Positions 1-64,000 of a stretch of 64,000 bases of DNA are shown here, one piece after another. The notes beneath the pieces are model-generated. The model worked only from the letters and a program-made list of their open reading frames with translations, made no database searches and had not been told where the DNA came from. The translations under genes were made by a program, and so were the position numbers. Numbering within the stretch: the first letter of the stretch is position 1; the number at the start of each line of letters is the position of its first letter. The stretch covers positions 9,567 through 73,566 of the forward strand of contig CAVUFH010000004.1 in NCBI GenBank assembly GCA_963740835.1, written 5' to 3'. The stretch is from an uncultured Actinomycetes bacterium (GTDB lineage: Bacteria; Actinomycetota; Acidimicrobiia; IMCC26256; PALSA-610).

Positions 1-1
1 G

Positions 2-229
2 TTCGCGGGCGTGAAGGGCGGCTACGGCAACGCGGTGATCATCGATCACGGCGGCCAGTTCGCGACGCTCTACGGGCACTCGTCCAAGCTGCTCGTCACG
101 ACCGGTCAGAAGGTCGGCGCAGGGCAGGTGATCGCGCTCGTCGGCGCCACCGGCCAGGCGACCGGCCCCCACCTCCACTTCGAGGTCCGCATCCTCGGCG
201 TCCCGGTGAACCCCGTCCCCTACATGTAA
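2..229 (+). CDS. M23 family metallopeptidase, C-terminal part (5' truncated by window edge)
   Basis: GGYGNAVIIDHG...TLYGH...GATGQATGPHLHFEVR (HxH zinc motif of M23/LytM family). Confidence 0.9.
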   Translation, partial: FAGVKGGYGNAVIIDHGGQFATLYGHSSKLLVTTGQKVGAGQVIALVGATGQATGPHLHFEVRILGVPVNPVPYM

Positions 230-232
230 CGC

Positions 233-1123
233 TCAGGTCTGGAGGGGGAGGATCTCGGCTGCTCCGGCCGCGAGCTCGTCGTCCCAGTCCTTGGGTTCGG
301 CGAACGGCACCAGCACCAGCTTCGAGAATCCGACCTCGATGAATCGCTCGCAGTGTTCGCGCACCGCCGGCCAACCGCGCGCGACGAGGTCGCTCGGGTC
401 GACCTCGGGGTTGCGCGACGCGAGGACCTTCACCAACGCGTCGGGCAGCTCTTCGTGCGTGTAGAAGACCATGACGCCGAAGTGCTCGCGATCGATCTCT
501 CGACCCGCACCCGCCGCCGCATCTTCGATGATCGGTCGCGCGGCCGCGCACTGCTCGGGCGTCGCGAACGACGCGAGCCAGCCGTCACCCAACCGGCCGA
601 CGCGCTTCAGCTCCGACGGCGCCTTGCCGCCGAGCCACACGTCGAGCGGGTGGGCCGGCTTCGGCAGCACGCTCATGCCCGTGTAGTGGAACCACGTGCC
701 GTCGTGGTCCACGGAGTCCTCGGACCACAGCCGGCGCAGCAGCGGGAGGGCCTCGTCGAAGATCGAGGCACGGTCACCGCGGGCGACACCGAACGCCTGT
801 TGCTCGACCGGATGCACGATGCCTAACCCGAAGGCGGGGAGCGCGCGCCCGCCCGAGAGCACGTCCAGCGTCGCCCACTCCTTGGCGACGAGCGCGGGGC
901 TGCGTCCGGGCAGCACGGACACGCTGGTGCCGAGCTTGATCTTCTGCGTGCGCGCGGCTGCGAAGGTGAGACCGAGCACCGGATCGGGTGCCGGCCCGCT
1001 GATCCGTTCCGACAGCCAGAGCGAGTCGAAGCCGCGACGTTCCATGCCCTCGGCCAACGCGCCCAGGCGTTCGCCGTCGAGCGGCCGGATGTTGCCGAGC
1101 CCGTAGCCGACGCGGACCTTCAT
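233..1123 (-). CDS. LLM class flavin/F420-dependent oxidoreductase
   Basis: GFDSLWLSER, AAARTQKIKLGTSVSVLP, VWLGG..., GRLGDGWL motifs of luciferase-like monooxygenases. Confidence 0.88.
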   Translation of the reverse strand: MKVRVGYGLGNIRPLDGERLGALAEGMERRGFDSLWLSERISGPAPDPVLGLTFAAARTQKIKLGTSVSVLPGRSPALVAKEWATLDVLSGGRALPAFGLGIVHPVEQQAFGVARGDRASIFDEALPLLRRLWSEDSVDHDGTWFHYTGMSVLPKPAHPLDVWLGGKAPSELKRVGRLGDGWLASFATPEQCAAARPIIEDAAAGAGREIDREHFGVMVFYTHEELPDALVKVLASRNPEVDPSDLVARGWPAVREHCERFIEVGFSKLVLVPFAEPKDWDDELAAGAAEILPLQT

Positions 1124-1139
1124 GCGCCCTCCTCCGGCA

Positions 1140-2363
1140 TCAGAAGCCCTCGGGCCGGAGGTGCGCGTACTTCCCGAGCTCGCTGCGGGCGATCTGCCGC
1201 ATGTGGACCTCGTCCGGCCCGTCGACGAGGTGCAGCGTCCGAGCGTGCGCGTACATCTCCGCGAGTGGCCAGTCGTCGGTGACGCCGGCCCCGCCGAACA
1301 GCTGGATCGCGCGATCGATCACTGTGGTCGCGACCCGAGCCGCGACCACCTTGATCGCCGCGATCTCGGTGCGGGCCTGCTTCTTGCCGACCGTGTCCAT
1401 CATCCACGCCGTCTTCAGCGTGAGCAGGCGCGCCTGTTCGATCTCGATGCGGGACTCCGCGATGCGCTCCCGCACCACGCCCTGGTCGGCGAGGGGCTGG
1501 CCGAAGGCGACACGCGTCTGGGCGCGCGCACACATCAGTTCGAGTGCGCGTTCGGCCAAACCGATCGCGCGCATGCAGTGATGGATGCGACCGGGACCCA
1601 GGCGTGCCTGCGCGATGGCGAATCCACTGCCCTCTTCGCCGAGCAGGTACTCCTTCGGCACACGGACGTTTTCCCAAATCGTCTCGGCGTGACCGCCGCC
1701 TTCGGAGTGGCCGAACACGGTGAGGCCTCGGGCGACCGTCACGCCCGGCGCGTCCATCGGCACCAGGATCATCGACTGGCGGTGGTAGGGATCCGCGCCG
1801 GGGTCGGTGACGCCCATGAAGATCGCGACCTTGCAGCGAGGGTCGAGCGCGCCGCTCGTGAACCACTTGTGACCCTGGATCACGTAGTCGTCGCCGTCGC
1901 GGGTGATACGCGACGAGATGTTCAGCGCGTCCGACGACGCGACCCACGGCTCGGTCATCGCGAAGCAGGAACGAATCTCGCCGTTGAGCAGCGGCTGCAG
2001 CCACTGGTCCTGCTGCAACGGCGTGCCGAACTGGGCGAGGATCTCCATGTTCCCGGTGTCGGGCGCCGAGCAGTTGGTGGCTTCCGACAGCAGGGGCGAG
2101 CTGCCCATGACCTCGCACAGCGGTGCGTAGTCGAGGTTCGAGAGGTGGACGCCGTACTCGCCTTCCGGCATGAACATGTTCCACAGGCCGCGCTTGCGCG
2201 CCTCGGTCTTCAGCTCTTCCATCACCGGCGGCGGGAAGCTCGGGTCGCCCGCTGCCTCGCGCTGCGCGGTGTAGATGGGCAGAGCCGGGCGCACGATGTT
2301 CTCGTCGAACTCGACCAGCTCGGCGCGGAGCGCATCGGAACGCGCGCTCGGTGCGAAGTCCAT
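1140..2363 (-). CDS. Acyl-CoA dehydrogenase (ACAD10/11-like)
   Basis: [50 protein letters not shown] motifs. Confidence 0.95.
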
Positions 2364-2415
2364 GTGATCTCCTCGGTCGGGTGTTTACCGTCCGCCGCTC
2401 GGTTCGGACCCTACT

Positions 2416-3636
2416 GTGCTGCCCGTGACGGGCACACCAGGCGCGAGCGCGCCGCTCACGGGAACACGCGTGCTGGAGCTCGGCGCGTTCATCGCGGGGC
2501 CGTTCGCGGGCCAGGTGCTGGGTGACCTCGGCGCCGAGGTGATCAAGATCGAGCCGCCCGAGGTCGGCGACATCATGCGGCGGTACGGCGTGCGGGTCGA
2601 CGGTCGCAGCTTGTGGTGGCCGGCGATCGCGCGCAACAAGCGGTCGGTCGCGATCGATCTGCGTGAACCGCGCGGGCAGGAAACCGCGCGCCGCATCGCC
2701 GCCGGTTGCGACGTGGTGCTCGAGAACTTCCGCCCCGGCACACTCGCGCGCTGGGGCATGACGTACGACGCACTCGCCGTCGCAAACCCGGGGATCGTGC
2801 TCGTGCACGTGTCCGGCTTCGGACAGACCGGCCCGCGCGCGTCCGAGCCCGGATTCGGTTCCATCGGTGAGGCCATGGGCGGCATTCGCCACACCACCGG
2901 TGACCCCGATCGGCCGCCCGCGCGCACCGGTGTCTCGATCGGGGACTCGACGGCCGGGCTGTTCGCCGTGATAGGGACGCTCGCCGCGCTCCAGGAGCGG
3001 CAGCGGAGCGGGCGGGGGCAGGAGATCGACGTCGCGATCTACGAAGCCGTTCTCGCGCTCATGGAGTCGACCGTTGCCGACTACGAGATCGGCGGCGTCG
3101 TCCGGGGCCGCAGCGGGGGCATCCTCCCCGACGTCGCGCCTTCGAACGCGTATCCGACCGCCGACGACCACGACGTCGTGATCGCCGCGAACGCCGATGC
3201 GGTGTTCGCGCGGCTCGCCGAAGCGATGGAACGGCCGGATCTTGCGACCGCGTTCGCCTCACACGAGGCGCGCGCCGCACGTCAGCACGAGCTCGACGAC
3301 GAGATCGCGCGTTGGACGCGCACCCGATCGGCACCCGACCTGCTGGCGACCCTGCAAGTGCACGAGGTGCCCGTCGGTCTGATCAACCGCGCGCCTGACT
3401 TGCTGCTGGATCCGCACATCGCGGCACGCGACATGATCGTGCGCCTGGCCGCGGGGTTCGCGGAGCCGGTGCCGATGGCGAACGTCGTGCCCAAGTTCTC
3501 ACGGACGCCTGGCGCGATCCGCCATGGCGGCCCGGAACTTGGTGCCGACACCGAGGCGGTCCTGCGCGATGTCGCCGGTTGCTCGCCGGCGGAGATCGCA
3601 GCGCTACGAGACGCCGGCGTGGTCGGCCGCGGGTAG
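2416..3636 (+). CDS. CaiB/BaiF family (class III) CoA transferase
   Basis: PLTGTRVLELGAFIAGPFAG..LGDLGAEVIKIEPP, RNKRS, ENFRPG, SGFGQTGP. Confidence 0.93.
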   Translation: MLPVTGTPGASAPLTGTRVLELGAFIAGPFAGQVLGDLGAEVIKIEPPEVGDIMRRYGVRVDGRSLWWPAIARNKRSVAIDLREPRGQETARRIAAGCDVVLENFRPGTLARWGMTYDALAVANPGIVLVHVSGFGQTGPRASEPGFGSIGEAMGGIRHTTGDPDRPPARTGVSIGDSTAGLFAVIGTLAALQERQRSGRGQEIDVAIYEAVLALMESTVADYEIGGVVRGRSGGILPDVAPSNAYPTADDHDVVIAANADAVFARLAEAMERPDLATAFASHEARAARQHELDDEIARWTRTRSAPDLLATLQVHEVPVGLINRAPDLLLDPHIAARDMIVRLAAGFAEPVPMANVVPKFSRTPGAIRHGGPELGADTEAVLRDVAGCSPAEIAALRDAGVVGRG

Positions 3637-4152
3637 CCCTTCGAAGAACTCGACGTTCGGCAGTTCCTTCGACACCGGCGGGCGCGCCTGCGCGAGCAGC
3701 GCGAGCGCCTCCTTCCGGTTCTCCTCGCCGAGCACCTTCGTCGTGGTGCAGAACTCGACCATGATCCCGCTCGGGTCGTTCGCGTAGATCGACGTGCACC
3801 AGCCGTGGTCGATGCGCGCCACATCGTGACCGTTGGCGACGAGCCGGTCCTTGCGCGCATCGAGCTCGTCGAGATCGCTCGCGCCGAACGCAATGTGGTT
3901 CACGAAGTTCGGCAGCCCGAGGCCGGTCGAGATCGCGGGATCGAAGTCGCCGAGCGCGCCGTCTTCGTCGTGCAGATCCCACAGCGCGAGGAGCTCGCCG
4001 TTGCCAGTGTCGTAGAAGAGGTGACGCGCCCAACCCGATTCGAGGAAGGGGATGACGTCGACCTGCACCAGCTCGAAGCCCATCGCCTCGGTGTAGAAGC
4101 GGTGGCTCGCATCGAGGTCACGGGTCGCGATCGCAACGTGGTGGAATGCCAT
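3604..4152 (-). CDS. VOC/glyoxalase family protein
   Basis: FHHVAIATRDL..SHRFY, NHIAF, SIYANDPSGIMVEF. Confidence 0.85.
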   Translation of the reverse strand: MAFHHVAIATRDLDASHRFYTEAMGFELVQVDVIPFLESGWARHLFYDTGNGELLALWDLHDEDGALGDFDPAISTGLGLPNFVNHIAFGASDLDELDARKDRLVANGHDVARIDHGWCTSIYANDPSGIMVEFCTTTKVLGEENRKEALALLAQARPPVSKELPNVEFFEGLPAADHAGVS

Positions 4153-4179
4153 CCCGAAAGTCTGCCACGTTGGGGGCCG

Positions 4180-4791
4180 ATGGATTCTTTCTCCGAGCTA
4201 CTCGGTCCCACCACGGTGGATCTCGACCCGATCGCCCAGTTCCGGCACTGGTACGAAGAAGCGATCACCGCGGGGGTGCGGCAGCCGGAGGCGATGACGC
4301 TCGCGACGGCGGGAGCCGGTGGCGCGCCCGACGCGCGCACGGTGCTCCTGCGCGGCCTCGACGAGCGTGGGTTCGCGTTCTACACGAATCTCGAGAGCGC
4401 CAAGGCCGAGCAGCTGGCCGCCAACTCGCGTGCCGCGCTCGTGTTCCACTGGCGCGAGGTCGAGCGCCAGGTGCGCGTGCACGGCCGCGTCGCTCGGCTT
4501 TCGGAGGACGACGCGACGAGGTACTGGGAGACGCGGCCGCGCGGCCATCGGCTGAGTGCGTGGGCGTCACCGCAGAGCGAAGTCGTCGACGCAGAATCGC
4601 TCGCAGCGCGGGTTGCCGAGGTGGAGGCGAAGTTCGCGACCACCGATCCGCCGCTCCCACCGTTCTGGGGCGGCTATGTGGTCGGTGTCGAGGTTCTCGA
4701 ACTCTGGCAGGGCCGCAAGGATCGGTTGCACGACCGCGTCCGGTACCGCAAAGCGAAAGGCGTCTGGATTCGCGAGCGGCTGGCACCGTGA
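4180..4791 (+). CDS. pdxH: Pyridoxamine 5'-phosphate oxidase
   Basis: DPIAQFRHW, PEAMTLAT, ARTVLLRG, FYTNLESAK, RQVRVHG, WASPQS, WGGY, ELWQGR..RLHDR, RLAP; ATG at 4180 inside ORF 3805..4791. Confidence 0.95.
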   Translation: MDSFSELLGPTTVDLDPIAQFRHWYEEAITAGVRQPEAMTLATAGAGGAPDARTVLLRGLDERGFAFYTNLESAKAEQLAANSRAALVFHWREVERQVRVHGRVARLSEDDATRYWETRPRGHRLSAWASPQSEVVDAESLAARVAEVEAKFATTDPPLPPFWGGYVVGVEVLELWQGRKDRLHDRVRYRKAKGVWIRERLAP

Positions 4792-5432
4792 ACGCGACCG
4801 CGGGCGTGGCACTGGCCGTCACGATCCTGTTCGCACTCGGCGATTGGTGGAGCAAGGCGCGCGGCGATCGCCGCCTCGAGTACCTCTGCAAGCCCGCGAC
4901 ACTCGTGGCGCTGATCGTCGTCGCGGTCGCGCTCAACCCCGCAATAGGTGCCGGTGACCGCCGCGCGTGGTTCGTCGCCGCGCTCGCATTCTCCCTCGCG
5001 GGCGACGTGTTCCTCATGCTGCCGCGTGACGCGTTCGTTCCCGGACTCGCCGCGTTCCTCGTCGCGCACGTGTGCTACGTGATCGGCTTCTGGACCGACC
5101 CACCGAGCACCGTCGCGCTGTTGCTCGGATGGGCAGTCGTCGTGATCGCGGTCGCGCCGATCGCGATCCGCGTCCTGCACACGCTCGAGCACGAGCCGGA
5201 ACTGCGACCGCCCGTCGCGGTGTACATGGTCGTCATCTCGGCGATGGTCGCCTCCGCGATCGCGTCGGGGAACGTCGTCGCCGCGGCCGGCGCAGTGCTC
5301 TTCGCCGGATCCGACAGCCTCATCGCGTGGGATCGCTTCGTGCGTCCGCTCGCGTGGGCGACGGTGGTGATCATGGTGACGTATCACGTCGGCCAGATCC
5401 TGCTGACGCTCTCACTCCTGAAGTCGGGATAG
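4788..5432 (+). CDS. YhhN-like / lysoplasmalogenase membrane protein
   Basis: KPATL, FSLAGDVFL, GLAAFLVAH, GAVLFAGSDSLIA, IMVTYH; GTG at 4788 overlaps pdxH stop (GTGA). Confidence 0.88.
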   Translation: MNATAGVALAVTILFALGDWWSKARGDRRLEYLCKPATLVALIVVAVALNPAIGAGDRRAWFVAALAFSLAGDVFLMLPRDAFVPGLAAFLVAHVCYVIGFWTDPPSTVALLLGWAVVVIAVAPIAIRVLHTLEHEPELRPPVAVYMVVISAMVASAIASGNVVAAAGAVLFAGSDSLIAWDRFVRPLAWATVVIMVTYHVGQILLTLSLLKSG

Positions 5433-5960
5433 CGGTTCGCGCGCCTTCCGTACTGTCTCGGCCTGCCACGGGCTCTCCGGCCAGCCGCGGCGGCCGCGGC
5501 CGACCGCGACGCGGTGGAGGTAGTCGACGACGACTTCGGGATCGTGACCGAGGCGCACCAACGCCACACCCACGACGGTGCCCGTCCGGCCCCGGCCACC
5601 CATGCAGTGGACCGCGACGCCGACGCCGCGCCGAACCCGGTCGACGACATCGGCTGCGGCCCGCTCGACGACGGTCCGTTCGCGTTCCGGGTCGGCAGGG
5701 GGCCCGCCGCTCACGAGATCGTGCAACCGGAAGGCGGTCGCGGTGCAGGGCGACGCGTCGTAGGGCACCGCATCGTGGGTGAGGCACACGACGTGACCGA
5801 CGCCTTCCTCGTGCAACTGCGCCCAATCGGCCCGACCCGGGTAGGCCATGCCGACGATCACGACCGGCGTCCGGCTCACCCAGTAGAGGTCGTCCGGGAC
5901 GCACAGCGCGCCGAGGAACCCGGTGTACGCGCCGGGCGGGAGCAGACGCGGCGGTGTCAC
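5412..5960 (-). CDS. Dual-specificity / protein-tyrosine phosphatase family protein
   Basis: Catalytic CX5R loop VHCMGGRGRTG; GTG start at 5960 overlaps upstream stop; C-terminal part of ORF 5412..6728. Confidence 0.82.
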   Translation of the reverse strand: MTPPRLLPPGAYTGFLGALCVPDDLYWVSRTPVVIVGMAYPGRADWAQLHEEGVGHVVCLTHDAVPYDASPCTATAFRLHDLVSGGPPADPERERTVVERAAADVVDRVRRGVGVAVHCMGGRGRTGTVVGVALVRLGHDPEVVVDYLHRVAVGRGRRGWPESPWQAETVRKAREPLSRLQE

Positions 5961-6865
5961 TGAGCGCAGGCGATGGTGAACGACGCGCGGAAGCGGTCCC
6001 CGGGCTCGCACACCGGTGCATCGTCGTCGCCGAGCGCGTTGATGCGCGCGGTCATCGGCTCGATCGCCATGAAATCGCGGCGCGGCGGCACGTAGAGCTG
6101 GCCGAACGGGTAGTCCCGGTCGAAGGTGAGTTGAAGTGTGCGTCCGGCGGCCTCGACCGAGAACGTGCGATCGGCACCGAGCGCGTAGTGATCGTCGAAC
6201 GTACGCGGTCCGATCGGCGCGCGCGCCGCGGCCTGCGGAGTGCGGACGCCGGTCGGGATGATGTGCTCGTCGACCTCGATGTGTTCGCACTTCGGCCAGC
6301 GCACCACCCAGTCCCGGCGGGCGCCGGCGGGCATGCGCAGGTATGGGTGCCAGCAGAACGAGATCGGTACCGCGCGATCTGCCGTCGGCGCCACCTCGGT
6401 GGTCAGCCGGAGCCCGCGCTCGTCGAGGCGGGCGTCGACCGCGACGCGATGCGGAAACGGGAAGGCGCGTAGCCGGTCCTTGCTCGCGCCGTAGTCGAAC
6501 TCGGCGAGCAAGCGGCCCGGCTCGAGCCGGGTGATGCCGAACGCGGCACCGAGCAGATTGCCGTGGATCGGCAAGCTGTTGTCGTCGACCGGAAGTTCGA
6601 GCCCCCGCAGATCGACGCGTCGCCCCGCGGCCCGATATCCCCAGCGGCCGAGTCGGTTTCCCCACGGGTGCACGAGGGGGAGCGCGGTCATCGCGCCGGC
6701 GCGGAACGCGTCGAGCGTCCGTGGCCACGCGACGTACTCCTCGCCGCGGTACCGCAATGACGTGCCGAGCATGCCGGCGGTCGGCAGGAACGTCGCTTCG
6801 TAGTCGGCGGCGCGCAGCGTGACCGCCGGTGCACCCTTCCAGACGTGCAGCTCGACGGCGGTCAC
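5957..6865 (-). CDS. Aldose 1-epimerase (galactose mutarotase-like) family protein
   Basis: LVHPWGNRL, PIHG, FPFPH, WHPYL, FDDHY, AIEPMTA; GTG at 6865. Confidence 0.88.
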   Translation of the reverse strand: MTAVELHVWKGAPAVTLRAADYEATFLPTAGMLGTSLRYRGEEYVAWPRTLDAFRAGAMTALPLVHPWGNRLGRWGYRAAGRRVDLRGLELPVDDNSLPIHGNLLGAAFGITRLEPGRLLAEFDYGASKDRLRAFPFPHRVAVDARLDERGLRLTTEVAPTADRAVPISFCWHPYLRMPAGARRDWVVRWPKCEHIEVDEHIIPTGVRTPQAAARAPIGPRTFDDHYALGADRTFSVEAAGRTLQLTFDRDYPFGQLYVPPRRDFMAIEPMTARINALGDDDAPVCEPGDRFRASFTIACAQ

Positions 6866-6867
6866 GC

Positions 6868-7764
6868 TTACTGATTCGGCTTCTCGCCGCTCTTCGCTGC
6901 GCTCTCCATCTCCTTCAGCCGGTCGAGGATCGGCATCGGTTCCTGGCCGACCTCGTCGAAGCGGGCCGCGAGCTGGTCGACGGTCCAGCGACCATCGTTG
7001 CGGATCTCGCGCACCTCGACCGGCTGGTTCCACACCGCGACGCGGCCGTCGTTCACCGTGTACACCTGACCGGTGACTTCGCGCGCGTGCTCGGACAGGA
7101 GGAAGCAGACCATCGGCGCGATGTCCTCGGGTTCACCCATCTCGATGCCGAACGGCACGTTGCCCGACATGCGCGACTTCGCGACCGGTGCGATGCAGTT
7201 CGCCGTCACGCCATACTTGTACATGCCGGCTGCGGCGCTGCGGACGAGCGAGACGATGCCGCCCTTCGCCGCCGAGTAGTTCGCCTGCGCGACGCTTGCC
7301 GCGAACGCCCCCGACGTGAAGCCGATCAGCGTGCCGCTCTTCTGCTGGCGGAACGCCGCGGCCGCGGCGCGGAACACCGTGAACGTGCCCTTGAGGTGGG
7401 TCTCGATGACGGGATCCCACTCCTCCTCGGACATGTTGAACAGCATGCGCTCCCGCAGGATGCCGGCGACACAGACGACACCGTCGATGTGTCCGAACGT
7501 GTCGACGGCCTGCTGCACGATCGACGCGCCGCCTTCCATCGTCGTGACCGACTGCGCGTTCGCCGCGGCCCGGCCACCGGCGTCGGTGATCTCCTTGACG
7601 ACGGCGTCGGCGACCTCGCTCGTCGGCTCGTTGCCGTCGATGCTCACGCCGTAGTCGTTGACGATCACCGAGCCGCCCTCGGCTGCCGCGCCCATGGCGA
7701 CGGCGCGCCCGATACCGCGCCCGGCACCGGTGACCGCGATGACCTTGCCGTCCAATGCACCCAC
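6868..7764 (-). CDS. SDR family oxidoreductase
   Basis: VTGAGRGIG, AGILRERM, NYSAAKGG; start GTG 7764 (ORF extends to 7833). Confidence 0.92.
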   Translation of the reverse strand: MGALDGKVIAVTGAGRGIGRAVAMGAAAEGGSVIVNDYGVSIDGNEPTSEVADAVVKEITDAGGRAAANAQSVTTMEGGASIVQQAVDTFGHIDGVVCVAGILRERMLFNMSEEEWDPVIETHLKGTFTVFRAAAAAFRQQKSGTLIGFTSGAFAASVAQANYSAAKGGIVSLVRSAAAGMYKYGVTANCIAPVAKSRMSGNVPFGIEMGEPEDIAPMVCFLLSEHAREVTGQVYTVNDGRVAVWNQPVEVREIRNDGRWTVDQLAARFDEVGQEPMPILDRLKEMESAAKSGEKPNQ

Positions 7765-7831
7765 GTCACGACCTCCGACGAAATTCTCTTGGGGGTTTCT
7801 CGGCGGCGGAACGCTAGTAGCTTCGACGGTC

Positions 7832-8179
7832 ATGCGACCTGCTGGAGTGCATCACGTCTCCATCTGCGTCAGCGATGCGGACGCGGCGCGGGACTTCTAC
7901 TGCGACATCCTCGGGTGTACGCCGCTGCCCCGGCCCGATTTCGGCCCCGGCCACTGGCTGGACGCGGGCGGCCAGCAGGTGCACCTGATGCAGTCGGACG
8001 ATGCGCCGCCACGCAGCAACCATTTCGCGTTCCGCGTCGAGGACCTCGACGCCACCGTCGCCGAGCTCAAGGACAAGGGCGTCGAGGTCCATCCGATCCC
8101 GCACATCGACGGCGCCGGTCGCCAGGCATTCCTCCACGACCCGTTCGGCAACTTCCTCGAGCTCAACCAACCCGACTGA
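7832..8179 (+). CDS. VOC/glyoxalase family protein
   Basis: HHVSICVSD..AARDFY, HFAFRVEDL, FLHDPFGNFLEL. Confidence 0.87.
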   Translation: MRPAGVHHVSICVSDADAARDFYCDILGCTPLPRPDFGPGHWLDAGGQQVHLMQSDDAPPRSNHFAFRVEDLDATVAELKDKGVEVHPIPHIDGAGRQAFLHDPFGNFLELNQPD

Positions 8180-8196
8180 CGCGAATCAGCAGCACC

Positions 8197-8733
8197 TCAG
8201 CCGGGCCAGCTGTATGCGAGGAACATCTTGCCGCTCCATTCGGGCGGCAGGTCGTGGTCCTTCTCGGCGTTGTGCCACACCTCGTACGGCACGTCGCGAT
8301 CGGGACGGCGGACGAAACCGAGGCGCGCGTACAGCCGTTGCGCGGCGTCGAGCCACTGTGTCGTGTGGATCAGCACCGGACGTGCGCCCGCCCGAGTGAG
8401 GCACGCGCGCACCAAGGCCTCACCGATGCCGCGTCCACGAGTCTCGGGGTCGACCGCGAGCAGCCGGAACTGCACTTCGCCGGGCTCGGTCCACTCGAGC
8501 CACGGTGACGTCGGATCGGTGACGAGCGTCACCGCACCGAGCACCGCGTCATCCGCTTCGTCGATGGCAACCAGGACGTCCGCGGCCGCGACGCGGCCGG
8601 CGACGTCGCGGATCTCGCCCGCGTAGCCACCCCAGAGGTGGTCGACGGGCAGCGCGGCGTACGCCGCGATCGTCAGCTCGCCCACCCGGCCGTACTCGCG
8701 CGGTTCCGCATTCCGGATCCTGATCGCGCTCAC
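8197..8733 (-). CDS. GNAT family N-acetyltransferase
   Basis: LAVDPETRGRGIGEALV and AQRLYARLGF acetyl-CoA motifs; GTG start overlaps upstream stop. Confidence 0.88.
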   Translation of the reverse strand: MSAIRIRNAEPREYGRVGELTIAAYAALPVDHLWGGYAGEIRDVAGRVAAADVLVAIDEADDAVLGAVTLVTDPTSPWLEWTEPGEVQFRLLAVDPETRGRGIGEALVRACLTRAGARPVLIHTTQWLDAAQRLYARLGFVRRPDRDVPYEVWHNAEKDHDLPPEWSGKMFLAYSWPG

Positions 8734-9512
8734 ATCGTTCCTTCGAGCCGGCCCGCTTCGACGATCGAACGGAGGAACATCTGGGTGCGGTGCTTCTCCG
8801 GGTGTCGGAAGATCTGATCGGGCGTACCGCGCTCTTCGATGCGTCCTTCCCACAGGAACAGGACCTGATTCGCGACATCGCGCGCGAACCCCATCTCGTG
8901 CGTCGCGATGATCATCGTCATGCCTTCACGCGCGAGCTCGCGCACGAGCGCGAGCACCTCGGACACGAGCTCCGGGTCGAGTGCGCTCGTGATCTCATCG
9001 AGCAGCATCACGCGCGGCTGCATCGCGAGCGCGCGCACGATCGCGACACGCTGCTGCTGTCCGCCGGAGAGCCGGTCGGGGTACTCGTTGCGCTTGTCCC
9101 ACAGGCCGATGCGGAAGAGCAGGTCGTGGGCGCGCTCCTGCGCATCGGCGGGCCTGAGCCCGAGCACCTTCCGCGGCGCGAGCGTCACGTTCTCGATGAC
9201 CGACATGTGGGGGAAGAGGTTGAAGCTCTGGAAGACGATGCCGACGTCCTGGCGGAGCGCGTTCACGTCGACACCCCGGCCGGAGACGCGGTGGCCGTCG
9301 ATCCGGACTTCGCCGCCCTGGATCGGTTCGAGCCCGTTGACGCAGCGGAGAAGGGTCGACTTCCCGCAGCCGGACGGCCCGATCAGGCACACGACTTCGT
9401 GCTCGTCCACCGTGAGGTCGACGCCCTTCAGCACCTCGTTCGCACCGAAGCGCTTGTGGATGTCGACCAGCTCGATGAACGCGGTCCCTGCGCCTGCAGT
9501 CTCCGTCGTCAC
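8730..9512 (-). CDS. Polar amino acid ABC transporter ATP-binding protein (GlnQ-like)
   Basis: Walker A GPSGCGKST, FQSFNLFPH, LSGGQQQR, LLDE..SALDPE, THEMGFA. Confidence 0.95.
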   Translation of the reverse strand: MTTETAGAGTAFIELVDIHKRFGANEVLKGVDLTVDEHEVVCLIGPSGCGKSTLLRCVNGLEPIQGGEVRIDGHRVSGRGVDVNALRQDVGIVFQSFNLFPHMSVIENVTLAPRKVLGLRPADAQERAHDLLFRIGLWDKRNEYPDRLSGGQQQRVAIVRALAMQPRVMLLDEITSALDPELVSEVLALVRELAREGMTMIIATHEMGFARDVANQVLFLWEGRIEERGTPDQIFRHPEKHRTQMFLRSIVEAGRLEGTM

Positions 9513-10633
9513 TGCGCTTGCAGCTTTCGCTGGTCGCGTTTGATCAAGTAGTCGACGATGCGCGTGCACGGGATCGTGACGACGAGGAAGAACAGCGCGG
9601 CACCGGTGACGGGGGAGAGGTTGAAGTACTTGTTCTTCAGCAGCTGCGCGTTGTTCAGCACCTCGGTGACGCCGACGATCGAAACGAGCGCAGTGTCCTT
9701 CTGCAACGCGACGAAGTCGTTCAGCAGCGGTGGGATGATCCGGCGCACGGCCTGCGGGATCACGACGTGGCGCAACGTCTGCCACTGCGAGAGCCCGAGC
9801 GAACGGGCCGCGGCCACCTGGCTCCAGTGGATGCTCTCGAGGCCGGCCCGGTACACCTCGGCGACGTACGCGCCGTACACGAGCACGAGCGCGAGCACCG
9901 ACAGCCAGAACAGCTGGGCGTCACGCGACAGGCTGTCGAACGGCGGGACACCCGCGAGCCCGAAGCCGAGCACGATGAGGTAGATGACGATGATCGCGGG
10001 CACGCCACGGAACACGTCCGTGTAGGCGATCGCCAGCGTGCGCACGGGTGCGAACGCGCGGCCGGGGAGCTGGCGCACGACTGCGACGAGCAACGCCCAG
10101 ATCAGCACGAGGATCTGCGAGACGATGAAGAGCTTGACGTTGTACCAGAAGCCTCGGATCAGGGCGGTGCGGCTGCGCCAGATGAGATCGAAGTTGAACA
10201 GCACTTCGCGCACACGCCCGCCGTTCGCGCCGAGCAGGAACGCGCAGAACGCGACGATGAGGGCCATGAGCCCGAACCCGCCGACGAACCACAGGTCGTC
10301 GCGTGAATCCTCCATCGCGATGCGCGAGTCGGGGATGGCGCCGGCCCGCGCGTGTTCCTTGGCGCGGAGCATGCGCGCGATCGCGCGGAACGCATAGAAC
10401 GGAACGGTCAGCGTCGCGGTCGCGAGCGCGAACTCGACGACGCGGGCGACGACGAGGCCGGTGCCTTCGACGTGGAGCGTACGGTCCAGGTACCAGAGCT
10501 GGGACCACGTGAAGATGGTGATCGCGATTGCGACGATCCCACCGATGATCGACGGGATCGCGTTGGGCCGGAACGCAGGCACCGCCCGGCGCGCTTCGCC
10601 GGGCGGTGCCTGATCGAGCAGGGGTCTGCTCAC
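9509..10633 (-). CDS. Amino acid ABC transporter permease with N-terminal membrane extension
   Basis: YTDVFRGVP, AYVAEVYRAG, AARSLGLS, PQAVRRIIPPL, KDTALVS (HisM/GlnP family). Confidence 0.92.
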   Translation of the reverse strand: MSRPLLDQAPPGEARRAVPAFRPNAIPSIIGGIVAIAITIFTWSQLWYLDRTLHVEGTGLVVARVVEFALATATLTVPFYAFRAIARMLRAKEHARAGAIPDSRIAMEDSRDDLWFVGGFGLMALIVAFCAFLLGANGGRVREVLFNFDLIWRSRTALIRGFWYNVKLFIVSQILVLIWALLVAVVRQLPGRAFAPVRTLAIAYTDVFRGVPAIIVIYLIVLGFGLAGVPPFDSLSRDAQLFWLSVLALVLVYGAYVAEVYRAGLESIHWSQVAAARSLGLSQWQTLRHVVIPQAVRRIIPPLLNDFVALQKDTALVSIVGVTEVLNNAQLLKNKYFNLSPVTGAALFFLVVTIPCTRIVDYLIKRDQRKLQAQ

Positions 10634-10661
10634 GTCGTCGCTTCGTGGAGACGACCGGGCG

Positions 10662-11573
10662 TCACTTCGTGCTGATCACCGGAAGGTTGCCGGGATCGGT
10701 CGTGAGGTCCTTCGTCGCGAGCTGATCGAGCTCGCCCGAGTCCTTCAGCTGCTTCAGCACCGCGTTCACCGCGCCGACGTCGTTCGTGTCCTTGGGCAGG
10801 ATGCCGCCGTACTGGTCGGGACCGCCCTCCTGCTCGAACTGGGACACGACCTTGAGCTTCCCGTCGGAGCGAGCCGCTTCACCGAGGTTGATCGCGGTGT
10901 CGATGAGGAACGCGTCGACCTGCTTGGCTTCGAGCGCGGTGTACCCGTCCGGGAGCTGCTGGTAGACGCTGGGCTCTTGATCGGTGCCGATCTTGTCGAG
11001 CAGGTCGATCGCGGTGGTACCGGTCTGCACACCCCACTTGATCTTCTTGGCTTCGGCGAGCGTCGTCACCTGCACGTCGGTGTCGGCGTTCACGAGCACG
11101 CCCTGGTTCGACTCGAAGTAAGGCATCGTGAACGTCGCGACCTTCGCACGTTCGCAGGTGATCGAGATCTGCGAAAGCGCGAGGTCGTAGTCGGTGATGG
11201 TGCCGGCGACGATCGAATCGAAGCTCTCGTTGCGCACTTCGAGCTTGGAGAGCCCGAACGCCTTACGCATCGCATCGGCGATGTCGTACTCGAAACCCGA
11301 CTTCACTTGGGTCGGGTCAGAGTCGCTCCCTTCCCAGAAGCCGGGCCCGGGCAGACTTGTCACGACGGTCAACGTGTCGGCCTTGATCGGGGTGAAGTCG
11401 CTCGCGCTCGTCACCTCCTTCGAAGACGCGTCCGCCGGTCCACTGCAACTACTCCCGCCGGCGGCAGTCGTGGTCGCACCACCGGAGCTCGCGCTGTCGT
11501 CATCGTCGCCGCCACACGCGGCGACGCCGACCATGAGCGCGGCAACGCTCAAGAGAATCACGAATTTGCGCAC
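10662..11573 (-). CDS. Amino acid ABC transporter substrate-binding lipoprotein
   Basis: Lipobox VAAC, GFEYDIA, DLALSQISIT.ER, GVQTGTT (SBP family 3); first gene of transporter operon. Confidence 0.9.
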   Translation of the reverse strand: MRKFVILLSVAALMVGVAACGGDDDDSASSGGATTTAAGGSSCSGPADASSKEVTSASDFTPIKADTLTVVTSLPGPGFWEGSDSDPTQVKSGFEYDIADAMRKAFGLSKLEVRNESFDSIVAGTITDYDLALSQISITCERAKVATFTMPYFESNQGVLVNADTDVQVTTLAEAKKIKWGVQTGTTAIDLLDKIGTDQEPSVYQQLPDGYTALEAKQVDAFLIDTAINLGEAARSDGKLKVVSQFEQEGGPDQYGGILPKDTNDVGAVNAVLKQLKDSGELDQLATKDLTTDPGNLPVISTK

Positions 11574-11603
11574 AGGTTTCCTCCCCAGTCCAGGACCCGG
11601 ACC

Positions 11604-12809
11604 TTAGGCGACCACCCGGAAGCCGGCTCCACTCAACGCCGTCACGATCGCTTCAGCGTGCGCTCGATCCCGGGTCTCGACCGAGACCTCGAGGCGCGTG
11701 GTCTTGAGCGCGACGCCCGGGAGGTCGCGGCGGTGCGCGACATCGACGATGTTCCCGCGCCATTCGCCGATCACCTGGGCGACTGCCGCGAGCACGCCGG
11801 GCCGGTCCGTCACCTCGATCGCGAGGCGGACGAGACGCCCAGAGCGGGCGAGCGCCCGTAGCAGCGCCGATGACAGCACGCGGAGATCGATGTTGCCGCC
11901 GGTGAGCACCACCACCACGTTGCGGTCGCGGAAGCGCTCCGGGAATTCGACGAGCGCAGCGAGCCCGGCCGCGCCCGCGCCTTCGACGACCGTCTTCTCG
12001 ATCTCGACGGCCAGCGCGACTGCCGCTTCGATGTGTTGCTCGCTGACGACGAGCAGGTCGTCGACCAGCGCCGCGACGATCTCGCGCGTCAAGGTTCCGA
12101 CGGTCGTGACGGCGATGCCTTCGGCGATCGTTGGTTCCGGCCGCGGTGCGGGCCCGCGCCCGAGCGCGTGGACCATCCCGGTGTACCCCTCGACCTGGAC
12201 GCCGACGATGTCGATGTCGGCGCGCCGCCCCTTGGCCGCGATCGCGATGCCGGACACGAGCCCGCCGCCACCCACGGGCACGACGATCGTGTCGACATCG
12301 GGAACCGCGCCGACGATCTCGAGGCCGACGGTGCCCTGGCCGGCGATGATCGCCCGGTCATCGAACGCGGGCACGAACGTGGCGCCGGTGTCAGCCGCCA
12401 ACTCGAGCGCGGTCGCGAGCGCGCCGGCGAAGTCGGCGCCTGCGAGCACCACCTCGGGCTCGTGGACTTCGGTACGCGTGATCTTGGTGAACGGCGTGTC
12501 CGCGGGCATGACGATGGTGGCCGGGATCCCGAGCCGGTGCGCGTGGTAGGCGAGGCCCTGCGCGTGGTTGCCGGCCGATGCGGCCACCACCCCTTTTGCC
12601 CGGTCCGCGGCCGACAGGGCCAGAAGGAAGTTCAGGGCGCCCCGTTCCTTGAACGACGCGGTGAACTGCAGGTTCTCGAACTTGAGCCCGACGCGGGCGC
12701 CGGTGATCTCGGAGAGCGTGCGGGACGGAGTAGTTGGTGTCGCGACGACGGATCCGGCAATGGCGGCGGCGGCCGCCTCCACGTCCGCCAGGGTCACCGG
12801 CAGCTTCAT
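11604..12809 (-). CDS. ilvA: Threonine ammonia-lyase (PLP-dependent, C-terminal ACT domain)
   Basis: LKFENLQFTASFKERGA, ASAGNHAQG, IAGQGT, VPVGGGGL, EGAGAA, DRPGVL; true start ATG 12809 (upstream part of ORF is repeat-derived). Confidence 0.92.
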   Translation of the reverse strand: MKLPVTLADVEAAAAAIAGSVVATPTTPSRTLSEITGARVGLKFENLQFTASFKERGALNFLLALSAADRAKGVVAASAGNHAQGLAYHAHRLGIPATIVMPADTPFTKITRTEVHEPEVVLAGADFAGALATALELAADTGATFVPAFDDRAIIAGQGTVGLEIVGAVPDVDTIVVPVGGGGLVSGIAIAAKGRRADIDIVGVQVEGYTGMVHALGRGPAPRPEPTIAEGIAVTTVGTLTREIVAALVDDLLVVSEQHIEAAVALAVEIEKTVVEGAGAAGLAALVEFPERFRDRNVVVVLTGGNIDLRVLSSALLRALARSGRLVRLAIEVTDRPGVLAAVAQVIGEWRGNIVDVAHRRDLPGVALKTTRLEVSVETRDRAHAEAIVTALSGAGFRVVA

Positions 12810-12820
12810 CCGAGCATCTT

Positions 12821-13183
12821 CGCATCGTGCGGACGAGCGGAGCCCCGATCGCGGCGCAGCCGCCTGGGCGGCGCGGCGCGAGGGAGCCATGAACGCATCG
12901 TGCGGACGAGCGGAGCCCCGATCGCGGCGCAGCCGCCTGGGCGGCGCGGCGCGAGGGAGCCATGAACGCATCGTGCGGACGAGCGGAGCCCCGATCGCGG
13001 CGCAGCCGCCTGGGCGGCGCCGGCGCGAGGGAGCCATGAACGCATCGTGCGGACGAGCGGAGCCCCGATCGCGGCGCAGCCGCCTGGGCGGCGCGGCGCG
13101 AGGGAGCCATGAACGCATCGTGCGGACGAGCGGAGCCCCGATCGCGGCGCAGCCGCCTGGGCGGCGCGGCGCGAGGGAGCCAT
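12821..13183. repeat. Tandem array of five 73-bp hairpin-forming units
   Basis: Unit CGCATCGTGCGGACGAGCGGAGCCCCGATCGCGGCGCAGCCGCCTGGGCGGCGCGGCGCGAGGGAGCCATGAA starts at 12821, 12894, 12967, 13041, 13114; identical except one extra C in copy 3 and a 70-bp last copy; no spacers. Confidence 0.97.
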
Positions 13184-13190
13184 AGACGGG

Positions 13191-13207
13191 ATAATGACCG
13201 TTATCAT
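13191..13207. promoter_or_regulatory. Possible TetR operator (imperfect palindrome)
   Basis: AT-rich ATAATGACCGTTATCAT (12/17 self-complementary) just upstream of the TetR gene. Confidence 0.4.
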
Positions 13208-13214
13208 GGGATGG

Positions 13215-13817
13215 ATGGCAACCGCACTGACCACTGAACGCTCGACGCGCGACCGCCTGGTCGCGGCGGCGATCGAGGTGTTCGTCGCGCAGGGATACGA
13301 CGGCGCCCGGGTCCAGGACATCGCTCGCACCGCCGGGCTCACGACCGGTGCGATCTACGCCAACTACCGCGGCAAGGCCGATCTGCTGTTCGACGCGATC
13401 GGCGCGCTGGCCGGCGTCGAGCTCGAGGCGCTGCTCGAACAAGCGCGCGGGCGCGAAGCGCGTGACGTGCTCGAGCAACTCGGGGCGACGTTGACGCGGC
13501 GCATGCAGCACCGGCCCGCGCTCCTGCTCGACGCGATCGTGGCGGCGCGACGAGATCCAGAGCTCGCCGCGCTGTTGCGCGTGCGCGTCGCCGCGCGCGA
13601 GGCGCTGCTCGAGGAGCTCTTCCAGCGCGCGCTCGACGACGGCGCGATCGACTCCGACATCGAACCCGCGACGCTCGCCCGCTACTGCACGACCGTTGCA
13701 ATGGGCGCGCTCGTGTTCCGCACGCTCGATCTCGCACCCCCGGACCAGGACGACTGGCAAGCGCTGATCCATCGACTGGTCGACGCGCTCGCCCCCCGAC
13801 AGGAGAACCGACCATGA
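13215..13817 (+). CDS. TetR/AcrR family transcriptional regulator
   Basis: TRDRLVAAAIEVFVAQGYDGARVQDIARTAGLTTGAIYANYRGKADLL HTH. Confidence 0.93.
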   Translation: MATALTTERSTRDRLVAAAIEVFVAQGYDGARVQDIARTAGLTTGAIYANYRGKADLLFDAIGALAGVELEALLEQARGREARDVLEQLGATLTRRMQHRPALLLDAIVAARRDPELAALLRVRVAAREALLEELFQRALDDGAIDSDIEPATLARYCTTVAMGALVFRTLDLAPPDQDDWQALIHRLVDALAPRQENRP

Positions 13818-14898
13818 CCACCACCGAAGAGACGACGACGGCGAGAAGCTCGCGACGATCCACGCCGTCACCGCGGAGTTCGACGCGATCTTCACGTGGG
13901 ACTACGAGCGGAGCCGCGATTCACTCGGCAAGCTCTACGAGAAGGCGAAGACCTCACAGTGGAACGCGGCGACCGACCTCGACTGGTCGACCGATGTCGA
14001 TCCGGAGAAGATCGGTCAAGAGCTCGGCGGCGGCGGCACGATGCGCTTCCAAGCGCTCGCGGAGGCCGAGGACTCGCCGGTGAAGCACTTCGGTGACAAG
14101 GAGTGGCGGCAGATCTCCGTCGAGATCCAGAACTCGCTCATGTCGCAGTTCATGCACGGTGAGCAGGGCGCGCTGATCTGCACCGCGCGCATTGTCGAGA
14201 CCGTGCCGTGGATCGACGCGAAGTACTACGCGGCCACGCAGGTGATGGACGAGGCGCGTCACGTCGAGGTGTTCGCGCGCTACCTCAGCGAAAAGCTCGG
14301 CAGCCAGTACGGGATCAACCCGAACCTGAAGGGCATCCTCGACGAGATCCTCCGCGACCCGCGCTGGGACATCGCGTACCTCGGTATGCAGATCATGGTC
14401 GAAGGGCTCGCGCTCGCGGCCTTCGGCATGATGCACACGGTGACGACAGATCCGCTGCTCAAAAAAATGCTCCGCTACGTGATGAGCGACGAGGCCCGGC
14501 ACGTGGCGTTCGGCGTGCTCTCGTTGCAGGAGTACTACCGCGAGCTCAGCGACGCCGAGATGCGTGAGCGGCAGGAATTCGCGTTCGAGGTCGCGGAGCG
14601 GCTGCAGCGCCGCTTCGCCCACTCCGAGATGTGGGAGCGGATGGGGGTCGACCCGAACGCCGTCTACGCCACCATGACCCGGGTCAATCCGCCCGCGCAG
14701 CAGGCGTTCCAGAACCTGCTCTTCTCGAAGATCGTCCCGAACTGCAAGAAGCTCGGGCTGCTCGACGCATCCGGTGGCTGGCTCCGCGACCGGTTCACCG
14801 ACATCGGCGTGATCCAGTTCGAGGACTGGGTCGACACCGGCGAGGAGTACAAGGCGCTGGACGAGGTCGCAAAGGACCGCCAAGAATCCATCGCGTGA
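13814..14898 (+). CDS. Ferritin-like diiron protein (AurF/diiron oxygenase-like); frameshift near 13830
   Basis: Diiron ligands QFMHGEQGAL, DEARHVE, MVEGLAL, DEARHVAFG; AGGAG RBS before ATG 13814; sequence from 13831 (IFTWDYE..LYEKAKTSQW) is in the frame of ORF 14041..14898. Confidence 0.85.
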
Positions 14899-16457
14899 CG
14901 ACGAGCGTCGACAACGAGGCCCTGTTCGCGGCAGCCGACAGCGGCACGCTCTGGACGTTCTGGGCCGAGCACTACCCGGACCGGATCGCGATCTACTCCG
15001 ACTTCGGGAACCGCACGCTGGCCGAGGTCGACGCGCACGCGAACCAGTTCGCGCGCGCGTTACGGGCCCGGGGCGTCGGCGCGGGCGACGGGCTCGCGTT
15101 GCTCTGCGGGAACCGGCCCGAGTTCGTCGAGGCGAGCGCGACCGCGCAACGTTCGGGGCTGCGGCTCACGACGATCAACTGGCACCTGACGGGCGAGGAA
15201 GCGGGCTACATCGTCGATGACTGCGAAGCGACCGTGTTCGTCGCGGACGCCCGCTACGGCGACACCGCGGTGGAAGCGGCGGCGCGCGCGCCGCGTCTCC
15301 GGGCCAAGATCGCGATCGCCGGCGACATCCCCGGGTTCGAACGCTACGAAGACGTGCTCGCCGGAGAGGACGCGGCTGCGCTCGCGGATCCGACGCTCGG
15401 CGGGACGATGCTGTACACGTCCGGCACGACCGGCCGGCCGAAAGGTGTCCGGCGCGCCACCGAGGGACGCGCGAGCGCGTTGCTCGCGACGCTGACCCGC
15501 TACGACGGCGCGAAGCACGTGCACCTGTGCACGGGCCCGCTGTACCACGCGGCGCCGCTGGCGTTCTCGCTCGCAGCACCCGCGGCGATGGGTGTCCCGA
15601 TCGTGCTCATGGACGGCTGGGACGCCGAGGCGACGCTGGCCCTGATCGAGCAGCACCGCGTCACCCACACGCACATGGTGCCGACGATGTTCCATCGGCT
15701 CTTGTCGTTGCCGCCCGAGGTGCGCGACCGCTACGACGTGTCGTCGCTCGTCTACATCATTCACGGCGCGGCGCCGTGTCCGGTCGACGTCAAACGTCGG
15801 CTCATCGAGTGGCTCGGTCCGATCGTCACCGAGTACTACGCGGCAACCGAAGGCTCGGGGACAGCGGTGGGATCGCCGGAGTGGCTGAAGAAGCCGGGCA
15901 CGGTCGGCAAGATCACGCCCGCCGACCACATCCGGATCCTGGATGACGACGCGGGAGAAGTTCCCGCCGGGACCATTGGCACCGTCTACCTGAAGGCGCC
16001 CGAGAGCCGGTTCGAGTACTTCAAGGCACCGGAGAAGACTGACGGTGCGTACCGGGACGAGTACTTCACGCTGGGCGACGTCGGCTACGTCGACGAGGAC
16101 GGCTACCTGTTTCTCACCGACCGCAGCGCGCACCTGATCATCAGTGGCGGCGTCAACATCTACCCGGCCGAGGTCGAAGCGGTGTTGCTCGGTCATGCCT
16201 CCGTCGGCGACGCCGGCGTCGTCGGCGTGCCCGACGACGAATGGGGCGAGATCGTCGTCGCCGCGATCGAGCTCCACGACGGCCTGGCGCCTTCCCCGGA
16301 ACTGGCGGACGAGATCGTCGAGTGGTGCCGCGCCCACATCGCGCACTACAAGTGTCCTCGCCGTGTCGAGTTCGTCGAGGCCCTGCCCCGACACGACAAC
16401 GGGAAGCTCTACAAGCACCAACTGCGAGAACAACTCCGCGCGAAGCGGGAAGGATGA
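14895..16457 (+). CDS. Acyl-CoA synthetase (AMP-binding)
   Basis: YTSGTTGRPKG, PLYHAAP, YYAATEG, TLGDVGY, IISGGVNIYPAEVE, GKLYK. Confidence 0.95.
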   Translation: MTTSVDNEALFAAADSGTLWTFWAEHYPDRIAIYSDFGNRTLAEVDAHANQFARALRARGVGAGDGLALLCGNRPEFVEASATAQRSGLRLTTINWHLTGEEAGYIVDDCEATVFVADARYGDTAVEAAARAPRLRAKIAIAGDIPGFERYEDVLAGEDAAALADPTLGGTMLYTSGTTGRPKGVRRATEGRASALLATLTRYDGAKHVHLCTGPLYHAAPLAFSLAAPAAMGVPIVLMDGWDAEATLALIEQHRVTHTHMVPTMFHRLLSLPPEVRDRYDVSSLVYIIHGAAPCPVDVKRRLIEWLGPIVTEYYAATEGSGTAVGSPEWLKKPGTVGKITPADHIRILDDDAGEVPAGTIGTVYLKAPESRFEYFKAPEKTDGAYRDEYFTLGDVGYVDEDGYLFLTDRSAHLIISGGVNIYPAEVEAVLLGHASVGDAGVVGVPDDEWGEIVVAAIELHDGLAPSPELADEIVEWCRAHIAHYKCPRRVEFVEALPRHDNGKLYKHQLREQLRAKREG

Positions 16458-16464
16458 ACTGAGC

Positions 16465-17361
16465 ATGGGGATCTGCGACGGCCGAGTCGTCATCATCACC
16501 GGATCGGGCCGCGGGATCGGACGTGAGCACGCGCTCGCGTACGCCGCCGAAGGCGCCAAGGTCGTCGTGAACGACCTCGGCGGCGACATGCACGGCGAGG
16601 GCGGCTCGTTGAGCCCCGCGATGGAAGTCGTGGAGGAGATCAAGGCGATGGGCGGCGAAGCCGTCGCCGACGGTGAGAACGTCGCCGACTTCGAAGGCGC
16701 GGGCCGCATGGTGCAGCGCGCGATCGACACCTTCGGTCGCCTCGACACGCTCGTGAACAACGCCGGCATCCTCCGTGACCGCATGCTCACGAACATGGAA
16801 GAGTCCGAGTGGGACGCGGTGATCGCGGTGCACCTCAAAGGCGCGTTCGCACCGACGCGTCACGCCGCAACATACTGGCGAGAGCAGTCGAAGGCCGGGA
16901 ACCCGGTTGCGGGCCGCATCGTGAACACGTCCTCGCCGTCGGGTGTGTTCGGCAATGCCGGGCAGACGAACTACGGCGCGGCCAAGGCCGGTATCGCCGC
17001 GTTCACGATCATCTGCGGCCTCGAGCTCGGCCGCTACGGCGTGCTCGCCAACGCGATCGCGCCGGTCGCCCGCACCCGCATGACCGAAGATCTCGGCATG
17101 GGTCCGGCCCCCGAAGGGGAGTGGGACGGGCTCGACCCCGCGAACATCTCGCCGACCGTCGTGTGGCTCGGATCCAATGACAACACCGATGTGACCGGCC
17201 GCGTGTTCCTCGTCGACGGCGACCGCGTCTCCGTCGCCGAAGGATGGCGCCGCGGGCCAACCGCGCGCAATGACAAGATGCGATGGCAGCCGTCGCAGCT
17301 CACCAAGGTCATTCCCGACCTCGTGCAGCAGGCCGAGCCCAACTCGACGATGATGAGCTAG
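16465..17361 (+). CDS. SDR family oxidoreductase (3-hydroxyacyl-CoA dehydrogenase-like)
   Basis: ITGSGRGIG, VVVNDLG, NNAGILRDR, NYGAAKAG. Confidence 0.93.
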   Translation: MGICDGRVVIITGSGRGIGREHALAYAAEGAKVVVNDLGGDMHGEGGSLSPAMEVVEEIKAMGGEAVADGENVADFEGAGRMVQRAIDTFGRLDTLVNNAGILRDRMLTNMEESEWDAVIAVHLKGAFAPTRHAATYWREQSKAGNPVAGRIVNTSSPSGVFGNAGQTNYGAAKAGIAAFTIICGLELGRYGVLANAIAPVARTRMTEDLGMGPAPEGEWDGLDPANISPTVVWLGSNDNTDVTGRVFLVDGDRVSVAEGWRRGPTARNDKMRWQPSQLTKVIPDLVQQAEPNSTMMS

Positions 17362-17387
17362 TCACCGAACCGAAGAGGAGTGCGGCA

Positions 17388-18251
17388 ATGCCCATGAACC
17401 TGGAAGCCGTTGGGGCGGTCTCTGAGCCCGGACGCACGTCGTGGACCTCGAAGGATGCGCTGCTCTACGCGCTCGGGATCGGCGCGGGCCAGACCGACCC
17501 GACCGGTTTCGAGCTGGAGTTCACGACCGAGAACTCGATGAACATCGAGCAGCGCGTGTTCCCGACGATGCCCGTCATCATCTCGATGGGCGGCGGCCCC
17601 GGCCTGCCGAGTTGGGGCGAGTTCGACTTCCGCATGCTGTTGCACGGCGAGCAGGGTGTGACGGTGCACGGACCGATCCCGCCCGACGGTGCGGTCGACA
17701 CCGTGTCGCGGATCGTCGGCATCTACGACAAGGGCAAGGCCGCAGTCATCCGGTTGGAGAACACCGCCACGTACGTCGACAGCGGCAAGCCCGCGTTCAC
17801 GACACGGTTCGCGGCGTTCATCCGCGGTGAAGGCGGCTTCGGCGAGAGCCGGGGCGACGAGATCGCCGACCCGCCCAAGGCTCCCGAGCGCGCGCCCGAC
17901 CAAGAGGTGGCGTACGCGACGCGCAGCGACCAGGCACTGCTGTACCGGCTGTCGGGCGACCGGAATCCGCTGCACTCGGATCCGGAGATCGCGAAGTTCG
18001 CGGGCTTCGAGCGTCCGATCCTCCACGGCCTCTGCACCTACGGCTTCACCGGCCGCGCGCTGCTGCACGGGTTGTGCGGTTCCGACGTCGCCAAGTTCAT
18101 GAGCATGGACGCGCGCTTCTCGAAGCCGGTGATGCCGGGCGACGTCCTCACGGTGAAGATGTGGGTGGAGTCGTCGGGCTCGGCGATCTTCCAGACGGTG
18201 AACCAGGACGGTGTCGTCGTCATCGACGGCGGCCGCTTCGAGTACTCCTAA
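17388..18251 (+). CDS. MaoC/hydratase-2 family (R)-enoyl-CoA hydratase
   Basis: LYALGIGAG, LLHGEQ, hydratase-2 motif YRLSGDRNPLHSDP..AGFERPILHGLCTYG. Confidence 0.93.
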   Translation: MPMNLEAVGAVSEPGRTSWTSKDALLYALGIGAGQTDPTGFELEFTTENSMNIEQRVFPTMPVIISMGGGPGLPSWGEFDFRMLLHGEQGVTVHGPIPPDGAVDTVSRIVGIYDKGKAAVIRLENTATYVDSGKPAFTTRFAAFIRGEGGFGESRGDEIADPPKAPERAPDQEVAYATRSDQALLYRLSGDRNPLHSDPEIAKFAGFERPILHGLCTYGFTGRALLHGLCGSDVAKFMSMDARFSKPVMPGDVLTVKMWVESSGSAIFQTVNQDGVVVIDGGRFEYS

Positions 18252-19096
18252 GCGCGATCCCGGAGGGCGACGGCGGCCGCGCCGATGAGCGGGCCGTCGG
18301 ACCCGAGTGCGCCGGGCGCGATGCGGGTACCACGCGCGAACTCGATGCGGCAGCGCGCGTCGATCTCGCGTTGCGCGGCATCGAAGAACGGTGCGCCGAA
18401 GCCGAGCGCGACGGAACCGGCGACGACCGCGAGATCGAGATCGAGCAGATTGGCCACGCTCGCGACCGCGCGCCCGACGAGGGTGCCGGTGCGCGTGATG
18501 GTGTCGGGAGTCGCCTCGGCGGGCGGCCGGCCCGTGATCCGCGCGATCGCCAGGCCCGACGCTTCCGCTTCCAGGCAGCCGCGCGCACCGCAGCCGCATT
18601 CGTGGCCGTCGGGTTCGACGACAACGTGGCCGATGTGACCGGCGTTGCCACCGGTTCCGTCGAGCAGGCGCCCGTCGACGACGATGCCGCCTCCCACACC
18701 GGTCGACACGACCATGCCGAGGTAGTTGCGCCGGCCCGCGGCGGCGCCGGTCCAGCCCTCGCCGAGCGCGAGGGCCTTGGCGTCGTTGTCGACTGCGATG
18801 GGCAAGCCGATGTGGGCGGCGAGGTGGGCGCGCAATCGGAAGCCGCGCCACGCCGGGATGTTGAGCGGCGAGACGTGCTCACCGCCGAGGTCCATCGGCC
18901 CCCCGCAGCCCACGCCGACGCACTCGGCGTCGCCCGTCTCGAAGCTGTCGAGCAGGCGCGTCAGTGCGATGAAGAGCGTCTCCGCGTCGGTGGTCGCGGG
19001 AGTGGGCGTCTCATGGCGAACGAGCAACTCACCCCGCTCGGTCACGAGGCCTGCCGCGAGCTTGGTCCCACCGATGTCGATGGCCAGGATCGACAC
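18248..19096 (-). CDS. ROK family sugar kinase
   Basis: LAIDIGGTK, DNDAKALALGE, STGVGGG, GHIGH, CGCGARGCLE. Confidence 0.93.
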   Translation of the reverse strand: MSILAIDIGGTKLAAGLVTERGELLVRHETPTPATTDAETLFIALTRLLDSFETGDAECVGVGCGGPMDLGGEHVSPLNIPAWRGFRLRAHLAAHIGLPIAVDNDAKALALGEGWTGAAAGRRNYLGMVVSTGVGGGIVVDGRLLDGTGGNAGHIGHVVVEPDGHECGCGARGCLEAEASGLAIARITGRPPAEATPDTITRTGTLVGRAVASVANLLDLDLAVVAGSVALGFGAPFFDAAQREIDARCRIEFARGTRIAPGALGSDGPLIGAAAVALRDRA

Positions 19097-19098
19097 GT

Positions 19099-21664
19099 CT
19101 ACGACTCGGTCGAGGAGACGCGCAGGGCCAACACGCAGATGTCGTCGGCCGATGGGGTGGACGCGAACGATCGGTCGACCAGGTTCGCGCAGAGGTCGGC
19201 GAGCGGTTCGCGGCGCGATGTGCGCGTGCGCGACGCGAGCCAGTCCAGCCCTTCGTCGATGAGACGCTCGCGCCGTTCGATCAGCCCGTCGGTGTACAGG
19301 ACGAGCAACGCGCCATCGGTGAGCGTGACTTGCGCGGACGCGAAGTTCTTGCCGAACGTGCCGAGCGGCGTCGCGTTCACGTCTTCGAGGAAGCGCGTGG
19401 TGCCGTCGGCTTCGCACAGGAGCGGCGGCGGGTGACCGGCGCGTGACCACGTGAGCACGCCGGTGTCGGGCTGATAGCACGCGACCACGGCGGTGACCAT
19501 GGAGTCGGGATCGAGCCGGCGGAGCATCTCGTGCGCGCGCTGTAGCAGGTTGGCCGGGTCGGCGTCGTCGACGGCGTAGGCGCGCAAGCCGTTGCGGACC
19601 CGTCCCATCAGGCTCGCGGCCTCGATGCCGTGGCCGGCGACATCGCCGACGACGAGGACGAGCGGGCAGCCGTCGACCGCGAACGCGTCGTACCAGTCGC
19701 CGCCGACCTCTACGGTGACGTCAGCCGGCCGGTAGACGGCAGCCAAGTCGCAGCCGGGCACCGTGGGCAGGCTCTCCGGGACGATTGACTCCTGCAGCAC
19801 CTCGACCATGTGGTGCTCGGCTGCGAGCTGGTACTGACTCAGCTGCCAGAGCTGCGCGCGTTCGAGTGCCGATGCGGCGCGGCGGCCGAGGTCGGTCGCG
19901 AGCTCGAGGTCAGCGTGGCCGAACGGGACCGGGTGGTCGTCGCCGATGAGCACGACGCCGCGCGTCCGGCCCGAAATGGTCAACGCGACAACGATGCCGG
20001 ACACGGGCCGCAGCTGCTCGAGGAGCGCAACGACCTCATCATCGCCTGCGTTCGGGTGTTCGGGAGGAACGAGCACCTCGTCGAGCGCGCCGAACGTCGC
20101 GCCGAGTCCGGAGTCGGCAGCCTTGAGGATCACCTCGCGTCCGCCCACACCGCGGTCGACGAGATCCTGCAGCGCGGGCTGCAACGAGCTCTCCGCGTGC
20201 GCGATCGCGGCCTCGCGCAGCGTCCCGTTCGGCTCGCGCGCGTGCACGATCGCGAAGCGTCCGATGCGCGTGGCCGCGAAGCGCGCGGTGGCGTGCAAGA
20301 CCGCTTCGGGGTCGTCGATAACGGCGAGCTGTTCGGAGAAGTCGAGCAACGTTCGCAGCCGCGCCCGGCTGCGCTGCTCGGCTTCGAGGAGCGACGCGCG
20401 CCCGAGCGCCTGTGCGCATGCTTCCACGACCGCGGCGACGTACCGGCGATCGTCGTCGCTGAACTCGCGCGGTTCGAGGAACCCGAAGGAGACCACCCCC
20501 GGTGTCTCCTCGAACGCGGCCACCGGCACGACCACGAACGAGCCGTGCACTTCCATTCCACCGTACTGCGGGAACCGCTGCACGCGATCCGCAGCCGACT
20601 CCACGAACACCGGTTTCCCGGTGCGGAGCACTTCGGTGGCGGGCAACGTGTCGTCGAGGGAGATGGCCATGAACGGGTCCATCACTCCCTGCGGGTAGCC
20701 CTCGAACGCGCGCGTGACGAGCATGTTGTTCGCGCTGTCGAGCGAACCGAACCATCCGTAGTCGCCGTCGAGTGCTTCCAAAGCCGTGGTGGACGATCGT
20801 CACCGCGACCTCGTCGACGGTCGCCGCGCCCGAGAGTGCAAGTGTCAGTTCGCTGAACTGGCGCAGCAAGCGGGTGGACCGCTCGGCCTGTTGCCGCGCT
20901 CCTCGTTCGCCGTCGAGCAACGCGGCGCGTTCGGCTTCGGCATGGTGACGGGTGTCGATGTTGATCGACACCCCGGTTGCGCCGGTGATGACACCGTTCG
21001 CATCGCGCACCGGTTCGCCGCGGCCTTCGAGCCAATGAAGAGAGCCGTCCTTCCAGACGATGCGGTGGTCGAAACGCCACGGCGTGCCATCGTCCATTCC
21101 CTTGCGCACCGAGGCGAGTGTGCGCTCGCGGTCGTCAGGGTGGAGGAGCGACGCGTACGTCTCGAATTGGCCATCGAAGGATCCAGGTGCGAGTCCGTAG
21201 AGCGCTTCGAGACGCGCGTCCCACACGACGCGTCCACTGTGGAGATCCCAATGCCACGTTCCCATTTCGCCCGCTTCCAGCGCGAGTGCGAGTCGTTGCG
21301 CGGTTCGCGCCGCACCGATCGTCCGGTCGAGTTCGGCTTCGCGACGCTCCCGCATGCCCGTGAGGAGTGTGGCGCCGATAGCCCCCACGACCACGATGAC
21401 GATGCGGACGATGTGATCGCTTTCCCCGAAGATGCCGTCGACGCTCCCGAGGACGATCGCCAGCACCACGGCGACGACGCCGAGTGCGGCGACGTCTCGC
21501 GTTCTCGCTCCGAAAGCGGCGACGAACGGTCCGAGGATCAGTGCACCGATGAGGGCCGTGTCCTGCGAGACCGTGTCGGCGACGACGACCAGCGCCGTCG
21601 CCAGCAGTCCTGCCGCAACCCACCACCACGACCGCGAAACGGCGCGAGGAGGGCCCGGCAGCAT
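19099..21664 (-). CDS. Membrane-anchored PAS-GAF-GAF-SpoIIE (PP2C) phosphatase; frameshift near 20781
   Basis: N-terminal TM helices, PAS (GTWHWDL, LHPDDRE, RIVWKDGSLHWLEGRG) in ORF 20039..21664 continuing into ORF 19099..20781 with GAFs and VGGDWYD, GDVAGHG, AGHPPP, YTDGLIE, DDICVL. Confidence 0.9.
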
Positions 21665-21748
21665 GCCTGCAGACTAGTTGTGGGGTCTCGATCGATCGTG
21701 TGCGCAGGAGTCCGGTTGAAGATCGCGCCATGTCGGTACGATTTGCGA

Positions 21749-22144
21749 GTGGCGTCGATCGACCTACCTCCGGAACGATCGGCTGCGGCGCAAGCCCGCC
21801 GGTTCGTGCGTGAGGTCTGCGCGAGCTGGGATCTCGTTCAAGAGGTGATCGACGACATCGAATTGCTCGTGTCGGAGCTCGTCACGAACGCCGTCCTGCA
21901 CGCGCGCTCGGCAGCCCGGCTGACGATCGAGCGGTTCGGCGATTGCATCCGGGTGACCGTGGCCGACAGCAGCGCGGCACCGCCGCGCTTGCGCGACTAC
22001 GGGCCCGAAGCCGCGACCGGCAGAGGTGTTCTGCTCGTCGACCGCCTCGCGCGCGGATGGGGCGTCGATCCCGCCGACGGCGCGGGGAAGCGGGTGTGGT
22101 TCGAGGTCGCGGTGGAGCCGGCGAGTGAAGGGTCCCGCGCGTGA
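21749..22144 (+). CDS. RsbW-like ATP-binding protein (HATPase_c, anti-sigma factor/kinase)
   Basis: ARRFVR, LLVSELVTNAVLHA, VTVAD, GRGVLLVDRLA..WGV, GKRVWF; GTG at 21749. Confidence 0.9.
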   Translation: MASIDLPPERSAAAQARRFVREVCASWDLVQEVIDDIELLVSELVTNAVLHARSAARLTIERFGDCIRVTVADSSAAPPRLRDYGPEAATGRGVLLVDRLARGWGVDPADGAGKRVWFEVAVEPASEGSRA

Positions 22145-22623
22145 GTGCGTCACAGACCCGACCGGCAACCGCCGACGTCGTGCTCGCCGGGTGCCCGATC
22201 GACCTGTTGGAACGATCGCGCCGGCACAACGAGTCGCTGATGCGCGAGTTCGCGTTCATCGCCGAGTCGGACCAGGAACGCGCAGAGCTGCCGGCGCGGT
22301 TGCTCGCGCTCGTCGACCAGGCCCGGGCCCGGCTCGCGGGGTTGAACGTGGCAGTCGAGGAGCAGCTCGCGGCCGCGCGTGCTCGCGGCGACGACGTCTG
22401 TGACCTCCGCGTCACGCTTCCGTCCAACGGACGCGCGCTCGCGGTCCAGCTCTCCAGCCTGTTCGAAGAAGCCGAGGAGTTCTGCCGCCGCGGCGACCTC
22501 CTCACGCTCGCCGAATCCGACGAGCCCCGCCGGTTCCGCGCCTGGTACCTCGACCAGTACGTGCGTCAGCTCGACGGCGAGGCGCCGACCGCCTGGCCGG
22601 CGGGGCGCGCCAGCCGCGTCTGA
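22141..22623 (+). CDS. Hypothetical helical protein coupled to the RsbW-like gene
   Basis: GTGA overlap with upstream gene; typical codon usage; no recognised catalytic motif. Confidence 0.7.
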   Translation: MSASQTRPATADVVLAGCPIDLLERSRRHNESLMREFAFIAESDQERAELPARLLALVDQARARLAGLNVAVEEQLAAARARGDDVCDLRVTLPSNGRALAVQLSSLFEEAEEFCRRGDLLTLAESDEPRRFRAWYLDQYVRQLDGEAPTAWPAGRASRV

Positions 22624-22660
22624 CCGGGCCGCGGCCGCGGGCTCCGGCGTTCGCGCGCCT

Positions 22661-23008
22661 TCACGGTTCTATCGTGAAGAGCTCGGCGACGCCCGCCACT
22701 TCGAGCACGCGGGTGACGCGTGACTGCGGGTGCCGCAGCACGAACCCCGATCCCTGGCTGTCGAAGCGCTTCTTCGCCTGGATCAGCAGGCTGATGCCGC
22801 TGGAGTCGAGGAAGTCGATGCCGGCCATGTCGAGCACGAGCGTGCGGGCGTCGCCTTGCGCGATCTCGAGGAGCGCGGCGCGCAGCCGGACAGCGGTGCC
22901 GTACTCCAGCTCGCCGCCGATCGTGACGACCGCGGCGCGGTCCTCGTGCTGGATCGAGAGTGACAGTTCGACCTCGGGCACGGATTCCACAGGCGCGGAG
23001 CGTAGCAA
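22661..23008 (-). CDS. STAS domain anti-sigma factor antagonist
   Basis: GGELEY, LVLDMAGIDFLDSSGISLL, RVLEVAG; start may be near 22982. Confidence 0.9.
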   Translation of the reverse strand: MLRSAPVESVPEVELSLSIQHEDRAAVVTIGGELEYGTAVRLRAALLEIAQGDARTLVLDMAGIDFLDSSGISLLIQAKKRFDSQGSGFVLRHPQSRVTRVLEVAGVAELFTIEP

Positions 23009-23034
23009 GCCACTCCGTGGGTAGCGTGCGCCGT

Positions 23035-25870
23035 ATGACGCTCGACTCGTACCGCGCGCGTTCGGATCTCGCGGTCGGCGACGACAAGTACGGTATCTTC
23101 CGCCTCGACGCCGCGGTCGACGACCCCGGTCGCCTCCCGTACTCGCTTCGCATCCTCCTCGAGAACCTGCTCCGGCGCGAGGACGGCGCCAACATCACGG
23201 CCGACGACATCGCCGCGCTCGCCGACCGGCAACGCGCCCGCGGCGAGGTTGGTGCGCGCGAGCTCGCGTTCATGCCCGCGCGCGTCCTCATGCAGGACTT
23301 CACCGGTGTCCCTGCGATCGTCGACCTCGCGGCGATGCGTGATGCGGTGGTGGGGCTCGGCGGCCGCGCCGATCGGGTCGAGCCAACGATCCCGGTCGAT
23401 CTGGTGATCGACCACTCGATCGTCGTCGACGTCGCCGGCATCGCCGATGCGTTCGCACGCAACGTCGCGCTGGAATACGGGCGCAACGAGGAGCGCTACA
23501 CGTTCTTGCGCTGGGCGCAGGACGCGTTCCGCACACTGCCGCGTGTTCCCGCCGAGCCAGGGCATCTGTCACCAGGTGAACCTGGAGTTCCTCGCCCAGG
23601 TCGTGTTCCGCGACGGCAACGGCGTGGCCTATCCCGACACGCTCGTCGGGACCGACTCGCACACGCCGATGGTGAACGGGCTCGGCGTCCTCGGCTGGGG
23701 AGTCGGCGGCATCGAGGCGGAGGCCGCGATGCTCGGACAGCCGCTCTCGTTGCTCCTGCCCGCGGTCGTCGGGATCGAGCTGCGGGGTGCCCTTCCCGAG
23801 GGCGCGACCGCCACCGACCTCGTGCTGACCGTCGCGCAGCTCCTGCGCAAGCACGGCGTCGTCGGCAAGTTCGTCGAATTCTACGGCGAGGGCGTGGGCC
23901 GGGTGCCGGTCGAGAACCGGGCGACCATCGGGAACATGTCGCCCGAGTACGGCTCCACGTGCACAATCTTTCCGGTCGACGACGAGACGCTGCGTTACTT
24001 GCGCGGCACGGGCCGACCCGCCGATCTCGTCGCGCTCGTCGAGGCCTACGCCAAGGAGCAGGGCCTCTGGCACGAGCCGTCGGTGCGGCCGGTGTACGAC
24101 GAGTCGCTCGTCCTCGATCTCTCGACCGTCGAGCCGTCGCTCGCAGGACCGTCGCGCCCGCAGGACCGCGTCGCGCTCTCGGCCGCCCGCGTCGAGTTCG
24201 AGCGGGCGCTGCTCGCGTTCCGCCAGGCATCCGGTGATGCGGAACCCGGCGATGTGTTCGCGGTGCGGCCTGGGACCGCCGACGACGCGTCGGCCGAGTC
24301 GTTCCCCGCGAGTGATCCGCCCGCGGCGTCCGAAGGCATGACCAGTGTGGGTGAACCCGACACGCAGGCGCCGCCCGGCTCGGGAACCCGGCCGGTCTCG
24401 ATCGAGCGTCGTCGCTGCCCGGTCACGCTCACCGATGGCACCGAGACGGAAGTCGCCGACGGACACGTCGTGATCGCCGCGATCACGTCCTGTACGAACA
24501 CGTCGAACCCGTCGGTGATGATCGGTGCGGGCTTGCTGGCGCGCAACGCGGTCGCGCGCGGACTCACGGTCCCGCCGTGGGTGAAGACGTCACTCGCGCC
24601 CGGGTCGTTGGTCGTCACCGACTACTACGAGCGCGCGGGCCTGCTCGATCCGCTCGCGCAGCTCGGGTTCCAGGTCGTCGGCTACGGCTGCACCACCTGC
24701 ATCGGGAACTCCGGGCCGCTCGACGCCGAGATCTCGCGCGTGGTGACCGAGAGCGATCTCTCGGTGTGCTCGGTGCTCTCCGGCAACCGCAACTTCGAAG
24801 GACGCATCCACCCGGACTGCCGGATGAACTACCTCGCGTCGCCGCCGCTCGTCGTCGCATACGCGCTCGCGGGCACGATGGACATCGATCTGCGCAACGA
24901 CCCGCTCGGGACCACTGCCGACGGGGATCCCGTGTTCCTTCGCGACATCTGGCCGACCTCGGAGGAGATCGCGCGCGTCGTGGGCGATGTCATCGAGACC
25001 GACATGTACACGCGCCGCTACGCGCAGGTGCTCGACGGCGACGATCGCTGGCGCGCGCTCCCTGCCCCGACGGGCGAGCGCTTTACCTGGGTCGACACGT
25101 CCACCTACATCCGCAAGCCGCCGTTCCTCGAAGGCGTCGGTACCGAGCCCGTGCCGCCGACCGACATCGAGGGCGCACGGGTGCTCGCGCTCCTCGGAGA
25201 CAGCGTCACGACGGATCACATCTCGCCCGCGGGTGTGATCCGGCGCGACGGGCCGGCCGCGCAGTGGTTGATAGACCAGGGTGTCGCGGTGTCGGAGTTC
25301 AACTCCTACGGCGCACGGCGCGGGAACCACGAGGTCATGGTGCGCGGCACCTTCGCGAACGTGCGACTGCGCAATCAGCTCGCGCCCGGCACCGAAGGCG
25401 GGTTCACCGTGCACCTGCCCGACGGCGAGCAGACGACGATCTACGACGCCTCGGTGCGCTACGCCGACGAAGGCGTGCCGCTGGTCGTGCTCGCGGGCAA
25501 GGAGTACGGATCCGGGAGCTCGCGCGACTGGGCCGCGAAGGGCTCGCAGCTGCTCGGCGTGCGGGCGGTCATCGCGGAATCGTTCGAACGCATCCACCGG
25601 TCGAACCTCGTCGGGATGGGTGTGCTCCCGCTCGAGTTCCGCGCGGGGGAGTCGGCGGGCACGCTCGGGTTGACCGGTCACGAGGTGTTCCGGTTCACCG
25701 GCGTCGCCGCGCTCGCCGAGGACGGTCCGCTCCCGCGCAGAGTGTGGGTGTCGGCGGGCGACCGCGAGTTCGAGACGATCGCGCGCATCGACACGCCGTT
25801 CGAGCGCGACGTGTTCCTCGCAGGCGGCATCTTGCCGTACACGTTGCGGCGGTTGGTGCGCGACGCCTAG
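23035..25870 (+). CDS. acnA: Aconitate hydratase A; frameshift near 23539
   Basis: [29 protein letters not shown] then [65 protein letters not shown]. Confidence 0.96.
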
Positions 25871-25923
25871 TTCGGCACCGCGTCTCGCGCGGTCGTTTGG
25901 CCACGCTGCGTGTCTGACGCGGG

Positions 25924-25950
25924 GTTTCATCGGCGTGAACGACGAGGTAA
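25924..25950 (+). promoter_or_regulatory. Putative SigF/SigB-type promoter
   Basis: GTTT-N17-AGGTAA (one mismatch to GTTT-N15-17-GGGTA), 9 nt before the STAS gene start. Confidence 0.45.
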
Positions 25951-25959
25951 ACAGGTGCC

Positions 25960-26358
25960 GTGACGCATCCAGCGGCCGAAGTCTCCGTGGACGACCATCT
26001 CGGCGTCCGCATCGCGCGGGTCGGCGGTGTGCTCGACGTGTTCTCCGCGGGTGTCGTCGGTGCTCGCATCCTCGAGGGCCTGCCCTCGGACGCGACCGAA
26101 CTGATCCTCGAGCTCGACCGCATCGAGTTCATGGACTCGGCCGGCGTGAGCGCGCTCGTGCGGTTGCGTGAGCACGCGCGCCTGCGGGAACTGAACGTGC
26201 ACGTGCAACTCGGTGCCGCGCCGCACGTGAACCCGACGGTCGTCTCCGTGCTGCGCCGCGTGTTCGTCGTCGACGACGTCGTCGACCTCTCGGCCGACGA
26301 CGACGAACCGGCCGGCGATCAGTCGGTCGACAGGTCGCCCGTCAGCTCCACCGGCTGA
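25960..26358 (+). CDS. STAS domain anti-sigma factor antagonist
   Basis: VGGVLDV, LILELDRIEFMDSAGVSALV. Confidence 0.87.
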   Translation: MTHPAAEVSVDDHLGVRIARVGGVLDVFSAGVVGARILEGLPSDATELILELDRIEFMDSAGVSALVRLREHARLRELNVHVQLGAAPHVNPTVVSVLRRVFVVDDVVDLSADDDEPAGDQSVDRSPVSSTG

Positions 26359-27413
26359 CCACCGTCCGCCGACCGGTACGCCGCTTCCACGAGTGCGTGG
26401 GCGCGCACCGCGTCAGCGAAGCCGGGTGACGCGGGCCGGCTGTGCCGTACCGCGCGCACGAATGCCCGGGCTGCGGGATACAGGTAGATCATGAAGTCGC
26501 GACGCGTGATGCCCGCGGCGTCGAAGTAGCGCTCGCGTAGTGCCGCCATGTCGAGACGCTGCGCCGCGCTGTCGGGCCGTTGGATCAGGAAGCCGTCCTC
26601 GGGCGCGCCGACGAGGAAGTCGGTGGTGAGCTCGACTGCGCCCTGTTCGAAGAAGACCTCGAGCCGGCGCTCCTCCCGACCGCGGACACCGTTGAAAATC
26701 GTGAGGATCGTGCCGACGACGCCCGACGCGTGCTCCACGGTGCACGCGGCCGCGTCCTCCACGTCATACCCGAACACGTTGCGCGTCCGCACGTAGACGC
26801 GGGTGGCGGGTCCGAACGTCCACGAGAGGATGTCGGCGCTGTGGATCGAATGCTCGAGCAGCGCGCCCCCGCCCGCGTCCGCGCGATCCGACCGCCACGA
26901 GCTGTGACCCGGGACGATGTCGCCGGTCGGCCAGTACTGATCGTCGCGGAGCACATAGCCCATCGGCCGGCCGAGCTCGTTGCTCTCGACCAGCGCGTGC
27001 AGCTCGTTGATCACGGGATGGAAGCGTGAGTGGAAACCCACCTCCGCGGTCGTGTCCGCCGCGGCGACCAGGTCGCACATCGCGCGTACCGTCGCGAAAT
27101 TCGTTGCGAGCGGCTTCTCGCACAGCAGTGGCTTGCCTGCCTCGAGCGTGGATCGCACGAGATCGAGGTGGGTCGTCGTCGGTGTCACGATTGCAACCGC
27201 CTGCACGTCGGGATCGTTGATCACCGCGTACGCGTCGGTGCCGATGCGTTCGAACGGGCAGATGCGCTGCGCGCTCTCGACCGCTTGGCGGGAGAGGTCG
27301 GCCGCAGCGACCGGCCGGATGTCGCCGTCTTCGGCCAGGAGGCGCAGCGCGTAGGCGTGGCCCTGGCCGATCATCCCGCAACCGATCTGCCCGATCCCGA
27401 TCGCCCCGCTCAT
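26319..27413 (-). CDS. Gfo/Idh/MocA family oxidoreductase
   Basis: IGCGMIG, TPTTTH, GKPLLCEKPLA, GFHSRF, GGGALLEHSIH; ATG 27413. Confidence 0.92.
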   Translation of the reverse strand: MSGAIGIGQIGCGMIGQGHAYALRLLAEDGDIRPVAAADLSRQAVESAQRICPFERIGTDAYAVINDPDVQAVAIVTPTTTHLDLVRSTLEAGKPLLCEKPLATNFATVRAMCDLVAAADTTAEVGFHSRFHPVINELHALVESNELGRPMGYVLRDDQYWPTGDIVPGHSSWRSDRADAGGGALLEHSIHSADILSWTFGPATRVYVRTRNVFGYDVEDAAACTVEHASGVVGTILTIFNGVRGREERRLEVFFEQGAVELTTDFLVGAPEDGFLIQRPDSAAQRLDMAALRERYFDAAGITRRDFMIYLYPAARAFVRAVRHSRPASPGFADAVRAHALVEAAYRSADGGQPVELTGDLSTD

Positions 27414-27516
27414 CGCCGGGCCAGCCTGCGCATCGGTTGGATCGTGACAGCTCACAGACGCGGCCGTCGACCTCGCACGAAGGGAGGCCCGCAACCCCGC
27501 ACGGGCTCCCAGCCGT

Positions 27517-28086
27517 TCAACCGGTGGGGGAGTCGAACAGGACCGACGCAACCGCGCGCGCCGCACGAAGCGGATCGTCGCCGAGCCGGTGCTGCAGGTT
27601 GCCGGAGAGCCAGAGCTCGGCGAAGCCGTGCGCGAACGACCAGCCCGCGAGACCGACGCGCATCGCATCGCGGTCGGGATACGCCGCACCCGCCGGACCG
27701 TAGAGCAGCTCGGTGGTCGCCGTGCGCGCGCTCCGCAGGTCTGGGTCATCGCGGTGATACAGGTCGGGGCGGAACATCACCGCGAAGTGCGCCGGGTTGC
27801 TGATCGCGAACTCGATGTACGCGAGGCCGACTTCGAGAAAGCCGCCGGCGCGAGTCGCACCACGCAGCGCGCTGCCGAGGCGCTCGTAGCCCTCGGTCGC
27901 GATGGCGGTGAGCAGGCCCGCCTTGTCGCCGAAGTGGTGGGCGGGCGCGGCGTGGGACACGCCGGCCCGACGGGCGAGGTCGCGCAGGCTGAACGCGACC
28001 GGACCCTGCGCCGCGATGGCCGCGAGGGCGGTGTCCAGGAGCTCGCGCCGAAGGTTGCCGTGGTGGTAGGGCCGGCTCGTCGCCAT
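27517..28086 (-). CDS. TetR family regulator (WHG-type)
   Basis: YHHGNLRRELL, SLRDLARRAGVSHAAPAHHF, WSFAHG. Confidence 0.93.
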   Translation of the reverse strand: MATSRPYHHGNLRRELLDTALAAIAAQGPVAFSLRDLARRAGVSHAAPAHHFGDKAGLLTAIATEGYERLGSALRGATRAGGFLEVGLAYIEFAISNPAHFAVMFRPDLYHRDDPDLRSARTATTELLYGPAGAAYPDRDAMRVGLAGWSFAHGFAELWLSGNLQHRLGDDPLRAARAVASVLFDSPTG

Positions 28087-28108
28087 GGTGCTCCTGATCT
28101 TCCGGCGC

Positions 28109-28164
28109 AATCTAGACATTGACAAGTTACCAGGGGACCGGCCTAACTTGTCATCATCAAGTTA
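28109..28164. promoter_or_regulatory. Two related palindromic operators between divergent tetR and target genes
   Basis: AATCTAGACATTGACAAGTT (28109-28128) and TAACTTG-N7-CAAGTTA (28144-28164); TGACAAGTTA/TAACTTGTCA also form a 10-bp inverted pair. Confidence 0.7.
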
Positions 28165-28194
28165 TGCGGGACCGATCGCTCGAGGAGGCGCACC

Positions 28195-28644
28195 ATGCCG
28201 ACCCTTCCCTGGACCCCCGCCGGCCGCGCTGCCGCGTTGGAGTCCCGACCCGATGCGGCGACCGCGTGCCCGCTCGTCCTCGGTTCCCGGCTCGAACTGG
28301 GTTCCTACCGGGACGTCCCGGGGTTCCTCCGCGCCGCACTCCGCATCCGCAAACAGGTACGCCGCGCACCGGGTGCGCTCGGCGTGTCGCTGATCGCCCA
28401 GCCCGCCCGGAAGACGTTCTGGACGCTCTCGGCGTGGACGGATCAGCGCGCGCTCGACGCGTTCGTCCGCACGCCGCCGCATCTCGACGTCATGCGGCAG
28501 TTCCGCGGACGTCTGGTCGATCCCCGGTTCACGACGTGGTCCGTCGCCGCCGCCGATCTGCCGAAGCCGCACAGCACCGCCCCGTCGTTGTGGCACGACG
28601 CCCGCGATCGCCTCGCGGCCACGCACCAAGGAGCAATCCGGTGA
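28195..28644 (+). CDS. DUF3291/ABM-like (dimeric alpha-beta barrel) protein
   Basis: FWTLSAWTD..ALDAFVRTPPHLDVM pattern; GGAGG RBS. Confidence 0.72.
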   Translation: MPTLPWTPAGRAAALESRPDAATACPLVLGSRLELGSYRDVPGFLRAALRIRKQVRRAPGALGVSLIAQPARKTFWTLSAWTDQRALDAFVRTPPHLDVMRQFRGRLVDPRFTTWSVAAADLPKPHSTAPSLWHDARDRLAATHQGAIR

Positions 28645-28982
28645 CCGAAATCTCTCGCGAAGGCATCTCGCTCGAAGGTTGGGATATCGCCCGCGGTGCC
28701 GACACGGAGTGGACACCGTGGGGGAGCGACGGCAACGCGAGGGCCAAGGTGCTCGCGAGCGCGAACGGCTTCATGCTGGTGCTCGTCGAGGCCGGCGCCG
28801 GCTACCGCGGCACGCCGCACACGCACGCGTTCCCGGAGTTCCAATACGTGCTCGACGGAGAGTTGCGCAACCAGGGGCAGCCCATGGTGCCGGGCGACGC
28901 CTATGCGGCCGCAGAAGGTTCGACCCACACCGATTTCGAGACCGAATCCGGGGCGACCTATCTCCTCGTGTTCAAGATCTGA
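28641..28982 (+). CDS. Cupin domain protein (ChrR-like)
   Basis: PHTHAFPEFQYVLDG, H.DF cupin motifs; AAGGAG RBS, GTGA overlap. Confidence 0.82.
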   Translation: MTEISREGISLEGWDIARGADTEWTPWGSDGNARAKVLASANGFMLVLVEAGAGYRGTPHTHAFPEFQYVLDGELRNQGQPMVPGDAYAAAEGSTHTDFETESGATYLLVFKI

Positions 28983-29166
28983 CAGTTCGGACCGCAACAC
29001 ACGAGGGCTCCGCGCAAAATCTTGCCAACACTTCGCCAAGAACGGGCATCTGACCGTCAAGAAGTGATGGGGACGGTCGATTCGGGGATACCGCTCGTGA
29101 GACGTTGGCCCCGCTGTCGCGTATAGCTATGGGGCCGACGATCGGGCGTCACGAGGAGGTGCCCCG

Positions 29167-29613
29167 ATGGACGACCAGTACTCACTGCGAGACGTCGCGC
29201 AACCGCGTTGCGACGATGTCGTCGTTGCCGCCGCGGCGTTCGGTCCGAACGCGGCCGGGCGCCGGGAGCTCAGCTCGATCCGGGGTATGTCGGAGCGGCA
29301 GATGCTCAAGAGCCGCGCATCGTTCCTCGCGGACCGTGTGCTGCTCGCGGTGACGCCGCTCGAAGTGATCGCGATAGCGCTCGGGCCGCTCAGCTCCCGG
29401 TTCCGCGAAGTGCTCCGCTGGAAGCGCGACTCGATCGTGATCCGCAGTATCGAGTCGCACGCACGCGTCGCCAACAGCCTCCGCCCCGCGTTCCTGATCG
29501 GCAGCCCCTGGGGTCCGCGCCTCGAGCTCGCACCGCTCGCGCAAGACGACAACACGCGCCGTGTGCTCACCTTGCTCTTCGACATCGGTCGCCCGCACAC
29601 CGTCAGCTATTGA
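29167..29613 (+). CDS. Hypothetical protein
   Basis: GAGGAGG RBS before ATG; plausible beta-rich ORF. Confidence 0.55.
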   Translation: MDDQYSLRDVAQPRCDDVVVAAAAFGPNAAGRRELSSIRGMSERQMLKSRASFLADRVLLAVTPLEVIAIALGPLSSRFREVLRWKRDSIVIRSIESHARVANSLRPAFLIGSPWGPRLELAPLAQDDNTRRVLTLLFDIGRPHTVSY

Positions 29614-29796
29614 CGCACCGCCGCGCGTCGCTCGCGCGCCTGGAAGAAACGTGCAGGTCGTCGCGAAGTCGTCCCTTGACGAGACCGCACAGCGGGTGGA
29701 GGCTCCGCGCGCGCGATATCGGATGCAAAGAGGCGCGCGGGAACGACACATCACGTGTGCGACCCGGGGAGCACCCCGGAGCGGGGAGTCAGCGAC

Positions 29797-30420
29797 ATGT
29801 ACTTGTTCACACGACGCCGGAGTATCGACACCAGTCGAGCAACCGAAGCAATACCTTGGGCGATCGAGACCGCGGCCAAGGCGACACAGATCACCGGCCT
29901 TCCCGTCAATGCGTGGACGAGCATGTGGGGCGAGGACGCCGCCACCGTCGTCTGGGCCGCATTCGTCGACGATCTCACTGGACTCGAACAGGCCGGCGAC
30001 AAGCTCAACGTCGACGGCGGCTTCAACGACCGGGTGCGTGACGGCGAGAAACTGTTCAGCAGCCCGATCGCGGACTCGCTCTCGCAGATCATCCACGGCG
30101 CGCCGAATCCGGAGCCGGGTCAGTACGTGAGCGTGGTCACCGCGCAACTCGCGAACGGTCGGATGACGGACGGCATCGCGGCGGCGATCAGCATTGCGGA
30201 AGCGGCCGAGCGCATCGGCGGGACACCGACGAGCGTTTCGCTCGGCGTCACCGGCGCATACGGCGGCCTTGCGTGGTTGAGCAGCTTCGCGGACATCGCG
30301 GCCTTGGAAGCGGCGGAAGGTGCGATCAACGCCGACGCGTCGTTCGTCTCGCTCGTCGACAGCAGCGGCACCTGCTACCAGGCCGGAGTGCAGCAAGCGA
30401 TCTACCGCCGGCTGAGCTGA
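29797..30420 (+). CDS. Hypothetical protein with two internally repeated ~100-aa domains
   Basis: GGAG RBS; halves share pattern A..ITG..V...G....VVW.....DL..LE.A...LN.D..F. Confidence 0.75.
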   Translation: MYLFTRRRSIDTSRATEAIPWAIETAAKATQITGLPVNAWTSMWGEDAATVVWAAFVDDLTGLEQAGDKLNVDGGFNDRVRDGEKLFSSPIADSLSQIIHGAPNPEPGQYVSVVTAQLANGRMTDGIAAAISIAEAAERIGGTPTSVSLGVTGAYGGLAWLSSFADIAALEAAEGAINADASFVSLVDSSGTCYQAGVQQAIYRRLS

Positions 30421-30444
30421 CGCACCACTCGAATGGGCGTCACT

Positions 30445-30472
30445 CGAGGGGACGGCGCATGCCGTCCCCTCG
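30445..30472. terminator. Hairpin, likely bidirectional terminator
   Basis: Perfect 12-bp stem CGAGGGGACGGC-GCAT-GCCGTCCCCTCG between convergent CDS and tRNA. Confidence 0.7.
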
Positions 30473-30537
30473 GCGTCGAGCGCGGTCGAAATCTTGCCGC
30501 TATGGCGCGCATCAGCCGAGACAACACAAGAATGTTG

Positions 30538-30610
30538 CGCCCTCGGCAGGATTCGAACCTGCGACTCACGGTTTAGGAAACCGATGCTCTATCCCCTGAG
30601 CTACGAGGGC
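30538..30610 (-). tRNA. tRNA-Arg (anticodon CCT)
   Basis: GCCCTCG acceptor stem, TAGCTCAGGGGATAGAGC D-arm, CGGTT-TCCTAA-ACCG anticodon arm, GGTTCGAATCC T-loop; CCA not encoded. Confidence 0.96.
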
Positions 30611-30931
30611 GTGCATTCATGCGTTTGCGCAGGCAACAGCGTATTTCTCGGGCCACGTACTCGCCTGGTCTTCCTCGACGTTGTGCGCGCTGCGGGATTG
30701 CAGCCGTCCGGCCCTCGGCACCGCGACGTCGGCACGCGGTACAGAGCAGCAGGTCAGCGGTTTCGCGTCGGTGTGCTCCGAACAAGCGCACAGCACCGCG
30801 TTGCCACGCGGTCGTCGTAACCGATGCTCGACACGCGGCATTGCGGACCGCAGCGGAGCCAACTCGAGGGGCAGCGCTCCGGGGCCGATTGAGACGATCG
30901 CGGCGCTGGGCGAGTCCTTGAGGGCGCAGAA

Positions 30932-30976
30932 CGTGTCAGGCGGGCACGAAGGTCGCTCGTGCAAGCGCCTGACACG
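30932..30976. terminator. Long hairpin downstream of 31053..31358
   Basis: CGTGTCAGGCG/CGCCTGACACG 11-bp outer stem plus GCACGA/TCGTGC inner stem. Confidence 0.45.
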
Positions 30977-31052
30977 GAGGCGCTGCCGGTGAGCCGACCT
31001 CCACCGCCGACGTCCGTGCCCGCGCCGGCGGTCAACGAAGTTGCGCGCGCCA

Positions 31053-31358
31053 CTATCGCGGTGGTTGTGATTCGTTCGAGGACGGCCGCTTCTCTTGGTA
31101 CTTGCTCAACGCGTCCTCGGTCACCCTCACGATCCGGCGCGCGAGTTGGTTGGAGGCGCCGACCAACTGCTCTGTCATCTTGAACGCGGAATCGATGATC
31201 TTGCGCCGGGGTCCGTCCTCGCTCACGTCGGGGAAGACCCCGTCGACCGTGTCGAGGAATTTCTGCACGGACTCCAACGCCGACTGCTCCGCGTCTTCGA
31301 CCGAGTCGATGATGCGGAGGGCCCCATCGTCTCGCGCGGTCTCTTCGGGGTTAGTCAT
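31053..31358 (-). CDS. Small helical hypothetical protein
   Basis: AAGGAGG RBS before ATG; amphipathic helical 101-aa ORF. Confidence 0.75.
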   Translation of the reverse strand: MTNPEETARDDGALRIIDSVEDAEQSALESVQKFLDTVDGVFPDVSEDGPRRKIIDSAFKMTEQLVGASNQLARRIVRVTEDALSKYQEKRPSSNESQPPR

Positions 31359-31497
31359 GAAGGCCTCCTTGTTCTACGCGGCGGATGCCAATCTTCGATA
31401 CGAGCGAGACTGTCCTTCACGCCGTCGCAGCACCAGAGGCTTAGGACACGTCGCGCGCGTCTCGTGACCTGGGTGGTTCGCCTGCACCCGCGGCCGT

Positions 31498-31932
31498 CTA
31501 AGCCTCGGGGACGACGATGAGTGGCCACTCCGTGAACTCGAGCACGTGCTCCACTTCACTGCCCACGAGCGCTCGGCCCGGACCGCGTCGACCCGTGCGA
31601 CCCATGACGATGAAATCCGGCTGCAGGACTCGCGCGCACTCGAGGATCTGCTCGAAGGGCTCACCGGTGTCGAGCCTGCATTGCAACTCAACGTTCGCCT
31701 CTGTTGCCAGCGCCGCGACCCGTGCGAGCAGTGCCTCGCCGGCGTCGACGAGCCGCTGGCCGGAACCCGCGCCGTCGATTGCACGGTCAACGTGCGCGGC
31801 GAGCCCGGCGTCCTCGACGACGAACAGTGCGTACACCTTGGCGGTCCAGTCGCGGGCGATGCGAAGCGCGAGGTGCGTCGCCGCCATCGCCGCGGGAGAA
31901 CCGTCGACGCAGAGCAGCAGCGTTGTCGTCAT
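31498..31932 (-). CDS. Universal stress protein (UspA family)
   Basis: LLLCVDGSPAA, GEPFEQIL, FIVMGRTG, LVGSEVEHVL...WPLIVVP; ATGA overlap with subunit D gene. Confidence 0.92.
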   Translation of the reverse strand: MTTTLLLCVDGSPAAMAATHLALRIARDWTAKVYALFVVEDAGLAAHVDRAIDGAGSGQRLVDAGEALLARVAALATEANVELQCRLDTGEPFEQILECARVLQPDFIVMGRTGRRGPGRALVGSEVEHVLEFTEWPLIVVPEA

Positions 31933-32540
31933 CGGGGCTCCCTCGTCCGGGCGCGCCGTGCGTACACGACATCCTCCCGCTCGCGCTCTTCGAGCTCGAG
32001 GTCGACACGGCGCAGGGAGTCCGCCAACGCCGGAAGGAGTTGGTGTCGCAGCATGCGCGACCGGCGCCGGGTCGCGCGCACCTCACGCTCGACTTCGTTC
32101 AGGGCGCGCCATGCTGCCGCGTGCTGCACGCCTTGCTCGACTGCCCGGCGGGACGCGCTCGTCGCTGCGAGAATCGCGGCGGTCCCGGCGATCTCGGCGC
32201 CCCGAGCATCGTCGGGAAGCTGGGACACGGCCTCGGCCGGGTAGTACGCACCCATGGAGTTGCGCCACACCAGGTCGACGGATGCAAAGCCGCGCGGGGC
32301 CGCGAGCGACACGACTCGTCGGCCGCGCAGCACGACCGCGCGTGCGGTCCACGCTTGACAGTCCTGCCACGCGTCCTCCCAATCGCGACGCGCGACCCGC
32401 TCGAGCACCACGAGACGACGTTGCTCGCGCGCAAGGACTCGCTCCTTCTGCGCGAGCAACTCGGTGGCCCTGACGGCGGTCTCGAGTCGCTCCGCCAACC
32501 ACAGCCGCCCACCGCGTCCGGGAGGATGTCGAATCCGCAT
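31929..32540 (-). CDS. ntpD: A/V-type ATPase subunit D
   Basis: LLAQKERVL, NSMG, EVRATRRRSRML...LPAL...LELEERERED coiled-coil pattern; position after subunit B. Confidence 0.85.
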   Translation of the reverse strand: MRIRHPPGRGGRLWLAERLETAVRATELLAQKERVLAREQRRLVVLERVARRDWEDAWQDCQAWTARAVVLRGRRVVSLAAPRGFASVDLVWRNSMGAYYPAEAVSQLPDDARGAEIAGTAAILAATSASRRAVEQGVQHAAAWRALNEVEREVRATRRRSRMLRHQLLPALADSLRRVDLELEEREREDVVYARRARTREPR

Positions 32541-32552
32541 CGGGCGCCCGCT

Positions 32553-33953
32553 TCACATCTCGCCCGAGTCGGCGCGGGCGCCGGTCTCGTACCAATGGTC
32601 GAGCACCTCGGGAGGGATCATCGTGAGCTCGCGGCGTGGGAGGACCGACAGCACGTGCCACGCGCGAGTGAACGTCTCGTCGATGCTCAATGTCTCGTCG
32701 GCGCGCTGTGTCACGAGCTCGCGCTCGAAGGCATCGAGGAACACGAGGTACCGCCGGTCCGTCGGTGTCAACGCGTCGGGTCCGACCAGGTCGGCGAGAT
32801 CACCGATCTGCCGAGCTTGCGCGATCGAGGCGTCGAGCTGGGCCGCGACGTCGCGGTGGTCCGCACGGGTCCGTCCCACGCCCACCCCGCGCCGCATCAT
32901 CCGGGACAGCGAGGAGAGCGGATCGATCGGCGGGTACACGCCGCGTGCGGCGATCTCCGGCGACAGCACGAGCTGGCCCTCCGTGATGTACCCGGTCAGG
33001 TCGGGAACGGGATGGGTGATGTCGCCGGCCGGCATCGTGAGCACCGGGATCTGTGTGATCGATCCCGGACGATCGCGCAGGCGGCCGCACCGTTCGTAGA
33101 TGGACGCGAGATCGCTGTAGAGGTACCCGGGATAGCCACGTCGCGCCGGCACGACATCCCGCGCCGATGCAACCTCCCGCACCGCTTCGCAGTAGCTCGT
33201 CATGTCGGCCATGACGACGAGCACGTGATACCCACGATCGAACGCGAGGTGTTCGGCGACCGTGAGCGCGAGGCGCGGCGTCAGCAATCGCTCGGCGATT
33301 GGATCATCGGCTGCGTTCACGAACAGCGCGAGCTCACCGCGGGCGGCGCGCGGCTCGAGCGTGTCGCGCACCATGGCCGCGTCGGCGTGCGTGACACCCA
33401 TCGCCGCGAACACGACGCAGAACGCCTCGCCCGCAACGTGTGCTTGCGCGGCGATCTGGGCGGCGAGCTCGAGGTGCGGGAGACCGCCGACGGAGAACAC
33501 CGGCAGCTTCTGACCCCTGACGAGCGTGGTCATCACATCGAGCGCCGCCACACCGGTCAGCACCGGATCGGCCGGCGTCAGGCGCGCCGTCGGATTGAGT
33601 GGATACCCGGCCACGTCGCGTTCCGGCCCGGCGAGAACCGGTGGACCACCGTCGATCGGCTCGCCGCGGCCGTTCCAGACGCGACCCAGCCACGCCGGGC
33701 TGACCCTGATGCGCGGCGGGCTGCCGAGAAAGGACACGCCGACCTCGGCCGGGCTGATCCCCGCGCTGCCCTCGTACACCTGAACGACGGCGACGTCGCC
33801 CTCGACTTCCAGCACGACGCCCTCCCGTTCGTCACCAGACGCGAGCCGCACGCGTGCCGCCTCGTCCCAGCCGACGCCGCGCGCGCCGCGCACTACCACC
33901 AACGGCCCCTCGACCGAGCTCACGTCCGTGTGTTCGACGGGCGCCTCTCTCAT
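32553..33953 (-). CDS. ntpB: A/V-type ATPase subunit B
   Basis: LVRGQKLPVFS, LAAQIA, TPRLALTVAE, DMTSYCEA, RRGYPGYLYSDLASIYER, DITHPVPDLTGYITEGQ. Confidence 0.97.
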   Translation of the reverse strand: MREAPVEHTDVSSVEGPLVVVRGARGVGWDEAARVRLASGDEREGVVLEVEGDVAVVQVYEGSAGISPAEVGVSFLGSPPRIRVSPAWLGRVWNGRGEPIDGGPPVLAGPERDVAGYPLNPTARLTPADPVLTGVAALDVMTTLVRGQKLPVFSVGGLPHLELAAQIAAQAHVAGEAFCVVFAAMGVTHADAAMVRDTLEPRAARGELALFVNAADDPIAERLLTPRLALTVAEHLAFDRGYHVLVVMADMTSYCEAVREVASARDVVPARRGYPGYLYSDLASIYERCGRLRDRPGSITQIPVLTMPAGDITHPVPDLTGYITEGQLVLSPEIAARGVYPPIDPLSSLSRMMRRGVGVGRTRADHRDVAAQLDASIAQARQIGDLADLVGPDALTPTDRRYLVFLDAFERELVTQRADETLSIDETFTRAWHVLSVLPRRELTMIPPEVLDHWYETGARADSGEM

Positions 33954-35671
33954 CGCATCTCCGCCAACTGTCGACGCGCCGTCTCCGCGATCATCTGCAC
34001 TCCGGCCGCGTCACTCGGGCCCACCGTGTCGCGCGCTCGAATCACCGCGCTCAAGTCGAGCTCTTCGATCTCTGTCGCGGAGATACCCCGATCGAGCAGC
34101 GCGAGGCAGGCGTCGTACAGGCCGAGCACCATCTCGAGGAGCGCGCGCTGCTTCGAGCGATCGCAAAACGCGTCGTTCTCGTTCAGCGAGCTCTGCTGGA
34201 GCACGCCGTCACGCAATAGTCGCGCACCGAGCAAGGTCACCCGCTCGCGATCCGGAAGCGCGCTCGCCCCGACGAGCTCGACGAGCGTTTGGAGTCGTTC
34301 GGCATCGGCCAGCAGCGCGAGCGCCCTCGCCCGTGCCTCCGGCCAACGCTCATCGCCGTGCCGCTCGTGCCACGCCGCGAGCAAGTCGGCGTCGCGCGAG
34401 AACGAGCCGTCCCATGTGACGGCGGGATAGTGGCGCGCGTATGCGAGATCGCGATCGAGTGTCCAGAAGCAGCGCACGAATCGCTGGGTGTGCGCGGTGA
34501 CAGGTTCGGTGAAGTCGCCTCCCGGAGGTGACACCGAAGCGATCACCGTCACCGATCCCGTCCCGCCGCCGAGTGTCTCGACATGGCCGGCGCGTTCGTA
34601 GAAGGCCGCGAGCGATGAGGCCAGGCTGGCGGGATAGCCCTGTTCGGCCGGTAGCTGGCCGGTGCGAGAGGCGAACTCGCGCAACGCCTCTGCCCATCGA
34701 GACGTCGAATCGGCGATGAGGACCGCGTCGTAGCCCATGTCGCGGAAGTACTCCGCCACCGTCATGCCCGTGTAAATGCTCGCCTCGCGCGCCATCATCG
34801 GCATGTTCGACGTGTTCGCGATGAGGACCGTCCGTGCGGCCAACGGTTGCCCCGTCCGCGGATCGGTGAGCCGTGAGAGGTCCTCGAGCACGTCGGCCAT
34901 CTCGTTGCCTCGCTCGCCGCAACCCACGTAGACGATGACGTCGGCGTCGCACCACTTCGCGATCTGTTGGAGCATCATCGTCTTGCCTGTGCCGAACCCA
35001 CCCGGAACCGCCGCGGTGCTTCCGCGTGCAATGGGGTAAAGCAGATCGAGGACACGCTGACCTGTGACGAGCGGCGAGGGATCATCCAGCCGGATGCGGA
35101 AGGGTCGACCGCGCCGCACGGGCCACAACTGCGTCATGGGAACATCGACGCCGTCCACCACCGCGATCGGCCCGTCGGGTTCACGAGGGCCGCCGGGCGC
35201 GATCCGGTCGACGTTCCCCGCGCACCCGCGCGGTACGAGCAGCCGGTGCTCGAATCCCACGCCTTCGCTCACGACGCCCAACACTTGACCTTCGGCGACC
35301 GCGTCACCCACGCCGACGCGTGGCCGGAAGTTCCAGCTGCGACCGTCAGCCTCGGGGGTGCTGCCCGGGCGCAGGAAGACATCGGCCGCCGCCAGCGGCC
35401 GCAGCAGGCCGTCGAAGACACCTCCGAGCAGGCCGGGCCCGAGCCGCGCGGAGAGTGGATGGTGCAAGTCGCGGGCGGGCGCGCCGCATGCGAGTCCGCC
35501 TGTGTACTCGTGGATTTCCGCAGTCGCGCGGGTACCGCGCACGGCGACGACCTCGCCGGCGAGGTGGAGCGCGCCGACCTCGACGAGGTCGAGCAGTGCG
35601 ACATGATCCAGCCCATCGATCTCGACGAGAGAGCCGTTCACACGAACGACTCGCGGCGTGTCGCCGTTCAC
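33950..35671 (-). CDS. ntpA: A/V-type ATPase catalytic subunit A
   Basis: TGQRVLD, P-loop PGGFGTGKT, YVGCGERGNEM, NTSNMP..AREASIYTG, DSTSRWAEALRE, SPPGGDFTEPVT; GTG 35671. Confidence 0.97.
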   Translation of the reverse strand: MNGDTPRVVRVNGSLVEIDGLDHVALLDLVEVGALHLAGEVVAVRGTRATAEIHEYTGGLACGAPARDLHHPLSARLGPGLLGGVFDGLLRPLAAADVFLRPGSTPEADGRSWNFRPRVGVGDAVAEGQVLGVVSEGVGFEHRLLVPRGCAGNVDRIAPGGPREPDGPIAVVDGVDVPMTQLWPVRRGRPFRIRLDDPSPLVTGQRVLDLLYPIARGSTAAVPGGFGTGKTMMLQQIAKWCDADVIVYVGCGERGNEMADVLEDLSRLTDPRTGQPLAARTVLIANTSNMPMMAREASIYTGMTVAEYFRDMGYDAVLIADSTSRWAEALREFASRTGQLPAEQGYPASLASSLAAFYERAGHVETLGGGTGSVTVIASVSPPGGDFTEPVTAHTQRFVRCFWTLDRDLAYARHYPAVTWDGSFSRDADLLAAWHERHGDERWPEARARALALLADAERLQTLVELVGASALPDRERVTLLGARLLRDGVLQQSSLNENDAFCDRSKQRALLEMVLGLYDACLALLDRGISATEIEELDLSAVIRARDTVGPSDAAGVQMIAETARRQLAEMR

Positions 35672-36191
35672 TGCAGCAACTCGTCGATGGCGTCGCCCTG
35701 GTCGGCGACCGCGCGCCGTGCGAGAGCCGGCAACGTGTAGTCGACGCGACGCCCATCGCACTCGGCGATGACGCCACCGCGGCCGGGTGGGTCGCGCGTC
35801 ACGACCGCGTCTGCTCCGAGCTGTGCCCGGGCACGTCCCACGAGACCGTCGAGCAGTCGTGGATAGTCGTGCGCGTCACGCAGCCGGAGCACAGCATCGT
35901 GGACCTGTTCCTCGAGCTCGTCCATCAGCGCACGCTTCGCGAGGAGAACCGTGGCGTTCTGCTCCCGGTGCAACGCGACAAGCTCATGGGCCATCGCCGC
36001 GTCCGTGATCGCCGTCGCATCCCGGCCGGCGCGCTCGACGAGCTCCTCGCCCTGACGGCGCGCGTCATGAACGACTGCGTCGGCGTCGGCGCGCGCCGCG
36101 CCCAGCACGACGTCGGTCTCGGCGGCGACCGCGCGCCGCAGCGCGTCATCGAGCGCGTCGAGCCCCTCAGGCAGCGGCGGGGCCACCGGCA

Positions 36192-36195
<4 letters not shown>
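35668..36195 (-). CDS. A/V-type ATPase subunit E (peripheral stalk)
   Basis: N-terminal Ala/Glu/Arg coiled coil, C-terminal GGVI...GRRVDYTL; operon position. Confidence 0.75.
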
Positions 36196-38263
<2,068 letters not shown>

Positions 38264-38277
<14 letters not shown>

Positions 38278-39188
38278 CGACGAGCTCCTCGCCCGAAGTG
38301 CCGCGACTCACGAGGTCGAGTGCGGCTGCAGCGCGCCACGCGTCGGCCATCCGGCGTGCGACCGCGCCGATCACGATGTCGACTCTGGGTTGTACACCAT
38401 GCAGGAGGCGGTCCCCATCGCGATCGAGGCGCAACCACCAGCTCGACTCGGCCATCCACAGCTGCTCGGCGACCATCTCGGCCCGATCGAGACCGTCGAA
38501 CACCCATCGGGCCTCCTCGGGCAGAGCCCCGATGAAGTCGCGGAGGTTCGACGCCGCGATCGCGCGGTGACCGAGTTGCGGAGCGCGCCGCGCCAGATCC
38601 ATGTCGACGCGATGCTCGCCGGTGGCGAACGTGCGGGCAACGACGAGTGCGGCTGCCCCTGCGCCCCACGCCTCCGCGGCGCTGATCTCGCTCACGCGGC
38701 GCGCCCATTCGAGTCGTAGGTTGCGCAGTATGTCGGCGGGCTCGTCGGATGCCGCCGACGGCCACGAGGGGCGCAACCGCTCGCGCATCCCGCAACGACG
38801 TCGCCTCGCGCACCCGAGGCCAGGCCGTCGCCAGTGCTCCGAGCTCGAACGTCGGGAGCTCATCTCCGCCGGAGAGGTGAACGAGACGGCTCTCGATGTT
38901 CTCGATCTCGAAGTAGCCGGCGAGCACGCGGAGCACAGCCACACCCGATGCCGGCAGCCAACCGGCGAGCACGCGCACATCCCAGACGACCGTTGCCCAA
39001 ATCGCGTGCTGGGCAGCTGCGACCGACGTCGCTGTGGTGAACGCGTCCGCGTACGCCGACCCCCGGAGGCGCTCACGAGCCGCCGCGACCGTCGCCGAGG
39101 TGGCGATCGCACGGGCTCCGTCGCTCCCGAGGCGATGACGATCCAGAAGCCTCGCCCGAACGACCCCGGCGACCCATCCGACGGTCAT
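38264..39188 (-). CDS. Probable A/V-type ATPase subunit C (diverged); frameshift near 38780
   Basis: N-half in ORF 38049..39188 (VRARLL, LRGSAY, FEIENI) and C-half in ORF 38264..39112; translationally coupled, positioned before subunit I. Confidence 0.65.
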
Positions 39189-39637
39189 GCGCTGCGGTCG
39201 CTCCCGCTCTCCGCGAACGACCGCACCCGCGCCACCGCGTCGGCCACCATGGGCGGCATCGCCGCCGCCGCGCTGCGGCGCAAGTCCCCCACTCTGGAAG
39301 CAGCATCGGCGCGGAGCCGCTCGGCATCGCGGTCGACCGCGACGCGACGCTGCGTCGTGGCGACGGCGCGTGCCTTCTCCGCGCGCACACGCGCGTCGGC
39401 GAGGAGGCGATCCCGTTCGCGCGCGGCGACGGTGGCGATCACCGCCGCCTCCTCGACGCGTCGTTGCTCGGCGACGCGCAGCTGCGTTTCGAGTTCGTCG
39501 AGATGCGCGAACACCGCCGCGAGCTCAGCCCGCCGCGCCGCGTCGGCCGTGGTCGGCACGGCCGCACGACTCGCGGGCGCGCCGGGCGGTCCGACCACCC
39601 GTCGGATTCGGTTCCACCAGTCGAGAGGTCCCGGCAC
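39185..39637 (-). CDS. Probable A/V-type ATPase subunit H/G-like coiled-coil protein
   Basis: Ala/Arg/Glu coiled coil, first gene of operon, GAGG RBS, ATGA overlap with next gene. Confidence 0.6.
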   Translation of the reverse strand: MPGPLDWWNRIRRVVGPPGAPASRAAVPTTADAARRAELAAVFAHLDELETQLRVAEQRRVEEAAVIATVAARERDRLLADARVRAEKARAVATTQRRVAVDRDAERLRADAASRVGDLRRSAAAAMPPMVADAVARVRSFAESGSDRSA

Positions 39638-39710
39638 GCTTCATGCACCTCGATTCCTCGCAGCCGACGCGCTCACGAACACCTTGCCTGTCGCGCAATG
39701 CCTGTCATCA

Positions 39711-39724
39711 GGGCCAAAAGTCCC
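39711..39724 (-). promoter_or_regulatory. DosR/DevR-like binding box upstream of the ATPase operon
   Basis: Minus strand GGGACTTTTGGCCC matches the GGGAC-N4-G(G/T)CCC core, about 75 bp before the operon start. Confidence 0.55.
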
Positions 39725-39759
39725 GGCAGTGCGATCACAGTTCCTGGCGACACGGAGTC

Positions 39760-40295
39760 GTCGTGCTCGTGCTCCTGTCCCCACGCGTCGCGGAGGAAGA
39801 GTGCGACGCGGTCGGTCGGACGCTTCGGGCACAGACGAAGCTCGAAGGGAGAGCGGGCCTTCACCAGCTCCGCATCGGGAAGGACGCGGGCCAGGTTCGC
39901 GGCATCGTCGGACGGGTGCAGCAGGTCATAGCGGTGCGCCAGGATCAGGGTGGGCGCCGCGATACGGGCGCGCTCCTGCTGGGTGAGTCCGACCGGTCCC
40001 ACGAGCACACCGTGCATGACCGCGGCGAGCACCTCCGGCGAGAGCGACCGGCATGGAGTGCGCGGTTCAGCGGACCGATCCGAGTCGGTGGAATTCGGCG
40101 AACGAGGTTCGAGCTCGCGCGCAGCACCGGGCTTGCGTCGTGCGCCGCGAGGAGGATCGGCACGAACGCCATGGCCGTCGCGGGAACTGCCCATTCCAAC
40201 ACCGGCATCTCCAACACGAGGCCGCGGACCCGCTCGGGGTGCTGTGATGCCGCGAACAGGCTCACATTGGCTCCCAGTGACAGGCCACCGAGCAA
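39760..40295 (-). pseudogene. Alpha/beta hydrolase remnant (5'-truncated, frameshifted)
   Basis: GGLSLGANV nucleophile elbow, HPERVRGLVLEMP in one frame; PTLILAH..DLLHP...LPDAELV in another; N-terminus absent. Confidence 0.7.
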
Positions 40296-40494
40296 CCCCT
40301 TCGACGTCCCGCAACGCGCGCTCGAGCCCGTCGGCGACCCGACGCCCCTCCGTGCGGTGCACGCCCCGCACCTCGATGTGGGCTCGACCGTCCGTCTTCC
40401 ACGTGTGCCGGCCCGAGGACGCAAAACGACGATCGTTGTCAGGCGAGGACACTTTCGCGACCGTCTGGCGCACACCGGCGAGCGAGAACTCCAC
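40296..40494 (-). pseudogene. N-terminal fragment resembling actinobacterial CtpH/CtpI-like P-type ATPase or related HMA-like domain
   Basis: GRAHIEVRG...LERALRDVEGV then abrupt join to the hydrolase remnant; GGAGG RBS upstream. Confidence 0.4.
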
Positions 40495-40601
40495 CCGTCC
40501 TCCCTATTGGTGACCTGCTGATGCCGTTCGACCCTTCGTCATCGTGGTGGACCCAGCGCGATGAAGGCCCTTCGGCCTGTGCACACCGCGCGTGTCGCGC
40601 G

Positions 40602-41009
40602 TCAGGGAATGACCGCGCCGTACCCGGTGATGACGTCGGGTCGGAGCCGGAGATAGTGCGAAGGCACTGAGGTTCCCGTCGGGAGCGAGAGCCCCAATGT
40701 CTCGATTTCGGCGCGTTCGGCCGTGTCGGTGATTTCCGCGGCTCGGCCGATGACCAGCACCGCCCAGGAGGCTTCCGCGAGGTCGGCGTTGTCGACCCCC
40801 ATGGCGATGACGTTTCCGTCGGCGATGGCGCGTCTGGCTCGACCGTCGCGCATGCCGATGACGACGGTGCCTCCGAGATACTGGTAGCTGACCGGCAGCA
40901 CAACGGGGAGCGCACCCATGGACAGGCTCACCCGGCCGACATTCGTGCCCGCGAGCAGCGCCTGGCAGTCGGCCTCCGAGAGAAGCTGCGCACCGTCATC
41001 AAAGAACAT
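40602..41009 (-). CDS. Pyridoxamine 5'-phosphate oxidase-like FMN-binding protein
   Basis: LSEADCQALL...VGRVSL...PVVLPVSY, WAVLVIGRA, LRPDVITG. Confidence 0.85.
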   Translation of the reverse strand: MFFDDGAQLLSEADCQALLAGTNVGRVSLSMGALPVVLPVSYQYLGGTVVIGMRDGRARRAIADGNVIAMGVDNADLAEASWAVLVIGRAAEITDTAERAEIETLGLSLPTGTSVPSHYLRLRPDVITGYGAVIP

Positions 41010-41048
41010 GCACTGACCGACGATCGTCCGCGGCCACGTGTCTCACTA

Positions 41049-41082
41049 GAGGCGAACGTCACCACTCTGGGACGGTTGTGGC
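41049..41082. promoter_or_regulatory. Pair of degenerate DosR-like boxes between divergent genes
   Basis: GTGACGTTCGCCTC (minus, 41049-41062) and GGGACGGTTGTGGC (41069-41082), 20 bp apart. Confidence 0.3.
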
Positions 41083-41263
41083 AACGAACCGCGCGCGGAC
41101 CATGGACGGGAGCGTCAGCGTGGGGCTTGTCAGGCGAAGCGGCAGAGCCGTACGCTCGATCCCGTTCTCCACCGACCGCATCCTTCACGAGCCTGTCGCC
41201 GGTTCAGAGCCTCGGGATCCGCGACACCATCGCGGTGACCAGCAGCAGGAGGGGACCGCGTCG

Positions 41264-41779
41264 ATGAACACTGACGCCGGCGTCAGCGCAGCCGATCCGC
41301 ACGATCGAGCGATCAACCACATCTTCCGTTCTGGATTGACGCTCGCGACCATGTTGGACGCCAGTCGCGTCGATGACGAGCACGCTGACCGACTTCGCGA
41401 CGTGGTCGACGACCTCAACGCCGCGGTGGTCCAACTCCGACACGCCGCCCTCGCTCGCGTGGTCCGAGGTGCCCACGCGGAACGTGACGCCCTGCCGCAC
41501 GCTACGACACGGCGTGAGGCACCAGGCTCCGTCACTCACGCTCGCGCGATTCAAGTCGCGCGACGCCGGCGCCTGTGTCGCTTCGATGACTGCGAAGTGT
41601 TCGCATATGCCCTGACCGGCCACGACTACTTTCGCGCAGCCGATGACACGCTCTGGGCGCACGAGAGCGACGGCATGCTCCTGTCGGCCCGATCGGGCTC
41701 GCCCCTTGCTCGCCGCGTGCGCAACGCCTTCTACGACATCGAGTCGAACGTACCGCTGTACTACGAGCTCGCCGAATAG
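41264..41779 (+). CDS. Hypothetical protein: HisKA_3-like helical hairpin plus small beta-rich domain
   Basis: DPHDRAINHIFRSGLTL...DRLRDVVDDLNAAVVQLR resembles DosS/DevS H-box region; AGGAGG RBS; no ATPase domain. Confidence 0.6.
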   Translation: MNTDAGVSAADPHDRAINHIFRSGLTLATMLDASRVDDEHADRLRDVVDDLNAAVVQLRHAALARVVRGAHAERDALPHATTRREAPGSVTHARAIQVARRRRLCRFDDCEVFAYALTGHDYFRAADDTLWAHESDGMLLSARSGSPLARRVRNAFYDIESNVPLYYELAE

Positions 41780-41824
41780 GCTCGCCCCTGCACCGGCCGT
41801 TGTCCGGCTCAACGGATGTCGTCC

Positions 41825-42010
41825 GTGACACGGGCTCCGTGGAACTTCAGGAACGATCGGGACATCGACGTTCTGATGCAACGCCAGCGGACGCCCATGA
41901 GCGCTCGCGCTGTCGTCGGTGCGGATGAGCCGGAGACGATCGCACCACTGCTCGACGCCTACCTCGAAAGGTTCCCGAGGGCTTCTCGCAGTCTGTCGCG
42001 GAGGCCGGCG
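41825..42010 (+). pseudogene. Possible remnant of a deazaflavin-dependent nitroreductase-like gene
   Basis: W.NFR....DVL......ARAVVG...PE....LDAYLERFPRA pattern without an intact N-terminus. Confidence 0.3.
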
Positions 42011-42077
42011 GGTCGAGAGCTCGGCGCGCGGTGGTCGTGTAGTGCCGGCCGCGATGACGGCACTCGATTCGTCGGGC

Positions 42078-42537
42078 TCAGGCTGACGTTGTGCCGAAGA
42101 GCGTCGCGAGCTTGTCGATCGTCGCTTGTTCGTCGGGGTTGACCGACTTGGCCGACTGCGCGACCGCTCGCGCGATGTCGAGGAACCACGCCGAGACTTG
42201 TGCCGCTTCGTCGGCGGGGAGTTTCTTCAATGCGGCCGCAGCGGGCTCGAGCTCGCGCAACACGTCTTCGACCGCGGCTTGCGGCGTCGGTCCGCGATGC
42301 TCCTTCAATTCTGCCGCGCGCTTCCTTCGTGTTGGCCTCGGCGACGATCTGCCCGATGAGCGCGTTGGCGACGCCGCGCTCGCCCGGTTTCGAGATCGAC
42401 TTGGCGCTCGCGCTCGCTTCCTTCACCATCGAGATCGGGCCGTGCTCGCCGGGGATGAAGACGGCTGCGGTGATGAGGAGCGGCGCGTCCGTTAGGGCGT
42501 GCCACTCGCTGTCGCTGAACGCGGACTTGTCGGTCAT
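42078..42537 (-). CDS. Conserved-looking hypothetical helical protein; frameshift near 42315
   Basis: MTDKSAFSDSEW..L..AP N-half joins LLAA-type C-half ending VNPDEQATIDKLATLFG in ORF 42078..42308. Confidence 0.65.
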
Positions 42538-42559
42538 GGCTGCAGGGTATGCCTCACGC

Positions 42560-42730
42560 ATCCTGCCGCGCCTCCGTAGCCGGGGACGCGTCGAATGGCT
42601 CGACCACCTCTCGCTGTTCCACTACATGGCACTCGCACCGGCAGAAGATCCCGACGCGGTCACCGTCGTGATCACGCTCGCGCGGGCCGGTGCGCTCTGC
42701 GTGCTCGCACGGTTCTCTTCGAACGCCGCG
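42560..42730 (+). pseudogene. Possible C-terminal remnant of an ABC-2 permease
   Basis: EWLDHLSLFHYMALAP...hydrophobic helix, no start or upstream part. Confidence 0.3.
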
Positions 42731-42818
42731 ACGTCGAGACCGGCTGACCCGCACGAGTCCACACTCGGAATGCGGCTTGCTCGGCGAGCGGTGACGCGGA
42801 CGCCGTAGCCTCGGGCCC

Positions 42819-44136
42819 TTGCCCGTCCCGCAACCGCCCCTCGATCCGGCCGCGCGGCCCGCCGCAGCCCCACCCGAGCTTCGAACGCAGGTGCTGAGCG
42901 CGGGCTTGATCGGTGCGCTCGGTGGCGCCGCGTTGCGCGCGCACCGAGGGCCGCGCGCGATCGCGACGGGAGCGGTCGTCGGGGGTGCGGCGCTCGCGAC
43001 CACGGAAGCCATCGCGCGCAAGCGGCAGCGGCCGGGGGAGATCCCGGCACTGTGGCAGCGGATCCTGACGAGCGCCGCGATCGCGGCGCCGCTCGGTTGG
43101 CTGGCCGGCCGGGTCCTGGGGCGCCGTCCGGTCGCGATCGCGGCCGGCGCAGGCACGGTCGCGGGGGCTCTGGGTCTGCGGCCGCAGAAGGTCGCGCTCG
43201 GTCCGCTACTCGGCGCCGCGGTCGGCGCCGCGCTCTCTCGCGTCGACCCCGACGTGTCCGCGGCTGCGATCGCAAGCGCGACGGTGCTGGCGTACCGGAC
43301 GGCATCCGCCGCGATCTTTCGCGACGCGCAGGTTTCGTTGCTCGCCGAGCGCGTCAGCGCGCCGAGACCTGCCGTTCGTCGTGCCGCTCGAAGCGCGCAC
43401 CCGGTACGTCGGCACCGAGTACGTCACCGCGCTCGCGGAGGTGCTCGGCGGTACGTACGAGCGGGCCGTCGCCGACATCGGCATCGTCGCGTCGCTCGAC
43501 GCGCTGGCCGGTCCTGAGTTCGATCCGGGGGCCTGTGATCCGCGCGTACGAGAGTTCTACGAGCACACGACGCGCTTCAAGCTCGACATCGTGCCTGAAT
43601 GGCGGCAGTGGGTGCGGCCCGGATACCTGCTCTACCGCACGTTCCTCGCGCGCCCGCTGGGGCAGGCGAACGTCCCGATGAACCAACGCGACGCGCTGCG
43701 CGGTGTGCACAGCCGCATCGACACCATTGACGTCGACGGCGACGGGACGCCCGATATCCGCGCGTGGATCCGGTCGTTCGCCGACACCGACGAGCCGATC
43801 TACATCGGGGTCTACACGACGTATCGCGACGACGAACGCGGCTACGTGAGCGTCGGCTTCCCGCTGCCCCAGACGAACTTCACCGCGACGCTTGTTCCCC
43901 GGGCCCGGCCCGACGGCGGTCTCACGCTCACCAGCCGCAGCTCGCTGCCGCACCCGGGTCACTACTTCACCTACGTGGATCCCGAGAGCCGCGCGCTCAC
44001 GACTGCCGAGGTCCAGGGCTTTGCCGAGGAGCTCGACGTGTACGTCGAGGACGGCGAAGTGCGCGCCGAGCACGCGTTCTGGGTGTTCGGGTTCCCCTTC
44101 CTCGTGCTGCACTACCGCATCCACCGCAAGGATTGA
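42819..44136 (+). CDS. Membrane protein with soluble C-terminal domain (YndJ-like C-terminus); frameshift near 43362
   Basis: Gly/Ala-rich TM region (42819..) continues into [25 protein letters not shown] domain (43381..44136). Confidence 0.62.
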
Positions 44137-44164
44137 GACCACCGCGGGCCGGTAAATTCCGCGC

Positions 44165-45459
44165 GTGGCCAAGATCGTGTTCATCGGCGCGGGCAGCACT
44201 GTGTTCGCGCGCAACCTGCTCGGTGACATCCTCGGGCACGAGGAGCTCGCCGACTCCGAGATCGCGCTGTTCGACATCGACGCCGAACGGCTCGAGACCT
44301 CCGCGCTCGTCGCCCGCCGCGTCGCAGATGCACTCGACGCGGAGCCGAAGATCGTCGCGACCACCGACCGGCGGGCCGCGCTCGACGGCGCTGACTACGC
44401 GATCAACATGATCCAGGTCGGTGGCTACGAGCCCGCGACCGTCACCGACTTCGAAGTCCCGAAGCAGTTCGGCCTGCGCCAGACCATCGCCGACACGCTC
44501 GGGGTCGGCGGGATCATGCGCGGCCTCCGGACGATCCCGGTGATGCTCGACATGTGCGCCGAGATGGAGGAGCTCTGCCCCGACGTCTGGTTCCTGAACT
44601 ACACGAACCCTATGGCGATCAACTGCCGCGCCGTGAACCGGGCCACGAGCATCCGGACCGTCGGCCTGTGCCACAGCGTGCAGGGCACCGCCTACGAGCT
44701 CTCCCTCGACCTCGGCATCCCGTACCGCGACATCACCTACCGTGCCGCGGGCATCAACCACATGGCGTTCTACCTCCGGTTCGAGCGCGACGGCGAGGAC
44801 CTGTACCCGCTCTTGCGGCGCGCGCGGAGGCCGGCGCGGTTCCGGAACACAACCGGGTGCGCTACGAAGTGCTGCGCCACCTCGGTTACTTCGTCACCGA
44901 ATCGAGCGAGCACTTCGCCGAGTACGTCCCGTGGTTCGTCAAGCGTGACCGCCCCGATCTCGTCGACCGGTTCAATGTGCCGCTCGACGAGTACCCGCGG
45001 CGGTGCGAGGAGCAGATCGCCGGTTGGGAAGCCGAGCGGACCCGGCTCGAGCGTGGCGACGCGTTCGAAGTGCGGCCGAGCTTCGAGTACGCGGCGACGA
45101 TCATCCGGAGCATCGAGACCGGCAAGCCGCGCGTGATCTACGGCAACGTCGCCAACGACGGTCTGATCGACGATCTCCCCGCGGGGTGCACCGTCGAAGT
45201 GCCCTGCCTGGTCGACGGCAACGGCGTGCAGCCGACCGCGGTCGGCGCGCTCCCGCCGCAACTCGCGGCACTGATCCGCACCAACGTCAACGTGCAGGAG
45301 CTGACCGTCGAGGCCGCGCTCACGGGTCGACGCGACCACGTGTACCACGCCGCGATGCTGGACCCGCACACCGCGGCCGAGCTGGACCTGGACCAGATCC
45401 GCACGCTCGTCGACGCGCTGCTCGCGGCGCACGGCGACCTCGTGCCGCCGCTCACCTGA
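44165..45459 (+). CDS. melA: GH4 NAD-dependent alpha-galactosidase; frameshift near 44825
   Basis: KIVFIGAGSTVF, QVGG, QTIADTLG.GG, LNYTNPM, GLCHSVQ, GINHM then TESSEHFAEY, VEVPCLVD, MLDPHT. Confidence 0.92.
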
Positions 45460-45462
45460 GCG

Positions 45463-46689
45463 TTACGGCCGCAGCCCGACCTTGATCGCGCCGGAATGCT
45501 CCTGATCCGCGAGCACGCCGAACGCGTCGCGCCAGTCGTCGAGCGCGAACTGGTGCGTGAGCATCGGCCCCAGATCGATGCGACCCTGCCGCACGAGATC
45601 GAGGTAGTGCGCGATGCCGTGTTTGCGTTCGCCTTCGACCGCTTCGATGCCGAACGCGTTCGAGCCGGACCAGGAGAGCTCCTTGAAGTAGAGCGGTGTC
45701 CACTCCCATTGCGTCGGCCCGTGCACCCCGGCCTTCACGATCGTGCCTCGCGCCTTGAGCACGCGGCACGAGACCTCGAGCGACTCGCGGCGCGAGATCG
45801 TGTCGTACACGACGTCGACCCCTCCGGGGTATGCCATCGGTAGTTCGTGGTGACCGTGCAGCACGCCACCCGACCAGTCGGCGACCTCCTCGATGAGTCC
45901 GGTGAGCGGCTCGTGCGCGAACACGCGCGCTGCGCCGAGCTTCCGCGCGAGCGCCGCCTGCGACTCGAACCGCGCGACGACACCGACCTCGACGTCCGGG
46001 TACAGCGCGCGAAGGATCGCGACGGCCGAGGAGCCGAGCGCGCCGGCGCCGTACACGAGCACCTTGCCGTGGGGCTGCGGCGCGTGTCGCGTCACCGCGT
46101 GGAGCGCGACCGCGAACGGGTCCGCGAACATCGCGATCTCGTCGGGGATGGAGTCGGGGACCGGGAACAGCATGGAGTCGTGCGCGGGCATGAGCGTCGC
46201 GTAGCCACCGCTCGCGTCCTTCGAGGTCCCCGAGTGGATACCTGCCGCGATCGGCCCCGCTTGGAAGTTCCAGCAGAGCGACAGGTCACCCGCTGCACAC
46301 GCCGGGCACAACGGTGAGACGCCGCGCGGGGCGCACGACAGCCACGGGTTGAGCACGACGCGCTGGCCGATGTCGAGCCCCTCGGCTTCCGGACCCAGCG
46401 CGACGACGTCGGCGACCACCTCGTGTCCGAGGATGTGCGGGAACGTCGTGAAGTCGATCATGGGGTTGTCGGCGCTGAACTCGCCCCAATCCATGAACAC
46501 CTGCTTCGAGTCGGAGCCGCAGATGCCGGTGATGCGCGGCGCGCAGACGACCCAGTCGGGCCGCAGGAACCCGGGATCGTCGACCTCCATGAGCCGCATC
46601 GGCGTCTTCGCCAGCATCTGCACGAGCGGGTTGTCGGACTGAGGTTCCGCGACCGGATCGGGCTCGACTCCGAACACCAACGCTTTCAT
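45463..46689 (-). CDS. Zinc-binding alcohol dehydrogenase (MDR family)
   Basis: GICGSD, ILGHEVV, C..C..C..C structural cluster, VYGAGALG. Confidence 0.92.
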   Translation of the reverse strand: MKALVFGVEPDPVAEPQSDNPLVQMLAKTPMRLMEVDDPGFLRPDWVVCAPRITGICGSDSKQVFMDWGEFSADNPMIDFTTFPHILGHEVVADVVALGPEAEGLDIGQRVVLNPWLSCAPRGVSPLCPACAAGDLSLCWNFQAGPIAAGIHSGTSKDASGGYATLMPAHDSMLFPVPDSIPDEIAMFADPFAVALHAVTRHAPQPHGKVLVYGAGALGSSAVAILRALYPDVEVGVVARFESQAALARKLGAARVFAHEPLTGLIEEVADWSGGVLHGHHELPMAYPGGVDVVYDTISRRESLEVSCRVLKARGTIVKAGVHGPTQWEWTPLYFKELSWSGSNAFGIEAVEGERKHGIAHYLDLVRQGRIDLGPMLTHQFALDDWRDAFGVLADQEHSGAIKVGLRP

Positions 46690-46782
46690 GAGGACCTCCG
46701 CCGGAGTGAGAGACGAGGCGCGTGCTCGCGGTCGCGCGCTCTGACTCCGGAGGCTAACCGGCGGCGCGGCGCGCCGGACCTG

Positions 46783-49150
46783 CTACTCGGTGCGCAGCAC
46801 GCTCGCCGGGCGGATGCGCGTGGCGGCGTGCGCGGGCCCGGCGGCGAGTGCGTTGGCGATGATCAGCGCGGTCGGCACGATCAACAGGATCGAGATGACC
46901 GCGATCGGCGGCGCGTACACGAGCGGGAACGAATTCGCGAGCTGCTTCCAGGCGAGGCGCCCGGCGAGGATCCCGAGGGGCACACCCACGACGAGGCCGG
47001 CGACGGCAAGGAGCGTCGCCTGCCACGCGATCGCGAACGTGTGAGTCGCGTCTGGTGAAGCCGATGGAACGAAGAATCGCGAGGTCGGCGCGCCGGCGGC
47101 GGACGGTGGTGACGAGGGCGTGCGCCACCGTCGCGATCGCGAGGAGCGCGAAGAAGATCGCGAGGGAGAAGGGAAGCACGCGCAGATCCCCGAGGACGGT
47201 CACCGCGCTCGGCACGGTCGCGCCCTCGCTCTCGAAGGGCTCGTCGGGGCCCGCGAGCTTCTGGAAGCGGGCGAGCGCGGCTTGCGAGTCCGCGTGGGGC
47301 TTCCAGCGGAGCAGCAAGTAGTCCTCGGTGAAATCGCCGCTCGCAGCCGCATCCGCGGGGATGGCCGCCGCCAGACCGCTGGCGGTCATCCACGCGCTCT
47401 GGTCGTAGGACGTATGCGACGTCTCCGGCAACAACGCCTTCCCGACCACGCGAACGTTCGGCGTCGTGGCGGTGCCGACGCGCACCCGATCACCGATGTG
47501 AAGGCCCAGCCGCTTCATCGTGGTCGGTGCCATGGCGATCTCGTGCGCGGTGCGCGGCGCATGCCCGGCGAGCACCACGAGCTCGATCTCGCCCGTCACC
47601 GGCTTCGTGCCGAACGTGGGCGTTGGTGTGCCGTTGATCTTGATCGCGCGCGCCCACAGCGCGTGGTACGACGCGGCCACGGCCTTGTCACCCGACACCG
47701 CCGCAACCGTCTCCGGCGGAAGGACGCCCACACCCGCGACCCCCGCGTCCCACACGATCCCTGAACGCTGCGGGTCGTGGACTACGTCACTCAGGCCGCT
47801 GCGGAACGTGAGGCAGCCGACGACACCGAGGACCCCGACGATCGCACCGATCAGCGCGGACCGCACCGGTACGGCCCGGCGGCCGCGCCCCGCTTCGGTC
47901 GCGAGCCGGGAACCGATGAGCAGCGCCGGCGGCAGGCTGTTCAACGTCGCCCACCGCGCCGCGATCGGCACCCGACCGGAACGCGCGCTGTCGCGCCGCA
48001 CCCGCAGTTCGGCCGTCACCCATGCGGTGAGCATGACCGCCACCGTCGCCCCGAACGCGCCGACGAGAAGGATGAGCCAGTCGGCGTGGAAGCCGACGTC
48101 CAACTCGTACTGGCGTACGAGTGCGATCGGGAACCGTGGCGAGAGGAGCACCGCGATCGCGACACCGGTGATCGCGCCGACCACTGCGGTGATGGTTGCC
48201 GGCACGACCAGCACGCGGCGGGCGATGCGACGATCGGCGCCGAGGGCACGCCACGTCGTCAGGTCGGCGCCACCGGCCGCGACCGCACGGACGAGCGCCT
48301 GCCCGACGAGCGCGCCGGCACCGACGAGGACCGCGAGCGCGAAGAGCAGCAATCCGGTGCGCTCGACGTCGGCGACGCTCTTCAGCTGACGCGTGCCGAA
48401 GAGGTCGCCCGCGTCCTCGACATTGACGGGCTTGCCCGTGATCCGCTCGACGTCGTCTTGCAACCGCGCGAGGTCACCGGGCCGGCCGCGCAGGTCGACG
48501 AACTCGTTCGTGAACCCGACGAGCTGGTCTCGGAACTTGGCGTAGAAGCCGCTCGACGGTGACGTGTCGAGGTCGTCGCCCGAGGCTTTCGCGATCCCGA
48601 CGACGCGCACCCGTTGCCGGATCGGTTCGGAGACGCGGCTCGGGAGCGCGAACGGGAACTCCGACGGATCGGCCGGTGGCCGTTGGATGAGCGTGTAGGT
48701 GCTGCCGATGTCCAAGCCGAACCGGTCGCGGACGTTCTCGTTCACGACGATCTCGTCGGCCCGTTTCGGGTCGGGTGCCCGGCCCGCGACGAGGATGCCG
48801 TAATTCGGCTGCACGGTCTGAGACGCGGTCGGGACGAGCGGCGCTTCGAGGCCCTTGCGGTCGGTCTGCAGCAGGAAGGCGACCATGAACGGGTAGCTCT
48901 GCCTGACTTCCGGCAACGCGTCAATCCGGGCACGAACCGAGGCGTCGAACGCGACGTCGTTCGCGAGGATCGCGGCATCGGGCAGGCGCGCCGCGCGCGC
49001 GAACGCCGGGACCGCGTTCTCGGCGCGCCGGGCGCCCGCGACCCCGGCGCACGCGAGTCCGACCGAGACGCCCGCGAGCAGTCCGAGCACGACCCAGGAA
49101 CGCCAGCGCCGGCGCAGATCCGCGCGCACCCACATCGCCGCTGCCGTCAT
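46783..49150 (-). CDS. FtsX-like ABC transporter permease; frameshift near 47040
   Basis: DLRRRWRS N-terminus, RALGADRR, RRRRADLAILRSIGFT then PARAA-type end PAHAATRIRPASVLRTE in ORF 46783..46989. Confidence 0.85.
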
Positions 49151-49248
49151 GACACCGTCCCCGCCGGCTCCACGGCTTCAGCGAACCACACCCGGCGGTC
49201 GAGCGGCAGGGCGCCTGCTCGCGGCACGCGGGGGTGCAGGCCCCACCC

Positions 49249-50106
49249 TCAGACCAAGCCGTCGACCGGTGGGAGGGGCCGGTGCAACCACCGGGGGAGT
49301 GAGCCGTCAGGGATCGTGTGCACGGGTTCGACCGGCGCGCCCGGAACCACGCCTTCGAACTGCCCCGGCGAGTCGTGCACCTCCGGCGGCCACGCCTCGG
49401 CGATCCCGACGATCGTTGTGAGGGCGGCGAAGCCGGCGAGGACGATGCCGGTGTCCGAGTCGGGGGCGGGCGTCACGTCGACCGCGCGCAGCTCGAACTG
49501 CACACCATCGGGAGTGTCCGCGACCGCCGCACGCACGGCGCCGAACGCAGCGAGACGCGCCCATCGCACGCCGCCAATTTCGGCGTACGGACGCGCAGGC
49601 ACGTTCAGGTTCAACACGGTGCGGGCCGGCGCCTCGAGCAGCCGCGGGAACACCTCGACCGCGAAGCGCGCCGCCGTGTCCCAGTACCAGCGGTCGCCGA
49701 GCTCGGTGCTGACCGCGAGGCCCGACCCACCGAAGTTCTGCGCGGTGAGCGCGGCGCCGACCGTGCCCGAGTGCAAGATCGCTCGGCCGGTGTTGAGCCC
49801 CGGGTTGATGCCGGACACGACGACGTCGGGCGGGTCGCCGAAGGCACCGAGCCGGCCCGCGATCACGCACATGCCGGGCGGTCCGTCGATCGCGTATGCG
49901 TCGATCCCCGGGCAACCGGGCAGTTCGACCCGTTGCGAGTCCAGGTGCTGATCTGCATGCACGAGACCGATCGCTGCGCCGGTACCGCTGCGATCCGAGT
50001 TCGGTGCGATGACGAACACATCGAGGCCGGCCTCCGCGAGCGCGGCCGTGAGGACGTGGAGACCTTCAGATTCGACGCCGTCGTCGTTCGTCACCAGCAC
50101 GCGCAT
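49249..50106 (-). CDS. surE: 5'/3'-nucleotidase SurE
   Basis: MRVLVTNDDG, VVSGINPGLNTG..ILHSGTVGAA, LNLNVP. Confidence 0.93.
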   Translation of the reverse strand: MRVLVTNDDGVESEGLHVLTAALAEAGLDVFVIAPNSDRSGTGAAIGLVHADQHLDSQRVELPGCPGIDAYAIDGPPGMCVIAGRLGAFGDPPDVVVSGINPGLNTGRAILHSGTVGAALTAQNFGGSGLAVSTELGDRWYWDTAARFAVEVFPRLLEAPARTVLNLNVPARPYAEIGGVRWARLAAFGAVRAAVADTPDGVQFELRAVDVTPAPDSDTGIVLAGFAALTTIVGIAEAWPPEVHDSPGQFEGVVPGAPVEPVHTIPDGSLPRWLHRPLPPVDGLV

Positions 50107-50162
50107 GTTCACTCCATAGGTCGGTCGCCGGGATGCGATTCTCGCAGCGGTACCGTGCGAGG

Positions 50163-51112
50163 GTGAACGGCACGGTTTCCGGTCTCCTCCTCGGCGTGAC
50201 CGTGCTCGTCGTAGTGGGTTTGGTCCTCGTGTGCCTTCGGTACCCGCGCCAGATTGTCTCCCACCTGACGCACTGGAAGGCGGGTCCGAAGCAACGGAAT
50301 TCCTACGTTGTTCACGGCCCGGCGCCCACCACGCGTCTCGCGTTCGCGGGCGACATCGGCCACGCGGGTGCGCAGCTCGACGCGACCGGTGCGGCGATCG
50401 CGCAGCTCGGAACCACGGACCCGTACGACGCACTCGTGCTGCTCGGGGACCATACCTATCCCGCGGGGACCCCGCGGCGCTGCCACGCACGGTCTTCGGG
50501 CCCTTCGGTGCCGTGCTCCGAGAGGGCACCGAACTGCTCGCGGTGCTCGGCAACCACGACGTGCTCGACGGACACGGTCCGGCGCAGCTCGACGCGCTCG
50601 GGATGACCGCGCGCTGGTGGGCGCGCGAGTTCGGCGACCTGCTCCTGGTCGGGCTCGACTCGAACGAGCTCGACGATCCGGCCCAGCGCGACTTCCTCGA
50701 ACGAACGCTCAGTGAACGGCGCACGCGCTGGTCGATCGTCGCGTTGCACCACCCACCGTATTCGGCCGGGTATCAGGGTTCTGACCTCGCGACGCGCCGC
50801 GCGTTCGTTCCCGCGTTCGCGCGTCACGGTGTCGATCTCGTGCTGTCGGCGCACGACCACGACTATCAGCGCAGCCACTCGATCGACGGCGTCACCTACA
50901 TCGTCACGGGCGGCGCGGCCCGGGCCCGGTTCTCGGGATCGCGCCGCTTCACGGCGGCGTCCTATCGCGTTCGGCACTTCGTGGAGGTCGCGGTGTTCGC
51001 GGACCGGCTCGTCGCGCGTGCCATCGACCAGCAGCAACGTGTGTTCGACGAGCTGGTGCGCTCGCCGCGCGACCGCACGCCCATGCGCGGCCCCTCGGTG
51101 TCGGGCTCGTAG
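50163..51112 (+). CDS. Membrane-anchored metallophosphoesterase; frameshift near 50480
   Basis: GDIG, LGDHTYP in first frame; LGNHD, HHPPY, LSAHDH in second frame (calcineurin-like motifs). Confidence 0.87.
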
Positions 51113-51123
51113 CCTCGGCGCCC

Positions 51124-52197
51124 GTGATCAAGTACCTCGGTTCGAAGCGACGGCTGGTGCCCGTGCTCGGCGACATCTGTGCCGCCACGGGTGTGCGCCG
51201 CGCGCTGGACCTGTTCACCGGCACGACTCGCGTCGCTCAGGAGTTCAAGCGCCGGGGCGCCCACACCACCGCGGTCGACAACGCCCGTTACGCGTACGAA
51301 TTCGCGCGCTGCTACGTCGGCATCGACGCGGAGGGTGTGAACGCGTCTGAGCTCGCCGCTGCACTTGCCGACCTCATGGCGCGGCCCGGCGCCGATGGCT
51401 ACGTCACCGAGACGTTCTGTCGCCGGTCGCGCTTCTTCCAGGAGCACAACGGCCGGCGCATCGACGCGATGCGCGACGCCATCGAACGCGACTACCGAGA
51501 CTCATGGATGTACCCGGTACTGCTCACCAGCCTGATCGAGGCGGCCGACCGGGTCGACTCCACCACCGGCGTGCAGATGGCGTATGTGAAGCAGTGGGCC
51601 GCGCGCGCGGCAAAACCGATCGAGTTGCGCGTGCCCGACCTCATCGGCGGTCCCGGCCACGCCGTCCTCGGCGACGCGTGCGAGGTGGCGAGCGGGCTCG
51701 GCCCGTTCGACCTCGCGTACATCGACCCGCCGTACAACCAGCACCGCTACTTCACCAACTACCACATATGGGAAACGCTGGTCGCGTGGGACGCGCCGGA
51801 GCACTACGGCGTCGCGTGCAAGCGCGTCGACGCCCGCGAAGGTCACACCAAGAGCGTCTTCAACGACCGCAAGCGCATGCCCGACGCCCTCGCGCAGGTG
51901 ATCGCGGTTGTCGATGCGCCGCTCGTCGTCGTCTCCTACAACGACGAAGCCTGGGTGTCGATCGCGGCGCTCGAAGCGATGTGCGCCGCGCGCGGCGGCG
52001 CGGTGCGTACCCTCGCCTTCGACTCGAAGCGCTACGTCGGCGCCCAGATCGGGATCCACAATCCGCAAGGCGAGAAGGTCGGGCAGGTTGCCCGTTTACG
52101 CAACGTCGAGTATCTCGTCGTCTGCGGAGAACCCGAACTCGTCGAACGAGCCACAGGAGCGAAGGAATGCAGATCGAGGGCACTGTCGCAGTCGTGA
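51124..52197 (+). CDS. DNA adenine methyltransferase (D12/Dam-like, orphan)
   Basis: IKYLGSKRRL, DLFTGT SAM motif, YIDPPY catalytic motif, VSYNDE. Confidence 0.9.
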   Translation: MIKYLGSKRRLVPVLGDICAATGVRRALDLFTGTTRVAQEFKRRGAHTTAVDNARYAYEFARCYVGIDAEGVNASELAAALADLMARPGADGYVTETFCRRSRFFQEHNGRRIDAMRDAIERDYRDSWMYPVLLTSLIEAADRVDSTTGVQMAYVKQWAARAAKPIELRVPDLIGGPGHAVLGDACEVASGLGPFDLAYIDPPYNQHRYFTNYHIWETLVAWDAPEHYGVACKRVDAREGHTKSVFNDRKRMPDALAQVIAVVDAPLVVVSYNDEAWVSIAALEAMCAARGGAVRTLAFDSKRYVGAQIGIHNPQGEKVGQVARLRNVEYLVVCGEPELVERATGAKECRSRALSQS

Positions 52198-52934
52198 CCG
52201 GCGCGGCATCGGGCTTGGGCGAGGCAACCGCCCGCCGGCTGCACGCGCACGGCGCCGAAGTCGTCATCGCCGACATGAACGACGAGCGCGGTGCGGCCGT
52301 GGCCGCGGACCTCGGCGACCGGGCGGAGTACATCCGGTGCGACGTCACTGCACCCGAAACCGTCAGCGCTGCGATCGAGCGGGCGACGGCACGGGGCCGG
52401 TTCGGCATCTCCGTCCACTGCGCCGGCGGCGGCATCGCCGCCCGCACGCTCTCGCGTGACGGCACCCCGCACGACCTCGACGCGTTCCGCCAGGTCATCG
52501 AGTTGAACCTCGTCGGGACCTTCAATGTGTTGCGCCTCACCTCCTCTGCGATGTCCACGAACGAACCCGACGAGGGCGGCGAACGCGGCGTCTGCGTCCA
52601 GACCGCGTCGATCGCGGGCTACGAAGGCCAGATCGGCCAGATCGCGTACGGGTCGGCCAAGGCCGGCGTCATCGGCATGACGATCATCGCGGCGCGCGAC
52701 CTCGCGGCGGCCGGCGTGCGCGTGTGCACGATCGCACCGGGCACGTTCGGCACACCGCCCATGATGGGTGTGCCCGAAGCCATGCGGGATGCCTTCGCGG
52801 CCGGTGTGCCGTTCCCGAAGCGGCTGGGTGACCCCGCGGAGTTCGCAGCGCTCGCCCAGCACATCGTCGAGAACGGCTATTTGAACGGCGAGGTCATCCG
52901 GCTCGACGGCGCGGTGCGCTTCCAACCGAAGTAG
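52167..52934 (+). CDS. SDR, 3-hydroxyacyl-CoA dehydrogenase type 2-like
   Basis: VTGAASGLG, NLVGTFNV, EGQIGQIAYGSAK, YLNGEVIRLDGA. Confidence 0.93.
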   Translation: MQIEGTVAVVTGAASGLGEATARRLHAHGAEVVIADMNDERGAAVAADLGDRAEYIRCDVTAPETVSAAIERATARGRFGISVHCAGGGIAARTLSRDGTPHDLDAFRQVIELNLVGTFNVLRLTSSAMSTNEPDEGGERGVCVQTASIAGYEGQIGQIAYGSAKAGVIGMTIIAARDLAAAGVRVCTIAPGTFGTPPMMGVPEAMRDAFAAGVPFPKRLGDPAEFAALAQHIVENGYLNGEVIRLDGAVRFQPK

Positions 52935-53080
52935 GAAGCGCGCGGACTCCCTGCGGGAGCCCGTCTACGGCTCGCTTCGAAGGCCCTGGAGCCGTTCAGC
53001 CCCAGGTCAGCGGCGCTGCGGCAGGATCTTCACGGAAATTCGATGTCAAGATGCCCAGGCGAGCCGATCGAAGCGGTGAA

Positions 53081-53887
53081 ATGGGAGATGTGACCAACGT
53101 CATCGTTGCGGACCCCGCACCGTCGACGCGCGTGGCGCCCCTCGGCGGCGACACCGCAGTCGACCCCCCGTCGCCGTGCCTCCATTGCCACCCGCCGGCC
53201 ACGCCGGCATCGTTCTACCGGGGCCGGCGCCCGCTGCTGGTCGCGATCGGCGCGTTGTTCGCGTTCCTCGCGGTGTCCGCGGCTATTGCCAACGCGTGGC
53301 TCCCGCTGCGCTGGGACCTGCCGATCCAGGAGTGGGTCGTCGCGCACCGCACACAGACGCTCGACACGTTCTTCCTCACGATGTCGCGCTTCGGGTCGAC
53401 GATGGTCGTGCTCGGCGCCGGCGCGTTGCTCGCCGTGCTCTCCTGGGGGAAGTGCCGCGCAGTGAGCATCGCGATCGTTGTCGCCACCCTCGGCCGCCCG
53501 CTGCTCGAGTCGGTGCTCAAAATCGTCGTCGGCCGCGATCGCCCCGATCTCGAACGCATGGTCAACGGCCATGGCCCGTCGTTCCCGAGCGGTCACGTCA
53601 TGGCGTCGGTGGCGCTGTACGGCCTGGTCCCGCTCGTCGTCGCGCTGTTCACGCGCAGCCGGATCCTCTGGTGGCTCTCGGTCGCAGTCTCGGGCTTCGT
53701 CATCGCGTCGATCGCCGCGAGCCGGGTCTATCTCGGCGTGCACTGGCCCTCAGACGTGCTCGGCGGCCTGCTTCTCGGATCGTTCTTCCTGCTCGGCATC
53801 GAAGCCGTGTTCGGCTACGCGCACCGGATCAGCGGATGCGGCGGAGCCCAGCGGCACGAATCCGACACACGAGCTCGCGCGTCGTAA
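53081..53887 (+). CDS. PAP2 family membrane phosphatase
   Basis: K...GRDRP, SFPSGH, SRVYLGVHWPSDVLGG; start uncertain (53051-53090). Confidence 0.9.
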   Translation: MGDVTNVIVADPAPSTRVAPLGGDTAVDPPSPCLHCHPPATPASFYRGRRPLLVAIGALFAFLAVSAAIANAWLPLRWDLPIQEWVVAHRTQTLDTFFLTMSRFGSTMVVLGAGALLAVLSWGKCRAVSIAIVVATLGRPLLESVLKIVVGRDRPDLERMVNGHGPSFPSGHVMASVALYGLVPLVVALFTRSRILWWLSVAVSGFVIASIAASRVYLGVHWPSDVLGGLLLGSFFLLGIEAVFGYAHRISGCGGAQRHESDTRARAS

Positions 53888-54092
53888 CGACCCGCGCCCC
53901 CTGTTCGACGACGACGTCGAACCACGCCGCGGGCACGTCGTAGTGGTCGTCGTGGTAGCGGAGGCGGCGCTCGAGCGGTAGCCCGGCTACAAAGGCGTGA
54001 AGTTCCGCGTGTGAGGTATCACTCACCAGGTGGGCGAAGCGTTGGCCGTCGTGCTCACGAGGCCAGCGGGGAGCATCGATGAGGATGGCCAC
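53829..54092 (-). CDS. DUF4031 family protein
   Basis: ILIDAPRWP, AHLVSD.S..ELHAF, DHYDVP, GARVVTTREL. Confidence 0.85.
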   Translation of the reverse strand: MAILIDAPRWPREHDGQRFAHLVSDTSHAELHAFVAGLPLERRLRYHDDHYDVPAAWFDVVVEQGARVVTTRELVCRIRAAGLRRIR

Positions 54093-54118
54093 GCCTCAGT
54101 TTCGCAGGAGGAGCAGGC

Positions 54119-54367
54119 ATGAACGACCAAGAAGTGCTCGACCGCATCAAGCAACTGATGGACGAGGAGCAGCAGCTGCGCGACGCGCACGGTTCGGGCG
54201 ACCACCCCGTCGATTCCGCCGAGCGCGAACGGCTCCGCAATCTCGAAGAGGCCCTCGACCAGTGCTGGGATCTGCTCCGGCAGCGCCGGGCGCGCGAAGA
54301 GTTCGGTGAGAACCCCGACGAAGTCGCCGCGCGCGACACCGAGACCGTCGAGAAATTCCTCCAGTAG
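54119..54367 (+). CDS. DUF2630 family protein
   Basis: LEEALDQCWDLLRQRRA...G.NPD......VE.FLQ; AGGAGG RBS. Confidence 0.88.
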   Translation: MNDQEVLDRIKQLMDEEQQLRDAHGSGDHPVDSAERERLRNLEEALDQCWDLLRQRRAREEFGENPDEVAARDTETVEKFLQ

Positions 54368-54391
54368 CCGGGTTCGGGTGCGCGCTCGCGA

Positions 54392-55194
54392 CTACGAGTA
54401 CGAGAGGTAGACCGCGGCCTCGGGGGTCAGCACTGTGAAGGTGAATGACTCCTCGAGGTAGAGGTGCACCGAGGTCGCGTCGTGATCGAGGTACCCGATC
54501 GACACGTCCTCGCCCAGCGTGAGCTCGAAGTCGCCGCCCCGCGTCGAGAGCACGACCGCACCGTCGACGCCGGGCGCCCAGAGCACGGTGCCACCGGTGA
54601 TGAGGCGCAGGTGCTCGAGCACCGGGTAGCCGCCCATCTCGGTGGTCTCGACCACTCCGGTGTAGCAGCGCGGGCCGAGCGCGACCGCGTACGGGCCGGC
54701 GACTCCCGATGTCTGCAGCATCGCGACCGCGCGGGCGACCGAGCCCGGGTAGTCGCGGTACTCGTCGCTGATCGGGACCTTCGGGTGCGGCGTCGCCTCC
54801 GCGATGCCTTCGATGAGGCCACCGGCGTGTCCGTGGAACACGGCGAGGTCCTCGGCGACCGCCAACCGGCGGGCGGCGTCGCCGCGGGATCGAGATCGGC
54901 ATCGAGCGCGCCGCGTTCGATCGAGTCGAGCTCGGCGCGCTCCATCCAGAACTCGGCGCGGTACTCGAGCAACGGTTGCACCGAGCGGATGCGGGCCTGG
55001 ATCCCGGCCGGCGCGTCGCCGACTTCCTCGACGCGGCCACGGGTCACGGCCTCCTTGGTCCAACCGTGAGGGCCGCTCAGGTCGACCAGGCGGCGCGCGG
55101 TCAGGAAGTGGCGCAGCGTGCGGGACGCCTCTTCTTCGATCTGTCCCCACGCGGCCGAAGGTACGGGCGCGAGCTCGCGGAGCAGGTGATTCAT
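54392..55194 (-). CDS. Family 1 encapsulin shell protein (linocin M18-like); frameshift near 54883
   Basis: MNHLLRELAPV...W..IEEEA, RRLVDLSGPHGW, ERGA then AEDLAVFHG, GPYAVAL, GYPV, RGGDFELTLGEDVSIGY, ESFTF. Confidence 0.93.
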
Positions 55195-55571
55195 CGGGGC
55201 GGTTCCCTTCGCAGATCGCCAATTCCGAGTGAGCCGTCGGCGGAGAGCCCGCTTCCGTCATCACCGTGTTCGGCTTCGTGTTCGACGTCGACGATCGGGA
55301 GCTCGGTGAAGAGGTAGGTGCGCAACACCTCGTCCCACCTCGCGTCGTTGCGGCGCAGCCACTCGAGCGTCATCGCCGCGTGTTCTTTTTCCTCGTCACG
55401 GTTGTGCGCCATGACCGAGCGGATGCCGTCATCGGTGGTGGCCTCGACCCGCTGGTCGTACCAGTCGACGGCTTCGAGCTCTTCCATCAGCGACACGATC
55501 GCGCGGTGGCGCTCCATGATCGCTTGGGACAGCAGCTCGATCGGCTCGTGGAACGTTGCGTGTTCGGCCAT
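55191..55571 (-). CDS. Encapsulated ferritin-like protein (EncFtn/Flp) with C-terminal targeting peptide
   Basis: HRAIVSLMEELEAVDWYDQR, HNRDEEKEHA..LEWLRR; acidic linker then DGSLGIGDLR; ATGA overlap with encapsulin. Confidence 0.94.
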   Translation of the reverse strand: MAEHATFHEPIELLSQAIMERHRAIVSLMEELEAVDWYDQRVEATTDDGIRSVMAHNRDEEKEHAAMTLEWLRRNDARWDEVLRTYLFTELPIVDVEHEAEHGDDGSGLSADGSLGIGDLRREPPR

Positions 55572-55612
55572 TTCGCTCCCTTGTGTGCACAGCCGCGCCA
55601 GTTTCGGCGGGG

Positions 55613-55637
55613 TACCCGCGGCCGCCGCGAGGGAAAC
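55613..55637 (-). promoter_or_regulatory. Putative SigF/SigB-type promoter of the encapsulin operon
   Basis: Minus strand GTTT-N16-GGGTA, exact match to actinobacterial SigF consensus, about 40 bp before the ferritin start. Confidence 0.62.
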
Positions 55638-55661
55638 CGGGGAGACCGGGCGGGATAGTAC

Positions 55662-56096
55662 TCAGGCCTCCCGCAGGCCGGCTTCGGCTGAAGCCGTCAT
55701 GATGTGCTCGACCCACCACGCCGGGGCGACGCCCATGAGGGTCGAGAGGTCCCAGTAGTCCCACCAGCGGACGATCACGCCATCGCGCAACTCCTGCATC
55801 GACACGAAGGGCAACGCGGCCTTCTCGCCGGTGGGCCACTCCCAGTGCTCGACGTGCTCGGTGACCACCGTGTCGCCGTCGCAGACCGTCATGCGCACGT
55901 CGTGGCCGATGTTCGCCAACGGTTCGAGCCCCACCCGCAGTCGGGCCACGATCTGCTCCGGCCCGCGGGCGACATCCTCCGGCGGCGTCGGCACGTCCGT
56001 GTACTCGGAGTCGGCACCGAAGTACGACGCGACGACAGCCCAATCGCGCGTGTAGAGCTCGGTCCAGAATCGCTCGACGATCGCTTGGTTGTTCAT
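55662..56096 (-). CDS. NTF2-like / limonene-1,2-epoxide hydrolase family protein
   Basis: IVERFW, Y.DVP, VVTEHVE, LPFVS..E..DG.IVRW.DYWD. Confidence 0.85.
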   Translation of the reverse strand: MNNQAIVERFWTELYTRDWAVVASYFGADSEYTDVPTPPEDVARGPEQIVARLRVGLEPLANIGHDVRMTVCDGDTVVTEHVEHWEWPTGEKAALPFVSMQELRDGVIVRWWDYWDLSTLMGVAPAWWVEHIMTASAEAGLREA

Positions 56097-57307
56097 GCGT
56101 TGCTCCCGACGGATGCCGCCGCGGTGAACCGGACGGGCATGGACTCGAGACCGCTGATGAAGTTGGCGCGGCGACGGGGGAGTGAAGTGGGGTCGGCGGC
56201 GAGCTCGAGGTCCGGGAGGCGCGTCAGCAGCTGCTCGAACATGACCCTGAGCTCGAGGCGCGCGAGCGCCTGACCGAGGCAGTAGTGCGCGCCGAACCCG
56301 AACGCGACGTGCTCATTCGGCTGGCGTTCGACGTCGAAGCGGTGCGGGTTCTCGAACTTCGTCTCGTCGCGGTTTGCCGACTCGTAGAGCAGCATGCACT
56401 TCTGCCCGGCGTGGAGCTGCTGGCCCATGAACTCCACGTCGTGCGTCACCGTGCGGCACATGTTCTTGATCGGGCTGACCCAGCGCAGCATCTCCTCGAC
56501 CGCGACCGGGACCTTCTCGGGATCGTCCTGCAGCAGCCGGCGCTGGTCCGGGTGCAGCAGCAACTGCTCCATCCCGCCGCTGATCACGTGGCGCGTCGTC
56601 TCGTCGCCGCCGACGAGGATGAGCAGCGACTCGTGCAGCACGTCGTCCGGGCCGAGACGATCGCCGTCGACCTCGGCGTGGACCAGCACGCTCATGAGAT
56701 CGTCGGTAGGGGTCTGCTGCCGTTCGGCAACCGCGTGTCTACAGAACGTCGTGTACTCGGTCATCGCGTTCATCGCCTGTACGTACTGCTCGTCGGTGGC
56801 GCTGCCACTCTGCGCGCTCACCATGTCGTCGGACCACCGGAGCAGGTCGTCGCGATCTTCGGGTGCGACGCCGAGCATGTCGCCGATCAGGATCATCGGC
56901 AATGGCGCGGCGATGTCCTTGACGAAGTCGCACTCTCCGCGTTCGCACACGGTGTCGATGATCGAGTTCGCGACATCGCGGATCTTCTGCTCGCTGTCGC
57001 GCACCCGACCGGGCGTGAAGCCGCGGTTGACGAGCTTGCGCCGCTTCCAGTGCTCCGGGTCGTCCATGTCGATCATCATCGGGATCGGCCCGTTGTCGGG
57101 GCGGATGCCGCCCGCGTTCGAGAACGTCTTCGGGTCCTTCGACGCGGCCAGGATCGCCGCGTACGACGCCAAGCCCCAGACGTTGCGCGGCGCGTCGTAG
57201 TAGACGGGCGCGTTCGCGCGCATCCACGCGTACTTCGTCGCCGGGTCGTCGACGTAGAAGCTGCCTTCGAGCAGGTCGATGTCGTCGCGGGTGGGGTGCT
57301 CGGCCAA
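56093..57307 (-). CDS. Cytochrome P450, CYP142-like (steroid side-chain oxidase family)
   Basis: FSNAGGIRPD, MMIDMDDPEH, LILVGGDETTR, EEMLRW, FGFGAHYCLG heme motif. Confidence 0.93.
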   Translation of the reverse strand: MAEHPTRDDIDLLEGSFYVDDPATKYAWMRANAPVYYDAPRNVWGLASYAAILAASKDPKTFSNAGGIRPDNGPIPMMIDMDDPEHWKRRKLVNRGFTPGRVRDSEQKIRDVANSIIDTVCERGECDFVKDIAAPLPMILIGDMLGVAPEDRDDLLRWSDDMVSAQSGSATDEQYVQAMNAMTEYTTFCRHAVAERQQTPTDDLMSVLVHAEVDGDRLGPDDVLHESLLILVGGDETTRHVISGGMEQLLLHPDQRRLLQDDPEKVPVAVEEMLRWVSPIKNMCRTVTHDVEFMGQQLHAGQKCMLLYESANRDETKFENPHRFDVERQPNEHVAFGFGAHYCLGQALARLELRVMFEQLLTRLPDLELAADPTSLPRRRANFISGLESMPVRFTAAASVGSNA

Positions 57308-57331
57308 GGCTCCGCGTTCCTTTCGCTGGCG

Positions 57332-58093
57332 CTATTTGGGGGGCATGCGGATGCCGGCGTCCATCCGGATCACTTCGCCGTTGAGGTAGTGGTTGCGCAC
57401 GATCTCCATCGCCAGCGACGCGAAGTCATCGGGGACTCCGAGGCGCTTCGGGAACAGGACGCTCTGCGCGAGTTGGGCGCGCGCTTCTTCGGGCAGGCCG
57501 CCGAGGAGCGGCGTGTCGATCAGACCGGGTGCGATGGTGCAGACGCGGATGCCGGCTGCGGAGAGATCGCGCGCGGCCGTGAGAGTGAGCGCGACCACAC
57601 CGCCTTTCGACGCCGAGTAGGCAGCCTGGCCGATCTGGCCGTCATAGGCCGCAACTGACGCGGTGTTGACGATCGCACCTCGCTCGCCGTTGTCGTCGGG
57701 ATCGTTCGGGTTCATGCCCGACGCCGACAGCCGCAGCACGTTGAACGTTCCGATCAGGTTGATATCGACGATCTTGCGGAATGTCTCGAGGTTGTGCGGC
57801 GAACCGTCGCGGTTGATCGTGCGTTCGGCCCAACCGACCCCCGCGCAGTGAATCGTCGCGCGCAGCGGTGCGATCTCGGTGGCCGCGGCAACGGCAGCCG
57901 TGATCTCGGCTTCGTCGGTGACGTCCGCGAGCACAAATGTGCCGTCGAGTTCCTTCGCGATCGCCTCGCCCTTCATGACGTCACGGTCGACGATGACGAC
58001 GTGGGCGCCGTCGGCGGCGAGGCGCCGAGCCGTCGCGGCGCCCATTCCGGACGCGCCGCCGGTGACGAGCGCAGTGGTGTGTTCGAGTGACAT
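57332..58093 (-). CDS. SDR, 3-hydroxyacyl-CoA dehydrogenase type 2-like
   Basis: VTGGASGMG, NLIGTFNV, DGQIGQAAYSASK, YLNGEVIRMD; paralog of 52167..52934. Confidence 0.93.
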   Translation of the reverse strand: MSLEHTTALVTGGASGMGAATARRLAADGAHVVIVDRDVMKGEAIAKELDGTFVLADVTDEAEITAAVAAATEIAPLRATIHCAGVGWAERTINRDGSPHNLETFRKIVDINLIGTFNVLRLSASGMNPNDPDDNGERGAIVNTASVAAYDGQIGQAAYSASKGGVVALTLTAARDLSAAGIRVCTIAPGLIDTPLLGGLPEEARAQLAQSVLFPKRLGVPDDFASLAMEIVRNHYLNGEVIRMDAGIRMPPK

Positions 58094-58198
58094 AGCGCCG
58101 GATCGTACGCGAGACGACAGCGCAGCGATGGACGAGACGACTCAGGTGGTCGAACGGGAGCGGAGCGTGGATTCGACCAATAGTCACACGAGCGGGGA

Positions 58199-58726
58199 AT
58201 GAGAGCGCCTTTCGACGGGTTCCCTTTCCTCGTGGTCTGTGTCGAGGAAGACGTCGAGAGCCGGCACGCGGCGTTTGCTCGCCTGGTGACGCCGGAGATC
58301 TCTCGCCTGCACGGCGCGGCCCGCACACTGACGCACGGCGGTCACACCGCCGAAGATCTCGTGCAGGACACGCTGGTGCGTGCCTACCGCGCGCTGTGTC
58401 GCTTCGACGGCCGCCATCCGCGTGCGTGGTTGCTCACGATCCTGCGCAACGTCTTTTACAAGGACGCGAAGCGAATGCGCGCGTTGCCGGTCGCGGACGT
58501 ACCGGTGATCACCGCGGACGATGTGTCCGCAGCAGTCGCATTCGATGACGCGCTACGCCGAGCCCTCGCCAGCCTCCCCGACGCGCAACGCGACGTCGTC
58601 ACACTCGTCGATGTCGAAGGTCTCTCGTACGCAGAAGCTGCGGCAGCGCTCGGTGTGCCCGCGGGAACCGTCATGTCGCGCCTGCACCGGGCTCGTCACA
58701 AACTCCGGGAACAGCTGCTGTCATGA
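58199..58726 (+). CDS. ECF RNA polymerase sigma factor
   Basis: AEDLVQDT, AWLLTILRN, LSYAEAAAALGVPAGTVMSRLHRAR; start uncertain. Confidence 0.9.
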   Translation: MRAPFDGFPFLVVCVEEDVESRHAAFARLVTPEISRLHGAARTLTHGGHTAEDLVQDTLVRAYRALCRFDGRHPRAWLLTILRNVFYKDAKRMRALPVADVPVITADDVSAAVAFDDALRRALASLPDAQRDVVTLVDVEGLSYAEAAAALGVPAGTVMSRLHRARHKLREQLLS

Positions 58727-58983
58727 CCCCGAACGCCACGACCCCCGACCAGTGTCACGAATTCCACGCGCACGGCACGCTGCAGTGTTACGTCGACGGC
58801 GAAGTCGACGACCGGCAGTACTCGCTGGTCGCTGTGCACCTGCAGAGCTGCGGCAGCTGTCGCGACGAGGTCGACTCGTTCGTGATGCTCAAGCGCGCGC
58901 TGCGGCGCCAGCACGTCGCCGACCCCGAAGCAGTCGCCCGGCTGTGCTCGTTCGCGGCGCTGCTGACCCGCGGCTGCCGCTGA
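58723..58983 (+). CDS. Zinc-finger (HxxxCxxC) anti-sigma factor, soluble
   Basis: C...L..YVDGE, HLQSCGSC; ATGA overlap with sigma gene. Confidence 0.85.
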   Translation: MTPNATTPDQCHEFHAHGTLQCYVDGEVDDRQYSLVAVHLQSCGSCRDEVDSFVMLKRALRRQHVADPEAVARLCSFAALLTRGCR

Positions 58984-59037
58984 GCACCTGCATTCAGGCG
59001 CTGGCACCGCCGGCGCGGGTGCGGTCAGAATCCGCCC

Positions 59038-60486
59038 ATGCCGATGATCTCCTACGCGCAGCGCATCGCGGAACACGCCGCACGCGATCCCGAGCACCTC
59101 GCCGTCACCGACGAGCACCGCTCCGTGACCCGCGGCGAGCTCGAACGGATCGCGAACCGCACGGCAAGGGAGCTCGCTCGACTGGGTGTCGAGCAGGGTG
59201 ACTTCGTCACGATCGCGCTGCCCAACGGCGTGGAGTTCATGGCCGCGACCGTTGCCTGCTGGAAGATCGGCGCGACGCCCCAGCCCGTCTCGTCCCGGCT
59301 GCCGAAGCGCGAGCTCGACGAGATCGTGAAGCTTGCCGATCCGAAGGTGATCATCGGCGCGGAACCCGATGAGCATCCCGAGCGCGCGTGCCTGCCGTTC
59401 GGGTGGACGCCTCCGGAAGCCGTGGACGACGGGCCGCTTCCCGATGCGGTCGCCGATCCGTTCAAGGCGATGACCTCCGGCGGGAGCACCGGCCGGCCCA
59501 AGCTGATCCTCGCCGGCGGTCCCGGGCTCATCGACTCCGACGCCAATCCGTTGCTCATGATGTCGATCGACGGCACGCACCTGATGCCAGGCCCGCTGTA
59601 CCACAACGGTCCGTTCGTGTGGTCAACCACGGCGCTGCTCGCGGGCAACCACGTCGTGCTCGGTGGCCGCTTCGACGCGGAGAAGACGCTCCAGCTCATC
59701 GATCGGTGGAAGCCCGACACGATGTACATCGTGCCGACGATGATGGCCCGCATCTCGAAGCTGCCGCAGGACGTGCGCGACCGCTACGACGTCTCCTCGT
59801 TGCGCGCGGTGTGGCACCTCGCCGCGCCATGCCCGCCGTGGCTCAAGGAAGCGTGGATCGAGTGGCTCGGCGCGGACGCGATCTGGGAGCTGTACGCGGG
59901 TACCGAAGCGCAGTCGGCGACGATCATCACCGGCACCGAGTGGCTCGCGCACCGCGGTTCGGTCGGCCGGCCGCTCTCCGGAGAGATGAAGGTCGTCGGC
60001 CCCGACGGCGAAGACCTCCCGCCCGGCGAGGTCGGTGAGATCTACATGCGTTCGGCCGGCGGCATCACGACCTACCGCTACGTCGGTGCGGAAGCCCGCA
60101 CGCTCCCCGGTGGCTGGGAGTCGCTCGGCGACATGGGCAGCATCGACGCCGACGGTTACATCTACCTCAGTGATCGCCAGACCGACATGATCCTCGTCGG
60201 AGGCTCGAACGTGTATCCCGCCGAAGTCGAGGCCGCGCTCGACGAGCATCCGCGAGTTCGCTCATGCGCCGTCATCGGCCTCCCCGACGATGATCTCGGT
60301 TCGCGCCCGCACGCGATCATGCAAACCGACGACGGCAGCCCGATCGACGAAGCCGAGCTCCGCGAGTTCCTTGCCGACCGCCTCGTCCGTTACAAGATCC
60401 CGCGCACCTTCGAGTTCGTCGGCGAACCGCTCCGCGACGACGCCGGCAAACTGCGCCGCGGCGCCCTGCGCGCCGACCGCCTGTAG
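59038..60486 (+). CDS. Acyl-CoA synthetase (BaiB-like AMP-binding protein)
   Basis: TSGGSTGRPKL, PLYHNGP, LYAGTEA, SLGDMG, GGSNVYPAEVE, GKLRR. Confidence 0.93.
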   Translation: MPMISYAQRIAEHAARDPEHLAVTDEHRSVTRGELERIANRTARELARLGVEQGDFVTIALPNGVEFMAATVACWKIGATPQPVSSRLPKRELDEIVKLADPKVIIGAEPDEHPERACLPFGWTPPEAVDDGPLPDAVADPFKAMTSGGSTGRPKLILAGGPGLIDSDANPLLMMSIDGTHLMPGPLYHNGPFVWSTTALLAGNHVVLGGRFDAEKTLQLIDRWKPDTMYIVPTMMARISKLPQDVRDRYDVSSLRAVWHLAAPCPPWLKEAWIEWLGADAIWELYAGTEAQSATIITGTEWLAHRGSVGRPLSGEMKVVGPDGEDLPPGEVGEIYMRSAGGITTYRYVGAEARTLPGGWESLGDMGSIDADGYIYLSDRQTDMILVGGSNVYPAEVEAALDEHPRVRSCAVIGLPDDDLGSRPHAIMQTDDGSPIDEAELREFLADRLVRYKIPRTFEFVGEPLRDDAGKLRRGALRADRL

Positions 60487-60532
60487 TTCGTCGCCCATCC
60501 CGCGCTCGATGGCGGCGCCACGAACGCGCCTC

Positions 60533-64000
<3,468 letters not shown>

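Follow-up and report, generated by a model that had tools for sequence, protein, structure and literature searches.

In the 64-kb stretch of DNA of a soil actinobacterium that was analysed (hereafter the window), ten consecutive genes on the (-) strand, at 31498-39637, form a complete, translationally coupled V/A-type rotary ATPase operon whose last gene encodes a universal stress protein (USP). The genes encode, in this order, a G/H-like stalk subunit, C, I, K, F, E, A, B, D and the USP. The reading that we favour, and consider rather probable, is that the operon encodes a DosR-activated accessory proton V/A-type ATPase, which would work beside the F-type synthase of the host as an ATP-hydrolysing pump with the USP as its partner. 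This second rotary ATPase is probably a machine that keeps the membrane energised once respiration stops.

Gene content and subunits of the operon

The coordinates of the features are given in Table 1. The junctions among the ten genes, as read from the DNA, comprise eight overlaps and one gap of 12 nt (B/D). The overlaps are of the ATGA type between the first gene and C, K and F, F and E, A and B, and D and the USP gene; C and I overlap by 14 nt, I and K also overlap, and the GTG start of A overlaps the stop of E (GTGA). The gene order, proposed in the earlier note as H?-C-I-K-F-E-A-B-D followed by an overlapping USP gene, was borne out by Pfam and NCBIfam, which identify A, B, D, I, K and the USP (E and F weakly), by an ortholog profile, by an ortholog fold and by the reading of the junctions.

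Table 1. Features of the V/A-type ATPase operon, its upstream region and the DosR locus of the host genome.
Feature	Position	Strand	Basis and remarks
USP, single-domain	31498..31932	-	144 aa; PF00582 E 3e-22, full model length
Subunit D (central stalk)	31929..32540	-	203 aa; PF01813 E 4e-22; NCBIfam
Subunit B	32553..33953	-	466 aa; Pfam, NCBIfam
Subunit A (catalytic)	33950..35671	-	P-loop GGFGTGKT; GERGNEM
Subunit E (putative peripheral stalk)	35668..36195	-	175 aa; NCBIfam V-type subunit E NF002629 E 6e-5, below cut-off; position conserved
Subunit F	36192..36413	-	73 aa; position and weak similarity, PF01990 E 0.008, below cut-off
Subunit K (c-ring proteolipid)	36410..36865	-	~151 aa; one canonical hairpin with carboxylate
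Subunit I (a-type stator)	36856..38277	-	473 aa; Pfam, NCBIfam, NtpI alignment
Subunit C (d-like rotor socket)	38264..39188	-	frameshift near 38.78 kb in this assembly
First gene ("H?"), putative G/H-type peripheral-stalk coiled-coil subunit	39185..39637	-	150 aa; profile of 24 orthologs
Ribosome-binding site GAGGTG	39646..39651	-	GTG start codon of the first gene follows after 8 nt; TCGAGGTGC identical in G311
-10-like hexamer CAAGGT	39681..39686	-	24 nt downstream of the box; CAAGCT in G311
Alpha/beta-hydrolase ORF	39673..40540	-	split over two frames; outside the conserved operon
Predicted DevR/DosR-type box GGGACTTTTGGCCC	39711..39724	-	differs from the core GGGAC-N4-GTCCC at one position; scores 14.1 bits with a matrix derived solely from the DosR-island boxes of this genome
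PNPOx-like FMN protein (Pyridox_ox_2, PF12900)	40602..41042	-	weak 8.3-bit box just upstream, at 41046-41065
DosR ortholog and haem-GAF DosS/T-type kinase	contig C3, about 1,888,700-1,891,056		

The catalytic A subunit has the A-specific insertion and an intact P-loop, and a B partner is present; the Pfam domains are PF00006, PF16886 and PF22919 in A and PF00006, PF02874 and PF22919 in B, and the NCBIfam scores (NF003220, 669 bits; NF003235, 603 bits) are both above the cut-offs. Among solved structures, A matches the P. horikoshii A subunit (E 2.5e-164) and that of Thermus (E 2.3e-160). As for the rotor, D was identified by Pfam, the socket C by the fold of an ortholog, and F by weak similarity; F is conserved at 36-64% identity across orthologous operons. 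The product of the first gene, taken alone, gave no Pfam or NCBIfam match, and a profile of 24 of its orthologs matches subunit G of the Thermus V/A-ATPase (E ~5e-6), a designed helical bundle scoring E 7e-8; the similarity of the G/H and E stalk subunits is weak because they are coiled coils.

Both the essential Arg of subunit I and the ion-binding carboxylate of K, which form the stator and c-ring pair, were found. Residues 144-455 of subunit I align to residues 335-650 of Enterococcus hirae NtpI with the Arg kept (SFARLAAFG), and among PDB entries the membrane domain is best matched by 8WCI, also from E. hirae (E 7e-14). The N-terminal cytoplasmic part that precedes this domain is only ~143 aa long, as compared to ~334 residues in NtpI and about 264-330 in Thermus I, and the lack of this N-terminal half leaves the score of every NCBIfam subunit I model far under its cut-off. 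In an alignment with c subunits of proton V-ATPases, the carboxylate of K falls on their essential Glu; the next residue is Gly and not Ser or Thr, which would indicate proton specificity. Two extra hydrophobic helices, conserved across the lineage, and a linker rich in Ala, Ser and Thr precede the K hairpin, and this extension ends in Ala-x-Ala-like motifs and could be a cleaved leader. With the extension retained, there would be one carboxylate for every four helices of the ring, the ratio of pumping V-ATPases; processing of K to a plain hairpin would give a gearing like that of the Thermus synthase.

The F-type synthase, the DosRS pair and the distribution of the operon

The earlier note had interpreted the operon as an accessory A/V-ATPase under DosR, and the findings that bear on this interpretation (an F-type operon, a DosR ortholog, and linkage of box and USP in homologous operons) all support it. 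A complete F-type operon, atpI-a-c-b-delta-alpha-gamma-beta-epsilon, is located on contig C7. The genome also encodes a true DevR/DosR ortholog, which matches M. tuberculosis DevR (3C3W) with E 1.4e-77 and shares with it an identical LAEKTVKNYVS stretch, and the first GAF domain of the adjoining kinase matches DevS/DosT (~1e-49). Within 60 kb, the DosRS island contains 16 of the 175 box sites of the genome (at most one mismatch), that is 0.27 vs 0.036 per kb, together with at least eight USP domains, a PNPOx-like gene and two P-type ATPases.

The USP of the operon carries a G-x2-G-x9-G-S motif (MGRTGRRGPGRALVGS), of the form G-x2-G-x9-G-(S/T) that we take to be an ATP-binding signature. Of 76 evaluable loci with homologous operons, 18 have a USP gene directly after D and 56 have a USP domain somewhere in the locus; the USP density around the operons is 0.100 per kb vs 0.0043 per kb in this genome (~23-fold). 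Moreover, full-length DosR orthologs are encoded at most 2.5 kb upstream of the operon in four loci (L009, L070, L046 and L055), several Streptomyces copies adjoin DosR, DosS-like genes are found in L009, L053 and L026, and 12 operon loci contain CtpF-like P-type ATPases. At E <= 1e-55, no DosR was detected in one operon-bearing genome that is 96% complete (G293).

The operon is present in 10 of 300 genomes of the class and in 2 of 27 distinct genomes of the family; the lineage is widespread but patchy in Actinomycetota, and its distribution is that of an accessory system. The carriers include soil Streptomyces, Actinoallomurus, Lentzea, Nocardia-type and uncultured lineages.

An ATP-driven pump or a second ATP synthase

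In the reading that we favour, a promoter with a DevR/DosR (OsdR) box would drive transcription of the operon, and with such a box the haem-GAF kinase and DosR would switch the operon on as oxygen falls or as NO or CO appears. The enzyme would then hydrolyse ATP from substrate-level reactions and pump protons out of the cell, and this pumping would hold the membrane potential and the cytoplasmic pH in non-respiring, non-growing cells. The co-translated USP, for which nucleotide binding is predicted, may be an accessory or regulatory partner of the enzyme.

Nothing in the sequence fixes the direction of the enzyme. The same operon, under the same DosR control, could encode a second ATP synthase whose gearing or regulation suits the low proton-motive force in hypoxic cells that respire slowly (e.g. 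in nitrate respiration), and of the alternatives this one survives best, although we consider it unlikely. The A subunit has its closest solved relatives in the A-type enzymes of archaea and the V/A enzyme of Thermus, all of which work as ATP synthases in vivo, and the single canonical hairpin of K, with its one carboxylate, is like that of Thermus subunit K/L; additionally, cleavage of the K extension at the Ala-x-Ala-like motifs would leave a c subunit of the synthase type. A second synthase fits less well with the intact F-type synthase, with the ATP-consuming P-type pumps that are its companions in the same islands, and with the conservation of the K extension as two hydrophobic helices across the lineage, none of these points being decisive.

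The predicted DevR/DosR box and its conservation in orthologous operons

The earlier note had described a box about 75 bp upstream of the first gene, and the box is indeed there, with 73 nt between it and the GTG start codon at 39637, which is ATG in the closest relative (G311). The operon, its coupling and the neighbouring PNPOx-like gene described in that note were likewise recovered, whereas two other observations were not confirmed: instead of "more degenerate boxes", no other site reaches 11 bits across the 64 kb of the window, and instead of a DosS-like H-box protein, the sole kinase-like match nearby is an RsbW-type HATPase_c_2 ORF at 20762-22141, none of the seven HisKA_3 matches of the genome being on contig C4, which carries the operon. 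The box is located within the 3' end of the upstream hydrolase ORF, a homolog of which was found in none of the 80 operon loci. The -10-like hexamer is a tentative assignment, because the consensus promoter scan found nothing.

The box pattern given in the earlier note is expected 0.69 times per window by chance. Genome-wide, 32 positions score at least 14 bits vs 15.6 expected from Markov simulations, the operon box ranking 32nd, and the eight perfect-core palindromes are within the range of permuted half-site controls and not over-represented. Being near the chance level genome-wide, the single box is not significant by itself, and its support is comparative. With the matrix trained only on the DosRS island, 31 of 68 orthologous operons, related loci among which are not independent samples, have a site of 10 bits or more within 400 nt upstream of their first gene, vs 84 of 2782 control windows (3%); for 12 bits or more the counts are 19 of the 68 vs 37 of the 2782. 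The linkage of the box is conserved in homologous operons. Of the six perfect-core matches in 1.2 Mb of loci, five fall upstream of the first operon gene. The upstream sites are present in most clades of the A-subunit tree, all four same-class operons have both the D-USP arrangement and an upstream site, and both family relatives that carry the operon have a site. In G311 the orthologous site is kept although the upstream gene differs; the alignment includes the right half of the box, the -10-like hexamer, the ribosome-binding site and the start codon, and the left half-site is degenerate (TGGTC, 10.2 bits). Streptomyces upstream sites, e.g. AGAGCCGAACGGCCCT, match the OsdR consensus, which is given as AGGGCCGATCGGCCCT in the available part of the published report (PMC5069765). 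A putative DevR-type site is located at promoter distance and is enriched at the same place in the orthologs.

The box could also be a chance or non-DosR palindrome. Control of the operon would then lie with something else, such as a different NarL-family regulator, a sigma factor of stationary phase or stress from pH or salt, and the USP neighbourhood would be a general stress island. The chance-level score, the 37 of 68 orthologous operons whose upstream 400 nt stay below 10 bits, the position of the box inside the end of an ORF and the frequency of GC-rich palindromes in these genomes would all agree with this explanation. We nevertheless consider it very unlikely, as the site keeps its position in distant clades whose flanks differ, the sites that trained the matrix are independent ones next to the DosRS genes, few control windows reach 10 bits, the Streptomyces sites match an experimentally supported consensus, and DosR genes adjoin the operon in several genomes.

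The frameshift in subunit C

In a tblastn search with intact orthologs, the N-terminal part of subunit C was found at 39179-38778 and the C-terminal part at 38629-38267, in different frames, and the break is not in a long homopolymer. The earlier note does not mention this frameshift. The gene is intact in all 20 orthologs checked, and in G311 both halves are in one frame. The model of an ortholog (pLDDT 91.6) matches Thermus subunit C (1R5Z, Foldseek probability 1.00) and also eukaryotic d.

With subunit C frameshifted, the enzyme may be dead in this strain. Because this rotor subunit is broken, and given the rarity of the operon in the family and the failure to find it in the sole same-genus genome (71% complete), the operon could be what is left, non-functional and decaying, of an island acquired by horizontal transfer; this has little probability, however, since the F1 beta gene and the neighbouring hydrolase are split in this assembly too, an ADH gene is split in the same-genus assembly, a pattern that fits the indel errors of long-read assemblies, and the other nine genes are all open with intact overlapping junctions.

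Comparison with known systems

The operon resembles that of the Thermus thermophilus V/A-type ATPase (A3B3-D-F-d-c12-a-E2G2) in the full subunit set, of which the E and G/H stalk members are putative, the fold of C, the profile match to G, the single-hairpin K core with one Glu and the essential Arg of I. It differs from it in the gene order, which in Thermus is not G-C-I-K-F-E-A-B-D-USP, in the short I and the two additional helices of K, in being accessory to an F-type synthase, and in the link to a USP and a DosR box. The Na+-translocating V-ATPase of E. hirae (ntp operon) is likewise a bacterial V-type enzyme that exists beside an F-type ATPase, and it serves as a stress-induced, ATP-driven ion pump. 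It is, however, a Na+ pump from another phylum and with another regulator, and its K is a duplicated four-helix protein with a Na+ site, whereas K of the present operon has one canonical hairpin and a non-homologous extension, and no Ser or Thr after the Glu.

The DevR/DosR regulon of M. tuberculosis and the S. coelicolor OsdR regulon share with the present system a DevR ortholog, a haem-GAF kinase, a palindromic box from one family, and the typical companions, namely USPs, PNPOx-like proteins and P-type ATPases. We found no rotary ATPase in the described DosR/OsdR regulons: "ATPase" and "ATP synthase" occur 0 times in the available part of PMC5069765 and 0 times in a paper on the M. avium DosR regulon (PMC11876180), and our literature search returned no paper linking a V/A-ATPase operon to DosR. 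A system similar in kind, as a second, horizontally spread rotary ATPase operon beside a housekeeping synthase, is the N-ATPase, which the available text of PMC2881411 describes as a laterally transferred accessory F-type ATPase and proposed ion pump. It differs in being F-type and not V/A-type, in its hosts and ion, and in having no known link to DosR or a USP.

The means by which obligately aerobic actinobacteria that do not ferment keep their membrane potential and pH gradient in anoxic dormancy are a question of soil microbiology that also bears on mycobacterial persistence. A DosR-controlled rotary ATPase, if confirmed, would be a concrete and testable answer for the carrier lineages, and through it a regulon whose known members are mainly USPs, nitroreductase-like proteins and chaperones would gain an energy-conserving machine. 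More tentatively, Actinomycetota may possess their own structural V/A-ATPase lineage, with a half-size cytoplasmic domain of I, a four-helix, one-carboxylate c subunit and a dedicated USP subunit, as a core DosR/OsdR dormancy output, an ATP-driven proton pump that would hold the membrane potential of obligately aerobic soil actinobacteria through anoxic dormancy; this wider proposal is possible but doubtful. If it is true, the half-size domain of I may mean fewer peripheral stalks, the c subunit would give a low H+/ATP gearing, and the pump would do a job closed to the F-type synthase of these hosts. In the mycobacterial F-type synthase, ATP hydrolysis is blocked.

The short I, the extended c subunit and the USP as tenth gene depart from the solved V/A-ATPases and make the complex a worthwhile cryo-EM target. 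Cultivable carriers exist, so that the hypothesis is directly testable.

Gene content and organization of the operon

The window (G000 C4, 9567-73566; about 69% G+C) comes from an assembly of 4.88 Mb in seven contigs, and the operon is located on its minus strand. For comparison, orthologous loci were collected by a search with the A subunit, which yielded 80 loci of at least 547 relatives at 58-65% identity, distributed over Streptomyces, Mycobacterium MAGs, Lentzea, Actinoallomurus, Nocardia, Dactylosporangium, Kitasatospora, Actinoplanes and many uncultured Actinomycetota. The gene order C-I-K-F-E-A-B-D is common to these loci. Streptomyces toyocaensis NRRL 15009 (L050) is one of the cultivable strains with an operon of this lineage. 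The genes of the operon and the other features of the window are listed in the table below.

Features of the window discussed in the text
Feature	Position	Strand	Basis or remark
GAF-GAF-SpoIIE (PP2C) phosphatase	19102-20799	-	partner-switching module
RsbW-like HATPase_c_2 ORF	20762-22141	+	partner-switching module
STAS protein	22664-23194	-	partner-switching module
STAS protein	25951-26355	+	partner-switching module
tRNA-Arg(CCT)	30537-30610	-	
Small acidic ORF, 106 aa	31053-31373	-	no family match
USP	31498-31932	-	Pfam PF00582, E 3e-22
Subunit D	31929-32540	-	Pfam and NCBIfam
Subunit B	32553-33953	-	Pfam and NCBIfam
Subunit A	33950-35671	-	Pfam and NCBIfam
Subunit E	35668-36195	-	sub-threshold family match; position kept in orthologous operons
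Subunit F	36192-36413	-	sub-threshold family match; position kept in orthologous operons
Subunit K	36410-36865 (stop at 36410)	-	Pfam and NCBIfam
Subunit I	36856-38277	-	Pfam and NCBIfam
Subunit C	38264-39188	-	fold of ortholog; frame split
First gene ("H?")	39185-39637 (GTG start at 39637)	-	ortholog profile
Neighbouring alpha/beta-hydrolase	39673-40540		split
DevR-type box	39711-39724	-	
GH4 glycosidase	44156-45133		C-terminal domain truncated

The first gene alone has no family match in Pfam or NCBIfam. The best natural match of a profile made from 24 orthologs was the Thermus V/A-ATPase subunit G (E ~5e-6); the profile also matches a designed helical bundle (E 7e-8), so that its putative assignment to subunit G is one at the coiled-coil level. 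Since a sequence profile of subunit C gave no matches among PDB sequences, a fold comparison was made instead, and the AlphaFold model of a C ortholog (pLDDT 91.6) gave Foldseek probabilities of 1.00 with subunit C of Thermus (1R5Z) and with subunit d of eukaryotes. Direct reading of the DNA showed that eight of the nine junctions overlap (ATGA, GTGA or longer), among them the one from D to USP, where stop and start codon share an ATGA, and that B and D are separated by a 12-nt gap. The gene order and coupling claimed in the earlier note are therefore correct. Searches of the 80 loci by tblastn with the first gene, the hydrolase and the 106-aa ORF, which lies on the same strand 125 nt 3' of the USP gene, gave no matches; tblastn having failed, the orthologs of the first gene were recovered through their position.

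The same note had described the operon as complete, which holds for its genes and their order but overlooks that subunit C is split between two frames, with the residues up to about 137 encoded at 39179-38778 and the remainder at 38629-38267. The break lies near 38.78 kb, where a long homopolymer is absent. The C gene is uninterrupted in all 20 orthologs examined, and in the closest relative, genome G311 (A subunit 76% identical), both halves are found in one frame. Because two other genes of this assembly, those for F1 beta (C7:74000-74642) and the alpha/beta-hydrolase, are likewise broken by frameshifts, an assembly indel is at least as likely as a genuine pseudogene, and indel errors are probably present in the assembly. 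The window also contains a GH4 glycosidase gene with a truncated C-terminal domain. Parts of the window were found in eight soil-metagenome DNA runs (best share 0.28), with no RNA run among the matches listed. The contigs of four runs on the window are thin pieces of 151-374 nt, free of insertions and deletions; the bin adjoining the break (38768-39074) has a depth of 0 in X1 and 0.04 in X2, so that the public soil-metagenome contigs are too thin to judge the break.

Two subunits have features peculiar to the lineage. The membrane domain of subunit I (473 aa) aligns to residues 335-650 of E. hirae NtpI and keeps the essential Arg, whereas it is preceded by about 143 residues, compared with about 334 in NtpI; all NCBIfam subunit I models score well under their cut-offs. 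Across the lineage about half of the N-terminal cytoplasmic domain normally found in subunit I is lacking, which may bear on the number of peripheral stalks in the enzyme. Subunit K, whose start overlaps the I stop, has 136-152 aa in nearly all loci and consists of two hydrophobic helices with an RRRGR loop between them, an Ala/Ser/Thr-rich linker and one canonical hairpin with an invariant GLAEGIA(I/V)YG. The extension, about 80 residues long and conserved in the lineage, terminates in Ala-x-Ala-like motifs and may be either a retained extra helix pair of the ring or a cleaved leader. The K model has four helices (pTM 0.43), the packing of which is unreliable.

The DosR/DosS pair and its surroundings

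As NCBIfam has no DosR-specific match for the response regulator on contig C3 (the best was MadR, 200.6 bits, under the 300-bit cut-off), its orthology was tested on PDB sequences. The regulator matched M. tuberculosis DevR (3C3W) with an E value of 1.4e-77, the runner-up being VraR (3e-43), and the sequence LAEKTVKNYVS is identical in both proteins. The adjoining gene encodes a GAF-GAF-HisKA_3 kinase, the first GAF domain of which matches the haem domains of DevS and DosT at about 1e-49. The genome thus contains the DosR homolog that the earlier note presupposed, next to a kinase of the haem-GAF type. The DosS-like kinase reported in the window itself was not found, as none of the seven HisKA_3 matches of the genome is on contig C4.

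Of the 175 boxes that the genome contains when one mismatch is allowed, 16 fall within 60 kb around the DosRS genes. The same 60 kb encode at least eight USP domains, a PNPOx-like protein, a CBS protein and two P-type cation ATPases, a content typical of a dormancy-regulon island. The island (about 1,860,000-1,926,000, stretches L082-L085) is located at the contig end and also contains CYTH-CHAD and flavodoxin-like ORFs.

Conservation of the box upstream of the operon

The box (GGGACTTTTGGCCC) is located 73 nt ahead of the GTG start of the first gene. The pattern originally used to find it has a chance expectation of 0.69 per window, and the score of the box, 14.1 bits, places it 32nd in the genome, where Markov simulations expect 15.6 such sites. 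The single box in the window, taken alone, is not beyond chance. Genome-wide, eight perfect GGGAC-N4-GTCCC sites were found, a number within the range of the permuted half-site controls. Because perfect-core palindromes showed no global enrichment in the genome over these controls, local density and a position matrix were used, and the case for the box is made by three independent lines of evidence: the regulator in the genome, the conservation of the box, and the neighbourhood.

The matrix was derived from ten boxes of contig C3 only, nine from the DosRS island and one by a USP pair at 0.31 Mb. Besides the operon box it detects no site of at least 11 bits in the window, so the "more degenerate boxes" noted there were not recovered; a weak site of 8.3 bits precedes the PNPOx-like gene. 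Scans for consensus sigma-70 promoters (no promoter-like site) and for terminators (one terminator-like site, within the B gene) are uninformative at 69% G+C. Outside the training set, a DevR-type box of 19.2 bits that precedes a tandem-USP gene by about 100 nt (G000 C7, 946649-947541) is an independent example of the matrix finding plausible targets.

In 68 operons the matrix was run over the 400 nt that precede the first gene, and the result was compared with 2782 control windows. Sites of at least 10 bits were found in 31 of the 68 operons (84 of the control windows), of at least 12 bits in 19 (37), and of at least 16 bits in 5 (2); the box is thus enriched upstream of homologous operons. 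The sites bunch 520-560 nt ahead of the C start, as do five of the six perfect cores in the 1.2 Mb of loci, and they are present in most clades of the A-subunit tree. Four further operons from the same class all combine a USP gene after D with an upstream site of 10.2-17.0 bits, and the two relatives from the family that have the operon carry sites of 10.2 and 14.8 bits.

In G311 the gene upstream differs from that of the window and resembles, by eye, the end of an EAL domain. Despite this, the right half-site and its flank (GGCCCTGAT), a -10-like CAAG(G/C)T, a GAGGTG ribosome-binding site and the start codon align between the two, which argues that the box is part of the operon's promoter. 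The Streptomyces operon sites AGAGCCGAACGGCCCT and CGGGCCGATCGGCCCA match the OsdR consensus AGGGCCGATCGGCCCT, for which binding in S. coelicolor was shown by EMSA (PMC5069765). It should be mentioned that locus L032 (CAZAQV010000063.1, an 8.4-kb contig labelled as a Polyangiales MAG) has an operon of the same lineage with a perfect DevR core upstream, which reflects either mis-binning of an actinobacterial contig or transfer beyond the phylum.

The proposed USP linkage also extends to the homologous operons. A USP gene directly follows D in 18 of the 76 evaluable loci (and in L030, excluded through the length rule), an arrangement seen for example in L066, and 56 of the 76 have a USP domain somewhere in the locus; the USP density is 0.100 per kb in the loci versus 0.0043 per kb in the source genome. 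The USP of the operon carries G-x2-G-x9-G-S. In four Streptomyces loci a full-length DosR ortholog is encoded no more than 2.5 kb ahead of the operon, and four further loci have partial matches. DosS-like genes occur in three loci, and P-type ATPases resembling CtpF in twelve.

Accessory status and distribution

The genome also has, on contig C7, a complete operon of the F type (atpI, a, c, b, delta, alpha, gamma, beta, epsilon), in agreement with the second-ATPase status proposed earlier. The distribution of the V/A operon is patchy. Ten of the 300 genomes sampled from the class carry it, four with an operon of this lineage (62-64% identity) and six with a more distant one (about 50%). Within the family it is present in 2 of 27 distinct genomes, and a search of the sole genome of the same genus, which is only 71% complete, did not find it. 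DosR is much commoner than the operon, being detected at E <= 1e-55 in 165 of 301 genomes (a tally that takes in the unpublished genomes G254 and G272) and in nine of the ten operon carriers. A search of 20 family genomes for the flanking GFO-type oxidoreductase and Zn-ADH genes did not define the borders of an insertion, because these genes are mostly on separate contigs or, in genome G290, 38 kb apart. The tRNA-Arg(CCT) gene 0.9 kb downstream of the USP gene could be a landmark of integration for the operon.

Proposed function

The gene set with its F-type counterpart, the presence of DosR and DosS orthologs, and the conservation of the box and of the USP and DosR linkage are established, while the peripheral-stalk pair (E and the first gene) is assigned tentatively. 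The observation is real, and the reading of the operon as a DosR-controlled accessory ATPase induced by hypoxia is supported by the checks of its refuting conditions, as a candidate physiological role. A fall in oxygen, or NO or CO on the haem of the kinase, would lead to phosphorylation of DosR and activation of the operon promoter. The enzyme is predicted to be proton-specific, because the K Glu aligns with the Glu of proton V-ATPases and lacks a following Ser/Thr; a Ser/Thr after the c-subunit Glu is the rule used for ion specificity, its absence indicating protons. One alternative is that the enzyme serves as an ATP synthase at low proton-motive force. The company of P-type pumps and the mycobacterial F-ATP synthase, in which hydrolysis is blocked, fit an enzyme that would act mainly as an ATP-driven pump, holding the proton-motive force once respiration stops.

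The operon is a variant on the V/A-ATPase and the DosR regulon, both already known. In the literature searched, no paper connected V/A-type ATPases to DosR, DevR or OsdR. The word "ATPase" does not occur in the available text of the OsdR paper (PMC5069765), whose supplementary site lists could name more targets, nor in the M. avium DosR paper (PMC11876180). Gain of A/V-type ATP synthase genes was described in a genus of the Micromonosporaceae (PMC12451618), in whose available text regulation and function are absent. Elsewhere in the window, a partner-switching module (19102-26355) lies on both sides of the aconitase gene.
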